DNA of 63,977 nucleotides, filler included. It is 5 parts of 5 records of this genome, joined end to end, with 100 filler letters (N's around TTAATTAATTAA, not from the genome) between each part and the next. Parts side by side here need not be neighbours in the genome. Positions count along the whole stretch, not along the records: positions 1 to 7,079 come from SRR31147125_24227; 4 more parts are not named here. One strand, 5' to 3'. A model generated the notes under the pieces. It was not told the DNA's origin, ran no database searches, and saw only the letters and a program-made list of their open reading frames with translations. This document shows positions 1 to 63,977 of this stretch, piece after piece. The translations under genes were made by a program, and so were the position numbers. Each line of letters begins with the position of its first letter. Within the stretch, counting starts at the first letter, position 1.

Positions 1-1
1 T

Positions 2-130
2 TATGGTGGAGATATTTCGAGAAAGAAAAAGCTTCTACAAAAGCAAAAAGAAGGTAAGAAAAGAATGAAACAGATAGGAAATGTAGAAATACCACAGGAG
101 GCATTTATCTCTGTTTTGAAGTTAGACTAA
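2..130 (+). CDS. lepA: Elongation factor 4 (LepA), C-terminal fragment
   Basis: Frame from nt 2 reads [42 protein letters not shown], the conserved LepA C-terminus. Not in the ORF track. Confidence 0.96.
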
Positions 131-155
131 TTTTAGATTAATAAAATATAAAAAT

Positions 156-191
156 AAATCCCAATTTACTTTATGAAGTAAATTGGGATTT
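156..191. terminator. Bidirectional intrinsic terminator
   Basis: AAATCCCAATTTACT-ttatga-AGTAAATTGGGATTT perfect 15-bp stem between convergent genes. Confidence 0.85.
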
Positions 192-204
192 TCTAATTTT
201 TGCT

Positions 205-2253
205 TTAATCAATATATGGTAAAGTAAGAATGAACTCAGTGCCTTTATCCTTTTCAGTAATAAGTCGGATATTACCACCAAACTCTTCCAGAATAGTTTT
301 TATTTCTGAAAGCCCTACACCTCTTCCAGCTATATCAGTTACGTTATCAGATGTAGAGAAACCTTCTATAAAAATAAAGTTGACTATTTCCTCATCTGAC
401 AATGAGCTAAGCTTGTCCTGAGTAATAAGATTATTATCTAATAGTTTTTCAGTGACTAGTGAAGGGTCAACACCGTAACCATCATCTGAAAATGTTATTA
501 TAATCCATTCCAAATCACGTTTAATAGAACAATTAATGTTTCCTGACTCCGGCTTTCCTCTTGCTACTCTTTCATATGCTGGTTCGATACCATGTATAAT
601 TGAGTTTCTAAAGAGATGCCCAATAGTATTTAAAATTGGGGAATATATTTCAAAATTTAACTTAATATCATCTCCCTCAACGATAAATGGATTAATCTTT
701 TTGTCAAAATACTCTGCTGCTGACTGTAAATATGATGCAAAGGTATTTAAATTATCTTTTAATGAAACGTAAGTCAGTTTATAAAGTTTATCTTTTAACT
801 CTAATATTTCCAAACCTGTAGTATTTGCACTAAGTTTAGAGCTTAATCCGATAATTTCAGATTTATCTATTAAAATTAGTTTTCGGTTATCGTCTAAATT
901 AAAATAATTTTCACCCAGTAACTTTTCTGATTCTTCTAAATCTCTTCTAAAACTTTCAACAAATGGGTGATTGCTTAATAAATCCTTAACCAAGGAAGTA
1001 GAAACTTTATCAAAATTCATTAACATTTCGTTTAATCTATCCTCAAGCTGATGCAAAGAGTTGGCTGTATAAAATAGGTAGTGTTGTCCAAAAGATCCTT
1101 TAAAAGTATGAACAGTTCTATATATTTTCTGTAAATCATTTTTCTCAATAGTTGTTTTAGCAGTTGTTCTAAGAATAAATGACTTAAATGATTGGTATAG
1201 TTCCTTGATAACAGCTTGGTTAGCTACTAAGTTAACAGTTACTCTTAATATTCTCTCTTCCTCTTTTAGCTTCTTCTCAAATAATACTTTTTCTGAAATA
1301 TCAGTTAGGATAACCATTATTTTTTTACTATTCTCTAATAGTTTATATTCTAACTTAATATGTCTTTCATTAATAATAGCCTTCTCAGGAAGTAGAGATA
1401 AATAAACTTTTAATCTTAACCTATTATTGGACGTAAAAGCATCAATGATATTTACCAGTGTTTTATGAATCAATACTTTATCAATTTTATCATCTTGAAA
1501 AACTAACTCAACAAAATTTCGTCCAGATGGAATACAATTAAGGATTGTTTCACATTCCAAACTGTACTCTCCATCAATTACTAAGTCAGTACCAAAAGAA
1601 AGAAAACCTTGCCCAGCATGATCTAGTAAAGTCGTTAATGAAGCTGTTTTATCTTCTAATTCTTTTTTAGTGTTGAGTAGATGTTCCTGTTGTTTATCAC
1701 TTATGTGTGTTAGTTTAACGATTTGACGTAAAAGTTTTTTATAACTTTTTCCTAATTTGAGGAACTCAGTAAAAATAGGAGATGTATCCTTTTCTTTGGA
1801 ATATTTTTTTAGGACATATTCAATATTGCCTAGTGTATCATTTTCAGTTTTGAATTCCAATGGAATTTTAAGCTTTTGATTCAAAGATATGATATTAAAA
1901 TTAAATCTAATATCTTCTTTAAACTCCTGAGCAATTTCTAACATATCTTTATTACTATCGTCATAATACCAATTTAAAACTGGCTCCTTACCATTCTCAT
2001 AAGCGTCTTCAAGTAAATCTATTACGTTCATTATACACTTTGTGCTACTTGTATTTAAATAGTGGAATGAAAACTCAAATACAGCTCTTTCATCTAGCTC
2101 ATTTAAATATCTCTCTATCCAATCGATAATCGGCTGATAAAATTTAAAAGCATTTTCAGGATAGGATTGTCCCTCAATTTTTAATACATTTTTTTTACGG
2201 TTAAAATATACTTCCGGGGTGCTGCCCGAACTCTCTATAAATAAATTATCCAA
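205..2253 (-). CDS. SiaC (DUF1987) domain fused to SiaD-type helix, PAS-like region, Hpt and CheA-like HATPase
   Basis: N-terminal ~124 aa paralogous to 3029-3412 (GQSYPENAFKFY, YLNTSS). Then YKKLLRQIVKLTHISDKQQ, Hpt motif HTFKGS, and CheA P4 boxes HLFRNSIIHGIE, DDGYG, GFST..GRGVGL. Confidence 0.85.
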   Translation of the reverse strand: MDNLFIESSGSTPEVYFNRKKNVLKIEGQSYPENAFKFYQPIIDWIERYLNELDERAVFEFSFHYLNTSSTKCIMNVIDLLEDAYENGKEPVLNWYYDDSNKDMLEIAQEFKEDIRFNFNIISLNQKLKIPLEFKTENDTLGNIEYVLKKYSKEKDTSPIFTEFLKLGKSYKKLLRQIVKLTHISDKQQEHLLNTKKELEDKTASLTTLLDHAGQGFLSFGTDLVIDGEYSLECETILNCIPSGRNFVELVFQDDKIDKVLIHKTLVNIIDAFTSNNRLRLKVYLSLLPEKAIINERHIKLEYKLLENSKKIMVILTDISEKVLFEKKLKEEERILRVTVNLVANQAVIKELYQSFKSFILRTTAKTTIEKNDLQKIYRTVHTFKGSFGQHYLFYTANSLHQLEDRLNEMLMNFDKVSTSLVKDLLSNHPFVESFRRDLEESEKLLGENYFNLDDNRKLILIDKSEIIGLSSKLSANTTGLEILELKDKLYKLTYVSLKDNLNTFASYLQSAAEYFDKKINPFIVEGDDIKLNFEIYSPILNTIGHLFRNSIIHGIEPAYERVARGKPESGNINCSIKRDLEWIIITFSDDGYGVDPSLVTEKLLDNNLITQDKLSSLSDEEIVNFIFIEGFSTSDNVTDIAGRGVGLSEIKTILEEFGGNIRLITEKDKGTEFILTLPYID

Positions 2254-2300
2254 TTTTTTCCCCCTCTATCAATTGTCAATAAGTGAATTAATAATATTTA

Positions 2301-2996
2301 TTAACAATTAACCTCTACTCTGTTTCTACCATTCTCTTTAGCTTTATAAAGAGCTTCATCAGCTCTAATGATAACATCTTCGACGGCTTCTCCATATTTA
2401 TACTGCGCAATACCAAAACTTGCTGTTATGTTTCCTACAGTTTGAAAAGAAAGATTAGCAATAGATCTTCTTAACTCTTCCGCATGTTTTTTTATCGATT
2501 CACAGTTAGAATTAGGAGAAATTATCATAAATTCTTCTCCTCCCCACCTACCAAGTATGTCATTTAATTTAACTTGTTTTTTTAGCAAATCAGAGAATTG
2601 AATTAATACTGAATCTCCAACGTGGTGCCCATATAAATCATTTACTTCTTTAAATTTATCAATATCAATCATTATGATTGATAAAGGCAAAGAATCTAAT
2701 TTAAAATTAGAAGCCTTATCAGCTAAAGTTTCATCAAGCTTTCTTCTATTATTTAGTTTAGTTAAACTATCAGTAATGATTAGTTCTTTTAAATCGTCTT
2801 GAGCAGAGATAAGTTTTCTCTGTAATTTATCACTAATAGTTGTTAGCTTAACTAATTGCCTAAATAATTTTTTATAATTTTTAGTTAATTCACAGTACTC
2901 CTTATGAAAATCCACATTATTATAATTTTCTTGACTTTCAATAATACTCATAGCTTTAGTTATAATCTTATTTTCATGCTGAAAATCTGATGACAT
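2301..2996 (-). CDS. siaD: SiaD-like diguanylate cyclase
   Basis: DSLTKLNNRR, DIDKFKEVND, GRWGGEEF. N-terminal helix YKKLFRQLVKLTTISDKLQ resembles the SiaD SiaC-binding stalk. Lies next to siaC. Confidence 0.85.
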   Translation of the reverse strand: MSSDFQHENKIITKAMSIIESQENYNNVDFHKEYCELTKNYKKLFRQLVKLTTISDKLQRKLISAQDDLKELIITDSLTKLNNRRKLDETLADKASNFKLDSLPLSIIMIDIDKFKEVNDLYGHHVGDSVLIQFSDLLKKQVKLNDILGRWGGEEFMIISPNSNCESIKKHAEELRRSIANLSFQTVGNITASFGIAQYKYGEAVEDVIIRADEALYKAKENGRNRVEVNC

Positions 2997-3028
2997 AAAT
3001 TACTCCTGACTTATTTGATATTATTTCA

Positions 3029-3412
3029 TTAACCAATTTTTACTGGAATAATGTTAAAGTTAAAATCAATATCCTCTTGAAATTCCTCTGCAACTTCCTC
3101 TAAGCTTTCATTGTCTTTGTCATAATACCAGTTCAAATGGAATTTTAACCCATCATTATAAGCATCCTCTAACATATCAATAATATTCATTACACATTTA
3201 GAGCTACTGGTATTTAAATATGAAAAATTAAACTCAAAAGTTGGTCCATCCGGAGAACTACTTAAAAAATCTTCAAGCCACTTTATAACTGGTTCGTAAA
3301 ATTTAAAAGAGTTTTCAGGATAGGATTGTCCTACAATCCTATAGGTATTTTTATCTAATAAAAACTCAACTTTTGGAGTTGATTTAGTTCTATCTATAAT
3401 TAAGTTATTCAA
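3029..3412 (-). CDS. siaC: SiaC family phosphoprotein (DUF1987)
   Basis: STPKVEF, GQSYPENS, YLNTSSSK (phospho-Thr motif), NWYYD; RBS GGAGG. Confidence 0.9.
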   Translation of the reverse strand: MNNLIIDRTKSTPKVEFLLDKNTYRIVGQSYPENSFKFYEPVIKWLEDFLSSSPDGPTFEFNFSYLNTSSSKCVMNIIDMLEDAYNDGLKFHLNWYYDKDNESLEEVAEEFQEDIDFNFNIIPVKIG

Positions 3413-3441
3413 AACACTACCTCCTGCAAGTATAAACTACA

Positions 3442-3984
3442 CTAGAATCTCCAAGCAAAAAAAGAAAAAGTATCATCCAATTTTTTAAATGCAAACTCAA
3501 TTTCTCTAGATGATTTGCGCGCCATGTCTATAAATCCAAGTCCTGCACTATTATCTTTGGAGTTAGAATTTTTTAGTATTTGGATCCTATATAGTTCTTT
3601 TAACTCTGTTTTATCAAGTTTTTTAATTCTATCGAGATGTTCTTTTAATATAATAGCATCTTGATGAAGTATTAAATTTCCAGAAGAAACAGAAAAAAAC
3701 TGACCTTTTTTGCTAATAGTGATTATTCCTGATTTATTAATTTTGTTGTATATTTCAGGAGACTCTAATTTGGATTCGATATATTTTTTGATATTTTGAG
3801 CTTGTTCAATATATACAGAAAATATATTGTGATTTCTAGATTTATTGCCAATCTCGAAATCAATATAAGCTTTAGTTGTATCTCCAAATTCTTCAATAAG
3901 TCCTTGTGAAAAAGGACCAGCAAAACTCATAAGAACGCCAAAATCATCTTGTATTTTTTTCAGCTCATACAGTCTTCTCAACAT
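3442..3984 (-). CDS. siaB: SiaB family protein kinase (copy 2)
   Basis: FAGPFSQ, VYIEQAQNI, SSGNLI, SAGLGFIDMARKS. The last codons are probably shifted by a T-run error (alternative end FFCLEILV* at 3437). Confidence 0.88.
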   Translation of the reverse strand: MLRRLYELKKIQDDFGVLMSFAGPFSQGLIEEFGDTTKAYIDFEIGNKSRNHNIFSVYIEQAQNIKKYIESKLESPEIYNKINKSGIITISKKGQFFSVSSGNLILHQDAIILKEHLDRIKKLDKTELKELYRIQILKNSNSKDNSAGLGFIDMARKSSREIEFAFKKLDDTFSFFAWRF

Positions 3985-4035
3985 TCAAATATTTCCTCCC
4001 AACCCTGTAAATACTTGAACTAGTTTTCTTCTAAG

Positions 4036-4576
4036 CTAAATGCAAACCTCGATGGAAAAAAATAAAAACTCTTCATCTATTCCCGTAAATGAATATCTAA
4101 TTTTTCCTTTTGCAAGTTTAGCCATTTCTACTAATCCAAGTCCATTTTTAACATTTTTATCCTTTAGGTATGTTTTATGTAATTTTCTTAGCTCTTTATA
4201 ATTTAACTCAATCAGAGCATCTATTTTTTTGCTTTAAAGGGATTGAATCTTCCTTTGTAATTAAATTTCCAGAGGAAACAATGTATTGATCATTAGCTTG
4301 ATCTATAAGAATAATTCCTGAGTCAAAAATTTTATCATAAATAAAAGGTTTATTTTTATTATGATTAACATATTCTTTTATATTTTGAGTTTGCTCAACA
4401 AAAACGGAAAAAACATCATACGTTTTAGACTTTTCCACTTTTTTTGTAGTAAGGTATTGTAGGATTGTTTCTCCTATTTCTACAATTATTCCCTGTGAAA
4501 AAGGACCTGTGAAAGTTAAAAGAGTATCTTGTTTTTTATTGAATCTTTTGTAAACACATAAATCATCTGTATTCAA
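4036..4576 (-). CDS. siaB: SiaB family protein kinase (copy 1), one frameshift in an A7 run near 4224-4230
   Basis: FTGPFSQ, FVEQTQNI, SSGNLI. Removing one A continues as KIDALIELNYKELRKLH...NGLGLVEMAKLAKGKIRYSF...FFSIEVCI* (stop at 4036-4038). Confidence 0.82.
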
Positions 4577-4701
4577 ATTACCCTCCTCCTTTCAAATAAA
4601 AATATGTCTAAGCAGAATTATTTATATTTTTATAGACACTACTAGAATTATAACATAGGAAAATCTATTTTTAAACAAAAAAAATAGAAAATATTATAAA
4701 A

Positions 4702-4754
4702 ATTGGCTGACTAAAACTCCATTTATTTAATCTGGATGTTTTTGGTCAGCCAAT
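4702..4754 (-). terminator. Probable terminator hairpin after the thioredoxin-like gene
   Basis: ATTGGCTGACTAAAA ... TTTTGGTCAGCCAAT inverted repeat. Confidence 0.6.
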
Positions 4755-4757
4755 AAA

Positions 4758-5294
4758 TTATCTAATTATTTTTAAAATTTCATCAACTAAAAATAGTTCA
4801 ATAGAAAAGAGGTATTTTCCTTTTCGATATTCATAAATCAGATCATTTTTTTTCGTTTCATTAGCTGAATCTAATTTAATTTTAAAATCAGGAAGAAACT
4901 CTTCATAAATCAAGGTTAGTTCATCTTCACCAATTCCTATATCCTCAACCATAACTGAAGGTATTTTTGAGTGTTCAGTATGTTTTTCCATATATTTCTC
5001 ATTTCCAGTTCTAGGAAAAATATAGAGGTTGATCTTATCATTTAACAATCGCATTTTTTCCAGAATAGGAATTAAAATTCTACTATCTGGGCAATAAATT
5101 TCAGCGAAAACAATAATATTGGTATTGATTTTAATCTCTTTAATTTTTTTAATTACATCGGGGTTTAGATTAGTTTTTTCGTAAATTTCCATCTGTTTCA
5201 ACTTGTAATCCTTTAATGATGAAATAAGATATTCGTTATAATCCCAAGCCTCTTCAAATTTAAGCATTTTATACACCTCCGAAAAATATACCAA
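4758..5294 (-). CDS. Thioredoxin-fold protein (single-Cys CPDS motif)
   Basis: IIVFAEIYCPDSRILIP and a cis-Pro-like KIPSV segment; resembles the Thioredoxin_9 family. Confidence 0.7.
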   Translation of the reverse strand: MVYFSEVYKMLKFEEAWDYNEYLISSLKDYKLKQMEIYEKTNLNPDVIKKIKEIKINTNIIVFAEIYCPDSRILIPILEKMRLLNDKINLYIFPRTGNEKYMEKHTEHSKIPSVMVEDIGIGEDELTLIYEEFLPDFKIKLDSANETKKNDLIYEYRKGKYLFSIELFLVDEILKIIR

Positions 5295-5364
5295 TATTTA
5301 CTATGAGTATAGTTTATTTTCTATCTTTTTTCAATAGTAAGTAACTAAATAATTATTTACTTAC

Positions 5365-7069
5365 TTACTCGATTTCAATATTATATGGATATAGTGTTGT
5401 AGGCTGTTTATTAATTGATTTAATAAATTTCAATTCAGAATCAATTTTATTAAGTTTACTTGATAAGAGTCCACCTGACATACGTTCTGCAAATTTAGTA
5501 ATAAACTCAAATGCATCAATGGGCTTTACGACCTCTATTACTTGATATTCCGTCAAAGATAATCTACTAGCTAATTGTTTAATTGTAGTATCAAGACCAC
5601 CGATCTCGTCAACTAGGCCATTATTGCTAGCTTCATCTCCAAGCCAAATTTTACCTTGAGAGATTTCTTCTAAGGAGGAGCTGTCGATAGCTCTTCCATC
5701 AATTACTCTTTGTTTAAATTCCTCATATATATTTTGCTGTGATTTTACCATAAGCTCAAGTTCTTCTTCATTTAATGGTCTTTGTAGTGAAAACATATCA
5801 GAATATTTCCCCTTTGTAATAGACTCCATATTAATACTTAAATTTTCAAATAATTCATTAACGTTAAATATTAAGCCGACTACTCCAATTGAACCAGTAA
5901 TTGTTGCTTCATCTGCAAATATTTTATCAGCATTTGATGCTATATAATATCCTCCAGATGCGGCAGTACTTCCCATTGAAACATAAATTGGTTTTTTAGT
6001 TTTTGCTTCAAGAATTTTGCGTAATTATCTCGGCCGAAAGAGCAACCCCTCCCGGAGAATTAACCCTAATTACAATTCCTTTTATATTTTCATCATTCAT
6101 AGCTCGATCAATCTCTTCAGTCATAACTTCAGGTGAGATAACATTATCACTTGGATTAGCCGGACTTCCGTAAATGATATTTCCTTCAGCATAAATAAGA
6201 GCTATCTTATTTTGATTTAACTTTACCTTAATAGTATTACTGTATTTAGTAATTGAAATTCTGTTTTTTAAGTTTCTTTTATTAATGAAATTATCAAAAT
6301 ACTCAAGAGAATCAACTATTCCGAACTCTTTTGCATCAAAAGAATCATTTCTAGCAAATACACCATTATAGATTTCATTTGTAATTAGTTCTCCCGAAAT
6401 ATCAAGTCTATTACCAATAAATTCACCAAGGTTACTGTATCTTTTATCATATATACGAACTATCTCTTCTTTTCTTTCGCTACTCATTTCGTCTAACACA
6501 AGGTGTTCACCGTATGTTTTATAATCGCCTGTATGAACAACCTGAAAATTGATACCAATATTATCAAGTAATGGCTTGAAATATGGAGTTGAATATGAGT
6601 ATCCAGTTAAATGTAGGTTAGTAGAGTGAGACGGAGTCATAACTGCTTCATCAGCTATCATGGCGAATCTTATATTGCCAGTATGTATTGAGTTTCCAAA
6701 TGCATAAACTTTTTTCCCCGTCGATTGAAACTCTTGTAACTTATTAATAATTTCTTCGGTGTGTGCTCCAGATAATTTTATTTTATCAAGGTCAATATAT
6801 ATTCCACTAATTTTATCATCAGTTTTAGCATTTTCAATAGATTTAATAACAGAGTATAGAGTTAGCTGAGATTCATTTAGTAACTCCATTAATTGCTTGT
6901 TTCCACGTGACTTTTCAGTTAAGCCATTTGGAAATGACAATTCAAGAAATGAATTTTCCTTAACAACTAAAGATTTTTCAGGCATGATATTATTCATTTT
7001 TTCTGAAATTAAAGTATTAACCACATAAAATATTAATGCAATCATTAATAATGTGGATAAAATAAACAT
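5365..7069 (-). CDS. sppA: Signal peptide peptidase SppA (67K type), split by a frameshift near 6010-6025; 5' end may be cut
   Basis: HTGDYKTYGE, VIRVNSPGG, VSMGSTAASGGYYIA, ITGSIGV, GKIWLG, GLVDEIGG. Confidence 0.92.
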
Positions 7070-7079
7070 AATGATTTTT

Positions 7080-7179
7080 NNNNNNNNNNNNNNNNNNNNN
7101 NNNNNNNNNNNNNNNNNNNNNNNTTAATTAATTAANNNNNNNNNNNNNNNNNNNNNNNNNNNNNNNNNNNNNNNNNNNN
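7080..7179. other. Artificial contig linker
   Basis: N run containing TTAATTAATTAA (stops in all frames); base composition changes across it. Confidence 0.98.
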
Positions 7180-7267
7180 AAACCTGCTGAAAGGCAGGGA
7201 CGCAAAACTGAGGGTCTAAGGTTCATAAGCTTTACATAAGGCATGGACTATGACAGCCGGTTACCGA
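7180..7267 (+). ncRNA. c-di-GMP-I (GEMM) riboswitch aptamer, 5' strand cut by the contig edge
   Basis: AAAC-CTGCT-GAAA-GGCAG-GGACGCAAA-ACTGAGGGTCTAAGG...CTATGACAGCCGGTTACCG matches the GEMM pattern (GNRA-capped P2, GACGCAAA, CTAA receptor). Confidence 0.88.
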
Positions 7268-7285
7268 ACTTGGAGGATAATAACT

Positions 7286-7319
7286 AACTCCTTCCCGAGT
7301 GTTCGGTGAAGGAGTTTTT
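7286..7319 (+). terminator. Riboswitch expression-platform terminator
   Basis: AACTCCTTC-CCGA-gtgt-TCGG-t-GAAGGAGTT followed by a T run. Confidence 0.8.
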
Positions 7320-7374
7320 GTATCTAAGCTCCTTAGGACCGGTTTGCCTCAATTGGTTGAAGAGGAGAGAGCAC

Positions 7375-7623
7375 ATGTCCAGGGACGCATTAAAACAGCG
7401 TATGCTGACGCTTCACGGCGAGGGGAAGAGTGTCGAGGAACTCTGTCAGGAGTACGACGTTCCCAAATCGACCATGTACAGATGGATTCGAAAATCAAAA
7501 ACTAACCAACCGGAGATATCTGAGGAGGATATCCGCACAATCGTCACCAGACTGACTACGATTGAAGAGGAAGCCAGAACTTACAAAAAGGTATTGCAGC
7601 TGCTCAAGCAGGCAGAGAAGTAG
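7375..7623 (+). CDS. 82-aa HTH protein resembling IS3-family OrfA, with no OrfB
   Basis: RBS GAGGAG then ATG at 7375. GKSVEELCQEYDVPKSTMYRWIRK HTH followed by a coiled coil ending in YKK. Confidence 0.72.
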   Translation: MSRDALKQRMLTLHGEGKSVEELCQEYDVPKSTMYRWIRKSKTNQPEISEEDIRTIVTRLTTIEEEARTYKKVLQLLKQAEK

Positions 7624-7669
7624 ACTAAGCCCGTCCAATTTCGACTTCTTTGAAATGAGGTGAGAGCAC

Positions 7670-9520
7670 GTGAAAGCAAGTGATAAACTGCGTAAATTTA
7701 TGACCTTCTCGGCCGATGCCTTGAGCATCGCAGCCGGTAGTGTTATATGTGCGCTGATGTTTTATCCGACGGCACTGTACTCTGGCAGCGCACTATCCTT
7801 TGTTGCAGTACTGGTCATAACGATGGGCCTTTTATGCCTGATCTTAAAAACGTACGAAAATACGATTTATGATAATATAGCCATGAGCGTTCTGTCAGCC
7901 GTTGGTACGTTCGTACTGGCGTTCCTTCTGTCGGTTATGATTATGTTCCTGTTTGATATGGAACGGTTTAACCTGATACTGCTGGTGAATACTGTCGTGT
8001 ACGTCGTATTTTTCCTGGGTTTATACAGGCTGGCTATTTTGTTGCTCCGGCGGCTGTATATGTATATAGTCGTTCGTAACCAGAAGTCGGGTATGAAACG
8101 TGTTATCATCATGGGCGCAGGTGACGCGGGGCGGTTTCTGGCCGATATGCTGCGCAATGACAAGTCCAAGAACATGTACCCCGTAGCCTTTATTGACGAC
8201 AACCCGGAGCTGACTGGAAAAATTATAAAGGGCATAAAGGTCATCGGTAACCGCTCGCTTATCCCATATGCGGCGGAAAAGTTCATGGCGGATATTATTA
8301 TCATCGCTATCCCGTTTGTTGACAATTCGACGATTCGTGACATTTTCAGCTTATGCAACGAGGCCGACTGCGTTGTCCGTCGTTTTGGGAATATGACGAC
8401 TTTTACGGATGAAGCGCTCAAAAAAGCAACGATCAATGAAATCAACGTTGAAGATCTCTTGGGACGTGATGTCGTCAAGCTGGACCTTAAAGCTGTCAGC
8501 GATTATATTGAACGCAAGACGGTACTCGTCTCAGGCGGCGCCGGGTCTATCGGCTTTGAGCTGTGTAATCAGATCCTTCACTACAAGGCTGAGCTTGTTG
8601 TATTGTTTGATATTAATGAAAATAAGATTTTTGATGCCGAGGTCGAACTGAGCAGAAAGTTTCCCAGTACACAGTTTGTCTCCTGCATTGGTTCCATACA
8701 GGACCGTGCGCGTCTCCGTGAGGTTTTTGAAAAATACAAGCCGTCCATCGTTTTTCACGCAGCGGCTCATAAGCACGTTCCGATGATGGAGAAAAATCCT
8801 CAGGAAGCGCTTAAAAACAACGTTATGGGGACGCTTAATATGGTGGAAATGGCCATCAAGACCAAGGTGGACCGGTTTATCCTCATATCCACTGACAAGG
8901 CCGTTAATCCCACAAATATTATGGGAGCAACCAAGCGGGTGGCAGAGATGCTGATCCAGCGCGCCAACGCCTGGGGGAATACACGCTTTTCGGCTGTCCG
9001 CTTTGGAAATGTCCTCGGCAGCAACGGCAGTGTTGTCCCGCTGTTTAAAAAACAGATCGAGGCGGGCGGACCTGTTACCGTTACGGACAGAAATATTAAA
9101 CGCTATTTTATGACCATCCCGGAAGCTGTTCAGCTTGTGCTGGAGACCGGCGCACTTTCCAAGGGCGGCGAGATTTTTGTTTTGGACATGGGTGAGGCCG
9201 TCCATATATACGATCTGGCGACCTCGATGATCCGACTGTCGGGATTACAGCCGGAAAAAGACATTAAAATTGAAATTACCGGCCTGCGTCCGGGCGAGAA
9301 GCTTTTTGAGGAAATCAGTTTGAGCGAGGAATCTGTGTCAAAAACAAGCAATGACCGTATATTTGTTTTGAAAGCAGGAGGCAATCCGCCCATGCTTTTT
9401 GAGGCAGAATTCGAAAAGCTGTGTCAGTCCATTGATAAGCTGGATTACAATGAGGCGTTCAGCAAGGTGCATGTTCTGGTACCCACGTTTCGCGACAGGA
9501 TCACGGGCATGTCGGTTTAG
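7670..9520 (+). CDS. Membrane-anchored nucleotide-sugar 4,6-dehydratase (CapD/PglF family)
   Basis: Four TM helices, GAGDAG, EDLLGR, GGAGSIG, HAAAHKHVP, STDKAVNP, RFGNVLGSNGSV, GLRPGEKLFEE. Confidence 0.93.
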   Translation: MKASDKLRKFMTFSADALSIAAGSVICALMFYPTALYSGSALSFVAVLVITMGLLCLILKTYENTIYDNIAMSVLSAVGTFVLAFLLSVMIMFLFDMERFNLILLVNTVVYVVFFLGLYRLAILLLRRLYMYIVVRNQKSGMKRVIIMGAGDAGRFLADMLRNDKSKNMYPVAFIDDNPELTGKIIKGIKVIGNRSLIPYAAEKFMADIIIIAIPFVDNSTIRDIFSLCNEADCVVRRFGNMTTFTDEALKKATINEINVEDLLGRDVVKLDLKAVSDYIERKTVLVSGGAGSIGFELCNQILHYKAELVVLFDINENKIFDAEVELSRKFPSTQFVSCIGSIQDRARLREVFEKYKPSIVFHAAAHKHVPMMEKNPQEALKNNVMGTLNMVEMAIKTKVDRFILISTDKAVNPTNIMGATKRVAEMLIQRANAWGNTRFSAVRFGNVLGSNGSVVPLFKKQIEAGGPVTVTDRNIKRYFMTIPEAVQLVLETGALSKGGEIFVLDMGEAVHIYDLATSMIRLSGLQPEKDIKIEITGLRPGEKLFEEISLSEESVSKTSNDRIFVLKAGGNPPMLFEAEFEKLCQSIDKLDYNEAFSKVHVLVPTFRDRITGMSV

Positions 9521-9540
9521 GCTTTCACCAATACAGTAAA

Positions 9541-9574
9541 GAGGCCCTCCGGTAAAAATATACCGGAGGGCCTC
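9541..9574. terminator. Terminator hairpin
   Basis: GAGGCCCTCCGGTA-aaaata-TACCGGAGGGCCTC. Confidence 0.8.
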
Positions 9575-9613
9575 TATCTTGGTTGGTAATATATTCTTGT
9601 CTGATGGTTACGA

Positions 9614-9641
9614 TTGACAATGTCGCGGCTCTCTATATAAT
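9614..9641 (+). promoter_or_regulatory. Sigma-A promoter
   Basis: TTGACA-N16-TATAAT upstream of RBS GAGGAG and ATG at 9668. Confidence 0.75.
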
Positions 9642-9667
9642 TAAAGTAAGTGAGGAGTGTTATTGTT

Positions 9668-10375
9668 ATGAAAAGACGAATTCCGGCGATATTAGCGACG
9701 CTTTTTCTGCTGCTAACCATCGCAGCCTGTTCGAAGGATAATGGAAAAACAGATGAATCGTTACAGCCATCAGCAGAGCCTTCCGGTGAGACCTCGTCTG
9801 CCGATGTGACTGATGTCCCAACGGAAACAGACGCGACGCCCTCAGAAGAAACGCAAATGCCGGAAGTGTCGGTTGACGCGTCGGCACTGCCGGCTGAAGA
9901 CGAAAATATTCCCGAAGACGATTTGGCCTCCGGTCCCGAATATTCAATAAAATTGGGCGAGCAGACGCTCACGCTTCGTCAACATGATGTGGAGAGTGTT
10001 TTAAGCCAGCTTCCGTTTGAGTTTGTATCAGACTATACGGAAAAGCTAGGGGCTGACAGCGACACTTTTAACGGTTCCTATATCCGCACGATTACTTACG
10101 ACGGCTTTGAGATGGATTTATTTGCGCCGAAAGATGATCCGGAAAACTTTTGGGTTATGCGGATGACGGCGACGAATGATAAGGCTATTACTTATCGCGG
10201 GATCAAGGTCGGAGATACTGCACAGACAATGATGGAAAAATATCCTGAGGCCGAGCAAGTGGACGAGGGCTATTATATTTTCGGCGGCGCCTCCGAGGAC
10301 GCTTTCAACGAGTTGGCGTTTATTGTTGTTGACGGCGTTATTGAACAGCTTGCGTTGACTTTCTATCTGCCTTAA
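9668..10375 (+). CDS. Lipoprotein of unknown function
   Basis: Lipobox IAAC, acidic Ser/Thr/Pro linker, TYRGIKVGD motif. Confidence 0.75.
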   Translation: MKRRIPAILATLFLLLTIAACSKDNGKTDESLQPSAEPSGETSSADVTDVPTETDATPSEETQMPEVSVDASALPAEDENIPEDDLASGPEYSIKLGEQTLTLRQHDVESVLSQLPFEFVSDYTEKLGADSDTFNGSYIRTITYDGFEMDLFAPKDDPENFWVMRMTATNDKAITYRGIKVGDTAQTMMEKYPEAEQVDEGYYIFGGASEDAFNELAFIVVDGVIEQLALTFYLP

Positions 10376-10946
10376 AAGGGTACAACGGCACCACCGGTCA
10401 GCATCGTACCCGGTATCGGCCACGGTTTTATAGTGGCAAAATGATGCTTTTAAATTGTCTGCGAAAGCAGGCCTGATAAAATTAATCAATCGGCTGAGGA
10501 AGAGCTGAAAATTCATGAAAAATGGATTTTCAGCTCTTTTTGTTGTTTTACCACCTGCGTACAAAAGATGTGCCGATGCAATACATCTTTCTTATAAATA
10601 CCTCACTTGTTAATACTTGGCTTCATTAAAAGCCAATGATATGGAATCTAAATGAAATACTATCTTTGATAAACAGAAATACACGCAGGATTTTTGCCCG
10701 GCATGATTGCGGGCAAAGCAATTCTGATCTGCCGGCCTGTATTGAAAGTTAAAATGGATGACGGTTTAATTCAGAAATGGGTTATACCTTACGGCTTAGC
10801 AGAACGCTGTGGAGATGGATTATGTACCGGCTTCTCTGATGGCCATAGCGGACAGGGATTGCGGCGAAATATTAACAGATGGAGAAAACTTCCCATGCGG
10901 AGTTGCTATTCTGTACTAAAAATGCGCGCAGCGCAGGGGAGGTCTT

Positions 10947-12545
10947 ATGTTTAACTTTTTTCTCAGAAAAGCTGGCTACTGGTTCGCAAAAAGACAGCAG
11001 TCGTCGCAGCAGGGCGAACCGGAGGAACAGCATGAAGGAATACCGCAGGCGATCAGGGATGTCGTAGAGACCGTTAAACAGAGTACTTCGGAAAGCAAAG
11101 ACATCGTCGTGCGGGAATTTTATATTGATGGAGATGTGGATGTGGACGCGGCGGCCGTTTATGTAGACGGCCTGGTAGATACAGATATCATCAACGATGA
11201 TATCATAAAACCGCTGTTATATAAGGTGCGCCATGATGCTATCCCTAAGAAAAAGGACGGCATCCTTGAGTATCTTCAAAAGTGTCTGCTGTCGGTCGAT
11301 GAGATTAAGCTGGTGGACAGCATATATGATGCGATTGACGGCATGCTGATGGGTGACACGGCACTGTTCATTGGCGGTACCGGTAAAGCCTTTGTCATCA
11401 ATACAAAGGGCTGGCAGAACAGGAGTATATCCGAGCCATCCAGCGAATCGGTTATCCGCGGCCCGCGCGAGAGCTTCGTTGAAAATATGCGGTTTAATAC
11501 GGCCATGATCCGTCGGAAGATTAAAAATCCGGCGCTGACCTTTGAGCAGATGGTCATCGGACGACGGACGCGGACGCCAATAAGTATTGTATATATAGAC
11601 GGCCTGGCGAAAAAGGAACTGCTCGACGAAGTGAAAAAGCGCCTGAAAGCCATCCGTACCGACTCAATTCTTGAATCCGGTTATATCGAGCAATATATCG
11701 AAGACGCGCCCGGTTCGATTTTTGAAACAGTTGGTTATACGGAAAAACCGGATGTGGCCGCTGCCAAGATTTTGGAAGGGCGGGTAGCCATTGTTGTGGA
11801 CGGCACGCCGTTTGTCCTGACCGTGCCGTATTTGTTTGTCGAAGGCTTTCAGTCCGCTGAAGATTACTATTTCAGGCCCTTTTATACGACGCTCGTTCGT
11901 ATCATCCGGGTTATCGGGTTTTCAATTACCGTGTTGGCGCCGGCTTTTTATGTATCTGTCACAACGTTTCATCAGGAGCTAATTCCAACGAGCCTGCTTA
12001 TTACAATGGCAAGGTCCAGGGAAGGCGTGCCGTTTCCCGCCTTTCTTGAATCGCTCATTATGATTGTTGTATTTGAAATCATACGCGAAGCCGGCGTGCG
12101 GCTGCCGCGTCCGGTTGGACAGGCGCTGAGTATCGTGGGCGCGTTGGTCATTGGTGAATCAGCCGTTTCGGCGGGCCTCATCGGTGCACCGATGGTCATC
12201 GTTGTGGCCATCACGGCCATTTCCGGCTTTTTAGTTCCGACACAGAATAATTCCGCCGTTGTTTTACGGCTGATATTGCTTGTGTTAAGCGCCATGTTCG
12301 GTGGCTTTGGGCTGACGCTGGGCCTTCTCGGCGCGCTTGTGCATCTGTCGGCGCTGGAGTCCTTCGGCTATTCGTATCTGTCTCCGACGGTTCCGTTTAA
12401 CCTCAACGATTCAAAAGACGCCATGATTCGCGCGCCTCTTTGGATTATGCTGACCCGTCCAAAAGGAATGGCGGATGATCAGCAGCGCAAGGACTATATG
12501 GTTCCGCCGGTCGGCTCGGATAAAAATAAGAAAGAGGGGACATAA
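10947..12545 (+). CDS. gerKA: Spore germination receptor A subunit (GerA family)
   Basis: EPSSESVIRGPRESFVE, EGRVAIVVDGTP, REGVPFP, REAGVRLP, ESFGYSYLSP. Confidence 0.95.
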   Translation: MFNFFLRKAGYWFAKRQQSSQQGEPEEQHEGIPQAIRDVVETVKQSTSESKDIVVREFYIDGDVDVDAAAVYVDGLVDTDIINDDIIKPLLYKVRHDAIPKKKDGILEYLQKCLLSVDEIKLVDSIYDAIDGMLMGDTALFIGGTGKAFVINTKGWQNRSISEPSSESVIRGPRESFVENMRFNTAMIRRKIKNPALTFEQMVIGRRTRTPISIVYIDGLAKKELLDEVKKRLKAIRTDSILESGYIEQYIEDAPGSIFETVGYTEKPDVAAAKILEGRVAIVVDGTPFVLTVPYLFVEGFQSAEDYYFRPFYTTLVRIIRVIGFSITVLAPAFYVSVTTFHQELIPTSLLITMARSREGVPFPAFLESLIMIVVFEIIREAGVRLPRPVGQALSIVGALVIGESAVSAGLIGAPMVIVVAITAISGFLVPTQNNSAVVLRLILLVLSAMFGGFGLTLGLLGALVHLSALESFGYSYLSPTVPFNLNDSKDAMIRAPLWIMLTRPKGMADDQQRKDYMVPPVGSDKNKKEGT

Positions 12546-12550
12546 AGGCC

Positions 12551-13738
12551 GTGATGAAAAAATCGATCAAGCCGATTGCCTGTGCCCTCATACTATTTTT
12601 AAGCCTGCAGTGCCTGACGGGCTGCTTTGACCGAAGGGAGCTCGATACGATTATTATCGTCATGGGCGTTGCCATTGATAAACCCGAAAAGGAAGAAGGG
12701 TATGAGGTGACGATCCAGCTTGCTAACCCAAGCGAAAGTGGCGGCGGCGGCGGTAAAACGAAAAAAGAAAGCGGTGGCGGCGGCTCCTCGGAGTATATTA
12801 ATATCACCGAAAAAGGGAAAAACATCAATTATATTATCCGTGAAATGCAAAATAAAATGAGCCGGCGCGTCTATGTTGCGCACAGCCAATGCATCGTGAT
12901 CGGTGAGGAGCAGGCTAAAGCAGGCGTTAAAGACTGCCTTGATTTCTTCGCGCGAGCGCCGGAAGCGCGTATGACGGACCTGCTGTTTATGGCTGAAGGC
13001 AAAGCATTGGATATTTTCAGCGTTCAATCCGAATTGGAAAGCTTCCCGTCGACGATGCTCGTCAAAATGCTTCGCAATCAGGAGCTTACGTCACAGGCGC
13101 CGGTTATTACAGAGTTTGAGTTTATGTGCTGCATGATCCGAAAAACAAAGTGTCCGGTTATGCCGATCGTGCGGATATTGGAGGATGAAGAGCAGCAGCG
13201 TATGGAGGTTGACGGCTGCGCCGTGTTTAAAAACGGCGCTCTGGTGGGCAAATTCGATGAAGCTCAGACAAGGGGCATGCTGTTTATTGAGAATAAGGTC
13301 AAAGCCGGCGTTTTGTCGCTGAATATTGAGGACGCAAGCATAACGGCAGAGCTACGCAAGGCGAAAAGCAGCGTAAAACCGCATTTGTATGAAGACGGCA
13401 GTATTAAATATGAGGTTGAAGTTAATGCCACGGTAGGGCTTGGTGATCAGACCGGCACATTTAATGTGGCGGAACCCGATCATGTGCCCATGCTCCTGAC
13501 CGCTGCCGAGGAAGCTATCAAGGCAGAGATTCAAAACGTTATTGACAAATCAAAAGAATACAACGCCGACGTGTTCGGTTTCGGTGAATATATCAAGCGT
13601 AAATATCCCGATCAATGGAAATCCATGGAGGATAACTGGGATGCAATCTACCCAAATGTGACAGTGGATATTTCCGTTAAAGCTAAAGCCGACGGCAGCG
13701 GGCGAATCACGAGGCCGCTAACTCCGGAGGAATCATAA
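12551..13738 (+). CDS. gerKC: Spore germination receptor C subunit (lipoprotein)
   Basis: Lipobox LTGCFDRRELD, GVAID, ADVFGFG. Confidence 0.93.
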   Translation: MMKKSIKPIACALILFLSLQCLTGCFDRRELDTIIIVMGVAIDKPEKEEGYEVTIQLANPSESGGGGGKTKKESGGGGSSEYINITEKGKNINYIIREMQNKMSRRVYVAHSQCIVIGEEQAKAGVKDCLDFFARAPEARMTDLLFMAEGKALDIFSVQSELESFPSTMLVKMLRNQELTSQAPVITEFEFMCCMIRKTKCPVMPIVRILEDEEQQRMEVDGCAVFKNGALVGKFDEAQTRGMLFIENKVKAGVLSLNIEDASITAELRKAKSSVKPHLYEDGSIKYEVEVNATVGLGDQTGTFNVAEPDHVPMLLTAAEEAIKAEIQNVIDKSKEYNADVFGFGEYIKRKYPDQWKSMEDNWDAIYPNVTVDISVKAKADGSGRITRPLTPEES

Positions 13739-13762
13739 GGTAGATAGAGGAGGAAAACGTTA

Positions 13763-14866
13763 ATGAATAAAGCCATATCGTCTAATCAGCTGGCATACTC
13801 AGTCAGCGCGTTCATTCTGGCGTCAAATTTGCTGACAAGCAACGTTTATTCCTTTACTAAAAATGATTCCTGGTTCGCTGTTATTGCGGGGTTTGCTGTG
13901 AGTCTTTTGATCATCGGTATCTATATTCTGTTGTCCAGGAGCTATCCCGGACTGGGATTGTTTGAAATCAACGATGCCGTTTTCGGCAAAATAGTCGGCA
14001 AAATCATGTCGTTTTTCTATATTTTCTATTTCGTCTCTTTGGCTATTTTGAATACGCGTGATCTTGGCGATTTTGTTAAGGGCGAGGTGCTGACTCGAAC
14101 GCCGCTCATGCTTCTTTTTGTCGTATTTATTCTCCTTTGCGCCTGGGCTGTCCGTAAGGGTCCAGTCAATATGACGCGATATGGTTTCTTTTCGACGTTC
14201 GTGGCGATCGTCGTAATAGCAACGATCACACTGCTGCTGATAGATAAATATAATTTGAAATTTCTGGCGCCGTCTTTTAGGCTTCCGCCTCGTAACTATA
14301 TAATCGGTACGCATATCATAACAATGCTTCCATTTTGTGAAATACTGGCGTTTACCACGTTCATTCCGCATTTGTACAGGCCGAATCAATTTGGACGGGC
14401 TATGGTTAAAGGGCTGACGATCGCAGCAGTCATGCTGCTGATTGTTGTGCTGCGAGACACGGTCGTTGAAGGTAAGTTTATCACAATATTTTCAATGCCC
14501 TCTTATTATACGGCGCGTTATATTGATATCGGAGATATACTCACACGTGTTGAGATTGTCTATGCGATCGTGCTTATCGGCTTGCTGTTCTTTAAGGTCA
14601 GTATCACGTATTATGCTACTATAGCGGGCCTTACAAAGATACTGGGGGCAAATATGTATCAGTCTCTGATTTATATCATCGGCGCTCTTATTTGCGTCTA
14701 TGCAGCTGCAAGCTTTCCGGCGGTGTCAGATCATGTGCATTGGAATATGACGGCGGCGCCCACGTTTTCAACGTTTTTCATCTTGATATTGCCGTTGCTG
14801 ACGCTAATCGTTTCGCTCGTCCGCGAAAGCCTGTCGCCGAAAAAGCATGTTTCTGAAACAACATAA
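13763..14866 (+). CDS. gerKB: Spore germination receptor B subunit (copy 1)
   Basis: About 10 TM helices, NDSW, TP motif, DIGDILTRVE. Confidence 0.9.
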   Translation: MNKAISSNQLAYSVSAFILASNLLTSNVYSFTKNDSWFAVIAGFAVSLLIIGIYILLSRSYPGLGLFEINDAVFGKIVGKIMSFFYIFYFVSLAILNTRDLGDFVKGEVLTRTPLMLLFVVFILLCAWAVRKGPVNMTRYGFFSTFVAIVVIATITLLLIDKYNLKFLAPSFRLPPRNYIIGTHIITMLPFCEILAFTTFIPHLYRPNQFGRAMVKGLTIAAVMLLIVVLRDTVVEGKFITIFSMPSYYTARYIDIGDILTRVEIVYAIVLIGLLFFKVSITYYATIAGLTKILGANMYQSLIYIIGALICVYAAASFPAVSDHVHWNMTAAPTFSTFFILILPLLTLIVSLVRESLSPKKHVSETT

Positions 14867-14956
14867 CAGGCCGTTATCTCATGTCGAAATAAGAGGTGTA
14901 TTGTGTTTATACAATGATCTGCCGGTCGGCAAATTCCAGTCAGAAGGGAAATTTTT

Positions 14957-16060
14957 ATGAATAGAGCCATATCCTCCAGTCAACTGGCATATTCGATCTG
15001 CTCGTTCGTACTATCGTCCAGCTTGCTTCTAAGCAGTGTCTACAAATTTACAAAAAACGATTCCTGGGTTGCCGTCATTATGGGGTTTGCTGCGAGCCTT
15101 CTGATTGTAGGCGTATTTATTGCTTTGGCTAAACGCTATCCCGGTAAGGGTCTATTCGATATCAATACGGCCGTTTTCGGAAATATCGCCGGTAAAATCG
15201 TATCGCTTTTTTACGTCTTTTTTTTCATCACAATTGCGCTTTTAAATACGCGTGATCTTGGCGATTTTGTTACAAGCTCCGTTTTGAGACAGACCCCACT
15301 GATGATTACATTCATTATATTCGTTTTACTATGTTCGTGGGCTGTCCGTAAGGGTCCGGTTAATATGACACGTTACGGGTTTTTGTTGACGCTAGTGACC
15401 ATTGCTGCCATCCTTTTTTATACGCTGCTGCTGAGCGACAAGTTCCAGCTTCGGCATCTCCTGCCGGCATTTAACCAACCGTTCAGAAATTACTTGATCG
15501 GCTCGCACATGATTATGATACTGCCGTTTTGTGACACGGCGGTGTTTCTGGTGTTTATTCCGTTTATGTACAAGCCTCAAGAATTCGGCCGTGCGATTTT
15601 AAAAGGTACTATTATTGCGGCCATTATGATGCTTATAGTTGTGCTGCGGGATACGGTCGTTCTTGGAAAGTTTGTTTCTATTTTCACAATGCCGTCCTAT
15701 TATGCAGCGCGATTTATCGATATCGGGGATATTTTAACGCGGGTGGAAATTATCTATGCCATCATCCTCATAGGCCTGCTGTTTTATAAAGTCAGCATAT
15801 TTTTCTATGCCACCGTCAGCGGTATCACGCATTTATTCGGGATGCAGTCCTATAAACCGTTCATTTATATTATCGGCGCACTGATTTGCATATACGCCTC
15901 AGCCAGCTTTTCAGCTGTGGTTGATCATGCGAAGTGGAAAATGACAGCCGCGCCGGTATTCTCAACTTTTTTTGTAGTAGTCCTGCCGGTTTTAACACTT
16001 CTCATTTCCCTGATACGAGAGAGCTTGACAACAAAAAGGCGATTAGCCGGAGCATCTTAG
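14957..16060 (+). CDS. gerKB: Spore germination receptor B subunit (copy 2)
   Basis: Same length (367 aa) as copy 1 and collinear with it. Confidence 0.9.
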   Translation: MNRAISSSQLAYSICSFVLSSSLLLSSVYKFTKNDSWVAVIMGFAASLLIVGVFIALAKRYPGKGLFDINTAVFGNIAGKIVSLFYVFFFITIALLNTRDLGDFVTSSVLRQTPLMITFIIFVLLCSWAVRKGPVNMTRYGFLLTLVTIAAILFYTLLLSDKFQLRHLLPAFNQPFRNYLIGSHMIMILPFCDTAVFLVFIPFMYKPQEFGRAILKGTIIAAIMMLIVVLRDTVVLGKFVSIFTMPSYYAARFIDIGDILTRVEIIYAIILIGLLFYKVSIFFYATVSGITHLFGMQSYKPFIYIIGALICIYASASFSAVVDHAKWKMTAAPVFSTFFVVVLPVLTLLISLIRESLTTKRRLAGAS

Positions 16061-16104
16061 TTCGTGGCTAAGGCGCTTGTTACTTGAGTTGAGGAGGGAA
16101 CATA

Positions 16105-16329
16105 TTGTTCATACTTGTTATTTTCATATTTATCCTGCTCGCACTGTCTGATTTTCCGAGGCTGATTAAAGATAAAAAATGGAAAACCGTCGGAATACTA
16201 GGCGGATTTTATGTATTGGTGCTGACGCTTGCCGTGCTGCTGTCGTTTGGCGTCACGCTTCCGAGTCCTTACGTGGGCGCCCAAAAACTGATTGTGGATG
16301 TTTTGCATCTGGGTTATCCAAAGCCATGA
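16105..16329 (+). CDS. Small 2-TM protein of ger operons (putative D subunit)
   Basis: RBS GAGGAGG; two hydrophobic segments; LPSP motif; last gene of the ger operon. Confidence 0.7.
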   Translation: MFILVIFIFILLALSDFPRLIKDKKWKTVGILGGFYVLVLTLAVLLSFGVTLPSPYVGAQKLIVDVLHLGYPKP

Positions 16330-16362
16330 AGAGGAAACGGGCTTATGCCAAGAACGCAAAAA

Positions 16363-16385
16363 CATCCGGTTCGTTGAACCGGATG
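16363..16385. terminator. Hairpin between convergent genes
   Basis: CATCCGGTTC-gtt-GAACCGGATG. Confidence 0.6.
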
Positions 16386-16413
16386 CAACGCAATATGAAA
16401 TTAGCGCCGTCGG

Positions 16414-17109
16414 TTATTCCTCCAAAAGCGCTTTGAGACGATCTTCATCCTTTATAGTGAACGACTCCCGGCTAAATTCAATAATGCCGTCATCGCGCAT
16501 ACGGCATAGCTCACGGGACATGGAGGGCCTGGAAATGTTAAGGTAGTCCGCCAGCATTTCCCGATTTAACGGCAGCTTAAAGGATAGACTCCCGGATCTT
16601 TCTTTTTGCTCTAGCAGGTATTTGCTCAGCTTGCCGTTAATGCTTCGCAAAGATAGATACTCAACCTTCTTGTTGAGGTCACACGCTTTTTTGGCGACAA
16701 CGCGGATCATATTAGCCAGGATAATCTTATGAAACGTACAGGCCCTGCTGCACATATTAAGGATCTTTTCCGGATGTACGATCATGAGCGTACAGTCTGC
16801 CAGGGCCAAAACCGATGCCGGCCACGTCTCCGTTCCACAAAAAGCGAGCGCTTCGCCACAGACGTCGCCAATGTCGAATAGATTGACAACGACGCGGTTC
16901 CCGTTGTAATTTTCCCGGATAATGGCCATTTCGCCATCAAGAAGGATAAACACCCCGTTAAAAGGACTATTTATTTTGACGATGTAGTCATTTTTATCAA
17001 AGTGTGCGATTTTATAATCAAGGCAGTCAAGTACGTGCGGGATGTCCTTGATGTCAATCCCTTTAAACAGTACCGTATGAGACACTTTTTCTAAATGATT
17101 GGGGTCCAT
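16414..17109 (-). CDS. Crp/Fnr family transcriptional regulator
   Basis: cNMP-fold region (GDVCGEALAF) and HTH LNREMLADYLNISRPSMSREL. Confidence 0.93.
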   Translation of the reverse strand: MDPNHLEKVSHTVLFKGIDIKDIPHVLDCLDYKIAHFDKNDYIVKINSPFNGVFILLDGEMAIIRENYNGNRVVVNLFDIGDVCGEALAFCGTETWPASVLALADCTLMIVHPEKILNMCSRACTFHKIILANMIRVVAKKACDLNKKVEYLSLRSINGKLSKYLLEQKERSGSLSFKLPLNREMLADYLNISRPSMSRELCRMRDDGIIEFSRESFTIKDEDRLKALLEE

Positions 17110-17121
17110 ATGGCCTCCTTT

Positions 17122-17135
17122 GTATCTCGGGATAC
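17122..17135. promoter_or_regulatory. Candidate Crp/Fnr-family operator
   Basis: GTATC-TCGG-GATAC palindrome next to the regulator RBS, in the divergent intergenic region. Confidence 0.45.
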
Positions 17136-17337
17136 GAGATTTATATAAATTTTTGTTTTATAATAAACACAAATTTAACAAAGTTCTAATATGCAATTCT
17201 TAATAAACTAGAAAAAGAAAAATTTATCGTTATGAAACTGCGTTTAATGTTCATCTTAATTATTGAACGAAACAGCGTGGTTGTCAACCTTTATGCGTCG
17301 AAATCGTGAGGCGCTTTTCTACTGAAGGAGTTGTCAA

Positions 17338-19329
17338 ATGGGAAAGAATATTGTCATCGTCGGGGCGGGATACGCCGGCGTCCTGACAGCAAAAAAATTA
17401 GCTAAAAGACTGAAGAAAACACCCGACGTTAATATCACTATTATTGATAAGCATCCGTACCACACGATGCTTACAGAGCTGCACGAGGTTGCGGCCAACC
17501 GGGTCCCCGACAATCATGTGCGTATCAGCCTGGATAAAATATTTGCCGGGCGGAAGGTGGACGTGAAGCTTGATACGGTCACCGGTGTTGATTATGAAAA
17601 CAAAACGGTTATGGGGCAGGCGGGAGAATACCCGTACGATTATCTTGTCGTAGCCTGCGGCTCAAAGCCAACCTATTTCGGTACCCCCGGCGCGGAAGAG
17701 TTTTCGTATAAGCTTTGGTCGTTTGACGACGCGGTTCTGCTGAAAAACCATATTATTGACGTCTTTAAGCAGGCTGTGTCAGAAACGGATCCGGCACTGC
17801 GTAAAAAGCTTCTGACGTTTTACGTTGTCGGCGCCGGGTTTACAGGCGTTGAAATGGTCGGCGAACTGGCTGAATGGGTTCCCATTCTCTGTGATGAATA
17901 TGAAATCGAGCGTGAGAGCGTCCATATAGTTAATGTCGACATGTTAGACCGTGTTGTACCCACGTTTCCCGAACACGTTTCGGCCAAAGCCGACAGGCGT
18001 CTTCGCAAAATGGGCGTTGATCTTGCCCTTAAAACAGGTGTGTCCTCTGTTGGCGAGGATTATATTGAACTCAAGCGCGATGATAAAATAACGCGCTATG
18101 ACACGGCTACCGTTATCTGGACAGCCGGCGTTGAAAGCGCCGACATGGTCGCCACACTTGACTGCCTGAAGAAGGCCGGTCGCTGTCGGCTTCAGACCGA
18201 CGCGTATTTGCGCGCGGAAGGCCGGGAAGATATATTTGTCGCTGGCGACAACATTTTCTACGTTCCTGAAAATCAGGGGAAACCTGTGCCGCAAATGGTT
18301 GAAAACGCGGAACAGAGCGCCGATACGGTTGCGCATAATCTTATTGTTGATCTCACCGGCAACGGTGAGATGGAGGAATACGAGCCGAAATTCCACGGCG
18401 CAATGCTCTGTATCGGCGGCCGTTACGGCTCGGCCTACGTCGGCACCGATAAACACAAATTTTCGCTGGCATCGTTTTTCGCCATGTTCGCCAAGCATTT
18501 TATCAACATCATTTATTTCATTCAGGTAGCGGGCTGGAACAAAATTATCGGCTACCTGAAAAACGAGTTCTTCACGATCCGCTACCGCAGAAGCTTTGTC
18601 GGCGGCCATTTCTCCAACAGAACGCCGAGCTTTCTGCTTGTTCCGCTGCGTTTGTGGCTGGGCGCGGTATGGGTGTTCGAAGGCATCATGAAAATCGTCG
18701 AGGGCTGGATGATTACGCCGAAGCTCGAGGGCTTTTTCGGTGCGGCGAATGGTTGGTTCAATGCAATTTTAGGCAACGGCACGGCAGACGCCGTATCAAG
18801 TGCAACCGGTGAAGCTGCCAATTCAGCTGCCGACGCAGTCTCAAGCGCTACAGGCGCAGGCGAAGCCGCCGCGTCCGTTGGCAAGGTCTTATTTAATATT
18901 GATTTTCTGGGTATATTTAAAGCAATATTTGTCAGCGGCAAACCGCTGGATCAGGCCACGGTGGCGGATTATGCCTTCAAGCTCGATATTCCGCTGATGA
19001 ACTGGTTTGTACAGAACGTACTGCTTGCACATCCGGGTCTTGCGCAAGCCATGCAGATATTCATCGTTGTGGCGGAAATCCTAATCGGTTTGGCCATGAT
19101 GGGCGGTCTTTTGACAACGCTTGCCAGTCTTGTTTCCCTTGTGCTTCTGTTCATGTTTATGGCTACGACGGGGCTATATCTGTCAAGCTTCTGGATGCTC
19201 TTTGGTGGGATTGCGCTCCTGTTCGGCGCGGGCAAGATCTTCGGTCTGGATTACTATGCAAGCCCGCTCATGAGTAAGGGCTGGCGCAAGGTCGGATGGG
19301 TAAGGAAGTCGTATCTCTATCATGACTGA
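17338..19329 (+). CDS. ndh2: Type II NADH dehydrogenase with C-terminal membrane (DoxX-like) domain, EET type
   Basis: GAGYAG, GAGFTGVE, AGD, PQMVE motifs; C-terminal TM domain; neighbours match the Listeria-type EET locus. Confidence 0.9.
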   Translation: MGKNIVIVGAGYAGVLTAKKLAKRLKKTPDVNITIIDKHPYHTMLTELHEVAANRVPDNHVRISLDKIFAGRKVDVKLDTVTGVDYENKTVMGQAGEYPYDYLVVACGSKPTYFGTPGAEEFSYKLWSFDDAVLLKNHIIDVFKQAVSETDPALRKKLLTFYVVGAGFTGVEMVGELAEWVPILCDEYEIERESVHIVNVDMLDRVVPTFPEHVSAKADRRLRKMGVDLALKTGVSSVGEDYIELKRDDKITRYDTATVIWTAGVESADMVATLDCLKKAGRCRLQTDAYLRAEGREDIFVAGDNIFYVPENQGKPVPQMVENAEQSADTVAHNLIVDLTGNGEMEEYEPKFHGAMLCIGGRYGSAYVGTDKHKFSLASFFAMFAKHFINIIYFIQVAGWNKIIGYLKNEFFTIRYRRSFVGGHFSNRTPSFLLVPLRLWLGAVWVFEGIMKIVEGWMITPKLEGFFGAANGWFNAILGNGTADAVSSATGEAANSAADAVSSATGAGEAAASVGKVLFNIDFLGIFKAIFVSGKPLDQATVADYAFKLDIPLMNWFVQNVLLAHPGLAQAMQIFIVVAEILIGLAMMGGLLTTLASLVSLVLLFMFMATTGLYLSSFWMLFGGIALLFGAGKIFGLDYYASPLMSKGWRKVGWVRKSYLYHD

Positions 19330-20305
19330 TTTATCAACCGAGAACCAGGCCGCTACTCTGGCCTATGACGAGGCTGTTGCCGAAACATCCGAACAGATTA
19401 AGAAGCTTCTAAAAACGGCGCCGTCCGTTATTCGTAAGCAGACGTCGCATTTGGCCAAAGCTACCGGGAAAATGATACGGGCGCGCGCGCTGCTGGCTTG
19501 CGCGCTCAATAGGGAAGAACAAATTAATCCCGATGCAGTGAAAGCGGCCGCAGCTGTGGAGCTTTTACACCTGGCGACGCTCGTGCATGATGATATCATC
19601 GACAACGCCGACAAACGGCGCGGTATTGACGCACTTCATAAGAAATTCGGTGAAAAGTATGCCGTACTCTGCGGTGACTGGCTTTTTTGCACGGCCCTGG
19701 AGTTCGTCTCAACCGTCACACCGCTGGAAAACCGGCGTGACGGGCTGGACCAGTCCTTTCCCAAATATCTGACGGAGGTTTGTCTCGGAGAACTGAGGCA
19801 AAACCATAACAATTATAATCTAAAACTGTCTACGCGCGAGTATTTCAAAATCATTCGGGGAAAAACAGCCGCACTTTTTGAAGCGAGCTTCTACACGGGC
19901 TTTTTATTCTCAGATGAGGACGACGCGCTGCAGGATATCTATAAGGAAATTGGCGGAAATATCGGCGTCATCTTTCAGCTCGCGGATGATTGTGCCGATT
20001 ACGAGGCCACGCAGAAGCAAACCAAAAAGCCGGTGCTATCCGATTATAGCCGTGGCGTTGTCACACTTCCGCTTATATATGCGCTGAAAACAGATAAAAC
20101 ACTGGCGGCGCGAATAGACGCCGGGATGATGCCTGAGGCGCTAAAAACGGCCATTGAAGCAGCCGGCGGTCTGGAATACACCCACAAGCAGATTGAGGGG
20201 CTTTATAAAAAAACGACTAAGCTGATTTCGTCTCTTGACATCAAGGACGAAAAGAGGGCGCTGTTAACGGGACTTCTCCGGAAGTCGGCCGGCTTAAAGA
20301 CCTGA
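19322..20305 (+). CDS. Polyprenyl diphosphate synthase (DmkB/HepT-like)
   Basis: ELLHLATLVHDDIID, GKTAALF, FQLADDCAD. Confidence 0.9.
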   Translation: MTDLSTENQAATLAYDEAVAETSEQIKKLLKTAPSVIRKQTSHLAKATGKMIRARALLACALNREEQINPDAVKAAAAVELLHLATLVHDDIIDNADKRRGIDALHKKFGEKYAVLCGDWLFCTALEFVSTVTPLENRRDGLDQSFPKYLTEVCLGELRQNHNNYNLKLSTREYFKIIRGKTAALFEASFYTGFLFSDEDDALQDIYKEIGGNIGVIFQLADDCADYEATQKQTKKPVLSDYSRGVVTLPLIYALKTDKTLAARIDAGMMPEALKTAIEAAGGLEYTHKQIEGLYKKTTKLISSLDIKDEKRALLTGLLRKSAGLKT

Positions 20306-20333
20306 CGGTCGACTGTACGAAGGTGTTGAGATA

Positions 20334-21248
20334 TTGATTAAACGATTCTTGGACTACGTCGAAATCAGAACAAAAATTACAAGTGTATTTCCGTATCTGA
20401 TGACCCTGGCGTATTTGATTTTAAACGACAAGTCTATTGACCCGCTGCGCTCGGGTGTCTTTTTCGGCGGCATGTTCCTGTTTGACCTGACAGCTACGAC
20501 GATTAATAATTACAACGACACGAAAAAGAACCATCAGATACTTCAGTTTACCAGACGCACAGCTTTGATCATCACGATCGTTTTATTTGCGCTCAGCGTT
20601 ATGATGGGCGTCTGGCTCGTCGGCCTAACCGATATTGTTGTGCTTTTAGCGGGCGGACTGTGCTTCTTCTTCGGCGTTATTTACTCCTATGGCCCTGTTC
20701 CGCTCTCACACGGCCCCTACAGCGAGATTATATCCGGCTTTTTCTACGGCGCGCTGATTCCGTTTATTTTGGTCTATATTAATGATCCGACGGATATTCT
20801 CACCTATTCGCTGTCCATGGAAAGGCTGTCGCTGGATATCAACGTTATGCCGGTACTAGGCTTCGTTCTTCTGGCAATATTACCGTTTTGTCTGACAGCC
20901 AATATCATGCTGGCCAACAATATCTGCGATGTCGAGCATGACGTTAAGGTAAACCGGTTTACGCTGGCGTATTACCTGAAAAAGTATGCGCTGTATCTCT
21001 TTGCGTTTCTATACTACGCAGTATACGTATCGGTAGTGGTGATGGTTGTATTGCGGTTATTATCGCCGCTGAGCCTTGTGCTGCTCGTAACACTTATACC
21101 AGTACAAAAGAACATCAACACCTTTTTCAAAAAGCAGGTTAAGGAAGAAACGTTTAGTGTATCGATTAAAAACTTCATTATGATTATATCGGTCCATATC
21201 GTTTTGATTTTTCTCGGCAGTCTGCTGCCGGGCTGGGGACCTCGGTAG
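20334..21248 (+). CDS. UbiA/MenA-family prenyltransferase (DmkA-like)
   Basis: VEIRTKITS, NNYND, YSYGPVP, NNICDVEHD; multi-TM. Confidence 0.9.
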   Translation: MIKRFLDYVEIRTKITSVFPYLMTLAYLILNDKSIDPLRSGVFFGGMFLFDLTATTINNYNDTKKNHQILQFTRRTALIITIVLFALSVMMGVWLVGLTDIVVLLAGGLCFFFGVIYSYGPVPLSHGPYSEIISGFFYGALIPFILVYINDPTDILTYSLSMERLSLDINVMPVLGFVLLAILPFCLTANIMLANNICDVEHDVKVNRFTLAYYLKKYALYLFAFLYYAVYVSVVVMVVLRLLSPLSLVLLVTLIPVQKNINTFFKKQVKEETFSVSIKNFIMIISVHIVLIFLGSLLPGWGPR

Positions 21249-21411
21249 ATATAAACCGGTCCTTTATAATGCTTATTGCCGGAATGAATAACTTTTAAAA
21301 CCGGCAGAATATAATGATAGGTTTTGCGAACTTGGTCAGAACCGATGAAGGCTCCTGTATTTCCGAGTTCGCACCTTAAATAAAAAAACCTAGAACCTTT
21401 AGGAGGAAAAC

Positions 21412-22491
21412 ATGAAAAAGATTGTAGCAGTGTTGTTGGTCGCCCTGTTTGCCATAGCGCTTATGGCAGGCTGCGGGTCCAATACAACAGAACCGTCAAC
21501 AGCCCCGTCCGATTCGGCGGCCCCGTCAGAATCAATGACGCCCTCGACCGAACCGTCGGGCGGTGAAGCGGATACCGTCAAAACGGGTCTCGCTATCACA
21601 AACTCAGTCGCCAAATCAAAGGATGCCGGAGAGGAAGACGGACTGGCTCAGGCCGATTCGATCATCGTGGCCGTAACGGTCGATAACGCCGGCGTCATCA
21701 CCGACTGCGTCATCGATATGGCCCAGTCCAAGGTTTACTTCAGCAACACCGGTACGCTCGTCACACCAATGGATGCTACGTTCATGACAAAAAATGAGCT
21801 CGGCACGGAATACGGTCTCGGCGATGTGTCGTCCATCGGCAAGGAATGGAATGAGCAGGCTGCCGCGCTGGCTGCGTATGTCATCGGCAAAACAGCAGAC
21901 GAGGTCCAGGGCATTGCTGTAGATGAAAGCGGACATCCCACAGGCGCCGACCTGACTTCTTCTGTCACGGTCAGCATCAGCGGTTATCTCGACACGATTG
22001 TCAAAGCTGTTAACAATGCGGCCGATTATGGCGCAATGACGGGCGACATGGTTAAGATCGCCACCGTCACGAATATCTCACATTCTACAGACGCGACAGC
22101 CGAAGCCGAAGGCCTCGCGCAGGTCTACTCGACATACGTTGCCATCACGCAGGATGCTGCCGGCACAATCACCAGCTGCATCTTTGACGCATCCCAGTCA
22201 AACGTTAACTTCGATACGAGCGGTATGATCACGAACGATCTGTCCGTGGCGCCCATGACGAAGGATGAGCTTGGCCCCGAATACGGCCTTGGCGGAGTTT
22301 CGTCCATTGGTAAAGAATGGAACGAGCAGGCTGCTGCGTTTGCTGCCTATGTTACCGGCAAGACGGTTGACGAGGTTAAGGGCATCGCCGTCACGGAAGA
22401 CGGCCACGCCGATTCGTCCGACCTGACGTCCTCTGTCACAATTCACATTGTGGACTTTATCACTCTTATTGAAAAAGCCGCTGCGATGTAA
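21412..22491 (+). CDS. PplA-like lipoprotein with two tandem putative FMN-binding domains
   Basis: Lipobox MAGC; two ~150-aa repeats (TKxELGxEYGL..SSIGKEWNEQAAA..DLTSSVT); adjacent to apbE. Confidence 0.75.
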   Translation: MKKIVAVLLVALFAIALMAGCGSNTTEPSTAPSDSAAPSESMTPSTEPSGGEADTVKTGLAITNSVAKSKDAGEEDGLAQADSIIVAVTVDNAGVITDCVIDMAQSKVYFSNTGTLVTPMDATFMTKNELGTEYGLGDVSSIGKEWNEQAAALAAYVIGKTADEVQGIAVDESGHPTGADLTSSVTVSISGYLDTIVKAVNNAADYGAMTGDMVKIATVTNISHSTDATAEAEGLAQVYSTYVAITQDAAGTITSCIFDASQSNVNFDTSGMITNDLSVAPMTKDELGPEYGLGGVSSIGKEWNEQAAAFAAYVTGKTVDEVKGIAVTEDGHADSSDLTSSVTIHIVDFITLIEKAAAM

Positions 22492-22514
22492 GCGCAAGCA
22501 CTAACTGAATGATG

Positions 22515-22542
22515 ATCGGAGAGGCATTACTGCCTCTCCGAT
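22515..22542 (+). terminator. Terminator hairpin
   Basis: ATCGGAGAGGCA-ttac-TGCCTCTCCGAT. Confidence 0.7.
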
Positions 22543-22577
22543 TTAGTACTTAAATTTATAAACGGCAGGTAGCGCCT

Positions 22578-23630
22578 GTGAAAAGAATTATTTCAATAAT
22601 CATAGCACTTTTATTAATGCTGGTTACCGGCTGTGCCCGCACAGAGAATCACCGCTATCAGGCAGAATTTCTGTCGCTCTTTGACACCGTTACGACGGTG
22701 GTTGGGTATTCCGACAGTGAGGAGCATTTTAGAGCGTTCGCGGAGCAGGTCCGTGCTGAAATCGAAGAGTATCATCAGCTGTATGATATTTATAACGACT
22801 ATGAGGGCGTCAATAATATCAAGACCATTAACGATAACGCCGGGATATCGCCTGTGAAGGTGGACGGCAGGATCATCGACATGCTCCAGTTTGCCAAGAA
22901 TGAATACGAGGCTACAGGCGGTGCTGTCAATGTGGCGTTTGGTGCTGTTTTGAGTATCTGGCATGATTACCGGGAAGCGGGACTCGACGACCCCGCTAAA
23001 GCTGAGTTGCCGCCGATGTCGGCTTTAGAAGCGGCCTCCCAGCATACGAACATCGAAGATGTCGTGATTGACGAGGCAGCATCTACCGTATACTTAAAAG
23101 ACCCGGAGCTGCGCCTGGACGTCGGCGCTGTTGCGAAGGGCTATGCTGTCGAGCAGGTGGCGGACTATTTTGAGGCGCAGGGGGTCACATCGCTGCTGAT
23201 GAGTATCGGCGGGAATATCCTGGCTATCGGTGAAAAGCAAATCGCCGGTACGAGCGGAGAAAAGCGCTGGAATATCGGTATTCAAAACCCGAACAAATCA
23301 AGTCCCCAGACAGAGATTATGTCGGTGCTTATTGACGGCATGTCCGTCGTGTCTAGCGGCGTTTACGAGCGCTACTACACGGTTGACGGCGTCCAGTACC
23401 ATCACATTATCGATCCGGCGACCTTGATGCCTGCCACTTATTTCGCTCAGGTAACGCTTTTGTGCCGTGATTCCGGCCAGGCGGACGCGCTGTCCACAGC
23501 CGTATTCAACATGCCTGTTGATCAGGGCCTAAGCTTCATAAACGGCCTGGAAGACGTCGAAGCAGCCTGGGTTATGAAGGACGGCAGTATCCAATATTCC
23601 GCAGGCTTCCAGAACTATTTAAAGACGTAA
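22578..23630 (+). CDS. apbE: FAD:protein FMN transferase (ApbE/FmnB) lipoprotein
   Basis: Lipobox VTGC, LDVGAVAKGYA, SSGVYERY, HHIIDP, ADALSTA. Confidence 0.95.
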   Translation: MKRIISIIIALLLMLVTGCARTENHRYQAEFLSLFDTVTTVVGYSDSEEHFRAFAEQVRAEIEEYHQLYDIYNDYEGVNNIKTINDNAGISPVKVDGRIIDMLQFAKNEYEATGGAVNVAFGAVLSIWHDYREAGLDDPAKAELPPMSALEAASQHTNIEDVVIDEAASTVYLKDPELRLDVGAVAKGYAVEQVADYFEAQGVTSLLMSIGGNILAIGEKQIAGTSGEKRWNIGIQNPNKSSPQTEIMSVLIDGMSVVSSGVYERYYTVDGVQYHHIIDPATLMPATYFAQVTLLCRDSGQADALSTAVFNMPVDQGLSFINGLEDVEAAWVMKDGSIQYSAGFQNYLKT

Positions 23631-23640
23631 AAATGCTATG

Positions 23641-23673
23641 ACAAAAATATCCCGCTTGCCGGGATGTTTTTGT
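23641..23673 (+). terminator. Intrinsic terminator
   Basis: ACAAAAATATCCCG-cttgc-CGGGATGTTTTTGT followed by a T tract. Confidence 0.75.
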
Positions 23674-23713
23674 TTTTGAGTGTGTAAAACCCTCGTTATG
23701 CTAAAAAGCATCC

Positions 23714-23744
23714 GTTTATTCTGTGTTTACATTTCTGCTATAAT
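23714..23744 (+). promoter_or_regulatory. Promoter with tandem GTTTA(T/C) repeats (candidate response-regulator box)
   Basis: GTTTAT (23714) and GTTTAC (23725) 11 bp apart; TGcTATAAT extended -10. Confidence 0.6.
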
Positions 23745-23778
23745 ATAGATCAAAATAGTAATGGAAGGAGGCTGCTTC

Positions 23779-24456
23779 ATGGCTGTTATATTAGTGATTG
23801 ATGACGACCCGTATATCCGGGAGCTCGTCAGCACCTTGCTTAGAAATGAGGGCTTTAATATTCAGGAAGCCTCCAACGGACGCGAGGCACTGCAAAAGCT
23901 CGGCGAAATGAAAGTGGATTTATGTGTTTTGGATTTGATGATGCCGGAAATGGACGGTTATGAATTTTGCCGGTATGCCCGGCAGTATTACGACGATCTG
24001 CCGATTTTAATGCTGACGGCTAAAGGTGAGCTCAGCCAGAAGGTTAAGGGTTTCGAGCTTGGCACAGACGATTATCTGACGAAGCCGTTTGAAGGCATTG
24101 AGCTTGTGATGCGCGTCAAAGCGCTGTTAAAACGCTATAAGATCAACGTGTCACAAGCCGAAGAAATCGGTGCGCTGACGCTTGATAAAAACAGCTACGC
24201 CGTATATTGCGCCGGTAAGCAGACAGACATCCCCATGAAAGAATTTGAGCTTTTATTTAAGCTGGGCTCCCGTCCGGGCAAAACCTTTACGCGCGATGAA
24301 CTGATTGAAGATATCTGGGGTTATGACTTTGACGGGAATGAGCGGACGCTCGATGTGCACATTAACCGTCTTCGTGAGCGATATCCGTCTGAACAGTACG
24401 GGTTTAAAATCACAACGGTTAGGGGACTGGGATATCGGCTGGAGGTGCTTGGATAA
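23779..24456 (+). CDS. OmpR-family response regulator (HssR-like)
   Basis: RBS AAGGAGG; VIDDD, DLMMPEMDG, DDYLTKPF, ERTLDVHINRLR, TVRGLGY. Confidence 0.95.
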   Translation: MAVILVIDDDPYIRELVSTLLRNEGFNIQEASNGREALQKLGEMKVDLCVLDLMMPEMDGYEFCRYARQYYDDLPILMLTAKGELSQKVKGFELGTDDYLTKPFEGIELVMRVKALLKRYKINVSQAEEIGALTLDKNSYAVYCAGKQTDIPMKEFELLFKLGSRPGKTFTRDELIEDIWGYDFDGNERTLDVHINRLRERYPSEQYGFKITTVRGLGYRLEVLG

Positions 24457-25532
24457 TGGGCGGAAGGCTGCGTCACCAGCCCAAATGGTGGTATGGGATA
24501 ATAATTTCAGTACCGTTGTTCACCGTCAGCTTTATCGGCGGCTACGGACTGTCCAGGCTGGTTTTTCTGGCAACGGGATACCCGACCGACATCTGGCGGA
24601 CGCTGATTGCGGGACTTCTGGGCTTAGGTATCTTTTCAATAGTTATCCGGATTATTATCTGGGTGAGCAGAATACGGGGTCATAAAAAAGAACGTCTTGA
24701 GAATTTCAGAAACCAGTTTTACAGTGAAACGATTGAAGCTATGGACCGTATTGCGCACGGCGACTTCAGTGTGTTCGTCCCTGTCAATGAGCATGACCCG
24801 TTTTCAGAGCTGGCGGAAAGCATCAACCGGATGGCGCGGGAACTGGGCACGATGGAAAATCTGCGACAGGATTTTATCTCCAATGTCTCGCATGAAATCC
24901 AGTCGCCGCTGACCTCGATTGCCGGCTTTGCCGAGCTGTTAAAAAGTGAGGCGCTGACAAATGAGCAGCGCGCGCACTATATCGACGTGATTGAGACGGA
25001 GGCCGGACGCCTGTCCAAGCTGAGTGAAAACCTTTTAAAGCTTTCAACGCTTGAAAGCAGTGAGGAACCTCTTAATGTCAAGACGTTTTCACTGGATAAA
25101 CAGATACAAAACGCCGTACTGGTGCTGGAGCCGCAGTGGGAGGTAAAAAGTATCGACTTATCACTGTCGCTGGACAGGACGGAATACAGCGGAGACGAAG
25201 GCCTTTTAACACAGGTGTGGATCAACCTGATTCACAACGCGGTCAAGTTTACGCCCGAGCACGGCGAAATACGTATATCGCTGACAAGAAGCGAGACGGA
25301 AGCCGTCTGCCGTATTTCGGATACTGGCTGCGGAATAACCGAGGAAGACCGGCTGCGTATCTTCGAGCGCTTTTACAAGGCCGACCGAGCCAGAGAGCGC
25401 GTTAAAGGTGGAAACGGGCTTGGCCTGTCGCTCGTGAAAAAGATCGTGGAGCTGCACGGCGGCAACGTTTCAGTTGAAAGCCGAGTCGGCGGGGGGAGCG
25501 TTTTTGCGGTCACGCTGCCCGTTAAAAAATAA
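24456..25532 (+). CDS. HAMP sensor histidine kinase (intramembrane-sensing type)
   Basis: Two close TM helices, SHEIQSPL, NLIHNAVKF, DTGCGI, GNGLGL. Confidence 0.95.
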   Translation: MGGRLRHQPKWWYGIIISVPLFTVSFIGGYGLSRLVFLATGYPTDIWRTLIAGLLGLGIFSIVIRIIIWVSRIRGHKKERLENFRNQFYSETIEAMDRIAHGDFSVFVPVNEHDPFSELAESINRMARELGTMENLRQDFISNVSHEIQSPLTSIAGFAELLKSEALTNEQRAHYIDVIETEAGRLSKLSENLLKLSTLESSEEPLNVKTFSLDKQIQNAVLVLEPQWEVKSIDLSLSLDRTEYSGDEGLLTQVWINLIHNAVKFTPEHGEIRISLTRSETEAVCRISDTGCGITEEDRLRIFERFYKADRARERVKGGNGLGLSLVKKIVELHGGNVSVESRVGGGSVFAVTLPVKK

Positions 25533-25539
25533 GGATGCC

Positions 25540-25617
25540 GTTTACATCCCGTTTAAATACTATTTAACCTCCGTTTAATGAGTGGCCATATAATAAGGCC
25601 ATCAATTAAACGGAGGT
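25540..25617 (+). promoter_or_regulatory. Four 11-bp-phased direct repeats, -10 box and 13-bp inverted repeat
   Basis: GTTTAC 25540, GTTTAA 25551, ATTTAA 25562, GTTTAA 25573; TATAAT 25589; ACCTCCGTTTAAT (25567-79) and ATTAAACGGAGGT (25605-17). Confidence 0.7.
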
Positions 25618-25624
25618 GTTTTAT

Positions 25625-25744
25625 ATGTTCTCACTCATCGCGTTGTTATTTGGATGGCTGAAAAGCTTACTTACGGCCGATCAGACCGAAGAGGAGGATA
25701 TACTGTTCCTCGTGCATCCTGTTTCCGTATTGGAGGAGATATAA
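25625..25744 (+). CDS. 39-aa peptide, translationally coupled to the ABC ATPase
   Basis: RBS GGAGGTG; MFSLIALLFGWLKSLLTADQTEEEDILFLVHPVSVLEEI*; TAATG overlap with the next start. Confidence 0.65.
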   Translation: MFSLIALLFGWLKSLLTADQTEEEDILFLVHPVSVLEEI

Positions 25745-26691
25745 TGAGCGCTATCATAGATGTAAACGGGCTTGTGAAAAAATACGACAAGGCCAGGGAG
25801 CCTGCCGTCAAGGGCGTGAGCTTTCAGGTAAACGAAGGGGACTTCTTCGCGTTTTTGGGCCCCAACGGGGCCGGAAAGACGACAACGATCTCGATATTGA
25901 CGACAACGCTGTCTAAAACGTCTGGGTGTGTAACGATTGCCGGATGCGACGTGGAAAGTCAGGCGCAGCGGGTGCGGGAGAAGGTGGGGATCATTTTCCA
26001 GCAGCCGAGCCTGGACCCACAGCTGTCGGCGGAGGAAAACATCCGGTTTCACGCGTGCCTGTACGGCATGTATGGTTACCGTCCCAGTTTCCGGCTGATG
26101 CCGGAAGCGTACCGGAAACGTGTGCTGGAGCTTGCTGAAATCGTCGGTATACAAGACGCGCTGTTCAAGCCCATTAAAAAGCTGTCGGGAGGTATGCAGC
26201 GCAAGCTGGAGATTATCCGAAGCCTCATCCATACGCCGAAGATTTTGCTTCTTGACGAGCCAACGCAGGGACTAGATGCGGTAAGTCGGCGCAGCCTCTG
26301 GGAGTACTTAAACAACGTGCGCAAACAAAATGGCACAACGGTGTTTTTAACGACCCATTATATCGATGAGGCGGAGCACGTAGACAACGTCTGCATCATC
26401 AACCACGGTAAGATTGCCATAACAGGCTCACCAGAGGATATGAAGGCCAGCCTCTTAAAACAGGAGCTGATTGTCGACGCGGCGGATAGGAAAGGGCTGC
26501 TCGCGGAGCTTCGAGCCATGGGGCTTGGCTGCCGGGAAGAGGGACATATCGTTGTACCGTATCAGGACCGGTCACCTCAGGAGATTATTGCCGGCCTTCA
26601 AACGAGGCTGACGGTGCTTAAAATTCAGGAGCCGTCTTTGGAAGACGCGTATATTGAGTATCTAAAGAGGACGGGAGGCGAGGCAGCATGA
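25744..26691 (+). CDS. ABC exporter ATPase (DrrA-like)
   Basis: GPNGAGKTT, LSGGMQRK, LLDEPT, TTHY. Real start is ATG 25744 with RBS GGAGGAG. Confidence 0.93.
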   Translation: MSAIIDVNGLVKKYDKAREPAVKGVSFQVNEGDFFAFLGPNGAGKTTTISILTTTLSKTSGCVTIAGCDVESQAQRVREKVGIIFQQPSLDPQLSAEENIRFHACLYGMYGYRPSFRLMPEAYRKRVLELAEIVGIQDALFKPIKKLSGGMQRKLEIIRSLIHTPKILLLDEPTQGLDAVSRRSLWEYLNNVRKQNGTTVFLTTHYIDEAEHVDNVCIINHGKIAITGSPEDMKASLLKQELIVDAADRKGLLAELRAMGLGCREEGHIVVPYQDRSPQEIIAGLQTRLTVLKIQEPSLEDAYIEYLKRTGGEAA

Positions 26692-26695
26692 GCAA

Positions 26696-27511
26696 ATGAT
26701 ACTAACACAGCCCGGAATCCAGTCGCGGTTTATGCGTGAGCTCAACGCAATCATCGCTATTGCCGGACGGGACATCACCTTGTTTTTCAAATCGCCGGGT
26801 ACAATCATTATGAGTCTTGCTATGCCGGTATTTATGATGGGGCTGCTTGGCGGCAGCCTTCAGCAGAACATGGCGGGAGGACTTGGCTTCGATTACGGGA
26901 CCTTTATGCTGGTGGGCATGCTCGTTAATATGCTGTTTATGACCACGACAACCGGTATCGCCTCCCTCGTAGAGGACCGCACGACCGACTTCACACAGGA
27001 AATGATGATTTCGCCTGTGTCCCGGTACGCCATTGTCATCGGGAAGATCATCGGTTCATCTTTCGGAGCGATTGTGGGGATGATCGGCACGCTGATTGTT
27101 GGCCTGTTTATGGGCATCACGCTGCCGTTTTCAGAAATGCTGGCCGTCCTCGCGCTCTCACCGCTGATGTGTCTTTCGGCCGGCGCACTGGCGATGATCG
27201 TTATCGGACTTGTCAAGAGCAACAAGCTGGCCAATATGGCTGTTATGCTCATCACTATGCCGCAGATGTTTTTGTCGGGTGCGATCATACCGATTAGCAA
27301 CTCCAGCGGCGTGCTGCTCGTCATCAGCCGTATGATGCCCATGACGTATTGCCTGGACCTCGTGCGCGCGGTTGTCTACGCCGGGACGCCGGAATATGAC
27401 AGCGTTGTTCTGTTCAATCCGGCCGTTACGCTAGCGGCCATCCTTGTCATCACGGCGGTCTGCCTCGTCATCGGGACGTTCTTTTTCGCCAGAATCGAAA
27501 AGAACAGATAG
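26696..27511 (+). CDS. ABC-2 type permease
   Basis: Six TM helices; EMMISPVSR, FLSGAIIP, PMTY. Confidence 0.9.
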   Translation: MILTQPGIQSRFMRELNAIIAIAGRDITLFFKSPGTIIMSLAMPVFMMGLLGGSLQQNMAGGLGFDYGTFMLVGMLVNMLFMTTTTGIASLVEDRTTDFTQEMMISPVSRYAIVIGKIIGSSFGAIVGMIGTLIVGLFMGITLPFSEMLAVLALSPLMCLSAGALAMIVIGLVKSNKLANMAVMLITMPQMFLSGAIIPISNSSGVLLVISRMMPMTYCLDLVRAVVYAGTPEYDSVVLFNPAVTLAAILVITAVCLVIGTFFFARIEKNR

Positions 27512-27574
27512 TTTAATACATGACAAAACAGTGATTTAAATCAATTTTCAATAACTAATCAGGAGGTTTAAACA

Positions 27575-28192
27575 ATGTCAAACGAGAACCTTACATTAAC
27601 CGATCAATTTATTAAGATGGGACGGCTGGTTATGAAGACGCGCCTGCGCCATTTGGGTGACAGCCCGGAGCCGGATCTCTGGCGGAAAAGGCTTCTGGGG
27701 CTTATTAAGTCGCATCCGGGCCTGACACTGACGAAGCTGTCCGAGCTCTTAGGCCGCCGCATACCGGCCGGTGAAGAGCTGCTGCTTGGCCTGGAGAAAA
27801 AAGGCTATATCGAGCTGACGCCCAAGGTAGGCGGCAATGAAAAAATTGTTGCGCTTACCGAGCTTGGCCAAAAAGAAGCCAGTATTCCGATCTTTGACGA
27901 GGCGTTCAGCGTACTGAGTGAGAATGAACAGACAGCGATGTGCGCGTATATGGCACGGGTCATCGACGAGCTGGAACGCAAAGCGGTGGAGGACGGTGAG
28001 GACGGCAGCTGCCCTGCAGACGATTGGTTTCCGGGTTCGATGCATATGGGCGGCCTGGCCGGCTTAGCGCGTATGCGTAAGATGCACGCCATGTTCCGCT
28101 CCGGGAAAGGATCGGGCGGGCACTGTCTGGACGGCTTTGGACCGGGCGGCACGTTCGGCGAGTTTTTGTGGGATTACCGCAGCGGGATATAA
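27575..28192 (+). CDS. MarR-like winged-helix protein with a Gly-rich tail
   Basis: GLTLTKLSELL..LEKKGYI..LTELG; FSVLSENEQ. Confidence 0.65.
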   Translation: MSNENLTLTDQFIKMGRLVMKTRLRHLGDSPEPDLWRKRLLGLIKSHPGLTLTKLSELLGRRIPAGEELLLGLEKKGYIELTPKVGGNEKIVALTELGQKEASIPIFDEAFSVLSENEQTAMCAYMARVIDELERKAVEDGEDGSCPADDWFPGSMHMGGLAGLARMRKMHAMFRSGKGSGGHCLDGFGPGGTFGEFLWDYRSGI

Positions 28193-28197
28193 AAACA

Positions 28198-28223
28198 GCC
28201 CGATTGTTGCATAACAATCGGGC
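28198..28223. terminator. Bidirectional terminator
   Basis: GCCCGATTGTT-gcat-AACAATCGGGC between convergent genes. Confidence 0.75.
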
Positions 28224-28235
28224 CTCCCTAATTTA

Positions 28236-28628
28236 TTAGCCAGGGTACGACTTGATGTCCAGCACCGGCGTGTAGTCCAGCATATCCACGCCTGTGAAGC
28301 GGATGCGATTGCCTTCAATGGCCGTAATCGTGATAATTGAGATACCGATAGCGTTTGGCCGGCGAGGGGAGTGGGTTGAAAACACGCCCGTCATTGGTCC
28401 GGTGCCTCCGCGCTTGGCGACCGTCAGCTGATACCCGTCGGACTCATGAAAGTAAAAAATGAGCTGATATTTCTCGCCGGGATGCATGTCCGCAATGCCT
28501 TCAAGATACTGCTTGTCCAGAATAATTTCAGCTTCGGTAACCGTATCGTCAGCGCCCCACTTGGGCGTGTCCTTAGTTGTTTGATACGGCGAACGGATGG
28601 TCCCGATGGGGTGAAAAATGATATCCAT
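28236..28628 (-). CDS. TsaA/TrmO-like SAM-binding protein (short form)
   Basis: PIGTIRSPY, GVFSTHSPRRPNAIGIS, DMLDYTPVLDIK; RBS GGAGG. Confidence 0.88.
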   Translation of the reverse strand: MDIIFHPIGTIRSPYQTTKDTPKWGADDTVTEAEIILDKQYLEGIADMHPGEKYQLIFYFHESDGYQLTVAKRGGTGPMTGVFSTHSPRRPNAIGISIITITAIEGNRIRFTGVDMLDYTPVLDIKSYPG

Positions 28629-28726
28629 AACGTCTGCCTCCAATTATAATTACAGCTATTATACGCTTGAGCTGCAGAGCAATCAATACCGCAGGCCTGG
28701 GAGACGATATAAGGCAAGCCGGTTGC

Positions 28727-28775
28727 AAAAGCACAGTAACAGAACAGGAGCCAGTCTGTTCGTTACTGTGCTTTT
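28727..28775 (-). terminator. Terminator hairpin
   Basis: AAAAGCACAGTAAC-AGAACAG...CTGTTC-GTTACTGTGCTTTT. Confidence 0.65.
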
Positions 28776-28812
28776 AAACAAAGTGTTGCCGGGGTGTTAT
28801 GCTTTAGTAGCG

Positions 28813-29787
28813 TTATTTTCCGCAAAGGCTGCAGCTGGAGCAGTCTCCGCCGGTGCAGCCGAGCGTCGGTACGACGTTATTATAGATCACAAACGTGTCG
28901 TCAAACGCAAAACTGACTTCTGTACCGTCCGTATCAGTGATCAGTACCGTTTGGTTGTCATAGTCAAATACAGCCTTTAACGTCAGAAGCTCAGCAGCCT
29001 CGTCCTCGGCATAAACAATTTTGAGCAGGAAGGTGAAGGACGCACCGTCGCTTTTCCGGAAGACATGAATTCGATCGCCGGCAGTGACAAGGCTTTTTAT
29101 ACGGCCCTGAACATCAAGGCTGAGCGAATTGTTATCCGCATTGATGCCATTCGCGTTGGGGTCGAAGGCTGTAATGATTCCAATCGGTGTTTGCAGCTTG
29201 GTGGGCTGCGCCGGCTCAAGCGATTGAAGACGTCCGTCTTCAAACAGCGAAAAGCCCTGCCGGACATCGAGCGTTTCACCAGGTCCAAGATTTATTTTGA
29301 CCATTTCATCTGGATACAGCGTGATACTTTTGATATTTCCGCTTTTATAAAAGCACAGGCCGGAGAGCATGGCTTTAAAAGACGTAAAGTCGAACTCGAA
29401 ACACAAGGGAATGTTAAGGCCCCGTTCGTCCGCCTCAGACCAGAAGCCGCTGATTTTACCGTCCAGGGGGAACACGCGCTTCAGCTCGCCGGTGTCGTAA
29501 AACGTCACCAGCTCAGCCGGCAGCTCTCCAATCGGCGTAGCGACCTCCTGCTGCGCATCAAGAGAGACTGCCTTAAGCGCGCCGTCCGGATAAAACGTCA
29601 CGGAGGCCTTGTATTTACGCCGGGGTGAATCCTCGCTGTAATAGGGAACAAGCTGCCCGGCATGCGTGATGATCCAATTTTTCTCGTTAAAGCGCATTCC
29701 GCTGACAGTGCCGTCTTTATAGTAAGTAATATCGCTGATGCCGTTATACATCTCATTTAGCATTGGTGTGGATTTTTCGTTTGTCAT
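28813..29787 (-). CDS. MORN-like beta-hairpin repeat protein with a C-terminal CxxxxCxxCxxC tail
   Basis: Repeated FYxxGxL/IK units (YYKDGTV, FYPDGAL, FYDTGEL, FYKSGNI); ends in CTGGDCSSCSLCGK. Confidence 0.6.
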   Translation of the reverse strand: MTNEKSTPMLNEMYNGISDITYYKDGTVSGMRFNEKNWIITHAGQLVPYYSEDSPRRKYKASVTFYPDGALKAVSLDAQQEVATPIGELPAELVTFYDTGELKRVFPLDGKISGFWSEADERGLNIPLCFEFDFTSFKAMLSGLCFYKSGNIKSITLYPDEMVKINLGPGETLDVRQGFSLFEDGRLQSLEPAQPTKLQTPIGIITAFDPNANGINADNNSLSLDVQGRIKSLVTAGDRIHVFRKSDGASFTFLLKIVYAEDEAAELLTLKAVFDYDNQTVLITDTDGTEVSFAFDDTFVIYNNVVPTLGCTGGDCSSCSLCGK

Positions 29788-29805
29788 AACAGTATCACTC
29801 CTTAA

Positions 29806-30410
29806 TCAGCTGCTGCATTGCTTCTTGCGGACGGTAACCGATGTTCGGCCGTCCTCCTCGGAATTCATATCAATCTGATAGTCCTGCTCCAGCCAGGGGG
29901 TGTATGGCTGCAGATAAGCTTTAGCTCATAAAACGGCGTGTTTTCCAGAAACGGCTTGAGCGCCTGCTTGGAAGATTTATCAGGAAATTCATTTTGATAA
30001 CGAACCAAATCAAATGTGTAGACGCCGGGTTCGGCCGTTTCAACAGGCTGTGTCTGAGTGTCGGCCGCCGTATCGGGTTCTGCCAAATCCTGAACAATTC
30101 CGTCCAGAATATCGGGATTTACGTCCTCAATTTCGAAAATAGAAAAGCCGCAGATATCCAGCTCTCGGTAGATAATGCCTGTCATTTGCCTCCCCGCTGC
30201 GATCCGGCACCCGCCCAGCCTGTCGGCCAGCTCACGCACCACGCCGCGCAGCGCCGTTATGTCACGGGCGGAACCGAAGTCAACATAATGTGTCTGCGTG
30301 GAAGCCCATCCATCCGGCTGCCTTTCGTATAAATGAACTTGTTTGGAAAAAGGCAATGAAGCAAGCTCCTGCGCATCATTCAAAAATACAGCGATTATAC
30401 GGTTGTTCAA
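29806..30410 (-). CDS. anfO: AnfO-family (Fe-only nitrogenase accessory-like) protein, C-run frameshift near 29896-29900
   Basis: IAVFLN, LGGCRI..GIIY..GFSIFE, SSKQALKPFL..ELKLICSH(TPPW). Adding one C gives TPWLEQDY...KKQCSS*. Confidence 0.72.
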
Positions 30411-30711
30411 GACGTATCACCTCGATAATTGAAATTATGGTTATCTCTTTATTCATTATTTTATTTTACAAATACGTATATGTCAATGAAACCAGGCCGT
30501 TTTCAGGCGTGTTGCCGCATTTCTGTTGATGATAGATAATATTTTGGACATAAAAGAATAAATTTTGAAAATCTGATGTAGTAAAAAACTGCACATTAGA
30601 GTCAACATAAAAAGATGTGACTGACTAAAAGACTATTTCGGCGCAAAACGCACACAACTTTCAGTTGTGTGCGTTTTACGATATGATCATCCTACGCCAA
30701 GTGTATGATGG

Positions 30712-30741
30712 TGGACTGAACCACAAGAAACGGACAATGAC
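30712..30741 (+). mobile_element. Probable IS3-family terminal inverted repeat at the contig end
   Basis: TGGACTGAACCACAAGAAACGGACA resembles IS3 ends (TG.ACTG.CC...GGACA); the contig breaks right after it. Confidence 0.5.
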
Positions 30742-30841
30742 NNNNNNNNNNNNNNNNNNNNNNNNNNNNNNNNNNNNNNNNNNNNTTAATTAATTAANNN
30801 NNNNNNNNNNNNNNNNNNNNNNNNNNNNNNNNNNNNNNNNN
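30742..30841. other. Artificial contig linker
   Basis: N run with TTAATTAATTAA. Confidence 0.98.
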
Positions 30842-31092
30842 GATCGCCTTTATTGAAATACGGGTTCCATGCGGTGCTGCATCCGGAATACCGGGCAGTG
30901 GCGGCCATATCCGTGTCGATAAGAGGAAAAAACCTGTGCAACACCCCTTTTTCAGGGCAGATTTAAAGGTGGTATATGGAAAAACATAGCACGATTGCCC
31001 GCAGACGATACGATACCGTTTTTAATTCAATGGCCGAGAGCGGAGACATTGATGACGCCATGCAGATAAAAGACCCGGATAGAAAGTAAAAC

Positions 31093-32551
31093 GTGACAGA
31101 GTCAACCCAAAAAATACTGCTTGTAGATGATGAGGAACGGCTGCTCGATTCCATATCCCGGCGGATATCCCTGCTCGGGCATACGCCTTTAAAAGCCACA
31201 TCCGGTCTGCAGGCCATTGAAATTGCAAAACAGACAGATGTTGATCTGGCCATTGTCGATCTGAATATGCCGGATATGGACGGTTTGGTAACCATCACCA
31301 AGCTTAAAGAAATTATCCCGGACCTCAAAACAATCCTGTTGACAGGGTATGGCAGTGAAAAAACAAAACAGGCGACCCAGGCATTGGGGGCCATCTATGT
31401 TGAAAAAGATGCCATGGGGGGCCTCTGGGATATTGTCAGGCAGTCCGTTAACAAAGGAAACGTGATTGTTATCAAACCGCCGTCCCATGCAGGCCAGACC
31501 ACTGCCGGGGACGGTGCATCCGGTCAGATTGAGATTTATGATGAGCTATCCTATCCCCCGGCGCATAAGCAAAAGGCCAGTGCCTTTGCCGATGAAAGGG
31601 GGCAACACCCCGTAACACTGCCGAAAATCATCGCCCAAACCCCTGAAATGCAGCGGCTGAAAAAATATCCGCAGGTTTTCGGAAATGGATTGTGCCATTG
31701 CCATCAAAGGTGAGATCGGAACGGGCAAAGAACTGGCCGCAAGAACCATCCACAGTTTAAGCCGTCGAAAACATCAGAAATTTCTGGCCTTTGACTGCGG
31801 ATGTTTCAGCAATGATTTTCAATTCAGCGAACTGGTGACCTTTTTTGATGAAACCCTGGGAAGGAAAAATTCCGAAGGGGATTTATCCGTAAATAAGGAT
31901 ATCCTCTTTTCCGGGACAATCCTGCTGGATCACATTGAAAATATGCCAAAGCAGATCCAGGAGGAAATGATGAATCTGCTTGAAGGCACCCTCCCTTCAC
32001 CTAAGGTGCTGACGGATATCCGGTTCATTGTCGTTGCCCATAAGAGCCTGGAGGAAAGGGTTTCAAACGGGACATTCCAAAAGGAATTATACCGCAGGAT
32101 ACAGGCCATTGAGCTCCGTGTCCCCCCGCTGCGGCAACGCACAGAAGACCTGCCTTTATTGTGCAGGTATTTTTTAAATCAATTCAATCGGGAACTGGGC
32201 AAGAAGATCAAAACCATTTCCCAAGAGGTCCTTCAAATCTTCAATACCTATGCCTTTCCCGGAAATGTGAGGGAACTCAAAGATATCATCGAATCCGCCG
32301 TCATGTCGGCAAGTGGCGATATCATACTGCCGGCCCATCTTCCTGAGAGGCTCACAGCCGCCCGTCCGGAGACGCCCCCCGAGGACAGCGCCTCCTTTCC
32401 CACCATCCAGCAGATGGAACAAAAACACATCCTCAAAGCCATTTCCATAACAGGGGGAAATAAGTCAAAAGCCGCTGAAATTTTAGGGATCAGCCGGGCC
32501 GCCCTATGGCGTAAATTACGCCTTATGGCCCAAGAGTCACAATCCCGTTAA
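31093..32551 (+). CDS. NtrC-type regulator (REC-AAA+-Fis HTH), frameshift in an A run near 31660-31666
   Basis: LVDDE, DLNMPDMDG; GEIGTGKEL, ELYRRI, FPGNVREL, GNKSKAAEILGISRAALWRK. Confidence 0.85.
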
Positions 32552-32829
32552 CGGCCCCGGACCCCGTCTGGCTCCGCCGGGCTGCTGCCCGGCGGCCCTG
32601 GCACGGACTTTCCAAAAACATGGGTTCCCAGCCTGGTATCTTTTTCAATTCCACTGGGACCCGTTTGCGGCGGGGCCATGACGGGAAAAATTATCTTATC
32701 TTTTAGGGGGCTATATAGTATAACCCAAAAGGATTTTTTCGGATCAAAGGCCGGGTTCGGCCAATGAGACTGCTTGCAGTTGACGGGTTTCTGTGAAAAT
32801 GCATTTCTCCATCTGAAAGGACATAGGAA

Positions 32830-35800
32830 ATGAATTCTACCACGTTCCGGCTCTTTATCTCATCCACCTTTAATGATTTTCAGCGCGAACGGGAAGTCCT
32901 CCAGGCCCGGGTTTTCCCAGAAATCAGAAAATATTGCCGGGGCAAAGGCCTTAAATTCCAGCCCATTGATCTGCGATGGGGGGTGAACACAGAGGCCCAG
33001 ATGGACCAGAAAACCCTGGAACTCTGCCTGGGCGAAGTACAGGCGTGCAAAACCCATCCCTCCCCCAATTTTTTGATTATGATCGGGGACCGCTACGGCT
33101 GGGTCCCTCTCCCCTATGCCATTGAAAAAACTGAGTTTGAGACCCTGGTGGCCATGATGGTCCCCGCTGAAAAAAAGGACCTGCTGGAATGGTATAGGCT
33201 GGATTACAATCAGATACCTGTTTCCTATCTTCTTAAAAAACGGCGTAAGGAATACCTGAATCCAGAAAAATGGGCCACAGTGGAAAAGAGGCTCAGAGAA
33301 CTTTTTCAAACGGCCCGGGCTCAATGGCTGCTTTCAGAGGATCAGCAGCGAAAATACTTTATGTCTGCCACAGAAGCTGAAGTGGAAGAAGGGATTATCC
33401 CCTATCTGAACCTTACCCCATTTCAAGCCGCGCTTCTCAAGGAAAAACCCCTGCTTCAGAAAACCGACGCTGAGAATGTCTTTGGACTGTTACGGAATAT
33501 TGAGATCAAAAGCCGTCAATCAGACAAGTTTATGGACGAAGGGCCTGAAAACGGTCAAGGATTTTCTAAAGACTATGTAAGGGCCCAGCAGTTTAAGGAC
33601 CGGGTCAAGGCTGTTCTGCTTGAGGAAAATACCCTTTATGTAAATGCAGCACAGGCGGATCCGGAAACCCTGGTTGAAGATTATCTTATTCCCTTTAAGG
33701 ATCGGGTCACCGCTTTTTTAAAAGCACAGGTGGATGCCCAGAAAATCCGGGAGGCGTATTCATCCCCCCTTGCCAGGGAAGAAGAGGCCCAGGGGTATTT
33801 TGCAGCCCAGAAGCGAAAAAACTTTATGGGGAGGGAATCCGCTCTCAGGGAGATTAAAACCTATCTTGGCGGAAATGACAACAGGGCTTTGATCGTATCC
33901 GGACCGTCCGGCAGGGGCAAATCGGCCCTCATGGCCCAGGCGGTCAAGCAGGCAAAAGAAGCGGGCCATAGGGTCGTTTACCGTTTTATCGGCGCCACCC
34001 CCAATTCGAGTTCCAGTAAAGAGATCCTGACTTCAATTTTCAAAGAACTGGGTATAGATGTTCAGGACAGAACCGGGGAGGAGATACTGATGTTCGGTAT
34101 CGGGCAGGAGGTTGAGTCTTTTGAAGCGTTCAGCGAGCGTATCAAATATCGACTCATGTGGCAGTTAAAGGAAAATTTTGTCATCTTCATTGATGCCGTG
34201 GACCAATTGGCCCATGAAGAGCAGTTCCTCTGGCTTCCAAGGGAACTGCCTGAAAATATAAAAATAATTCTATCGTCTCTCAATGATGAAAATTATCCTG
34301 AAGACAGCCAATACTACAAGACCCTGGTTAAACGCGGCCATGACAATATCCTGTCGGTACCGCCTCTCTCCGATCCCTTAACCCTGGTTTACAATCTGCT
34401 GAAAAATGAGCATAGAACCATTCAGAAGCACCAGGAGGCATATTTTATTCATCAATACGATAAATCAGGCCGCTCTCCCCTTTATATTGTCATGGCGGTA
34501 CAGACAATGAAACATTGGCAGAGTTTTGATACAGTGGACGGAAACCCAAAAGGAGATCCCAACCACAGGCTTCCGGAGAGCCAGCAAGGAATCATCGGGG
34601 AATTTTTCACCCACCTCCATGAACGCTTTTACCATGATCCTGACTTTGTCTATAAAACCCTGGGGTTTTTCCACGCATCCAGGGACGGCTTGGGCGAGGA
34701 TGAATTCATAGATCTTGTCAATACGGATGAAGGGTTTATACAACAGCTGACACCGGAAAGCTTTCATAAGAACACCACAAAAAAGCTGCCCCTTGTCTTA
34801 TGGACCCGTCTCTATGCTCAGCTTAAGCCTTTTTGGGCCAAAAAAGCCAGGACAATGAAGAACTGCTCTATTTTTCCCACCGGGAATTTGGCGCGGTCGT
34901 GAACAAGCTGTCCAAGAGCAAAAAAGAACATGAAAATATTATAAAGGCCGCACGGCAGCTCATCAGCAGGTATCAGGGGAAGGGCTTTGATGAAAACAGA
35001 TGGGGCAAATTATATGCCATTCTTAGCACTGAGTATGATTTGCGTTATTCAAAGGAGAATCATGATCTTCATATGATGCGGGAGGCCCATGTGGATTTTA
35101 TCACGGGCCTGGAAAATAAAACCTGGATAGAAAATTATATATCATATTTAAATCATGTGGGTTTCGAACACAGTGCCTATAACAGAACCCTTCAGGAGGC
35201 AATCTGGAATGATTACTATCTGCTGGTGAGTGAAAAACTTCATTTTGAAAACCCGGGCCCATGGGCGGAACGATATAGCACTGCATTGATTAATAGAGCC
35301 GCTTCTCATTCCGCAGTGAATCAGATCGCAGAGGCCATCCGCCTCCAGGAAAAATGTATTGCCCTGGTCACCCCGCTCCATGGGAAAAATCCGGAGGGAT
35401 GGACAGAAAAATATGCCACCATACTGAATAATTTAGCAGATTCGCATAGCAAACTGAACCAGCCTGAAAAAAGCATTCTTTTTGAAGAAAAGTCCCTTGA
35501 GATACGCAAAAAACGCTATAATGCAGATCCTGACAAGTGGGCGGAAGCCTATACCTGTTCGATGAATAATCTTTCCCTTTCCTATTATTCTGTTAACAGA
35601 CTTGAGGATGCAATTGGTCTTCAAAAACACTGCCTTGGGATACGCCAGAAAAAATATAGGTCAGATCCTGAGAAGTGGGCAGAAGATTATACCCTATCAT
35701 TAAACAATTTAGCCCATTTTTATTTGAGTATTAATCGGGTTAAGGATGCCATTGAATTTTTGGAAAAGGGGTTTGAAATACTCCAAACACTCTATGAGCA

Positions 35801-37914
35801 ATCTCCGGACAAGTGGGCGAAGGATTTTACCAGAATATCGTCCAATCTATATGATTCTTATAGAAAGGCTGAACGGGTTGGGGATGCCGTTGATATTTGT
35901 GAAAAGAGCAGGGAAATACTGGCGGATCTTTATCAAAGAGATCCGGACAGGTGGGTGGAGTACTATGCTGCAAGCATCACAAACCTGGCCATTTCTCATA
36001 GCGATGCCGGCAATCATTCCGAGGCCGTTGCACTGGGAGAAGAGAGCCTTTCAATACTTAAGCCACGATTCGGGGCCTATCCGGACCGGTGGGCGGCCGA
36101 TTATATTCATGCCTTGAATGGCCTTGGATACGTTTATAAAGGTGCTGGCAACTATTCAAAGGCCATTTCACTGGGAGAAGAGACCCTGTCAATACTTGAA
36201 CCTTTATATGAAACGAATTCGGAGGCGTGGGCGAAAGACTATTACAGGGCGTTACATAATCTGGCCGCTTATTACAATAGCGCGCAACGGCTGCCTGAGG
36301 CCATTTCTCTGGGAGAAAAGAATCTGGCAATACTTAAATCCCTTTACGAGACGAATTCAGAGGCATGGGCAGAAGATTATATCCAGGCGTTCAATAATCT
36401 TGCTTTTTATTACGAGAATGCCGGGCAATTATCCGAGGCCATCGTAAAGAGAGAAAAAAGCCTGGCCATACATAAGACAGGTCAAAAAAATGATCCGGAC
36501 AGGTGGGCCCGGGCGTATACCATAAGCGCCAATAAGCTGATCCATTATTATAAGTCAGCTCACAGGATTTCAGAAGCCATACGGCTTGGGGAGCATATTC
36601 TTGCCATACTTGAACCCCTTTATGAAACGAATCCTGATAAATGGGTTGAAAGCTTAACCCGGGAGCTGAATAACCAGGCCACTTTATACAGGAATGTTCA
36701 TCGTGAAATGGATGCCATCGGGCTGGAAGAAAAAACCTCTGGATACTCAAATCTTTTTATGGAGCCGACAGGAACAGGTGGGCCGAACCCTATACCCGGG
36801 CGTTGAATAATCTCGCCCTGGCTTATGGTAAAACAAACCGTGAAACAGATGCCATTGACCTCTTTGAAAAAAGTCTTGGTATACGAGGGAAATTGTACCG
36901 GTCAGACCCTGATAAGTGGGCGGAGAAATATACCAAGAGTTTGAGGAACTTGGCCTCGTCTTACAGGAAGGTGAACCGTGGGACTGAGGCCATTGATCTT
37001 GGAGAACAAAGCCTTAAGATACTCAAACCCCTTTATGAGGCTGAGCCTGATGATTGGGCAAAAGACTATATCGATTCATTAAATAATCTTGCCTTTTCCT
37101 ATGGTCGCAGTAACCGGGAAAAGGAAGCCATTGATCTTGGAGAAAAAAGTCTTGGGATACTTAAACCCCTTTATGAAGCAAACCCGACCCATTGGGCAGA
37201 AGCCTATTCCCGCGGCTTGAATAATCTGGCCTTTTCCTATGACCGTTCCGACCGGCAAACGGATGCCATTGATTTTCTTGAAAAGAGCCTTGCCATCAGG
37301 CAGGATCTTTATGAAACCAATCCGGATAAATGGGGTGATGACTATATTACGGCCTTGAATAACCTGGCCTATTTTTATGATAGGGGCAATGATACTTTAA
37401 AGGCCATTGCCTTTGCTGAAGAGAGCTTTGAACTGCTCAAATCATTATATAAAGCAGATCCGGATCGGTGGGCGAAGGATTATACCTGGACGGCGGATAA
37501 GCTGCGCCTATATTATCAAAAAGCTGACCAGGGCCCAGAGGCCGCCGGGTTTAAAAAAGAGTATCACAGTACTTGAACCCCTTTATGAAGCAGATCCCGG
37601 CAGATGGGCGAAATACTATACCGATGCATTGATACAATTGGCTCTTTTTTACTATATTGACAACCAGGTCCCCAAGGCCGTTGAGCTGGAAAAGAAGAGC
37701 CTTGCCATACTCAAACCCCTTTATGGGGAAAATCCTGAGGTGTGGGCGGAAGACTATGCCAAAACATTGGTTTCTCTGGCCTCTTCCTACAAAAATCTTA
37801 ACCGGATTGCGGAGGCCACTAAACTTTCTGAAACGGGTCTTGAGGTGTTCAAACCCCTCTATGCCGCAGATCCTGACAGGTGGGAGAAAAGCTATTTTGC
37901 CATAGAGAATTTCC
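32830..37914 (+). CDS. DUF4062 - STAND/NACHT-like ATPase - TPR array; one gene split into four ORFs, 3' end cut
   Basis: RLFISSTFNDF..ERE..DLRWGV..GDRYGW; Walker A GPSGRGKS; Walker B IFIDAVDQ; LLYFSHREF; at least 19 46-aa TPR units. Frameshifts at homopolymers near 34830, 36730 and 37553. Confidence 0.85.
35247..37914 (+). repeat. Array of 138-bp (46-aa) TPR-coding repeats
   Basis: Consensus xPDxWAxxYxxxLNNLAxxYxxxxRxxEAIxLxEKSLxILKPLYE counted 19 times plus a partial unit. Confidence 0.85.
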
Positions 37915-38014
37915 NNNNNNNNNNNNNNNNNNNNNNNNNNNNNNNNNNNNNNNNNNNNTTAATTAATTAANNNNNNNNNNNNNNNNNNNNNNNNNNNNNN
38001 NNNNNNNNNNNNNN
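37915..38014. other. Artificial contig linker
   Basis: N run with TTAATTAATTAA. Confidence 0.98.
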
Positions 38015-38029
38015 GACGGAACTGGCAAA

Positions 38030-38189
38030 AGAAGCTGTGCTTCGGGTATGAGAAACGATAGACAGTTTTTATAATCTACTTTTGCTTTTTATTAGAAACC
38101 AGCTTCATGTGATCTGTATAACAGCTATACCGGACACGCGAAGCACAGCTTCTCGGGTTAGTTGCGTCCCAAATATTATTTGGGACGCA
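38030..38189. repeat. REP/REPIN-like nested palindromic element
   Basis: 15-bp inverted repeat AGAAGCTGTGCTTCG (38030-44) / CGAAGCACAGCTTCT (38139-53), then hairpin TGCGTCCCAAATA-t-TATTTGGGACGCA (38163-89). Confidence 0.6.
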
Positions 38190-38476
38190 GATTGATAATT
38201 GATGGCGGTCACAGCTCATCTTTTTTTATTTTTTCTTGATCTCCCACCCCGCACACACGCAACCACAATAAATCCAAAATTTTGAACATCATTATTTTTT
38301 TGAATATAATTGAGCGTTTTGAGCGTTTTAGGGGAATAATATAATCCCATTCGTGTTATACTCTACGTATCTGATTCGAAATTCTAAATACTTTACATAT
38401 AAAAATTGTTTGTAACATAAAGAAATATTACCATAATTAAAAATAGATCGAACTTTTTTTCACAATCATTATCTAC

Positions 38477-38617
38477 ATGTTCATTGCCTTCTCTATTGTT
38501 CTCCCTGCCAAAGCCACTTCCCATAAAGATATTGTCGATACCGCAGTTTCAGCTGGTTGTAATCAAGTTCGTCTTTTTACCCATAACAAGAACATTACAA
38601 AGGAGAAAAAACAGTGA
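38477..38617 (+). pseudogene. Fasciclin (FAS1) gene relic
   Basis: MFIAFSIVLPAKATSHKDIVDTAVSAG...: signal-like segment plus the FAS1 opening motif, then unrelated sequence and a stop. Confidence 0.5.
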
Positions 38618-39300
38618 AAAAATTAATAAAATTGGGATTTATGTTTGTTGCACTTTTCAGCCTCGCACTTGTAGGTTGTTTTGATGGTGATAATCCAATC
38701 ATACCGCATCCAGGAGCGGCACACGTTCTCGTCGCTCATGCATCACCTGATGCACCGGGAGTTGATTTGTTGGTGGATGACGATAGAGTAGGTACAAATC
38801 TCACTTATCCGAACAATACCGGTTACCTGGATGTCAGACCCGGCACGAGAAATATCAAGGTCAATGTGACCGGTACAAATACGACTGTCATAGAAGCAGA
38901 CCTCGAGTTTGACGGACGGAAAAATTATTCCATATTTGCTGTGGATGCGGTGGCGACTATAGCACCATTGGTTCTGGAAGATAATCTGTCCAGGCCTGCC
39001 AGCGGCAAAGCCCATGTTCGTTTCATACACCTCTCCCCTGATGCACCGGCAGTGGATATTACATTGACCGATGGTACGGTAGTGTTTGCCAATGTCATTT
39101 TCAAGGGAAGCATTGATTTTACACCTTTGGATGCCGCAACTTATGATCTTCAGGTTCGTCTTGCAGGTACCAGTACAGTTGTTCTAGAACTGCCTGGCAT
39201 CACATTGGAATCCCAAAAAATATATACGGTCTTTGCCAGGGGATTTGTGAGCGGTACAGGAACACAAGCTTTGGGCGCTGAAATCATCGTCAACAAATAA
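38614..39300 (+). CDS. DUF4397 lipoprotein
   Basis: Lipobox LVGC; two HxSPDAPxVD motifs. Confidence 0.85.
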   Translation: MKKLIKLGFMFVALFSLALVGCFDGDNPIIPHPGAAHVLVAHASPDAPGVDLLVDDDRVGTNLTYPNNTGYLDVRPGTRNIKVNVTGTNTTVIEADLEFDGRKNYSIFAVDAVATIAPLVLEDNLSRPASGKAHVRFIHLSPDAPAVDITLTDGTVVFANVIFKGSIDFTPLDAATYDLQVRLAGTSTVVLELPGITLESQKIYTVFARGFVSGTGTQALGAEIIVNK

Positions 39301-39367
39301 GATTGAGTTAATTACTCACATATTTTAATTAAAATACATCATACTGCCAAGGTTACCATATAATTTC

Positions 39368-39402
39368 AAAAGGGTCAAATGACCGGTACATTTGACCCTT
39401 TT
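39368..39402 (+). terminator. Terminator hairpin
   Basis: AAAAGGGTCAAATG-N7-CATTTGACCCTTTT. Confidence 0.7.
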
Positions 39403-39426
39403 TACCATTTAGTGGAGTTTTAGAAA

Positions 39427-40434
39427 ATGGCCAATCAAAAACATGTTCTTATTATAGGAGGCGGTATAAGCGGACTCGTGGCTGCCCATATGCTTGACGC
39501 AAAAGGATTTCCGGTCACAATCATCGATAAAGGTCGTGGCATAGGCGGCAGGCTTGCAACCCGGCGAATCAACTTTCAGGATAAAGAGGGTGTCTTTGAT
39601 TATGGCGCACAATATTTTACAGTCCGTTCAAAAGAGTTTAAAATACTGGCAGATGAGTGGCTCAGGATCAATAAATGCGAGCCGTGGAGTAAAGAATTCT
39701 ATACAATGCGAGAGACATCACCTACTGATAAAACTATGAAATTTAAAGGCAGGATCAGTCTTCGCGACATTGCCAAACATCTGGCAAAAAGTTTTTGTTT
39801 TGAAACAAGTACCCGTGCTGTGCATTTTGCCTGGCAGCAAGACAAATGGACGGTCACAACAGAATCAAAGAGGACATTGAACGCAGATATTTTGTTATTA
39901 ACGCCTCCGGTTCCGCAAATTCTCACCCTATTTGACACCTCGAATATAGAAATAGCAAAACATATCCGTGAAAAATTAGACCAGGTTACTTACAATCCCT
40001 GCATTGCCATGTTAGCGTTACTGAATGGCAAAAGTGCCATTCCGGCTCCCGGAGGCATTCGGATGGCAGGTGAACCAATATCCTGGATGGCGGACAATGC
40101 ACAAAAAGGTATTTCTCCACATGGCCAGGCAGTTACCATTCATGCCGGAGCTGCATTTAGTGAGTCTAATTATAATAAAGATGAAGAATGGCTGGCACAA
40201 CAGATCCTGGCTCATAGTCAACGCTGGCTGGGTGTAAATGTACTCACATATCAGATACACCGCTGGAAATATAGCCAACCAACACATATCTATGGCGAAC
40301 CATTTCTTTACCTGGAAAATCCCGGGCCACTTTATTTGGCTGGTGATTCTTTTACTGGTGGACGGATCGAAAGCGCGGCTCTTTCTGGTTTAAAAACGGC
40401 GAACCAGATTGTTTCACAATTCACGGTATCATGA
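39427..40434 (+). CDS. Renalase-like FAD-dependent oxidoreductase
   Basis: GGGISG, DKGRGIGGRLATRR, FDYGAQYFT, HRWKYS, AGD..GGRIESAALSG. Confidence 0.9.
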   Translation: MANQKHVLIIGGGISGLVAAHMLDAKGFPVTIIDKGRGIGGRLATRRINFQDKEGVFDYGAQYFTVRSKEFKILADEWLRINKCEPWSKEFYTMRETSPTDKTMKFKGRISLRDIAKHLAKSFCFETSTRAVHFAWQQDKWTVTTESKRTLNADILLLTPPVPQILTLFDTSNIEIAKHIREKLDQVTYNPCIAMLALLNGKSAIPAPGGIRMAGEPISWMADNAQKGISPHGQAVTIHAGAAFSESNYNKDEEWLAQQILAHSQRWLGVNVLTYQIHRWKYSQPTHIYGEPFLYLENPGPLYLAGDSFTGGRIESAALSGLKTANQIVSQFTVS

Positions 40435-40606
40435 CTTGATATCGTATCATTCTTCTCTGTTCATATAGATGGCAAATTAGTTTGTCCATCAACCAGGGCT
40501 ATCTTAAAAAGTAGCGCCTGGCTCGAACGAAAGCTTTGGCGACAGGAAAAAAACATATTCACATTCTTCCTGGTCATAGATTTTACTTGTTGTTAACAAG
40601 ATACAT

Positions 40607-42172
40607 TCATAAAGGCTTGACAATCCCCAGTTTGCTCATTTTATAACGAATCGTTTGTTCGGAAACACTTAAAGCCCGGGCGGCTTTTGATTGATTCCAT
40701 TGACAGTTTGTTAATACTTTACGAATAATTTGCTCTTCGTAATCATTTAATCTTTCTTCAAGAGATTTGTGTTCTGTTTCTGCTTCAATAACGGCATTCA
40801 CTTTTTTAAATTCCGTTTTTAAATCCTGTGGCAACAACGCTGATTTTATCATTGTGTCATTAGGATTGGCCATGGTTACAAGGCGCTCTACAAAATTTTC
40901 CAATTCTCTTATATTGCCAGTCCATAACCGGTTTTTCATAAACTCGAGTATTTCGGGGTGAAAGGATTCTATATTTTTACCCTGTTCATGAACAAACTTT
41001 TCCAGAAAATGACATGCCAAAACCGGGATATCTTCCCGGCGCTCCTTCAATGTTGGAACAGGTATAGGATAAACATATAGACGATAAAAGAGATCTTCGC
41101 GAAATTGCTGCTTCTCAACCAGTTTTTGTATTTTCATACTCGAGGCTGTTATAATGCGGACGTCTACTTTGCGAATCTTGTTACTGCCTACCGGTCTTAT
41201 TTCTCCTTCCTGCAGCATTCGCATCAGTTTTATCTGCATATCAGCAGGCATATTAGCGATTTCATCCATAAAAATAGTACCCATATGCGCTTCTTCAAGC
41301 AAACCCTTCCTGTCATAGTTCGCCCCGGTGAACGCACCACGTACATGGCCAAACAATTCACTTTCGATCAGATGGGCTGGAATAGCTCCACAATCAATGG
41401 CTACAAAAGGACCGCTACTCCGTTGACTGAATTTGTGTATGGCTCGTGCCAGAAGCTCTTTGCCTGTTCCGCTTTGACCTTCCAGCAGAACCCGAACATC
41501 ACTGCGGGCAGCCGCCTCAACCGCTTTTAGTAAAACACGAAACTGTTTACTTTTTCCTATCAAACCCAGTTTTTCATATTTTGCCTGCAAGGTTGATTCT
41601 GGTAAGGGTGCCACAAAATATTCCTGGATCTTTTGCACATTGTGTAAATATGGCGCTGAAATGATAGCGATTTTTTGCAAATACGTTAAATCCGCCTCAC
41701 TGAAGGATTGTTTCTTTTTAAATAGAATGAGTGTACCTAATATGATGTCCTCAGAAGTTAACGGCACACCAATAACAGCCTTGACATCAATATCCCCAAA
41801 GCGTACCTTGCTGAAGCGAGGATCTTTTTTGATGTTGGGACTTGATAAACTCTGATGATGATGCATGATCCACCCGCTCAATTGATTGTGCAAAACCTGA
41901 TAGCGGCTCTCAGAAGAATCGACACCTTCTTTATGCACGGTTTTTACGGTTTGATGTGTGCGTGGATTGACCATCAGAATGAACGCGGAATCAGCATGTA
42001 ACAGACCCTCTGCTTTTTGCGACACGATTCTCAATATTTCTGCAAAATCGTTTTGTTGACCTAATACAACAGCAAAATCGATCAAACAACCAGAGTATTT
42101 CGTTCTGAAGCTACACTCCTTTTTAGTACAATTCTGCACTAAGGTCCCATCCTGTTTATTAGTTAATTGCAT
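40607..42172 (-). CDS. GAF-domain sigma-54 activator
   Basis: GQSGTGKEL, ESELFGHVRGAFTGA, DLFYRL, WTGNIREL, Fis HTH. Start codon uncertain. Confidence 0.93.
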   Translation of the reverse strand: MQLTNKQDGTLVQNCTKKECSFRTKYSGCLIDFAVVLGQQNDFAEILRIVSQKAEGLLHADSAFILMVNPRTHQTVKTVHKEGVDSSESRYQVLHNQLSGWIMHHHQSLSSPNIKKDPRFSKVRFGDIDVKAVIGVPLTSEDIILGTLILFKKKQSFSEADLTYLQKIAIISAPYLHNVQKIQEYFVAPLPESTLQAKYEKLGLIGKSKQFRVLLKAVEAAARSDVRVLLEGQSGTGKELLARAIHKFSQRSSGPFVAIDCGAIPAHLIESELFGHVRGAFTGANYDRKGLLEEAHMGTIFMDEIANMPADMQIKLMRMLQEGEIRPVGSNKIRKVDVRIITASSMKIQKLVEKQQFREDLFYRLYVYPIPVPTLKERREDIPVLACHFLEKFVHEQGKNIESFHPEILEFMKNRLWTGNIRELENFVERLVTMANPNDTMIKSALLPQDLKTEFKKVNAVIEAETEHKSLEERLNDYEEQIIRKVLTNCQWNQSKAARALSVSEQTIRYKMSKLGIVKPL

Positions 42173-42444
42173 TTTTCAAACCTCACCATTAAAAAACGAA
42201 TAAAAGTCCTTTTCTTCTTCGCTTTAAAAAATGGTCGTAAATTTGGATACGTATTTGCCGCCGCTGCCAGAGCTTTCCTTTTGACACAATCCCGATCCTC
42301 GTCTTTAGTCGCTATTTCATGAGACAAGAATTTAATAGTCACCATTCTCCTGAGCCTGGTATCTTCTGCCTTGTAAACAACACCTATGCCACCCTGGCCA
42401 AGCTTTTCAAGAATCCTGTAATGTGAAACAACTTTGCCGATCAT
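42163..42444 (-). pseudogene. Decayed Ser/Thr kinase N-lobe
   Basis: MIGKVVSHYRILEKLGQGGIGVVYKAEDTRLRRMVTIKFL, then degenerates; no catalytic C-lobe. Confidence 0.75.
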
Positions 42445-43024
42445 AGATTTATACACACGATTCGGTTTGGATTTACGAAATCCTCTGCCTTTTAGTGCAA
42501 TCCTGTGTTTGTTAATGTAATATATAAAAAAGAAGTAATTAATCTATAATCCGACCCAAAAAGATTAACCTCATGCAATATTCCTAAGGTTCTTTGCAGT
42601 CAAAACTTTAGAGAAAAACAAAAAAAGAAGCCCCAAAATCCACCATTTTTTATTTCAGTTTTTTTTAATGCGAACGCAGGAGAAATGATTTTTATTTCTA
42701 TACTGGGGGTTTTAAAATAGGAATTGATTGGTGTGCAGTAAAATGCGGTAGAGCTCCTTTTTCTGGTATTAACAACTAAATCCATATTAAAAAAATAAAA
42801 GATAACCTTGGGATTCCCCACATCTCAGTTTTAAGCTGCAATTTACGGTGCGATATTAAACTTCACGTTTTTAACCACTGGAACGGATTCCAACTAACAC
42901 AAATTAAAGCCTTTTAAGAATATCCTTAAATCGTTTTTGAAAAATTACTGTAAAAAAAGTGCGACCAAAAGAATTTCTTTCAGCCGCACTTTTTTAATGT
43001 ACGAGTATTCTTAAAACAGATAGT

Positions 43025-43465
43025 TTATCCTGCCCATTTCATTTTAAAATTTCGCAAATACTTTTGAATCTCGAGCAAATCCGTTTGTTCCATATTTTTT
43101 GTTTTTATAAATTGGTGCATCTCACTTTCCAGCCATTCCTCAGACAATTCATTTTGGTTGACCACCGAGACTAACCATTCCAGTTCCCTGAGATGAAGAG
43201 CCTCATCGGAAAATGCCACCTTTATACTGTCCTTTACAAACATTTTCGCCACTTTTTCATTAGAAAATTCCGGTGCCTCATCAACAATGTACTTGTTTTC
43301 AAGTAAATTATCTATGGTTTCTTTGCAATATGTGGGTTCAAAACTGAGTACTTTACCGACGTTCATTAAATATTCTCTTTCCTTTTTAGAGATATTTCGA
43401 TCTTTTCCGATCAACAAAAGTAATCCTTTAAAATAGTTGCTTCGATCAAGTAGGTCCATTTCCAT
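43025..43465 (-). CDS. TerB-like helical protein
   Basis: DRNISKKERE and AFSDEALHLRELEWL pseudo-repeat pattern. Confidence 0.55.
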   Translation of the reverse strand: MEMDLLDRSNYFKGLLLLIGKDRNISKKEREYLMNVGKVLSFEPTYCKETIDNLLENKYIVDEAPEFSNEKVAKMFVKDSIKVAFSDEALHLRELEWLVSVVNQNELSEEWLESEMHQFIKTKNMEQTDLLEIQKYLRNFKMKWAG

Positions 43466-43806
43466 TAATTACTCCTTTTCTCATCACCCTGCTACTGCCT
43501 GGAGCGCACATTAGCGCACAAGCGTGATTCAATCTAAAACCGAAAAATGGATTTATTGGTTCTGCATATCACCTTTGGTTCCTGATTATCCTCTGAGAGT
43601 CCAGAAAATATTTTTTTAGTTTATTTCAGAAAGAAACCCAGGATAGAACTCACACAAAGCTGCCATAATAAAGCTAAATTTATTCACGTTTCCTAAATGA
43701 AAATGTGATTTTTTTTGCAGTTAATTAATATGCTGAGCAACTTTGCGTGAGTTCGAATTTAGACATAAGCAGTTACCTGTTCTGCTATGACTATTTTGAG
43801 TTATTT

Positions 43807-44373
43807 TTAGTTTTCATTGTCTACCGGGACAAATTTTATCGAGGCAATTTCTTCAACCGCGATCTCTTCCAATTCACCGTCCACTTCAAACTGAATTGTG
43901 CTCTGCGTACCGCCCATATAGATACCATCAATCGTCGTTCCGTCAGTCAGGGTAACCCGATCAAGGACAAGTTCCTCTTCCACCTCAGCGGGTTTTTCGA
44001 CAACAATATACACCTTTTTAACAGGATCATAGCGATAAAAAGTCCCATAATGATGAAAATATGTTAAAGGACCAAGTCGAACTTTGACATACCCTCTGGG
44101 CAATGCACCTATTCTTGCTCCAATAGGAGCTCTCACAACAGTATATCCTCTTCTGGGAGCTCTTTTGTAAAATACACCACCATGCTGGTAGTAAGACCTG
44201 CCTTTCACGACAACTTTTTTATGCCCTGCTGGCAATTTAACGATTTTGACCGTGCGGCGTCTGGGGGTTTTAACAATGACACGTTTTTTAGCAAAAGAAT
44301 CTGCTGAAATACCACATACAAAAATTCCGACCAGTGCTATCAACAGCGCGTTGGATATCTTTCTTGAATACAT
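43807..44373 (-). CDS. Secreted DUF6515-like protein
   Basis: Signal peptide; YYQHGGVFY..GYTVVRAPIGARIGALP..YIVVEKP; RBS AAAGGAG. Confidence 0.7.
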   Translation of the reverse strand: MYSRKISNALLIALVGIFVCGISADSFAKKRVIVKTPRRRTVKIVKLPAGHKKVVVKGRSYYQHGGVFYKRAPRRGYTVVRAPIGARIGALPRGYVKVRLGPLTYFHHYGTFYRYDPVKKVYIVVEKPAEVEEELVLDRVTLTDGTTIDGIYMGGTQSTIQFEVDGELEEIAVEEIASIKFVPVDNEN

Positions 44374-44714
44374 GACTGTTTCTCCTTTCAATAGTTAACC
44401 TCACCTGTTAGACCTGTCATGCGTTGATTCTATTCCATTTTTTTTATATTGTGATCGGATGAATCAGATTTGTAAATATTATATGATTGTCCATTTCATC
44501 TTTTGATGATCAGGAGTCTCCCGTCGTTTTTCAGTTTGTTCACTATTTTAACTAGTTTGATCGCGTGAAGTTTCAACTTTTTCAAAAATAAAATTAATTT
44601 TTCTTTTACCATTTCCTCATCTTCTTTTAACTACAAAAAAAGGGTCAAGTGCGAAAAAGAATCCCTTGCTATTATTAGAGTCAATTATTATAATAGCAAA
44701 AATCAGGTGAGAAA

Positions 44715-45812
44715 ATGAATAAACCATCCCAATTGACAATTGTGTTTATCTTTTTTCATTTACTTTCTGTTTTAGCGTTAGCCGAGAAAAAAAGTAACAT
44801 ATCCGGAATTGTTCGTGATGCTGAAACCGGAAAACCGATCTTTAGCGTCAATTTATTTCTGGCCAATACAACTATTGGCACAGCTTCACAACAAGATGGC
44901 AGTTATCTCATTCGAAACATTCCACCGGGAAGTTACGATTTCATCATTCATCACATCGGCTATGAGATGAAAACCATTCGTGTTCAAATCTACAAGCCCA
45001 AATCCCTTAAATACAATTTCACATTAACACCCCGTGTTCATAAAGGAGAAGAAATCGCTGTTCTCGCTCCCAAACCCAAAGAGTGGAGGAGAAATCTCGC
45101 AAAATTCTCAAAAATATTCCTTGGCCTTTCTCCAAATGCCTCAAAATGCAAAATAAAAAATCCGGAGGTGCTCAATTTTACAACAAACAAGACAACAAAT
45201 GAATTTATCGCCTTTTCAGATAGTATTCTCTGCGTGGAAAATCGGGCACTTGGTTACAGAATCTATATACTCATCCGCGAGTTTCGCTGGAAGGATCAAA
45301 TCCGGGGAACATATCGTATTACACCACGATTTGAGGAGCTGGAAGCTACAGATGAAAAGGAGTACCAGAACTGGCTTAAAAATCGTCAAAATACCTACGA
45401 TGGTTCTTTTCGGCATTTTTTATCTGCTATCGCCCGGGAAAAAGTATTTGAAGATAATTTCAGAGTATATATGATCACACGTCTGGATTCTGATAATGAT
45501 GTAATGGTGGATGAACAAAAATTCGTTTCTCCTGATACGCTGATAAATGCTGATTTTAATCTGGAGGATAACAAAAACATATCATCACCTGATATGTTGG
45601 TATTATTCAAAATTTCCTTCCCAAAATACTTGAAAATTATCTACCAGGGCCAAAAAGAAAAAACCTCGTGGATAAAACTGAAAAGAAATTATGCTCTCGT
45701 TGATACATTGGGTAATATTTATAACGCCCCGGCTTTTTCCTGTTCAGGCTATTGGGCGAAGAAAAGAGTGGCGGATCTACTGCCATTCGATTTTTCTGTA
45801 AAAGTACCATAA
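44715..45812 (+). CDS. Carboxypeptidase-regulatory-like domain protein
   Basis: ISGIVRDAETGKPI..NTTIGT; ENRALGYRI; YDGSFRHF; VADLLPFDF. Confidence 0.8.
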   Translation: MNKPSQLTIVFIFFHLLSVLALAEKKSNISGIVRDAETGKPIFSVNLFLANTTIGTASQQDGSYLIRNIPPGSYDFIIHHIGYEMKTIRVQIYKPKSLKYNFTLTPRVHKGEEIAVLAPKPKEWRRNLAKFSKIFLGLSPNASKCKIKNPEVLNFTTNKTTNEFIAFSDSILCVENRALGYRIYILIREFRWKDQIRGTYRITPRFEELEATDEKEYQNWLKNRQNTYDGSFRHFLSAIAREKVFEDNFRVYMITRLDSDNDVMVDEQKFVSPDTLINADFNLEDNKNISSPDMLVLFKISFPKYLKIIYQGQKEKTSWIKLKRNYALVDTLGNIYNAPAFSCSGYWAKKRVADLLPFDFSVKVP

Positions 45813-45983
45813 AATAACACGTATTCGCCCGAAAGAATCCCGGTAATCGATCCTCGACATAACCTTAGACTGAACATCTGGTTCCATTATTTCAATAAAA
45901 AGTTCATATACACATTGGAATACATGGATAATTGATTATATTACTAAAACTTGTAAACTCATCACAAAACTAAAGGGTGGACG

Positions 45984-48607
45984 GTGAAACAGTTACTTAT
46001 TCTTCTTGTGCTCGCTAGTACAGTCGTATTTGCAGCAGATAATCCGGTTATCTATGAAAATCCGCCAGACGGAATGTATTTCCGTGACTGGTTATTGTGC
46101 GGACCATTTCCAAATCCCTTACCTGACGGAATCACTAAATATATGTTTGATGAAACGTCTTTGGGACATTATAAAGATTACCTGACTCAATATGGCGGTG
46201 AAGGTTCTATCAGGCCTGTCGAGGGTATGAAAATCAAGCATCCGGATGGCAGTACGCTCACGTGGCAGCATTATCATGGTTATTTTGGTTTAATTCTTCT
46301 GGATCAGGTATTCACCCCAAAGGATCAAACCATTGCCTATGCGGCCTGTGTTGTTCGTTCTTCAATTGTCAGACCGGTTGTACTGAGCCTTACATCTAAC
46401 GATGGTGTACGTGTATGGCAAAATGGCGATATGATTCTTGAGCATAATACAAGTGGATCTGAAGAACCGGACCGGGACCTGATCCCCATTGTGTTAAAAA
46501 AGGGCGACAACCATTTCCTGGTCAAAATATCCCAGGGATTTGGGAAATGGAGCTTTCAGTTCCGGTTCCTGGATATGGCTGAAACCGTAAAAAGCCTGGA
46601 ATCTCGAGCCCACCTTTTTAGCCGGCCAGAGATCACAGAAATATCGGATTCATACCATATTTTTGTCGGACAACGCCACAAGATCGAACTATTACCAAAC
46701 AAAGTGACGGCACTACTAAATATTTTGGATGTGGATGGCCGTCACGTTGTAGCATCCTATGATACTTTTTTAGGTGAAAACATTGAACTAAACAAAGCAG
46801 AACTCAATTTGGCAAAAGGGCTGCATCCGGTTTCATGCACAGTTAACCTGGCCAATGGCCATGTCCATACCCTGAGATCCTCTATTTTTGTTGGTGAACC
46901 GCCTTCTATTACAGAAACTTTGTCGCAGTTTCAAAACATCCCGACTATCGATTCCACATCATTTCTTGGCAAACAGATTATGTACAATCATAAATGCATG
47001 GATTTTCACCTGAGAGTTGATGCAAAATCCGGAAATTTGGGGGCCATGGACGCCTGGACCCAAAGAGACATCACAAACCGGTATGGGGATTGGATCACGT
47101 CCGTGAAAAATGCGCCATCCCCTTATCATTTGGTATTTCCGGAAATCCGGGACATAACCATTCTGAGTAACGACAATTTTAACCTGCAAAAAGGTGCCAC
47201 GTTCACAGATTTAACCAATGGTCTTTTCAAGGCGGATTTCGATCGCATCCAGGAATCCCTGCAAACGAATCTTGGCTTTCAACTAAAAAAGAACAGCAAA
47301 AATGGTCACATTGTTTTCGGATTGGTTCATCATTTTCCTGAGGAAGCAAACACGGTTTTCCCAAATGATGAAGCCTATAAAATATCCATCAGCACAGACC
47401 ACATCAAGGTTATTGGTGCACATTTAAGGGGATTACATTTTGGTTTGGCCACATTAAAACACGTGCTGGATATGAATAAGCCTCTACCTGTCGCTGAATT
47501 AATTGATTATCCGGCTGCCGCTCATCGGGCCACGTTTCAACATCTCCCTGTTCCCATGACACAAAAATGGAAAGACCGGATTTTGGAATATGTGGATCTG
47601 AAATATAATGAAATTGTAGTTCGGTCTTCTGATTATCGCAAGATGGAAGATCCGGATATTGCAAAAGGAATTAAAAAGTATTTTGATTTCATTAAAAGTT
47701 TCCATATAGAGCCGGTACCACTCGTCTGGTTGAATGGAGACCACTCATTCTATGAGGGTTTCTGGCTGGAAAATGAAAAGATCACATTTAAGAACAATCG
47801 GGTAGAACCCGGATTCCAGACTCTGGTTGATTTAAACAGCTCCAAACCTGTATTTCATTCTGAAATAAACGGTGGAACTATTTATAAAGCAGGCAAAGAC
47901 TATAAAATCATCTCAACCAGTCCACCTGTTATTGAAAGAATTAGCTCCGGACATATTCCTGAAAATGCCACCATTTATATGGATGCGGATATCGTAGATC
48001 GGCGATCACATCGGTTTTCCAAACCCTGTTCATGCGAAGAGTTGGCTTATGAGGAATTCGACAGACTTGTTGGGCAAGTCATCCAAACTTTAAAACCCAA
48101 CCTGTTCCACGTTAATCATGATGAGTTGGGCATTTTGAACAGCGATAGCCGCTGTAAAAAGCAAAACAAAAAAGACTATGAACTGGTGGCCTACCAGATC
48201 AATCGGATGCGGGACATTATAAAAAAACACGATCCCAATGTCGATATGATCATGTGGGCTGATGCTGTCAATCCTTATCATAATGCCGGTATTAAGGCTT
48301 TGGAAAGAACCTGCGAACTGCTCTATAAAGATATCATCATGGCTCATTGGTACTATACGGCTGAAAATTTTCTGCAACGTGATTTGTTGGAAAAAGGCAC
48401 GACCTTTTTCTCGATTTGGGATTTCGCGTGTACGGATGTCCCTGGAATCATATGGTGAACCATAAGGCGTGGGAAAGTATATTATCCGCAGAACAAAACG
48501 ACTCAAATTTCTGGGGTTTGATGCACACAGAATGGGGACCCCGTAAAAATGGTCTGGCACAAACAGCTGCCATAAACTGGACTGGTAAAACGTGGTTGAC
48601 GAAATAA
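45984..48607 (+). CDS. Secreted GH20-like glycoside hydrolase, T-run frameshift near 48404
   Basis: Signal peptide; WLLCGPFPN domain; EAYKISI..GLHFGLATL..IDYP (GH20b); FHVNHDE catalytic-type motif; IMWAD; GLMHTEW in the shifted tail. Confidence 0.7.
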
Positions 48608-48985
48608 GATATTATTGACATTCTTTTTTGCCAGGCACCTTGAAAGAGCCTGGCAAAAAAAGTCCGTTTCCTGTCAAGTGCGATCCCAATGGTTTATTTT
48701 ATCCCTGTTATTGACTGCTGTCAGTTGCGACATCCCCACAAACCCGAGACATTCAAGATTCCATCTATTCGATTCAAGCCGGTCAGAAAACAAAAACAAG
48801 AAAAATTCATTCACTTTAAGAACAACCTGTCGACCTTAACTATACCCGCAAAAACAGATTGACATTATCAAAATAACTGTTAATTTATCGCAACGAAATC
48901 CGTATTGCAAAAACATTTATGTTGAATAATGGCACGAAATAACATTAAAGCATAATGGTATAAGGCTCGACAATAAGGACAGGAT

Positions 48986-50071
48986 ATGACTGGCAGAGAA
49001 CGTATTCAAGCACTATTAAACAAGGGAACAGCCGATCGGGTTGGTTTCTGGCTGGGCAATCCGGCCGACGAAACAAAAAAGATCTATTCAGACTATTTCA
49101 ACATTCCTATTCACGATGATAATTCAAATCAGAGCACATCCAGACCACAGATATCAAAAATCGTAAAGGCTGACATTGAGTTACACGCGGCTTTTGGCAG
49201 CGATTTTTACTGGGTTTTTCCTGCCCGTTATCCCGGTTTTTACAATCATCCGCAAGGTAAACCGATATTTGATTTTTACGGGGGTACAGAACGGAAAACC
49301 CTGAGTCAACCCGGTGTTTTTGCAGAATGTGAATCTGTTGCAGAGATTGAGGCTTTCGACTGGCCTAATCCCGATTACCTGGATTTTTCATACAGTAAAA
49401 GAGTGGCAGAGACTGCTATTTCCAGAGACATGGCTGTTTTCAGCGGCATGTGGGCACCTTTTTTTCATGAGATGTGTGATTTTTTCGGTATGGAAAATTA
49501 TTTCATGAAAATGTATACCCATCCAGCTGTCATTCAAGCAGCCACAGAACGGATCCTGGATTTCTATTTGCAAGCCAATCAACGCTGTTTTGAATGCTAT
49601 GGCGACCAAATCGATGCTGTGTTTTTTGGTAATGATCTGGGCAGTCAGCGTAATCCTTTAATCAGTCCCGATGCTTTGCGTCAATTCGTGCTTCCCGGTT
49701 TTCGCAAGATCGTTGATCAGGCAAAATCCTATGGACTAAAAGTTTCTCTGCACTCTTGTGGCGCCATATCGAGCATCATCCCGGACCTGATTGATATGGG
49801 CATAGACGCACTGCATCCCCTGCAGGCAAACGCGGCCAATATGGATGCAGAATCTCTGACCAGAGAATACAAAAATAAAATTATTTTTTTAGGTGGCGTA
49901 GACACCCAGGACCTGCTGCCATTTCAATCACCTGAAGCTGTCAGCAAAGAGGTCCAGCGATTAAAAAAAATATTTGGGAAAGGATTTATCGTATCACCCA
50001 GCCATGAGACGCTGTTACCCAACGTAAGTATAAAGAACGCCCTGGCTATGCGTGATGCTGCTCTGGGATAG
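48986..50071 (+). CDS. Uroporphyrinogen decarboxylase / MtaA-CmuA family protein
   Basis: MTGRERI, GNDLGSQ, LHSCG, GGVDTQ, SPSH. Confidence 0.88.
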   Translation: MTGRERIQALLNKGTADRVGFWLGNPADETKKIYSDYFNIPIHDDNSNQSTSRPQISKIVKADIELHAAFGSDFYWVFPARYPGFYNHPQGKPIFDFYGGTERKTLSQPGVFAECESVAEIEAFDWPNPDYLDFSYSKRVAETAISRDMAVFSGMWAPFFHEMCDFFGMENYFMKMYTHPAVIQAATERILDFYLQANQRCFECYGDQIDAVFFGNDLGSQRNPLISPDALRQFVLPGFRKIVDQAKSYGLKVSLHSCGAISSIIPDLIDMGIDALHPLQANAANMDAESLTREYKNKIIFLGGVDTQDLLPFQSPEAVSKEVQRLKKIFGKGFIVSPSHETLLPNVSIKNALAMRDAALG

Positions 50072-50098
50072 GACGCTAGAAATATTAAGGATAATAAA

Positions 50099-51211
50099 AT
50101 GACTTCACGAGAAAGACTCCTTACAGTCATTCAGGGAGGAATACCGGACAGGATTCCGGCAACCATCCACCAATGGCAGGAATTCCATTTAAAAAATTTT
50201 ATGCACCTGGAAGATGATCTTGACGCTTTTATTAAAGTGGGATTAGACGCGGTGATTTATCCGCCATGGTCATCTCAAGCGCACAGCAACGACTGGAAAA
50301 TTACAAAAGAAATATCCCGGCGGGATGAAGAAACACGGGAAATAACGTTAACCATTCAAACGCCTGAAGGTATTTTAACACAGACTTCCGTGGGCACGGA
50401 TTATACGGTATCGGAAACCGAGCATCTTGTAAAAAAGCCTGAAGACATATACCTTGTTAAAAAATACATGCCTGTTGTTGAGCTGGATCGGGATGGGGTA
50501 ATGGCTCGTAAAGAAAAACTGGGTGATAAAGGGATATTTCGGATGTACACCAATGGTCCACAGGGTTCGCCCTGGCAGGATGCCTGTTTCTGGTGTGGTA
50601 CACAAAATATGATCTATCACGCCTGCGAGCGTCCTGACTGGGTGCATGAGTTCCTGCACATCCTGTTGGAGAAAAAAATCGAATTTTATCACAAAAACAT
50701 TGCCCCGTACAGGAGTGTCTTTGATATGATTGAAACCGGCGGCGGTGCCGCATCCAATACTGTGATCTCTCCGGATATGTTCAAAGAGTTCTGTCTACCC
50801 TATGATAAAAAGCAGCATGATATCCTGCATGACATGGATCCGCAAATGGCCATCTCTTATCACACCTGTGGTGGTATGATGCATTTACTGGAACTCATTC
50901 CGCAAAATGGTTGTGATTTTAGCGAAACCCTCTCCCCTGTCGGTTGCGGCGGCGATATTCGCGATGGAATTGATGAAACCACTGTGAAAGAGGTACTGGG
51001 AAGTAAAGTGAAACTTTTGGGTGGATTCAATCAAATACAAGCCCTGACCCAGGGTAAAAAAGAGGATATTTACAAAGATGTGGAACGCGCCTTTAAAGGC
51101 TATGGCAAAGACGGTGGGTATATCATGATGGCCAGCGACCACTTTTTCCATGCACCTGAAAAAAACCTGATCCATTATGCAAACGCAGTAAGGGAGATTT
51201 GTTGTTATTGA
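50099..51211 (+). CDS. Uroporphyrinogen decarboxylase / MtaA-CmuA family protein
   Basis: MTSRERL..PDRIP, ISPDMFKEF, YHTCGG, GGYI..SDHF. Confidence 0.88.
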   Translation: MTSRERLLTVIQGGIPDRIPATIHQWQEFHLKNFMHLEDDLDAFIKVGLDAVIYPPWSSQAHSNDWKITKEISRRDEETREITLTIQTPEGILTQTSVGTDYTVSETEHLVKKPEDIYLVKKYMPVVELDRDGVMARKEKLGDKGIFRMYTNGPQGSPWQDACFWCGTQNMIYHACERPDWVHEFLHILLEKKIEFYHKNIAPYRSVFDMIETGGGAASNTVISPDMFKEFCLPYDKKQHDILHDMDPQMAISYHTCGGMMHLLELIPQNGCDFSETLSPVGCGGDIRDGIDETTVKEVLGSKVKLLGGFNQIQALTQGKKEDIYKDVERAFKGYGKDGGYIMMASDHFFHAPEKNLIHYANAVREICCY

Positions 51212-51508
51212 TATAATTTTAACATAGCAGGCATATTCGTCAATTATTTATGATTTATGCTTGCTATTCCACTTTATGTACCACCTTTTTTTACGCATTG
51301 CATATCAAAAACCTGTCAAATGTTACTCCATTTTAACCAGCCTACATCAACAACGACACTATAAATAATCATCATATCCTGGGATGAATCCAGGATCAGA
51401 AAAGAACTTAAATTATCCCATCGATTGGTATAACAGTTCAATAAATAAAATTAAAAACCGGAAAAATGAAAGAATAATTTTAATCCAGTTGTATGTTTTA
51501 AAATAACA

Positions 51509-52621
51509 ATGCGATCTATGCAATTATCACCAAAATTTAGGGAACACGTCATGTTAAAAAAAGAGAATATTATTCACTTTTCCCGATTGAGAAAAATCAA
51601 TCATATTCTCGTTCTCATTTTTCTAACAAGTTCCATTGTTTTTTCTCAGGATCAGGAAGAACCTCTGATAAAACAATTCAACCACATTCTGAAACAGAAA
51701 TATTTTCATGTGTCTGCTTTAGTGCAAGTCGTGGGAGATTATCAATCAAATAGAAGTTATTCCGGTCATAACGGGTTCGGTATCGCCCTATCCAGAGTTC
51801 GATTGAGGGGAGAACTTGATAAGGGTTTTTCCTACCTTTTCCAGTACGACTTTACAAAATCCTCCGCCATACTGGATGCGAAGATTCAATATAAAATCTC
51901 TCCCTTGTTTGTTATTGGAGTCGGTCTGTTCAAATCCCCCTTTAGTCGTGAATATCTCACCTATGCTGCTGATATCGATTTTATCAACCGGGCTCAGGTG
52001 GTTAACATCCTGGCACCCAAGCGCCAAATAGGCGTTGAACTCAGTGGATGGCTGCTACCAAATACACTGAAATATAACGCCGGGCTATTTAACGGTAATG
52101 GCTATAGCAGTACAGCCAATGATAACAACGAACTTTTAAGTGCAGCACGTATTTCATTCTATCCGCAGTGGCTTGATTTGAATCAGCGAAACAATCAATT
52201 CGAAATTGCATTAGATTATGCTCAAAGTAGAGACGAGAAGGTATCTATAGGGGATTTGTTCCCAACAGCATTTCGAGGCGATCGTGAATTAATTGGCGTT
52301 GATTTTCGCCTTATCTATAACCGGTTCCTATTGAGTGGCGAATTCATAACAGCCACACTGGAACCCATAAATGCTAATAAAATTGAACCATCCGGTTATC
52401 AGGTCACTTTTGGATATACATTGAACACAAAATATCAGTTATAGGCACGATTGGATAGCTTTACGCCGGATAATGCCACGGGTCAGGATTCAGATATTTT
52501 GATCCTTGGGGGTAACTTTTTCCCTTCAAGTCCAACCGCGCTTCAGTTAAATTATATTGTTCCAATTGATGATGACACTCAAAACAAACAACTTTTAATT
52601 AATTTTCAACTATCATTATAA
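51509..52621 (+). CDS. OprO/OprP-like porin with an in-frame TAG at 52442-52444
   Basis: RVRLRG, ILDA, GLFKSPFSRE, RQIG, FNGNG. After the TAG the frame stays open for 58 codons ending LLINFQLSL*. Confidence 0.75.
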
Positions 52622-52650
52622 ATATTTGACCTAAAATGGGGAGTACCACT

Positions 52651-52878
52651 ATGAAAGCAAAAACGATTATTCTCACTGTCATCGCGACTCTCTTTGTCGT
52701 CATTTTATTGCAAAACACAGAGGTTGTTACATTTCAGTTTTTGTTTTGGAAAATTTCAATGTCCAGGATTTTTATTTTACTTTTAATGCTTATCATCGGA
52801 TTTTTTCTTGGCTATACGACTGTTCAGGTGCGTAGCTATCGGAAAAAGAAAATGGCTAAACAAAAAAATCAGCTTTGA
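52651..52878 (+). CDS. LapA/DUF1049-like small membrane protein
   Basis: LQNTEVVTFQFLFW between two TM segments; basic tail. Confidence 0.8.
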   Translation: MKAKTIILTVIATLFVVILLQNTEVVTFQFLFWKISMSRIFILLLMLIIGFFLGYTTVQVRSYRKKKMAKQKNQL

Positions 52879-53104
52879 TCTGTATATTTCAAAATAGTAT
52901 TCCACAAATCAACAGGGATAGAAATTCAATTTAAAGTTGAGCTGAATACTATATAAATTTTCAAAAAACCGCCGTCACATTCTTTTGGACAGGTACTAAT
53001 TTCGGGAAAGATCAAAACAAGCATGTCACGTTTCTGATGCAACGCTGATATAATATGGCGACTTTTTTGAAGGATATTTTATTTCTTTTTAACAAGGAGG
53101 TGCA

Positions 53105-53997
53105 ATGAATATGTCAACTGTTCTTCAAATAATCGGAGCATGGGTTGTATCAACAGGTTTAAAAATAATCCTGATTTTGATTATCACCCTGGTGGCCATC
53201 AAAGCAATACAACTATTTTCAACCCGCATGTCATCCTTTTTTCAAAACAAAAAATAGACAGCGAATATAAAAAACGAGCTGATACGCTTGGTGCTGTTAT
53301 AAAACATGTTTTAACAGTTGTCATTATGGTTATAACTGTTATTATGATTTTGGGACAGCTGGGTGTCGAAATAGGTCCCATACTCGCTGCCGCAGGTATT
53401 ATTGGCCTGGCCGTGGGCTTTGGTGCTCAAAATCTGGTCAAGGACGTTATTAACGGCTTTTTTATCCTCCTGGAAGATCAGATACGTGTTGGTGATATCG
53501 TACAAATAGGTGGTCGTGGCGGTCTGGTGGAAAAGGTGAATCTGAAAATGACCGTTCTACGTGATGTCGCCGCAAACGTACATTATATTCCAAACGGCAC
53601 AATAGATGTCGTCACCAATATGACAAAAGGATTTTCGCGATATGTTATGGAAATTGGAGTCGCCTATCGCGAAGATACTGACCAGGTCATTCAAATCATT
53701 AAAACAGTGGATGAAAAGTTAAGGCAGGATGAAGAATTTAATATGGATATCCTGGAGTCAATCGAAATTTTAGGTCTCGATAAATTCGCAGATTCAGCCA
53801 TCATTATTAAAGCGCGAATTATGACAAAACCTGGAAAACAGTGGCGAATCGGACGGGAATTTAATCGACGACTTAAAATAGCCTTTGATGAAAATAATAT
53901 CGAGATTCCTTTCCCGCATGTCACACTCTATATGGGGCAGGATAAATCAGGACAAGCTCCACCCATGTCGGTAAAAATTCAAAATAACCAGGGTTAA
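53105..53997 (+). CDS. MscS-family mechanosensitive channel, frameshift near 53237-53254
   Basis: RBS AAGGAGG and ATG 53105 give a TM N-terminus; GLAVGFGAQNLVKD, IPNG, EIPFPH. Confidence 0.9.
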
Positions 53998-54167
53998 TTT
54001 CCATGTTATAACAGATATTTTCACATTTTTGTTTTCAGGTAGCTTGGTTATCTACCCGATCTTTTCTATTTTTAGAGTCAGTAAACAGTATGATTTCCCC
54101 TCCTCTGGATTACTTGTAACGAATATAGTTATTAGGCATTATCATTCTGTTTAATTTCTTTTCCATA

Positions 54168-54205
54168 TATCCATCCCATGCTTTTATTAATGCATGGGAT
54201 GGATA
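54168..54205. terminator. Terminator hairpin
   Basis: TATCCATCCCATGC-N10-GCATGGGATGGATA. Confidence 0.7.
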
Positions 54206-54244
54206 GAAATCACTATTCTATCAATAAAAAGAAAAAATATCCGT

Positions 54245-54463
54245 TTATCCTTCAACAAGAATCTTTTCAGCCCGATCAAACATATTGGGATATAAATTAA
54301 CCGGAACCTTTTCTTTACCCAACTGGGTCGCAATTTTATATCTCGCGCATATACTGTATTGACCTAAACAATATTTATTTTTATAGATCTTGCCCATTGC
54401 ACTGTCAATCGGCATCTTGTCATTAAAAAAAGGACAACCCTTTTAAAATTTACATTCAGCCAT
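54245..54463 (-). CDS. 72-aa four-Cys protein with an in-frame TAA at codon 7
   Basis: RBS AGGAG; MAECKF*KGCPFFNDKM..YKNKYCLGQYSICARY..LGKEKVPVNLYPN. Not in the ORF track. Confidence 0.65.
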
Positions 54464-54598
54464 TATATTACTCCTAATTGTTTAATAGGCAGGCGATAAT
54501 TACTCCATTAATATTATCAGCAAAAGAAAGAAAAATATGAGAAAAAATATTATATTTTCTCATAAAAACAAGATATTTCCCCGAACGTGAAATACATG

Positions 54599-54614
54599 TG
54601 GCATACCGGATGCT
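54599..54614 (+). promoter_or_regulatory. Possible sigma-54 promoter
   Basis: TGGCATACCGGATGCT has GG-N10-GC spacing; TATGAGAAAA/TTTTCTCATA palindrome upstream. The downstream gene is cut by the contig end. Confidence 0.3.
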
Positions 54615-54694
54615 TGCTCTCACACAAAAAAATACAAGCTGAAGGAGAAAATCAATATCAAAAAAGTCCTATGAAAGGAAAATGTGATGAGTTG

Positions 54695-54794
54695 NNNNNN
54701 NNNNNNNNNNNNNNNNNNNNNNNNNNNNNNNNNNNNNNTTAATTAATTAANNNNNNNNNNNNNNNNNNNNNNNNNNNNNNNNNNNNNNNNNNNN
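54695..54794. other. Artificial contig linker
   Basis: N run with TTAATTAATTAA. Confidence 0.98.
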
Positions 54795-54985
54795 TTTTTT
54801 TCTTTCTTGTGAAAAACTTTACCCTTTTGTTCCAGGATGCGCAACAATGTTCGAATAGTGGAATAGCTTGGTGCACCAGGAATATTTTTCCGGACTTCCT
54901 CAGCGGTTGCCTTGCCCAACCTAATCAAAATGTCCATGATCTGTCTCTCTCTACGACTCAGGTCAATAATGTCTTGATTTTCCAT
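54795..54985 (-). CDS. BlaI/MecI/CopY family repressor, partial
   Basis: LSRRERQIMDIL..PSYSTIRTLLRILEQKG. Confidence 0.9.
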
Positions 54986-55017
54986 ATTTCTCCCGGATGT
55001 ATTTATTTATGCTCAAA

Positions 55018-55090
55018 TGTTAATTTTTTAACAGTTAAATAATATACATATTTTTAACAAAATGTCAAGTTAAATGTTAATTTTTTAACA
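55018..55090 (-). promoter_or_regulatory. Two identical palindromic operators flanking a sigma-70 promoter
   Basis: TGTTAATTTTTTAACA at 55018-33 and 55075-90. Minus-strand TTGACA (55068-63) and TATATT (55046-41) lie between them. Confidence 0.75.
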
Positions 55091-55278
55091 TTTCCACCTA
55101 TTTTGGGTCACCACTGCTTATTCTTTCATCAGCAAGGTAGAGTCGTTCTAGTCAGAAATGGCTGTTTGTTAAAGCCCCGTACTAAACCAACCAAACAATT
55201 GGGCTGTTGCAATCGGGTGCAGCAAGATGTCATATTACCGTTTTGCGCATGCAGATAGTTTAACCAATTCGAGAGCAA

Positions 55279-56733
55279 CTATTTCACTACTTCAACTAAA
55301 GCCACGTAGGGGCGATTGCTCGGTGTTGTCAGGCAGATACGTCCACGGTCTCCCCAATCGTTTCTGCTGCCTTCCCACACTACTTTTACAATCTCTGGAT
55401 CCGCCCATTCTAATCTGTCAATATCAAGCCATCGCACCTTCAACTCGTCTACGTAAATCCACGGATCGAGATCAACTGTGCTACGTCCCGGCGGAAAGTA
55501 GACCGCGTATTGCGAACCGATTTCTGCCGTCACATATGCTTCCATGGAGCTGGGAGCCGCTACCCTATGCGAAAAAAGGTCGTTGTGCGGTGAGGTAGAA
55601 AAGATATCTAATTCTTTCAGGAGCATAACCATTGCTTTCAGGTTCGTTTGAACTCGCTTATTAAGTCCCGAGCCCCACACACGTGGTTCAGCAGGTCGAT
55701 GAAAACGGCTCGATGCACAACCGGCAAAAATATTACGCCAGAAACGATTGACGGCCTCTGTTTCCGTGCCAGCCGAATAGTTTACGCCATCCTTTCCCCC
55801 ATACACTTTTTCGTTATTCATTGGCATGGGTCCGGCAGCGTGTGAGGCAATCTTCTTTCGCCAGTTGAGGATATTATCCCAGTGACTTTTACCTCTTCCT
55901 CCTCTTGAATCCTGGTTATTCTGAGATATCTCGACAAAGCTGTAAATATTACGGTATGTCATTGCAGTGCGTACAGAGTTTGTAGGATCAAACTGCATGG
56001 TAGTCACATATGCTTTACGGTTCAAATCTTCTGCAGTCTTTATGATATATTGCGCCCAGTGGTTTTCCCACACTATTCCCTCACCGCTCTCATTGTTAAT
56101 ATTGTAGAGAACGTTGCCGTACTTGAGCGTGATCGAAAGAAGCTTGTCTATATACTTTTGTTGATAATGAAGTCCCTGCTTCGCCTCGCTGGACACGGCA
56201 GCGTTGAAATCATCATGACCCGTCCACGAGCCGGATTCCATATTTATGTTGTTATCCGGATTCCATGGAGTCGCGGCCCACCTTCTCCCACTAATATCGA
56301 AATGATCCCAAATGCTGAGTTGGACGATGATTCCGCGCTTTGTGGTCTCGTCAAGGAAGAACTTTAGACGATTCCAGTATTCGTCGTTCCACTGATTTAG
56401 GTCGTAAACGCCGTCTTTAATTTCTTTAAAGGCGAAAACGTTGCCTTCGTCACGATCGGACATGGTATTTCGCACATAGTTACCGCCGACAGACACAAGC
56501 AGGTCCAGATGGTTGGTCAGCTTATCACCGGTCCACTGAAAGAGGTTATCTTCGTCTGTACCGCCTATGAGCACGACAGGCCCACCTTTATACTGCCAGT
56601 ACCATGCATTCCTGGTGTATGGTTCAATCGGACCATTACTTCCATCTTCGAAGGCACGAATAGAGGAAGAAAGTAGCAATACTAATATTATTGCCGCATA
56701 TAACGATGCTTGTTTCAGTCTTTTTAATAACAT
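55279..56733 (-). CDS. Secreted clan GH-A-like TIM-barrel putative glycosidase with C-terminal beta domain
   Basis: Signal peptide; GGNYVRN, YWNRL, NVLYNINNE (acid/base-like), NNEKVYG, RWLD tail. Confidence 0.6.
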   Translation of the reverse strand: MLLKRLKQASLYAAIILVLLLSSSIRAFEDGSNGPIEPYTRNAWYWQYKGGPVVLIGGTDEDNLFQWTGDKLTNHLDLLVSVGGNYVRNTMSDRDEGNVFAFKEIKDGVYDLNQWNDEYWNRLKFFLDETTKRGIIVQLSIWDHFDISGRRWAATPWNPDNNINMESGSWTGHDDFNAAVSSEAKQGLHYQQKYIDKLLSITLKYGNVLYNINNESGEGIVWENHWAQYIIKTAEDLNRKAYVTTMQFDPTNSVRTAMTYRNIYSFVEISQNNQDSRGGRGKSHWDNILNWRKKIASHAAGPMPMNNEKVYGGKDGVNYSAGTETEAVNRFWRNIFAGCASSRFHRPAEPRVWGSGLNKRVQTNLKAMVMLLKELDIFSTSPHNDLFSHRVAAPSSMEAYVTAEIGSQYAVYFPPGRSTVDLDPWIYVDELKVRWLDIDRLEWADPEIVKVVWEGSRNDWGDRGRICLTTPSNRPYVALVEVVK

Positions 56734-56939
56734 GTGGGATTTCTCCTCTCAATATTATGATAAAAGCTGTATATAACCGTAAATTAGAATAAAAAGATCG
56801 AAAATATTGGCCGCCTGGATTAACCAGGACAGCAACTTTTCAAACCGTTCATACATTTTTTTATATGCACATATAAAATATAGAATTTTAACCCAGCTTG
56901 CCTATATTTGCCGTTGTGTGCCGCTCTTTTATCGCTCCA

Positions 56940-57235
56940 CTATGGTTTTACAGTAAAGATCATACGCTTATATGCGTTGAGAGCAGGCCTATCTCTATCC
57001 CTGACCTGAAAGATCATATGAATCGTGCAAGGTTCATCAACCTCTGGAGCTATAAGACTTGTCTCTTTAGAAAATGGATTATCTATCTTAACCATTCCAT
57101 TGTAGGGTCCTGCTTTATAATATTGCCATCATTTGTGGTTTTTTCATAATCTCGTAATCCATTCTTAATAGCAAACAAAAATGTCGGGAAATTTCCCTCA
57201 CTTACATTATCCTGGGAATATAAAACATTTAATGA
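56940..57235 (-). pseudogene. DUF1593 gene relic
   Basis: VSEGNFPT and *WQYYKAGPYNG..APEVDEPCTIHMIFQVRDRG..AYKRMIFTV align by eye to 61023-62480 (RSEGDSPAF; WWQYKEADTYNG..TIHVICQVTDTG..RYQRIVVTV). Confidence 0.6.
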
Positions 57236-57296
57236 TCCATGATTATTTTTTACCTCGTTCTCTATAAATTCATATGTAAACGACTGTTTGCGGTAG

Positions 57297-57479
57297 TTAC
57301 ATGATCCGAAAGTAATGATTAAGTAGAATGATTCTTAAGGTGGTACTTTTTCCTTTTACAGCTACCAGCTTATTTTTCTCATCCTCTGTTCGAATCCTGG
57401 CCATGTTTATATTTTTGGGCCGACCGCCAATAAACCGCTGGTAGTACATCAAATTGTGCGCAATTCGAATCGCTTCCAC
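57297..57479 (-). pseudogene. PL10 pectate lyase relic
   Basis: EAIRIAHNLMYYQRFIGGRPKNINMA resembles the PL10 motif A(D)NxxxYQRxxGGWPKN(I)DM; truncated. Confidence 0.6.
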
Positions 57480-57527
57480 TGCCCATTGCAGTCGTCAGGT
57501 TGATTGAAAGCTTGTCCAGCATTCATC

Positions 57528-58855
57528 CTACTTACTGGTCTTTGGAGCGATACAGCGATCTGCCCTTTGGGCAAAATCCTGCAAATATTGTCGTCGAAAA
57601 ACATTCACTGTTTTAGCTCCGCTATGTGCTCCTTCTTTGTATTTGGGGTCCAAAATATCTGTCCACCAATTGGTGTGCTCGACCGCATCAGGAAACAGCG
57701 AAAGTGAATTCTCCGGTACACTGGTAAACTGACCGGTTTGTCCATTCAATTCCGGAATACTACTTTTGGTTTTGTACGACCATTTCCCAACAGCCTTGGG
57801 AGACCAGCGTACTTTATAAACACCGTCACCATAATAATAGCCCTCAAATTCCTGCTTGCTAATAATCAGGCTGAACTGCGGTGTATCATTGGCAGGACCG
57901 ATATCAGGACCGTTCAGCACAAGTTCCATAATGCCAAAAACTTCGACTTTATCATTAAGTGCGGGATGGCCGTGGAACACGGTTTTAGGACGAAGGGAAA
58001 CCGGCCGATAGCGTCCTCCCCAGCCGGTTTGTGTCGGATCATCAGGATCACCATACAGCAGATAACCGACGCTTGGTGTATCCCCCATTTTGATCTTTCC
58101 GTCATAGAAATTCTGAAAATAGTCTCCGAGCGCACCATGAGATTTTAATTGATATTCAAAAAAATTCTCGTAAGTTCCCGGTCCCTGACACCACCAACAA
58201 ACCAGCCACGATAGGTGGAATTGCTCTCAATCATCCACAAATCCGGAAAATTTTCCTCGATATAGTTATACGCGTCCGCTCCCCACTTTTTATTAGGACC
58301 GCCAATATAATAAATCCGGATTTTTTCCTGAATTGACGGATCATCGTGGAGAGCCTGCGCAACATCTTCCAACAACCCCCACACAAGGATATAGAGCGGC
58401 CGTTGATCCTGTTTATGAGCACATTTTATTATCCATTCAGAACCTTCCGTAGCCTCCCGATAACCTTTACCAGGCGCCCGCTCCTTTGCACCCTGTTTGG
58501 TTATAAATCGCAACTCGTCCGGCGTTGGATATTTATCGGAATAGGACCGTAAATTTTTATAATCTTTTTCATACTTTTCAATGACCTCAAAAATGTGCTC
58601 TTTCCTTCCCTGCCCCCATGGAGATGAGATCAATCCTTCGGTATCAAACAGGTCAATGTACATCAGGTAGTGAATCATGGATTGAAAATCGTCGGGATCG
58701 CTACCGCCAATATCTGTGGAAATGATAACCCGAAATCGTTCACCGGACAGGGCATCGTCACCGTCTTGCTGATTCTGAGCATTCGTTAATGCAATCATAA
58801 CGAAAATTGAAAGAATGAATATCTTTTTAAATAGTTTCATCTGAATATTCCTCAT
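57528..58855 (-). CDS. Secreted DUF1593 (nucleoside-hydrolase-like) protein with an Ig-like C-terminal domain; frameshift near 58160-58190
   Basis: RVIISTDIGGSDPDDFQS, RPLYILVWG. The shifted frame continues HGALGDYF..IKMGDTPS..GWGG. Confidence 0.8.
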
Positions 58856-59101
58856 TCACCCCGTAAAATGTTTGAATTCTTTATTTTTGCAGATTTTCCC
58901 ATTCGAATAGAAAGAATTGTCATAATTTAAATTTGTGGGATGAATTGCAAGATGGTCAAAACAAATTCTTTTTTTCAAGTAGTGAAGAAATCGTCTTTAA
59001 TCTAATTGCGAAAATCGGAGCTAAATATATTTTGGGATTATGAATTTGGTATTGTTTCCATTTATATAATGACCAATTAATAATTTGGTAATTATGTCTG
59101 G

Positions 59102-61015
59102 CTATTTCTGTGTAGGAATAGCCAAAAAATTACGAATATAAAAAACCGCTTCATCGACCGGCTCATCTGCTCCGGGTTCATCCCAGCCTGGTTTAAAATC
59201 ATCGCCACTTTTGTATTCCTGCACATCATCGGTCAGTCTGTATTCGCCTGTACGGAAAATAATTCGTTCGGGCATATCACCTTTTGCCGAGAAATTCCAG
59301 GATTTGGCTATCTCCTTACCATCCAATACCAGATCAAAAGATTTCTTTTTAAAATTTGTTTTTATCAAAAGTGTATACCAGTTTTTGGACTCCAGTTGTG
59401 TGAGATTATTCAGTTCTGTTTCGCCATTTCTGGCTTTTAATAATCCATCTTTATCAATTCTCGTTTGGATCAATCTTGATCCATTGTCAGAAACAACTTC
59501 GATATCAAGTACACCCGGATTTGATTCCACATAAAAATCAAAAGAAACAGATTGCCTGGGCGTCTTTTCAAAAACACGAACGGCCTTGGCATAGTCATAA
59601 GGATCTTTATCTTTTAATGATAAACTCTTTTTGTCGAATCCGGGAAAATCAACAATCTCCACAGGGCACCATTTTGGCGAATAAACATTCCAGTTCGCCA
59701 CAACACCGCTGGTTTGCAATCTGTTAAAATCATCTTTAACCGGCCCATCAACCTCCCACTGCACCGGCACTGGAACCCTGGAAATCCACATATCTTCTTT
59801 ATTGACAGAGTATACAACCCACAGGTCGTCGCCCGGCGGATTTCCATTGCCTTCAATAATTCCTCGAACGTACTGCGGGCCAGGCCGCTTTTCACGTCCC
59901 CAAAAGCGTTTTAGCGGAACTTCACCATGAACATTAACAAGATTGTCAAATTTTTCACCATCATCACTAATTGCAATACTAAGTGGATGGCGAGCCGACG
60001 AATTGACGGGATTATAAACAGCAGCAAATTGACCATTCTCCAACCGCTGTGCCCAGATTTTAGCACCGCCATAAGTTAGCGTTTCGCAGTAAACCGGATC
60101 AGCCCAGGTATCGCCGTTATCTTTTGAAGTGGTTACCCAACGGCCTTTAAAAAAACCCACAATCGTTCCATCGTTTTTGGTATAAAAGCAAAAACCTTTT
60201 CCGGGTTCGACATTATCACCTTCTTTAATCCATGGTACCCGGTAAAATTCATCCTTTTCCTTTGTCAGGCGATCTTCTTCCCACCACTGAATTCGGCGGA
60301 CTTTATCGTTCAACATGTCCCGGCAGGCCTGGACAAATCCTTCATCAGGCGATTCAGTGTACAAGGGAAATAATAGTTCATCGGTCCAGTTATCGTTCGG
60401 ACGTATAAAGTAGATGGGGCTGAGATTACGATCCTGATAAATTTCCCGAACCACACGTCCGACTCCATAACCTTCATTAGCTCCGTAATATGCCAAAAGC
60501 AGCAATCGGCCATTTGGGGCAACGTAAAATCCCATGCGCTGATGCATGTGAATAAATTTAATCGTCGCCTTTTCGCCGACGAGATAGTAAATGGGGAAAG
60601 CCACTTGTGGTTTGGCCCAGTTTTTTCCATCTATTGAAGTGGTAAGCAGAGTTACACCAGGCGGTATATGCTCGCCGGTTGGATTGCTGAGGTATTCGCA
60701 GTAAAATTTGCCGTTCCAATATGCCAGCATGGGAGCGTGGTTGTATGTCCAACCAAGCCCATCGGACCATTCAGGATGTGTGCGATTCGCCCGCAAAATT
60801 TGGTAATTTTGCACTCCAAGCGCTGGTCGCAATTGGCCGTCGTGATAACCGTTTTTATAGTCGCTGTTTGACTGTTTCGGTTCGCCGATATATCGGACTG
60901 GATCTGGTTCCGCTGATAATCCAAAACGCAAAAAACAAAAAAGCATAAAAAATATTTTTAATTTCAAGAACCTCATAACGGAAATTGCTCCTGTTTTGGT
61001 TTCTTTGAACTCCAT
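59102..61015 (-). CDS. BNR/sialidase-fold glycosidase resembling the GH143 (BT1020 N-terminal) domain
   Basis: HDGQLRPALGV..RANR..GWTYNHAPMLAYWNGKFY; Asp boxes SIDGKNW, SKDNGDTW, SDDGEKF; GPQYVRG. Confidence 0.65.
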   Translation of the reverse strand: MEFKETKTGAISVMRFLKLKIFFMLFCFLRFGLSAEPDPVRYIGEPKQSNSDYKNGYHDGQLRPALGVQNYQILRANRTHPEWSDGLGWTYNHAPMLAYWNGKFYCEYLSNPTGEHIPPGVTLLTTSIDGKNWAKPQVAFPIYYLVGEKATIKFIHMHQRMGFYVAPNGRLLLLAYYGANEGYGVGRVVREIYQDRNLSPIYFIRPNDNWTDELLFPLYTESPDEGFVQACRDMLNDKVRRIQWWEEDRLTKEKDEFYRVPWIKEGDNVEPGKGFCFYTKNDGTIVGFFKGRWVTTSKDNGDTWADPVYCETLTYGGAKIWAQRLENGQFAAVYNPVNSSARHPLSIAISDDGEKFDNLVNVHGEVPLKRFWGREKRPGPQYVRGIIEGNGNPPGDDLWVVYSVNKEDMWISRVPVPVQWEVDGPVKDDFNRLQTSGVVANWNVYSPKWCPVEIVDFPGFDKKSLSLKDKDPYDYAKAVRVFEKTPRQSVSFDFYVESNPGVLDIEVVSDNGSRLIQTRIDKDGLLKARNGETELNNLTQLESKNWYTLLIKTNFKKKSFDLVLDGKEIAKSWNFSAKGDMPERIIFRTGEYRLTDDVQEYKSGDDFKPGWDEPGADEPVDEAVFYIRNFLAIPTQK

Positions 61016-61022
61016 AACATGA

Positions 61023-62480
61023 TTATTCCACTGTGACCACTATCCGCTGATACCTTGTAAGTTGAGGAGTTCCTGTATCCGTCACTTGGCAGATAACGTG
61101 GATTGTTTCATCTTTGCCCGCATCGTCAGGCACAATAAACGAAGCGTCCTGATTTTCGGCATCCCGGATTTCAATTTGGCCGTTATATGTATCGGCTTCT
61201 TTGTATTGCCACCAACTAAATGACAGGTTATCACCGTCCGGGTCATTAGTTCCCTGTGCGCTTAGTTTTACGGTAGCGCCTGGTTCTACTTTCAGGTCGT
61301 TTGCATACCCCAACACAACCACCGGTGGATGATTGGCTTCCTCATACGAATTCACACACCAGTCGGCTCTCGATGCAAAGTCGTTCTGCAAGGCATAAGA
61401 CCATCGCCACATGGGTTTAAAATATTCTTTATATGCTTCACTTGTTGATGAAGTCAAACCGTCTCTTGTACTGTTCCTTCCCCAGGCTGTTCCCGTGTAC
61501 CATCGTCCTTTGGGATACACATATCCTTCGACTGGCACAGGGTCAAGCCAGGTATTTTCACGCACCAGCGTATATCGACCACCCCAACCACCCCAGTCCG
61601 GTGATTCCATACTGCGCAAACCGGTCACTATGCTATGCAGAAATGCCGGAGAATCACCCTCTGAGCGGAAATCACCGTCGACGAATCTATCATCATCACC
61701 GGTATGGGCTTTGTAAAGTGAGCACAGCGGTCCATGATTTTGTAGAATATTTTTCTTCATCCATTCCCCGTTGAAATACGGCTGCATCTCCTTAGGCTGA
61801 ATTCCTTTCCAGCGATAGGCAATTGCCTCAAACTGATCCGAAATGATCGTCTGGATGTTATACTTTCCCCAATTTGGCCGGATGTAGGCCTGATAAGTCG
61901 AATCCTGTTCCCAGATAAGAAATAATCGAACCTTTTTCACTACCTCAGCCATCTTTTCCGGATGCTCTTCCTGAATCGTTTTTAAGGCACGGGAAATCGT
62001 GTTTGGACCACCCCATGCTTGCAGCCAAACCGGTCGATTGTCAGTCTCGTCCAGCAGTACTTTTACGATTAATTGTGAACCCGCCGTGACGTCACCCATC
62101 TCGCCTTCTGACTTTACATTACCCAAAACTGCCCGTTCTCTCAGGTATTCAGGTGTCGGATACGCCGAATCATGTTTCACAAGGTTTGGATAAACCTGTG
62201 CATACGCATCCAGGTATGGCTCAATCCAGTCATCGCCTGCCCATCGGTGTCCCTGCCAGTGGTACTGTGAACTCGATGTGACGATTCCCTCCACATCCCA
62301 TTCATTCGTATAAAGCAGGAACCGGACCATGGAACATTCGTCGTCAATCTCACCATCACTTGTGACAATAACACGTGGTTTCTCCAATAGGCTTGTTTGT
62401 TGAGAGTTTTTATCATCGCTGCAGGAGATTGTGTTAAGGAGAACCATTACAGCAACAAAAAATATCGTAAACCTTTTCAT
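61023..62480 (-). CDS. DUF1593 (nucleoside-hydrolase-like) lipoprotein with an Ig-like tail
   Basis: Lipobox TISC; KPRVIVTSDGEIDDECSMVRFLLY, WGGPNT, SEGDSPAF, GGWGGR, QNDFASRADW, ANHPP. Confidence 0.85.
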   Translation of the reverse strand: MKRFTIFFVAVMVLLNTISCSDDKNSQQTSLLEKPRVIVTSDGEIDDECSMVRFLLYTNEWDVEGIVTSSSQYHWQGHRWAGDDWIEPYLDAYAQVYPNLVKHDSAYPTPEYLRERAVLGNVKSEGEMGDVTAGSQLIVKVLLDETDNRPVWLQAWGGPNTISRALKTIQEEHPEKMAEVVKKVRLFLIWEQDSTYQAYIRPNWGKYNIQTIISDQFEAIAYRWKGIQPKEMQPYFNGEWMKKNILQNHGPLCSLYKAHTGDDDRFVDGDFRSEGDSPAFLHSIVTGLRSMESPDWGGWGGRYTLVRENTWLDPVPVEGYVYPKGRWYTGTAWGRNSTRDGLTSSTSEAYKEYFKPMWRWSYALQNDFASRADWCVNSYEEANHPPVVVLGYANDLKVEPGATVKLSAQGTNDPDGDNLSFSWWQYKEADTYNGQIEIRDAENQDASFIVPDDAGKDETIHVICQVTDTGTPQLTRYQRIVVTVE

Positions 62481-62493
62481 GATAAATTACTCC

Positions 62494-63886
62494 TTATTTT
62501 TTATTGGTTATGCTGTTTATATATTTTTCCAGCATCGTATATCTATTCGCACCAATCTTATTTCTATCAGCAGGATCATTCCTATTCAGATTATTTGCAT
62601 CCTCCCATTCATCGGGCATTCCATCATGGTCGGAATCTTTTGGTGCAGGCGCACTTTTGAGTACGGGCCAACCACCGACGTCATTTTGTGTATCAATAAT
62701 TCCGCAAATTTTAGATACATCAGCGACCTTGTGTTCTTTCTTGTAACTGACACCTTCGTATGTCGCAAATCCTCCTCGTGCCTCTTCTATAATCCTTGAA
62801 TCCACAGCATCCCTTTTTGGTAGGATTGCGCCTGCATTGTCGAGAACAGAATGATAGGCTTCAAGAGCGGTTTGTTGATTTATTGGCATGGATGGCCAAG
62901 GTTCATCAAGTTTGATTTTTTCAAAGGCGATTTTTGTCTGTACGCCTCCGTTCCAGTTATCTGCCGAGACAACTGGATTACCTTTAACAACATTATCTGC
63001 TATATACCATTTTCCAAAATCATCTGTTTCATTCCTATAGCCCGGGTTAGCAATTCGAAACGACACCTCACCCGGTTCTGTGGCCGGGCCGGGTTTGTAA
63101 TAATTGGCTATGATATTAAAGTTTGAAAAATTAAATTTATCATTCCCTTGTTGATACTTTTCTCCACCATAAAGACTTTGATAACCCCAGTTATATATTA
63201 CATTGTTTCTGTAATCTGTATTACCGGAACCGGAAGCCATACGAGGATTCCGGCTGGAATGATGAGCCAGCAAATTATGATGATACGTTCCATTATTGCT
63301 TCCCCAAATGCCTCCAAAACCATGCGAACCCTTGATATGATTGGACTTGCTCATACTTTCCGAGATAATACACCATTGGACAGTGACACTATCACAATGG
63401 TAAATCGACACGCATTCATCTACACTCCAGCTTGCTGAAATATGGTCCAGGATAATATTTTTGGTGTATCGGCTGGACACTGCATCATAATCTCCTCCCG
63501 ATTCATCACCCACCCTCACTCTTAGATATCTGATAATGACATGATCGGCATCAATGCTAATAGGATTTTTTTCGGATGCAAATTCCATCCCCTGGCGCTG
63601 TTTGACCAGCTATGGTTATATATGGATTTTTAATCTTTAATGGGCTTTCAAGCTCTATTGTACCTGAAACTCGAAAAACGACTGTTCGTGGCCCTGATGC
63701 CTCAACCGCAGACCGTAAACTTCCTTTTCCGTTATCGTTCAAATTCGTCACTTCGAGAACAGCGCCACCTCGTCCGCCTTTTGCAAACTTGCCGTAGCCT
63801 TCAGCTTCTGGAAATGCAAGTTGTTGAGACCAAACAAATGTGGAAAACAAGAGCAATAACATTGCTAAAATATTTTTTACACTCAT
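62494..63886 (-). CDS. PL1-family pectate lyase, A7 frameshift at 63566-63572
   Basis: [76 protein letters not shown]. Confidence 0.9.
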
Positions 63887-63977
63887 GTCAAATACCTCCA
63901 TTTTATTAAAAAATAGCAATTTATTTGGACATGGAATTTTATTTGAACTGACACCATCTTTTTCAACTAGATCTTTT

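Follow-up and report, generated by a model that had tools for sequence, protein, structure and literature searches.

The gene at positions 205–2253 of the window, the whole 63,977-nucleotide stretch of DNA analysed here, encodes a single 682-residue chain that runs from a SiaC domain through a stalk helix, a PAS-like domain and an Hpt domain to a CheA-type ATPase, as an initial annotation had read it. We consider it fairly likely that the gene arose by end-to-start joining of siaC to the gene for a stalk-bearing histidine kinase, and that an unphosphorylated SiaC clamp on the stalk sets kinase activity. The end-to-start origin is suggested by the correspondence of residue 128 to the first methionine of stalk kinases, by the linkage of siaC to such kinases in other genomes and by the conserved stalk contacts. 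The features discussed below are as follows.

2..127, plus strand: 3' end of a converging gene (frame translation)
156..191, no strand assigned: two-way terminator-like hairpin separating the kinase gene from the converging gene
205..2253, minus strand: fused SiaC–stalk–PAS–Hpt–P3–P4 gene, 682 aa (ORF and domain matches)
214..885, minus strand: probable CheA-type P3 (residues ~457–500) and CheA-type P4 ATPase (~501–680) (PDB 4xiv/1b3q/1i5d)
916..1221, minus strand: Hpt (P1-like) helical bundle, residues ~345–446 (His382 codon at 1108–1110)
1294..1602, minus strand: PAS-like domain, residues ~218–320 (AlphaFold and Foldseek)
1675..1743, minus strand: SiaD-type stalk motif, residues 171–193, predicted SiaC docking site (homology to the PaSiaD stalk)
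1762..1872, minus strand: junction and N-terminal helix, residues 128–164 (alignment A1; AlphaFold)
1873..2253, minus strand: SiaC (DUF1987) domain, residues 1–127 (PF09345 and alignment with PDB 6kko/7e6g)
2301..2996, minus strand: SiaD-like diguanylate cyclase, 231 aa, stalk helix at 2820–2876 (GGDEF, E 5.4e-45)
3029..3412, minus strand: free-standing SiaC, 127 aa (profile search and alignment)
3442..3984, minus strand: SiaB-family protein kinase, 180 aa (DUF6272; NCBIfam SiaB_fam_kinase 164.2 bits, cut-off 85)
4036..4576, minus strand: second SiaB paralogue, with a homopolymer frameshift at 4224 in the window, intact (179 aa) in the X1 contig

Integrity and domains of the fused gene

The reading frame opens with a TTG codon behind a G-rich ribosome-binding site. 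A contig from run X1 covers positions 1–7079 with no other letters and repeats the ORF at 205–2253 base for base; the two versions differ only by indels at 2259, 3456, 4224 and 6014, none of the four inside the fused ORF, all of homopolymer type and corrected in the X1 assembly. X1 is perhaps the source of the window DNA and so counts as a second assembly, not an independent sample; support for the gene comes from one sample. The idea of a frameshift masking a stop at the SiaC/kinase junction was dropped because both halves lie in one frame and the second assembly is concordant, and the stop or frameshift that the initial annotation had named as refuting its reading was not found there, the X1 ORF being identical.

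The fusion could nevertheless be a functionless accident, either because one population recently lost the stop codon and spacer behind siaC or through an assembly fault, leaving the halves independent or the product impaired. The four homopolymer indels in the window's assembly of this contig, the restriction of the DNA to one sample, the minimal junction (a linker of ~0–6 residues) and the failure of every search to return another fused copy all speak for such an origin. We regard it as unlikely, however, since the same ORF was recovered by the second assembler at an even depth of 27.5, neither half has lost a conserved residue, and a single indel could not have joined both genes in frame, both other frames being stopped within 9 codons of the junction. 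Moreover, one SiaC per stalk matches the stoichiometry of 7e6g, in which each motif of the dimeric SiaD takes two SiaC, as described in PMC8457831.

The searches for a second fusion differed in reach. PF09345 was absent from all 120 matches listed. Comparison of residues 1–215 with proteins of 375–1194 aa gave 996 candidates and that of the SiaC domain with proteins of 224–2000 aa gave 156, none of which scored in either case, the latter being weak evidence. Among the best 150 of 39,899 matches no best stretch begins before residue 129, the second stretches of five long proteins being left out. The best matches in a metagenome scan, which finds close relatives only because it relies on exact 8-residue words, span residues 461–679 or 4–124, with no fused copy. 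In the ESM Atlas, the 13 of 30 matches listed for the whole protein carry Hpt, HATPase_c and sensor families and no SiaC, which is a lead only, and residues 1–215 scored at most 0.88, an uninformative level. As none of these searches returned another fused copy, they give no evidence of selection for the fusion. No other DUF1987–kinase fusion, of the kind for which the initial annotation proposed a domain-architecture search, was thus found; unfused siaC–kinase pairs are described below.

The SiaC domain matches PF09345 over residues 6–123 (E 2.6e-41; 140.5 bits, cut-off 24.5; profile positions 1–119 of 120), and residues 1–121 align with Pseudomonas aeruginosa SiaC (PDB 6kko/7e6g) with an E value of 5.5e-27. 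The Y-L-N-T-S-S motif, described earlier as intact, is indeed so: it occupies residues 65–70, aligns without gaps and places Thr68 at codon 2050–2052. In all 16 SiaC sequences of alignment A3, Y65, N67, S69, S70, K72 and D79 are invariant and position 68 is Thr or Ser. At 129.4 bits the domain falls below the cut-off of 150 of the NCBIfam SiaC equivalog model NF038265; judged by sequence, it is a member of the family and not a P. aeruginosa SiaC equivalog.

The suggested PAS-like segment has no Pfam PAS match in a sequence-profile search but is real by predicted fold: residues 200–345 are modelled by AlphaFold with a pLDDT of 90.2, and the best Foldseek matches are PAS domains, headed by FlrB (7yrt; E 1.7e-5, TM 0.55/0.72, probability 1.00) and including FixL and LOV proteins. 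The Hpt assignment, which had been based on H-T-F-K-G-S, is likewise borne out. The Pfam Hpt match at residues 365–424 scores 21.1 bits, below the 24.6-bit cut-off, but relatives exceed it (L004, 29.3 bits; P0001, 26.1 bits), the H-T-F-K-G histidine (His382) is conserved without exception in the 24 stalk kinases of alignment A4, and AlphaFold places helices at 346–365, 371–390, 394–412 and 431–446.

Residues 457–679 match P3–P4 of Thermotoga maritima CheA (4xiv; E 2.1e-40). Within this region residues 457–500 fall on P3 of 4xiv/1b3q in the alignment and are modelled with helices at 464–477 and 481–494, with no Pfam H-kinase_dim match; P4 matches 1i5d, a structure of P4 alone (E 1.5e-39), possesses the N, G1 and G2 boxes and is recognized as HATPase_c by Pfam (544–680; E 1.3e-12). 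The gap between Hpt and P3 is only ~17 residues, so there is no P2, and the chain terminates 2 residues past P4, at residue 682, so there is no CheW domain, for which no match was obtained even at E values up to 10. The 4xiv match and the end of the chain thus agree with the earlier description of a CheA-type ATPase lacking CheW. NCBIfam CheA models score 157.6 and 97.4 bits against cut-offs of 950 and 793. A survey (PMC10782961) recorded CheW in 100% of CheA sequences and treats it as a defining core domain; on that definition the fused protein is not a CheA. It resembles CheA in its Hpt with a phospho-accepting histidine, its predicted helical hairpin ahead of the ATPase and its CheA-type P4 (E 2e-40), but differs in lacking P2 and CheW (P5) and in having its own N-terminal input of stalk and PAS-like domain.

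The stalk motif and siaC linkage in other genomes

Residue 128 aligns with Met1 of eight free-standing stalk kinases and of SiaD (alignment A1). AlphaFold places a helix at 137–152 with low pLDDT; this N-terminal helix, considered as a counterpart of the second (distal) SiaC-binding motif of P. aeruginosa SiaD (PaSiaD), is conserved (E10, A1) but is without I-S-D-x2-Q. Further along, the stalk motif K-x3-I-S-D-x2-Q is present as K180, I184, S185, D186 and Q189, which correspond to the PaSiaD contact residues K77, I81, S82, D83 and Q86; PaSiaD residues R74, V78, R80, R84, Y85, M88, R90 and D91 have no identity in the fused stalk. According to the part of PMC8457831 available, S82 and Q86 of the PaSiaD stalk hold Thr68 of SiaC in PDB 7e6g, where the two motifs of the PaSiaD dimer bind four SiaC, two to each motif. 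The near identity noted between helices of the kinase and of the neighbouring SiaD was confirmed, with 15 of 19 residues identical between kinase residues 171–189 (1687–1743) and the SiaD helix (2820–2876).

Of 262 fetched relatives, 21 carry the motif, always 40–54 residues from the N-terminus and never with a sensor domain (0/21). Gene context was compared in 80 related loci found with alignment A2. The motif is present in 18/18 sensor-less loci and 0/62 sensor-bearing ones, and siaC in 14/18 versus 0/62 (Fisher p 2e-12, an overstatement because the loci are partly orthologous operons). In 12 of the 18 sensor-less loci siaC lies within −11 to +34 nt upstream; an unfused siaC immediately precedes a stalk-bearing gene in 12 loci, and 9 of those 12 genes encode kinases. 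Free-standing stalk kinases in other genomes are thus found directly downstream of siaC, typically in the order siaA (encoding a HAMP-PP2C protein), siaB, siaC and kinase, with cheY-like genes (one or two) at the end; 12 of the 14 kinase loci have a receiver gene behind the kinase.

These data bear on the reading that the shared helix is a generic coiled-coil linker, that a ligand of the PAS-like domain drives the kinase and that SiaC is unrelated to kinase control. In most relatives the PAS-Hpt-P3-P4 module comes after HAMP, CBS, REC, Cache or other sensors, and it can therefore be driven by many sorts of helical input. The motif, however, separates sensor-less from sensor-bearing relatives completely, matches the SiaC-contact residues of PaSiaD (PMC8457831, part available) and delimits the genes to which siaC is linked, and we think a generic linker very improbable.

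The unfused operons L001, L002, L003, L005, L010 and L015, and also L006 and L012, encode kinases with the same stalk motif, PAS-like domain, Hpt, P3 and P4, at 31–34% identity to the fused protein across the kinase part. They have siaC as a separate gene immediately upstream, whereas in the window it is fused; most of their kinases end in a CheX-like domain, which the fused protein lacks; and most of these kinase genes are followed by CheY-like genes, one or two in number, and by a GGDEF gene, whereas no receiver gene adjoins the fused gene in the window. In L006 siaA and siaB are unseen because the contig begins at siaC, and no siaB was seen in L012. The kinases built most like the fused one, those of L004 and L060, with no CheX tail, have no siaC within reach; siaC is present elsewhere in both genomes. 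None of 10 SiaC loci in a sample of 401 genomes from one phylum had a kinase within 1.5 kb. Our literature searches found no characterisation of unfused siaA-siaB-siaC-stalk-kinase operons, and the fused gene suggests that SiaC-gated kinases form a broader group, as yet unstudied.

Predicted docking of SiaC and proposed mode of action

A predicted 2:2 complex of SiaC and the stalk scored 0.83, the best of three controls reaching 0.30. Among solved complexes 51 of 78 attained this mark, and among mismatched pairs 2 of 108, counts that are only rough for a multi-copy job, and because a like complex has been solved (7e6g) the score may reflect recall, that is, likeness rather than binding. The runs share at least 93% of contacts, with a partner pLDDT of at least 89. 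Thr68 is placed on the I-S-D-x2-Q motif, touching residues 54–62 of the stalk fragment; the predicted interface comprises stalk residues 173, 176–177, 180–191 and 193, and the first residues of the fragment (128, 131–133, 135–136) are also in contact with SiaC. The structure check suggested in the initial annotation, whether SiaC packs on the I-S-D helix, was therefore answered positively by the model, subject to the same possible recall of 7e6g.

The tethered SiaC might instead act mainly in trans, on the SiaD stalk or another kinase dimer, or serve as a SiaB substrate or decoy while free SiaC gates the kinase. Cross-binding is plausible since the free-standing SiaC and the fused domain have 55% identity and share their contact residues, and the stalk helices of kinase and SiaD are close to identical, as noted above; the PaSiaD dimer takes four SiaC on its two motifs (PMC8457831, part available), and the AlphaFold model of the full-length monomer (stalk pLDDT 40–66; pTM 0.46) is silent on docking, with no confident cis arrangement. 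If docking were in trans, kinase and cyclase would be coupled into one complex. Unfused operons nevertheless put siaC right before the kinase, often with no adjoining SiaD-type cyclase, and the predicted contact of the fragment's first residues with SiaC would fit a short covalent link, so that we judge action in trans improbable, slightly more so than an accidental fusion.

The proposal that the SiaC switch and its docking helix lie on one chain, so that threonine phosphorylation would gate a histidine kinase alongside SiaD, is supported at the level of sequence and model by four lines: the homology of the helix to that of SiaD, the siaC linkage, the correspondence of residue 128 to Met1 and the predicted complex. 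Our working model is that the kinase part is a soluble CheA-like enzyme whose sole input would be the N-terminal coiled-coil stalk with its SiaC-binding motif, followed by the PAS-like domain. The Thr68 loop of tethered, unphosphorylated SiaC would clamp I-S-D-x2-Q of the dimeric stalk and fix its register, which would govern His382 autophosphorylation, probably activating it in the way that SiaC activates SiaD. Phosphorylation of Thr68 by a SiaB kinase, of which two paralogues lie upstream, would release the clamp, and a SiaA-type PP2C phosphatase encoded elsewhere would reverse this. His382 would hand the phosphoryl group to a CheY-like regulator whose gene likewise lies elsewhere, and free SiaC and SiaD of the same operon would form a parallel c-di-GMP branch. 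The label 'self-contained' given to the protein earlier thus goes too far, since the switch would need SiaB, SiaA and a response regulator besides, the last two off the contig.

More broadly, we would give roughly even chances to a joint reading in which SiaABC-type threonine switches are general plug-in inputs docking on K-x3-I-S-D-x2-Q, this motif is common to at least three outputs (SiaD cyclases, GGDEF-HD-GYP proteins and CheA-like histidine kinases), and the fused protein is a natural single-chain histidine kinase gated by Ser/Thr phosphorylation. If so, with two SiaB and two SiaC a single locus could operate a phosphorelay and c-di-GMP synthesis as separate outputs, and the fused protein would be a handy one-chain object for studying how the SiaC-binding signal travels down the stalk. 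Gene fusion is a classic sign that two proteins act together, and here it is concordant with gene linkage over several phyla; the very residues by which Thr68 of SiaC is held are conserved as well.

Known partner switches and the neighbouring genes

A Ser/Thr partner switch would, if the proposed gating is true, feed straight into a His-Asp phosphorelay, a link that was not found in literature searches on SiaC, DUF1987, SiaABC(D) and histidine kinases. The cyclase SiaD is, to our knowledge, the one target of SiaC that has been proven, and we know of no STAS-type partner switch with a histidine kinase as target. STAS-type switches acting on diguanylate cyclases include HptB-HsbR-HsbA/HsbD and BgrSTUWV, as given in the accessible part of PMC8457831. 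In these, as proposed here, a small Ser/Thr-phosphorylated protein binds and regulates a signalling enzyme, but the targets are cyclases or sigma-factor partners, whereas that of the fused gene would be a histidine kinase.

The locus resembles SiaABCD of P. aeruginosa in its SiaB-family kinase, its SiaC with Thr68 in Y-L-N-T-S-S, the K-x3-I-S-D-x2-Q stalk target and the SiaD-like cyclase. It differs in having a histidine kinase rather than a cyclase as its proposed second target, in the covalent fusion of SiaC to that kinase, in having two SiaB paralogues with no SiaA on the contig, and in that fused SiaC and SiaD both fall below the NCBIfam equivalog cut-offs (for SiaD, 197.1 bits against 290). 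The top PDB match of the SiaD-like cyclase is 7e6g_A, stalk included. Neither a SiaA (PP2C) gene nor a receiver/response-regulator gene was found on the 7,079-base contig, which is short, so that the absence of SiaA applies to the contig and not to the genome. In the SiaB-family gene at 3442..3984 the X1 contig has an extra A after 3456, altering the last residues. At the other end, the fused gene is followed by the two-way terminator-like hairpin, beyond which lies the converging gene.

The fused gene and its reading frame

The genomic context of the fused SiaC-kinase gene is the first contig only (7,079 bases), on which every gene except the first (2-127, +) lies on the minus strand.

Features of the first contig (coordinates, strand, description)
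2-127, +, 3' end of a converging gene (last 42 residues only)
156-191, two-way terminator-like hairpin, common to the kinase gene and the converging 2-127 gene
205-2253, -, fused SiaC-kinase gene (ORF, Pfam)
2301-2996, -, SiaD-like cyclase
3029-3412, -, free-standing SiaC
3442-3984, -, SiaB-family kinase
~4036-4576, -, second SiaB paralogue, broken in the window's sequence
4758-5294, -, thioredoxin-like gene
5365-7069, -, S49 peptidase (signal-peptide peptidase), split in the window's sequence

In our reading, the residues encoded at 2-127 (+) look like the C-terminal end of elongation factor 4 (LepA). ORF 205-2253 comprises 682 codons with no interruption; its SiaC and kinase halves share a frame, and both other frames contain stops no more than 9 codons from the junction, so that the fusion could not be created by any single indel. 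With 0.98 of the sampled words, the public sequencing run X1 is a possible origin of the window's DNA, and its contig therefore amounts to a further assembly and not to a further sample. Built independently, that contig (8,498 bases at depth 27.5) covers 1-7079 free of substitutions; it departs from the window by indels totalling five letters in four homopolymers (following 2259 and 3456, at 4224, and following 6014). Applying the X1 indels yields an intact second SiaB (179 aa) and an intact S49 peptidase (571 aa), showing that homopolymer errors exist in the window's assembly; within 205-2253, comparison with the X1 contig revealed no indel or substitution. A stop or frameshift between SiaC and kinase, which the initial annotation had named as speaking against its reading, is thus absent from both the window and the X1 contig.

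The window is not one genome stretch. Its contigs (1-7079, 7180-30741, 30842-37914, 38015-54694 and 54795-63977) have G+C contents, in order, of 28.6, 48.7, 47.1, 39.5 and 42.8%, and are separated by spacers (7080-7179, 30742-30841, 37915-38014 and 54695-54794) in which N runs flank a 12-base all-frame stop linker. Contig 2 carries spore-germination genes and contigs 4-5 carry Bacteroidota-like outer-membrane and glycan genes, a mixed-looking content which, given also the G+C range of 28.6-48.7%, suggests that the window may be a mixed bin.

Architecture of the fused protein

The elements that the initial annotation had read in this ORF, namely SiaC, a SiaD-like helix, a PAS-like segment, Hpt and a CheA-type ATPase with no CheW domain, are all present at the positions assigned to them. 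Pfam places SiaC at residues 6-123 (140.5 bits) and HATPase_c at residues 544-680, with a weak Hpt match at residues 365-424 (21.1 bits, below the 24.6-bit cut-off) around His382 of an H-T-F-K-G motif, which is invariant in 24/24 aligned relatives. Residues 1-121 align without gaps to Pseudomonas aeruginosa SiaC (PDB 6kko/7e6g), with Thr68 in place. The structure model of residues 200-345 (pLDDT 90.2) resembles PAS domains in the PDB (top match FlrB, 7yrt, E 1.7e-5), residues 457-679 match P3-P4 of Thermotoga maritima CheA (E 2.1e-40), and the ATP-binding boxes are present in P4. No CheW domain was matched at E up to 10, the chain terminating directly past P4; since the CheW core domain, as defined in passages of PMC10782961, is absent, the fused protein is not a CheA.

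In alignment A1, of the kinase part with its relatives, residue 128 falls opposite Met1 in eight stalk kinases (sensor-less CheA-like kinases with an N-terminal SiaD-type stalk) and in the window's SiaD. The fused protein is therefore a SiaC (127 aa) followed by a complete stalk kinase (555 aa), and the linker at the junction, judged by this alignment, is a few residues at most. The distance from I-S-D to the Q-G-F-L of the PAS-like segment is either 24 or 31 residues, seven apart (A1; window 1489-1872 and relatives), and this one-heptad spacing difference would fit signalling along a continuous coiled coil.

Predicted docking of SiaC on the kinase stalk

Kinase helix 171-189 (window 1687-1743) and its SiaD counterpart (2820-2876) share 15/19 residues. 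The closest solved relative of the window's SiaD is the P. aeruginosa cyclase PaSiaD (7e6g_A), the alignment extending through the stalk. Passages of PMC8457831 describe a SiaD dimer with two motifs and four SiaC bound, in which Thr68 of SiaC enters the gap separating the parallel helices of the stalk, where it bonds with S82 and Q86 (other PaSiaD contacts are R74, K77, V78, R80, I81, D83, R84, Y85, M88, R90 and D91), and in which phospho-Thr68 blocks binding. By alignment, K180, I184, S185, D186 and Q189 of the kinase stalk retain PaSiaD contacts and the remaining contacts differ.

A complex of two stalk fragments (residues 128-215) and two SiaC domains was predicted alongside three controls. 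In the model SiaC packs on the stalk motif with a score of 0.83, versus 0.30 for the best control, although this may be recall because 7e6g is already solved; that mark was attained by 51/78 solved complexes and 2/108 mismatched pairs, counts that apply only approximately to a multi-copy job. Contact agreement between runs was at least 93% and partner pLDDT at least 89. The predicted interface comprises stalk residues 173, 176-177, 180-191 and 193, and SiaC residues 31, 35-37, 40, 66-69, 71-73, 75-76, 79, 102-103, 106-107, 110-111 and 114, the latter overlapping the published contact set. We take the predicted complex to indicate likeness to SiaC-SiaD, not binding.

We favour a model in which Thr68 controls a clamp on the kinase stalk that the fusion has made intramolecular or intradimeric; SiaC-stalk binding, the sign of control and docking in cis or in trans are what we infer. 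The switch would work as in SiaC-SiaD, with a kinase and not a cyclase as target: the clamp would govern autophosphorylation of His382, with the SiaB paralogues as off-switches, and the genes for SiaA and a CheY-like acceptor would lie off the first contig. Within the literature searched, no account of a histidine kinase controlled by SiaC or DUF1987 was found. In the passages concerned, PMC8457831 goes no further than suggesting that DUF1987 proteins modulate adjacent proteins, and PMC9239204 predicts that PP2C/STAS modules of Campylobacterota control c-di-GMP enzymes and a chemoreceptor, with no kinase among the predicted targets.

Stalk kinases and siaC in other genomes

Searches of 5.8 billion proteins and, separately, of 1.84 billion cluster representatives gave top matches covering only residues ~130-200 to 682. 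The latter returned 39,899 proteins at E <= 0.001 and 1,413 at E <= 1e-30. The PAS-like-Hpt-P3-P4 module is common, preceded by HAMP, CBS, REC, PAS/GAF, Cache or 7TMR-DISM sensors. The K-x3-I-S-D-x2-Q motif occurs in 21/262 fetched proteins, always 40-54 residues into the protein and never behind a sensor domain. Stalk kinases fall into two size classes, one of 521-556 aa and one of 705-736 aa, the larger bearing a CheX-like domain at the C-terminus (23-30 bits, straddling the 27-bit Pfam cut-off). This domain, as in L001:5920-8070 from a related locus, occupies the place of CheW in CheA, after the ATPase, and may be a built-in CheY phosphatase.

A locus scan limited to a single genome from each species yielded 340 relatives, and among the best 80 loci 18 contained a sensor-less stalk-first gene, all with the motif or a close variant (14 kinases and four stalk-PAS-GGDEF-HD-GYP proteins). 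Same-strand siaC was found in 14 of these 18, 12 of them with an upstream distance of -11 to +34 nt, versus none of 62 sensor-bearing loci (Fisher p 2e-12, which overstates independence since orthologous operons are included). The typical order is solute-binding protein, SiaA-like HAMP-PP2C, SiaB, SiaC, kinase, two CheY-like genes and a GGDEF gene; the record titles of these operons name Campylobacterota, Gammaproteobacteria, Desulfocapsa, Bacteroidales and Bacillota. Downstream of the kinase, 12/14 kinase loci carry a receiver gene, and the contig ends at that point in the other two. In the operon-ending GGDEF proteins (L001:8891-9835, L003:8931-9956 and similar) the N-terminal 140-170 residues have no Pfam match at E <= 0.001.

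siaC was not seen at four kinase loci. L009 has siaA-siaB then kinase, L060 has siaA then kinase, and L004 has none of siaA, siaB and siaC; each of these genomes has one SiaC gene on a different contig. At L017 the kinase gene extends past the contig edge, and a search of that genome showed no SiaC gene.

No second SiaC-kinase fusion was found in the databases searched, within which the fusion appears unique. Among 401 sampled genomes of a single phylum, 12 had a SiaC match; ten full-length loci were inspected, and in all of them SiaC was unfused (open frames of 126-186 aa) with no kinase closer than 1.5 kb. The next gene was SiaD in three, SiaA in three and, in two, a stalk-PAS gene that was non-kinase by phmmer.

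A third output class adjoining siaC carries the stalk motif and PAS-like segment, then GGDEF and HD-GYP, in a single chain.

Stalk-PAS-GGDEF-HD-GYP genes (also in L138 and L139)
L007:5920-7527
L013:5956-7578
L022:2386-3948
L027:5971-7590

At L029:1-981, a single ORF combines PP2C (SpoIIE) with a SiaB-like DUF6272 portion, making a SiaA-SiaB fusion; downstream of it lie siaC, an HD-GYP gene, a stalk kinase and a CheY-like gene.
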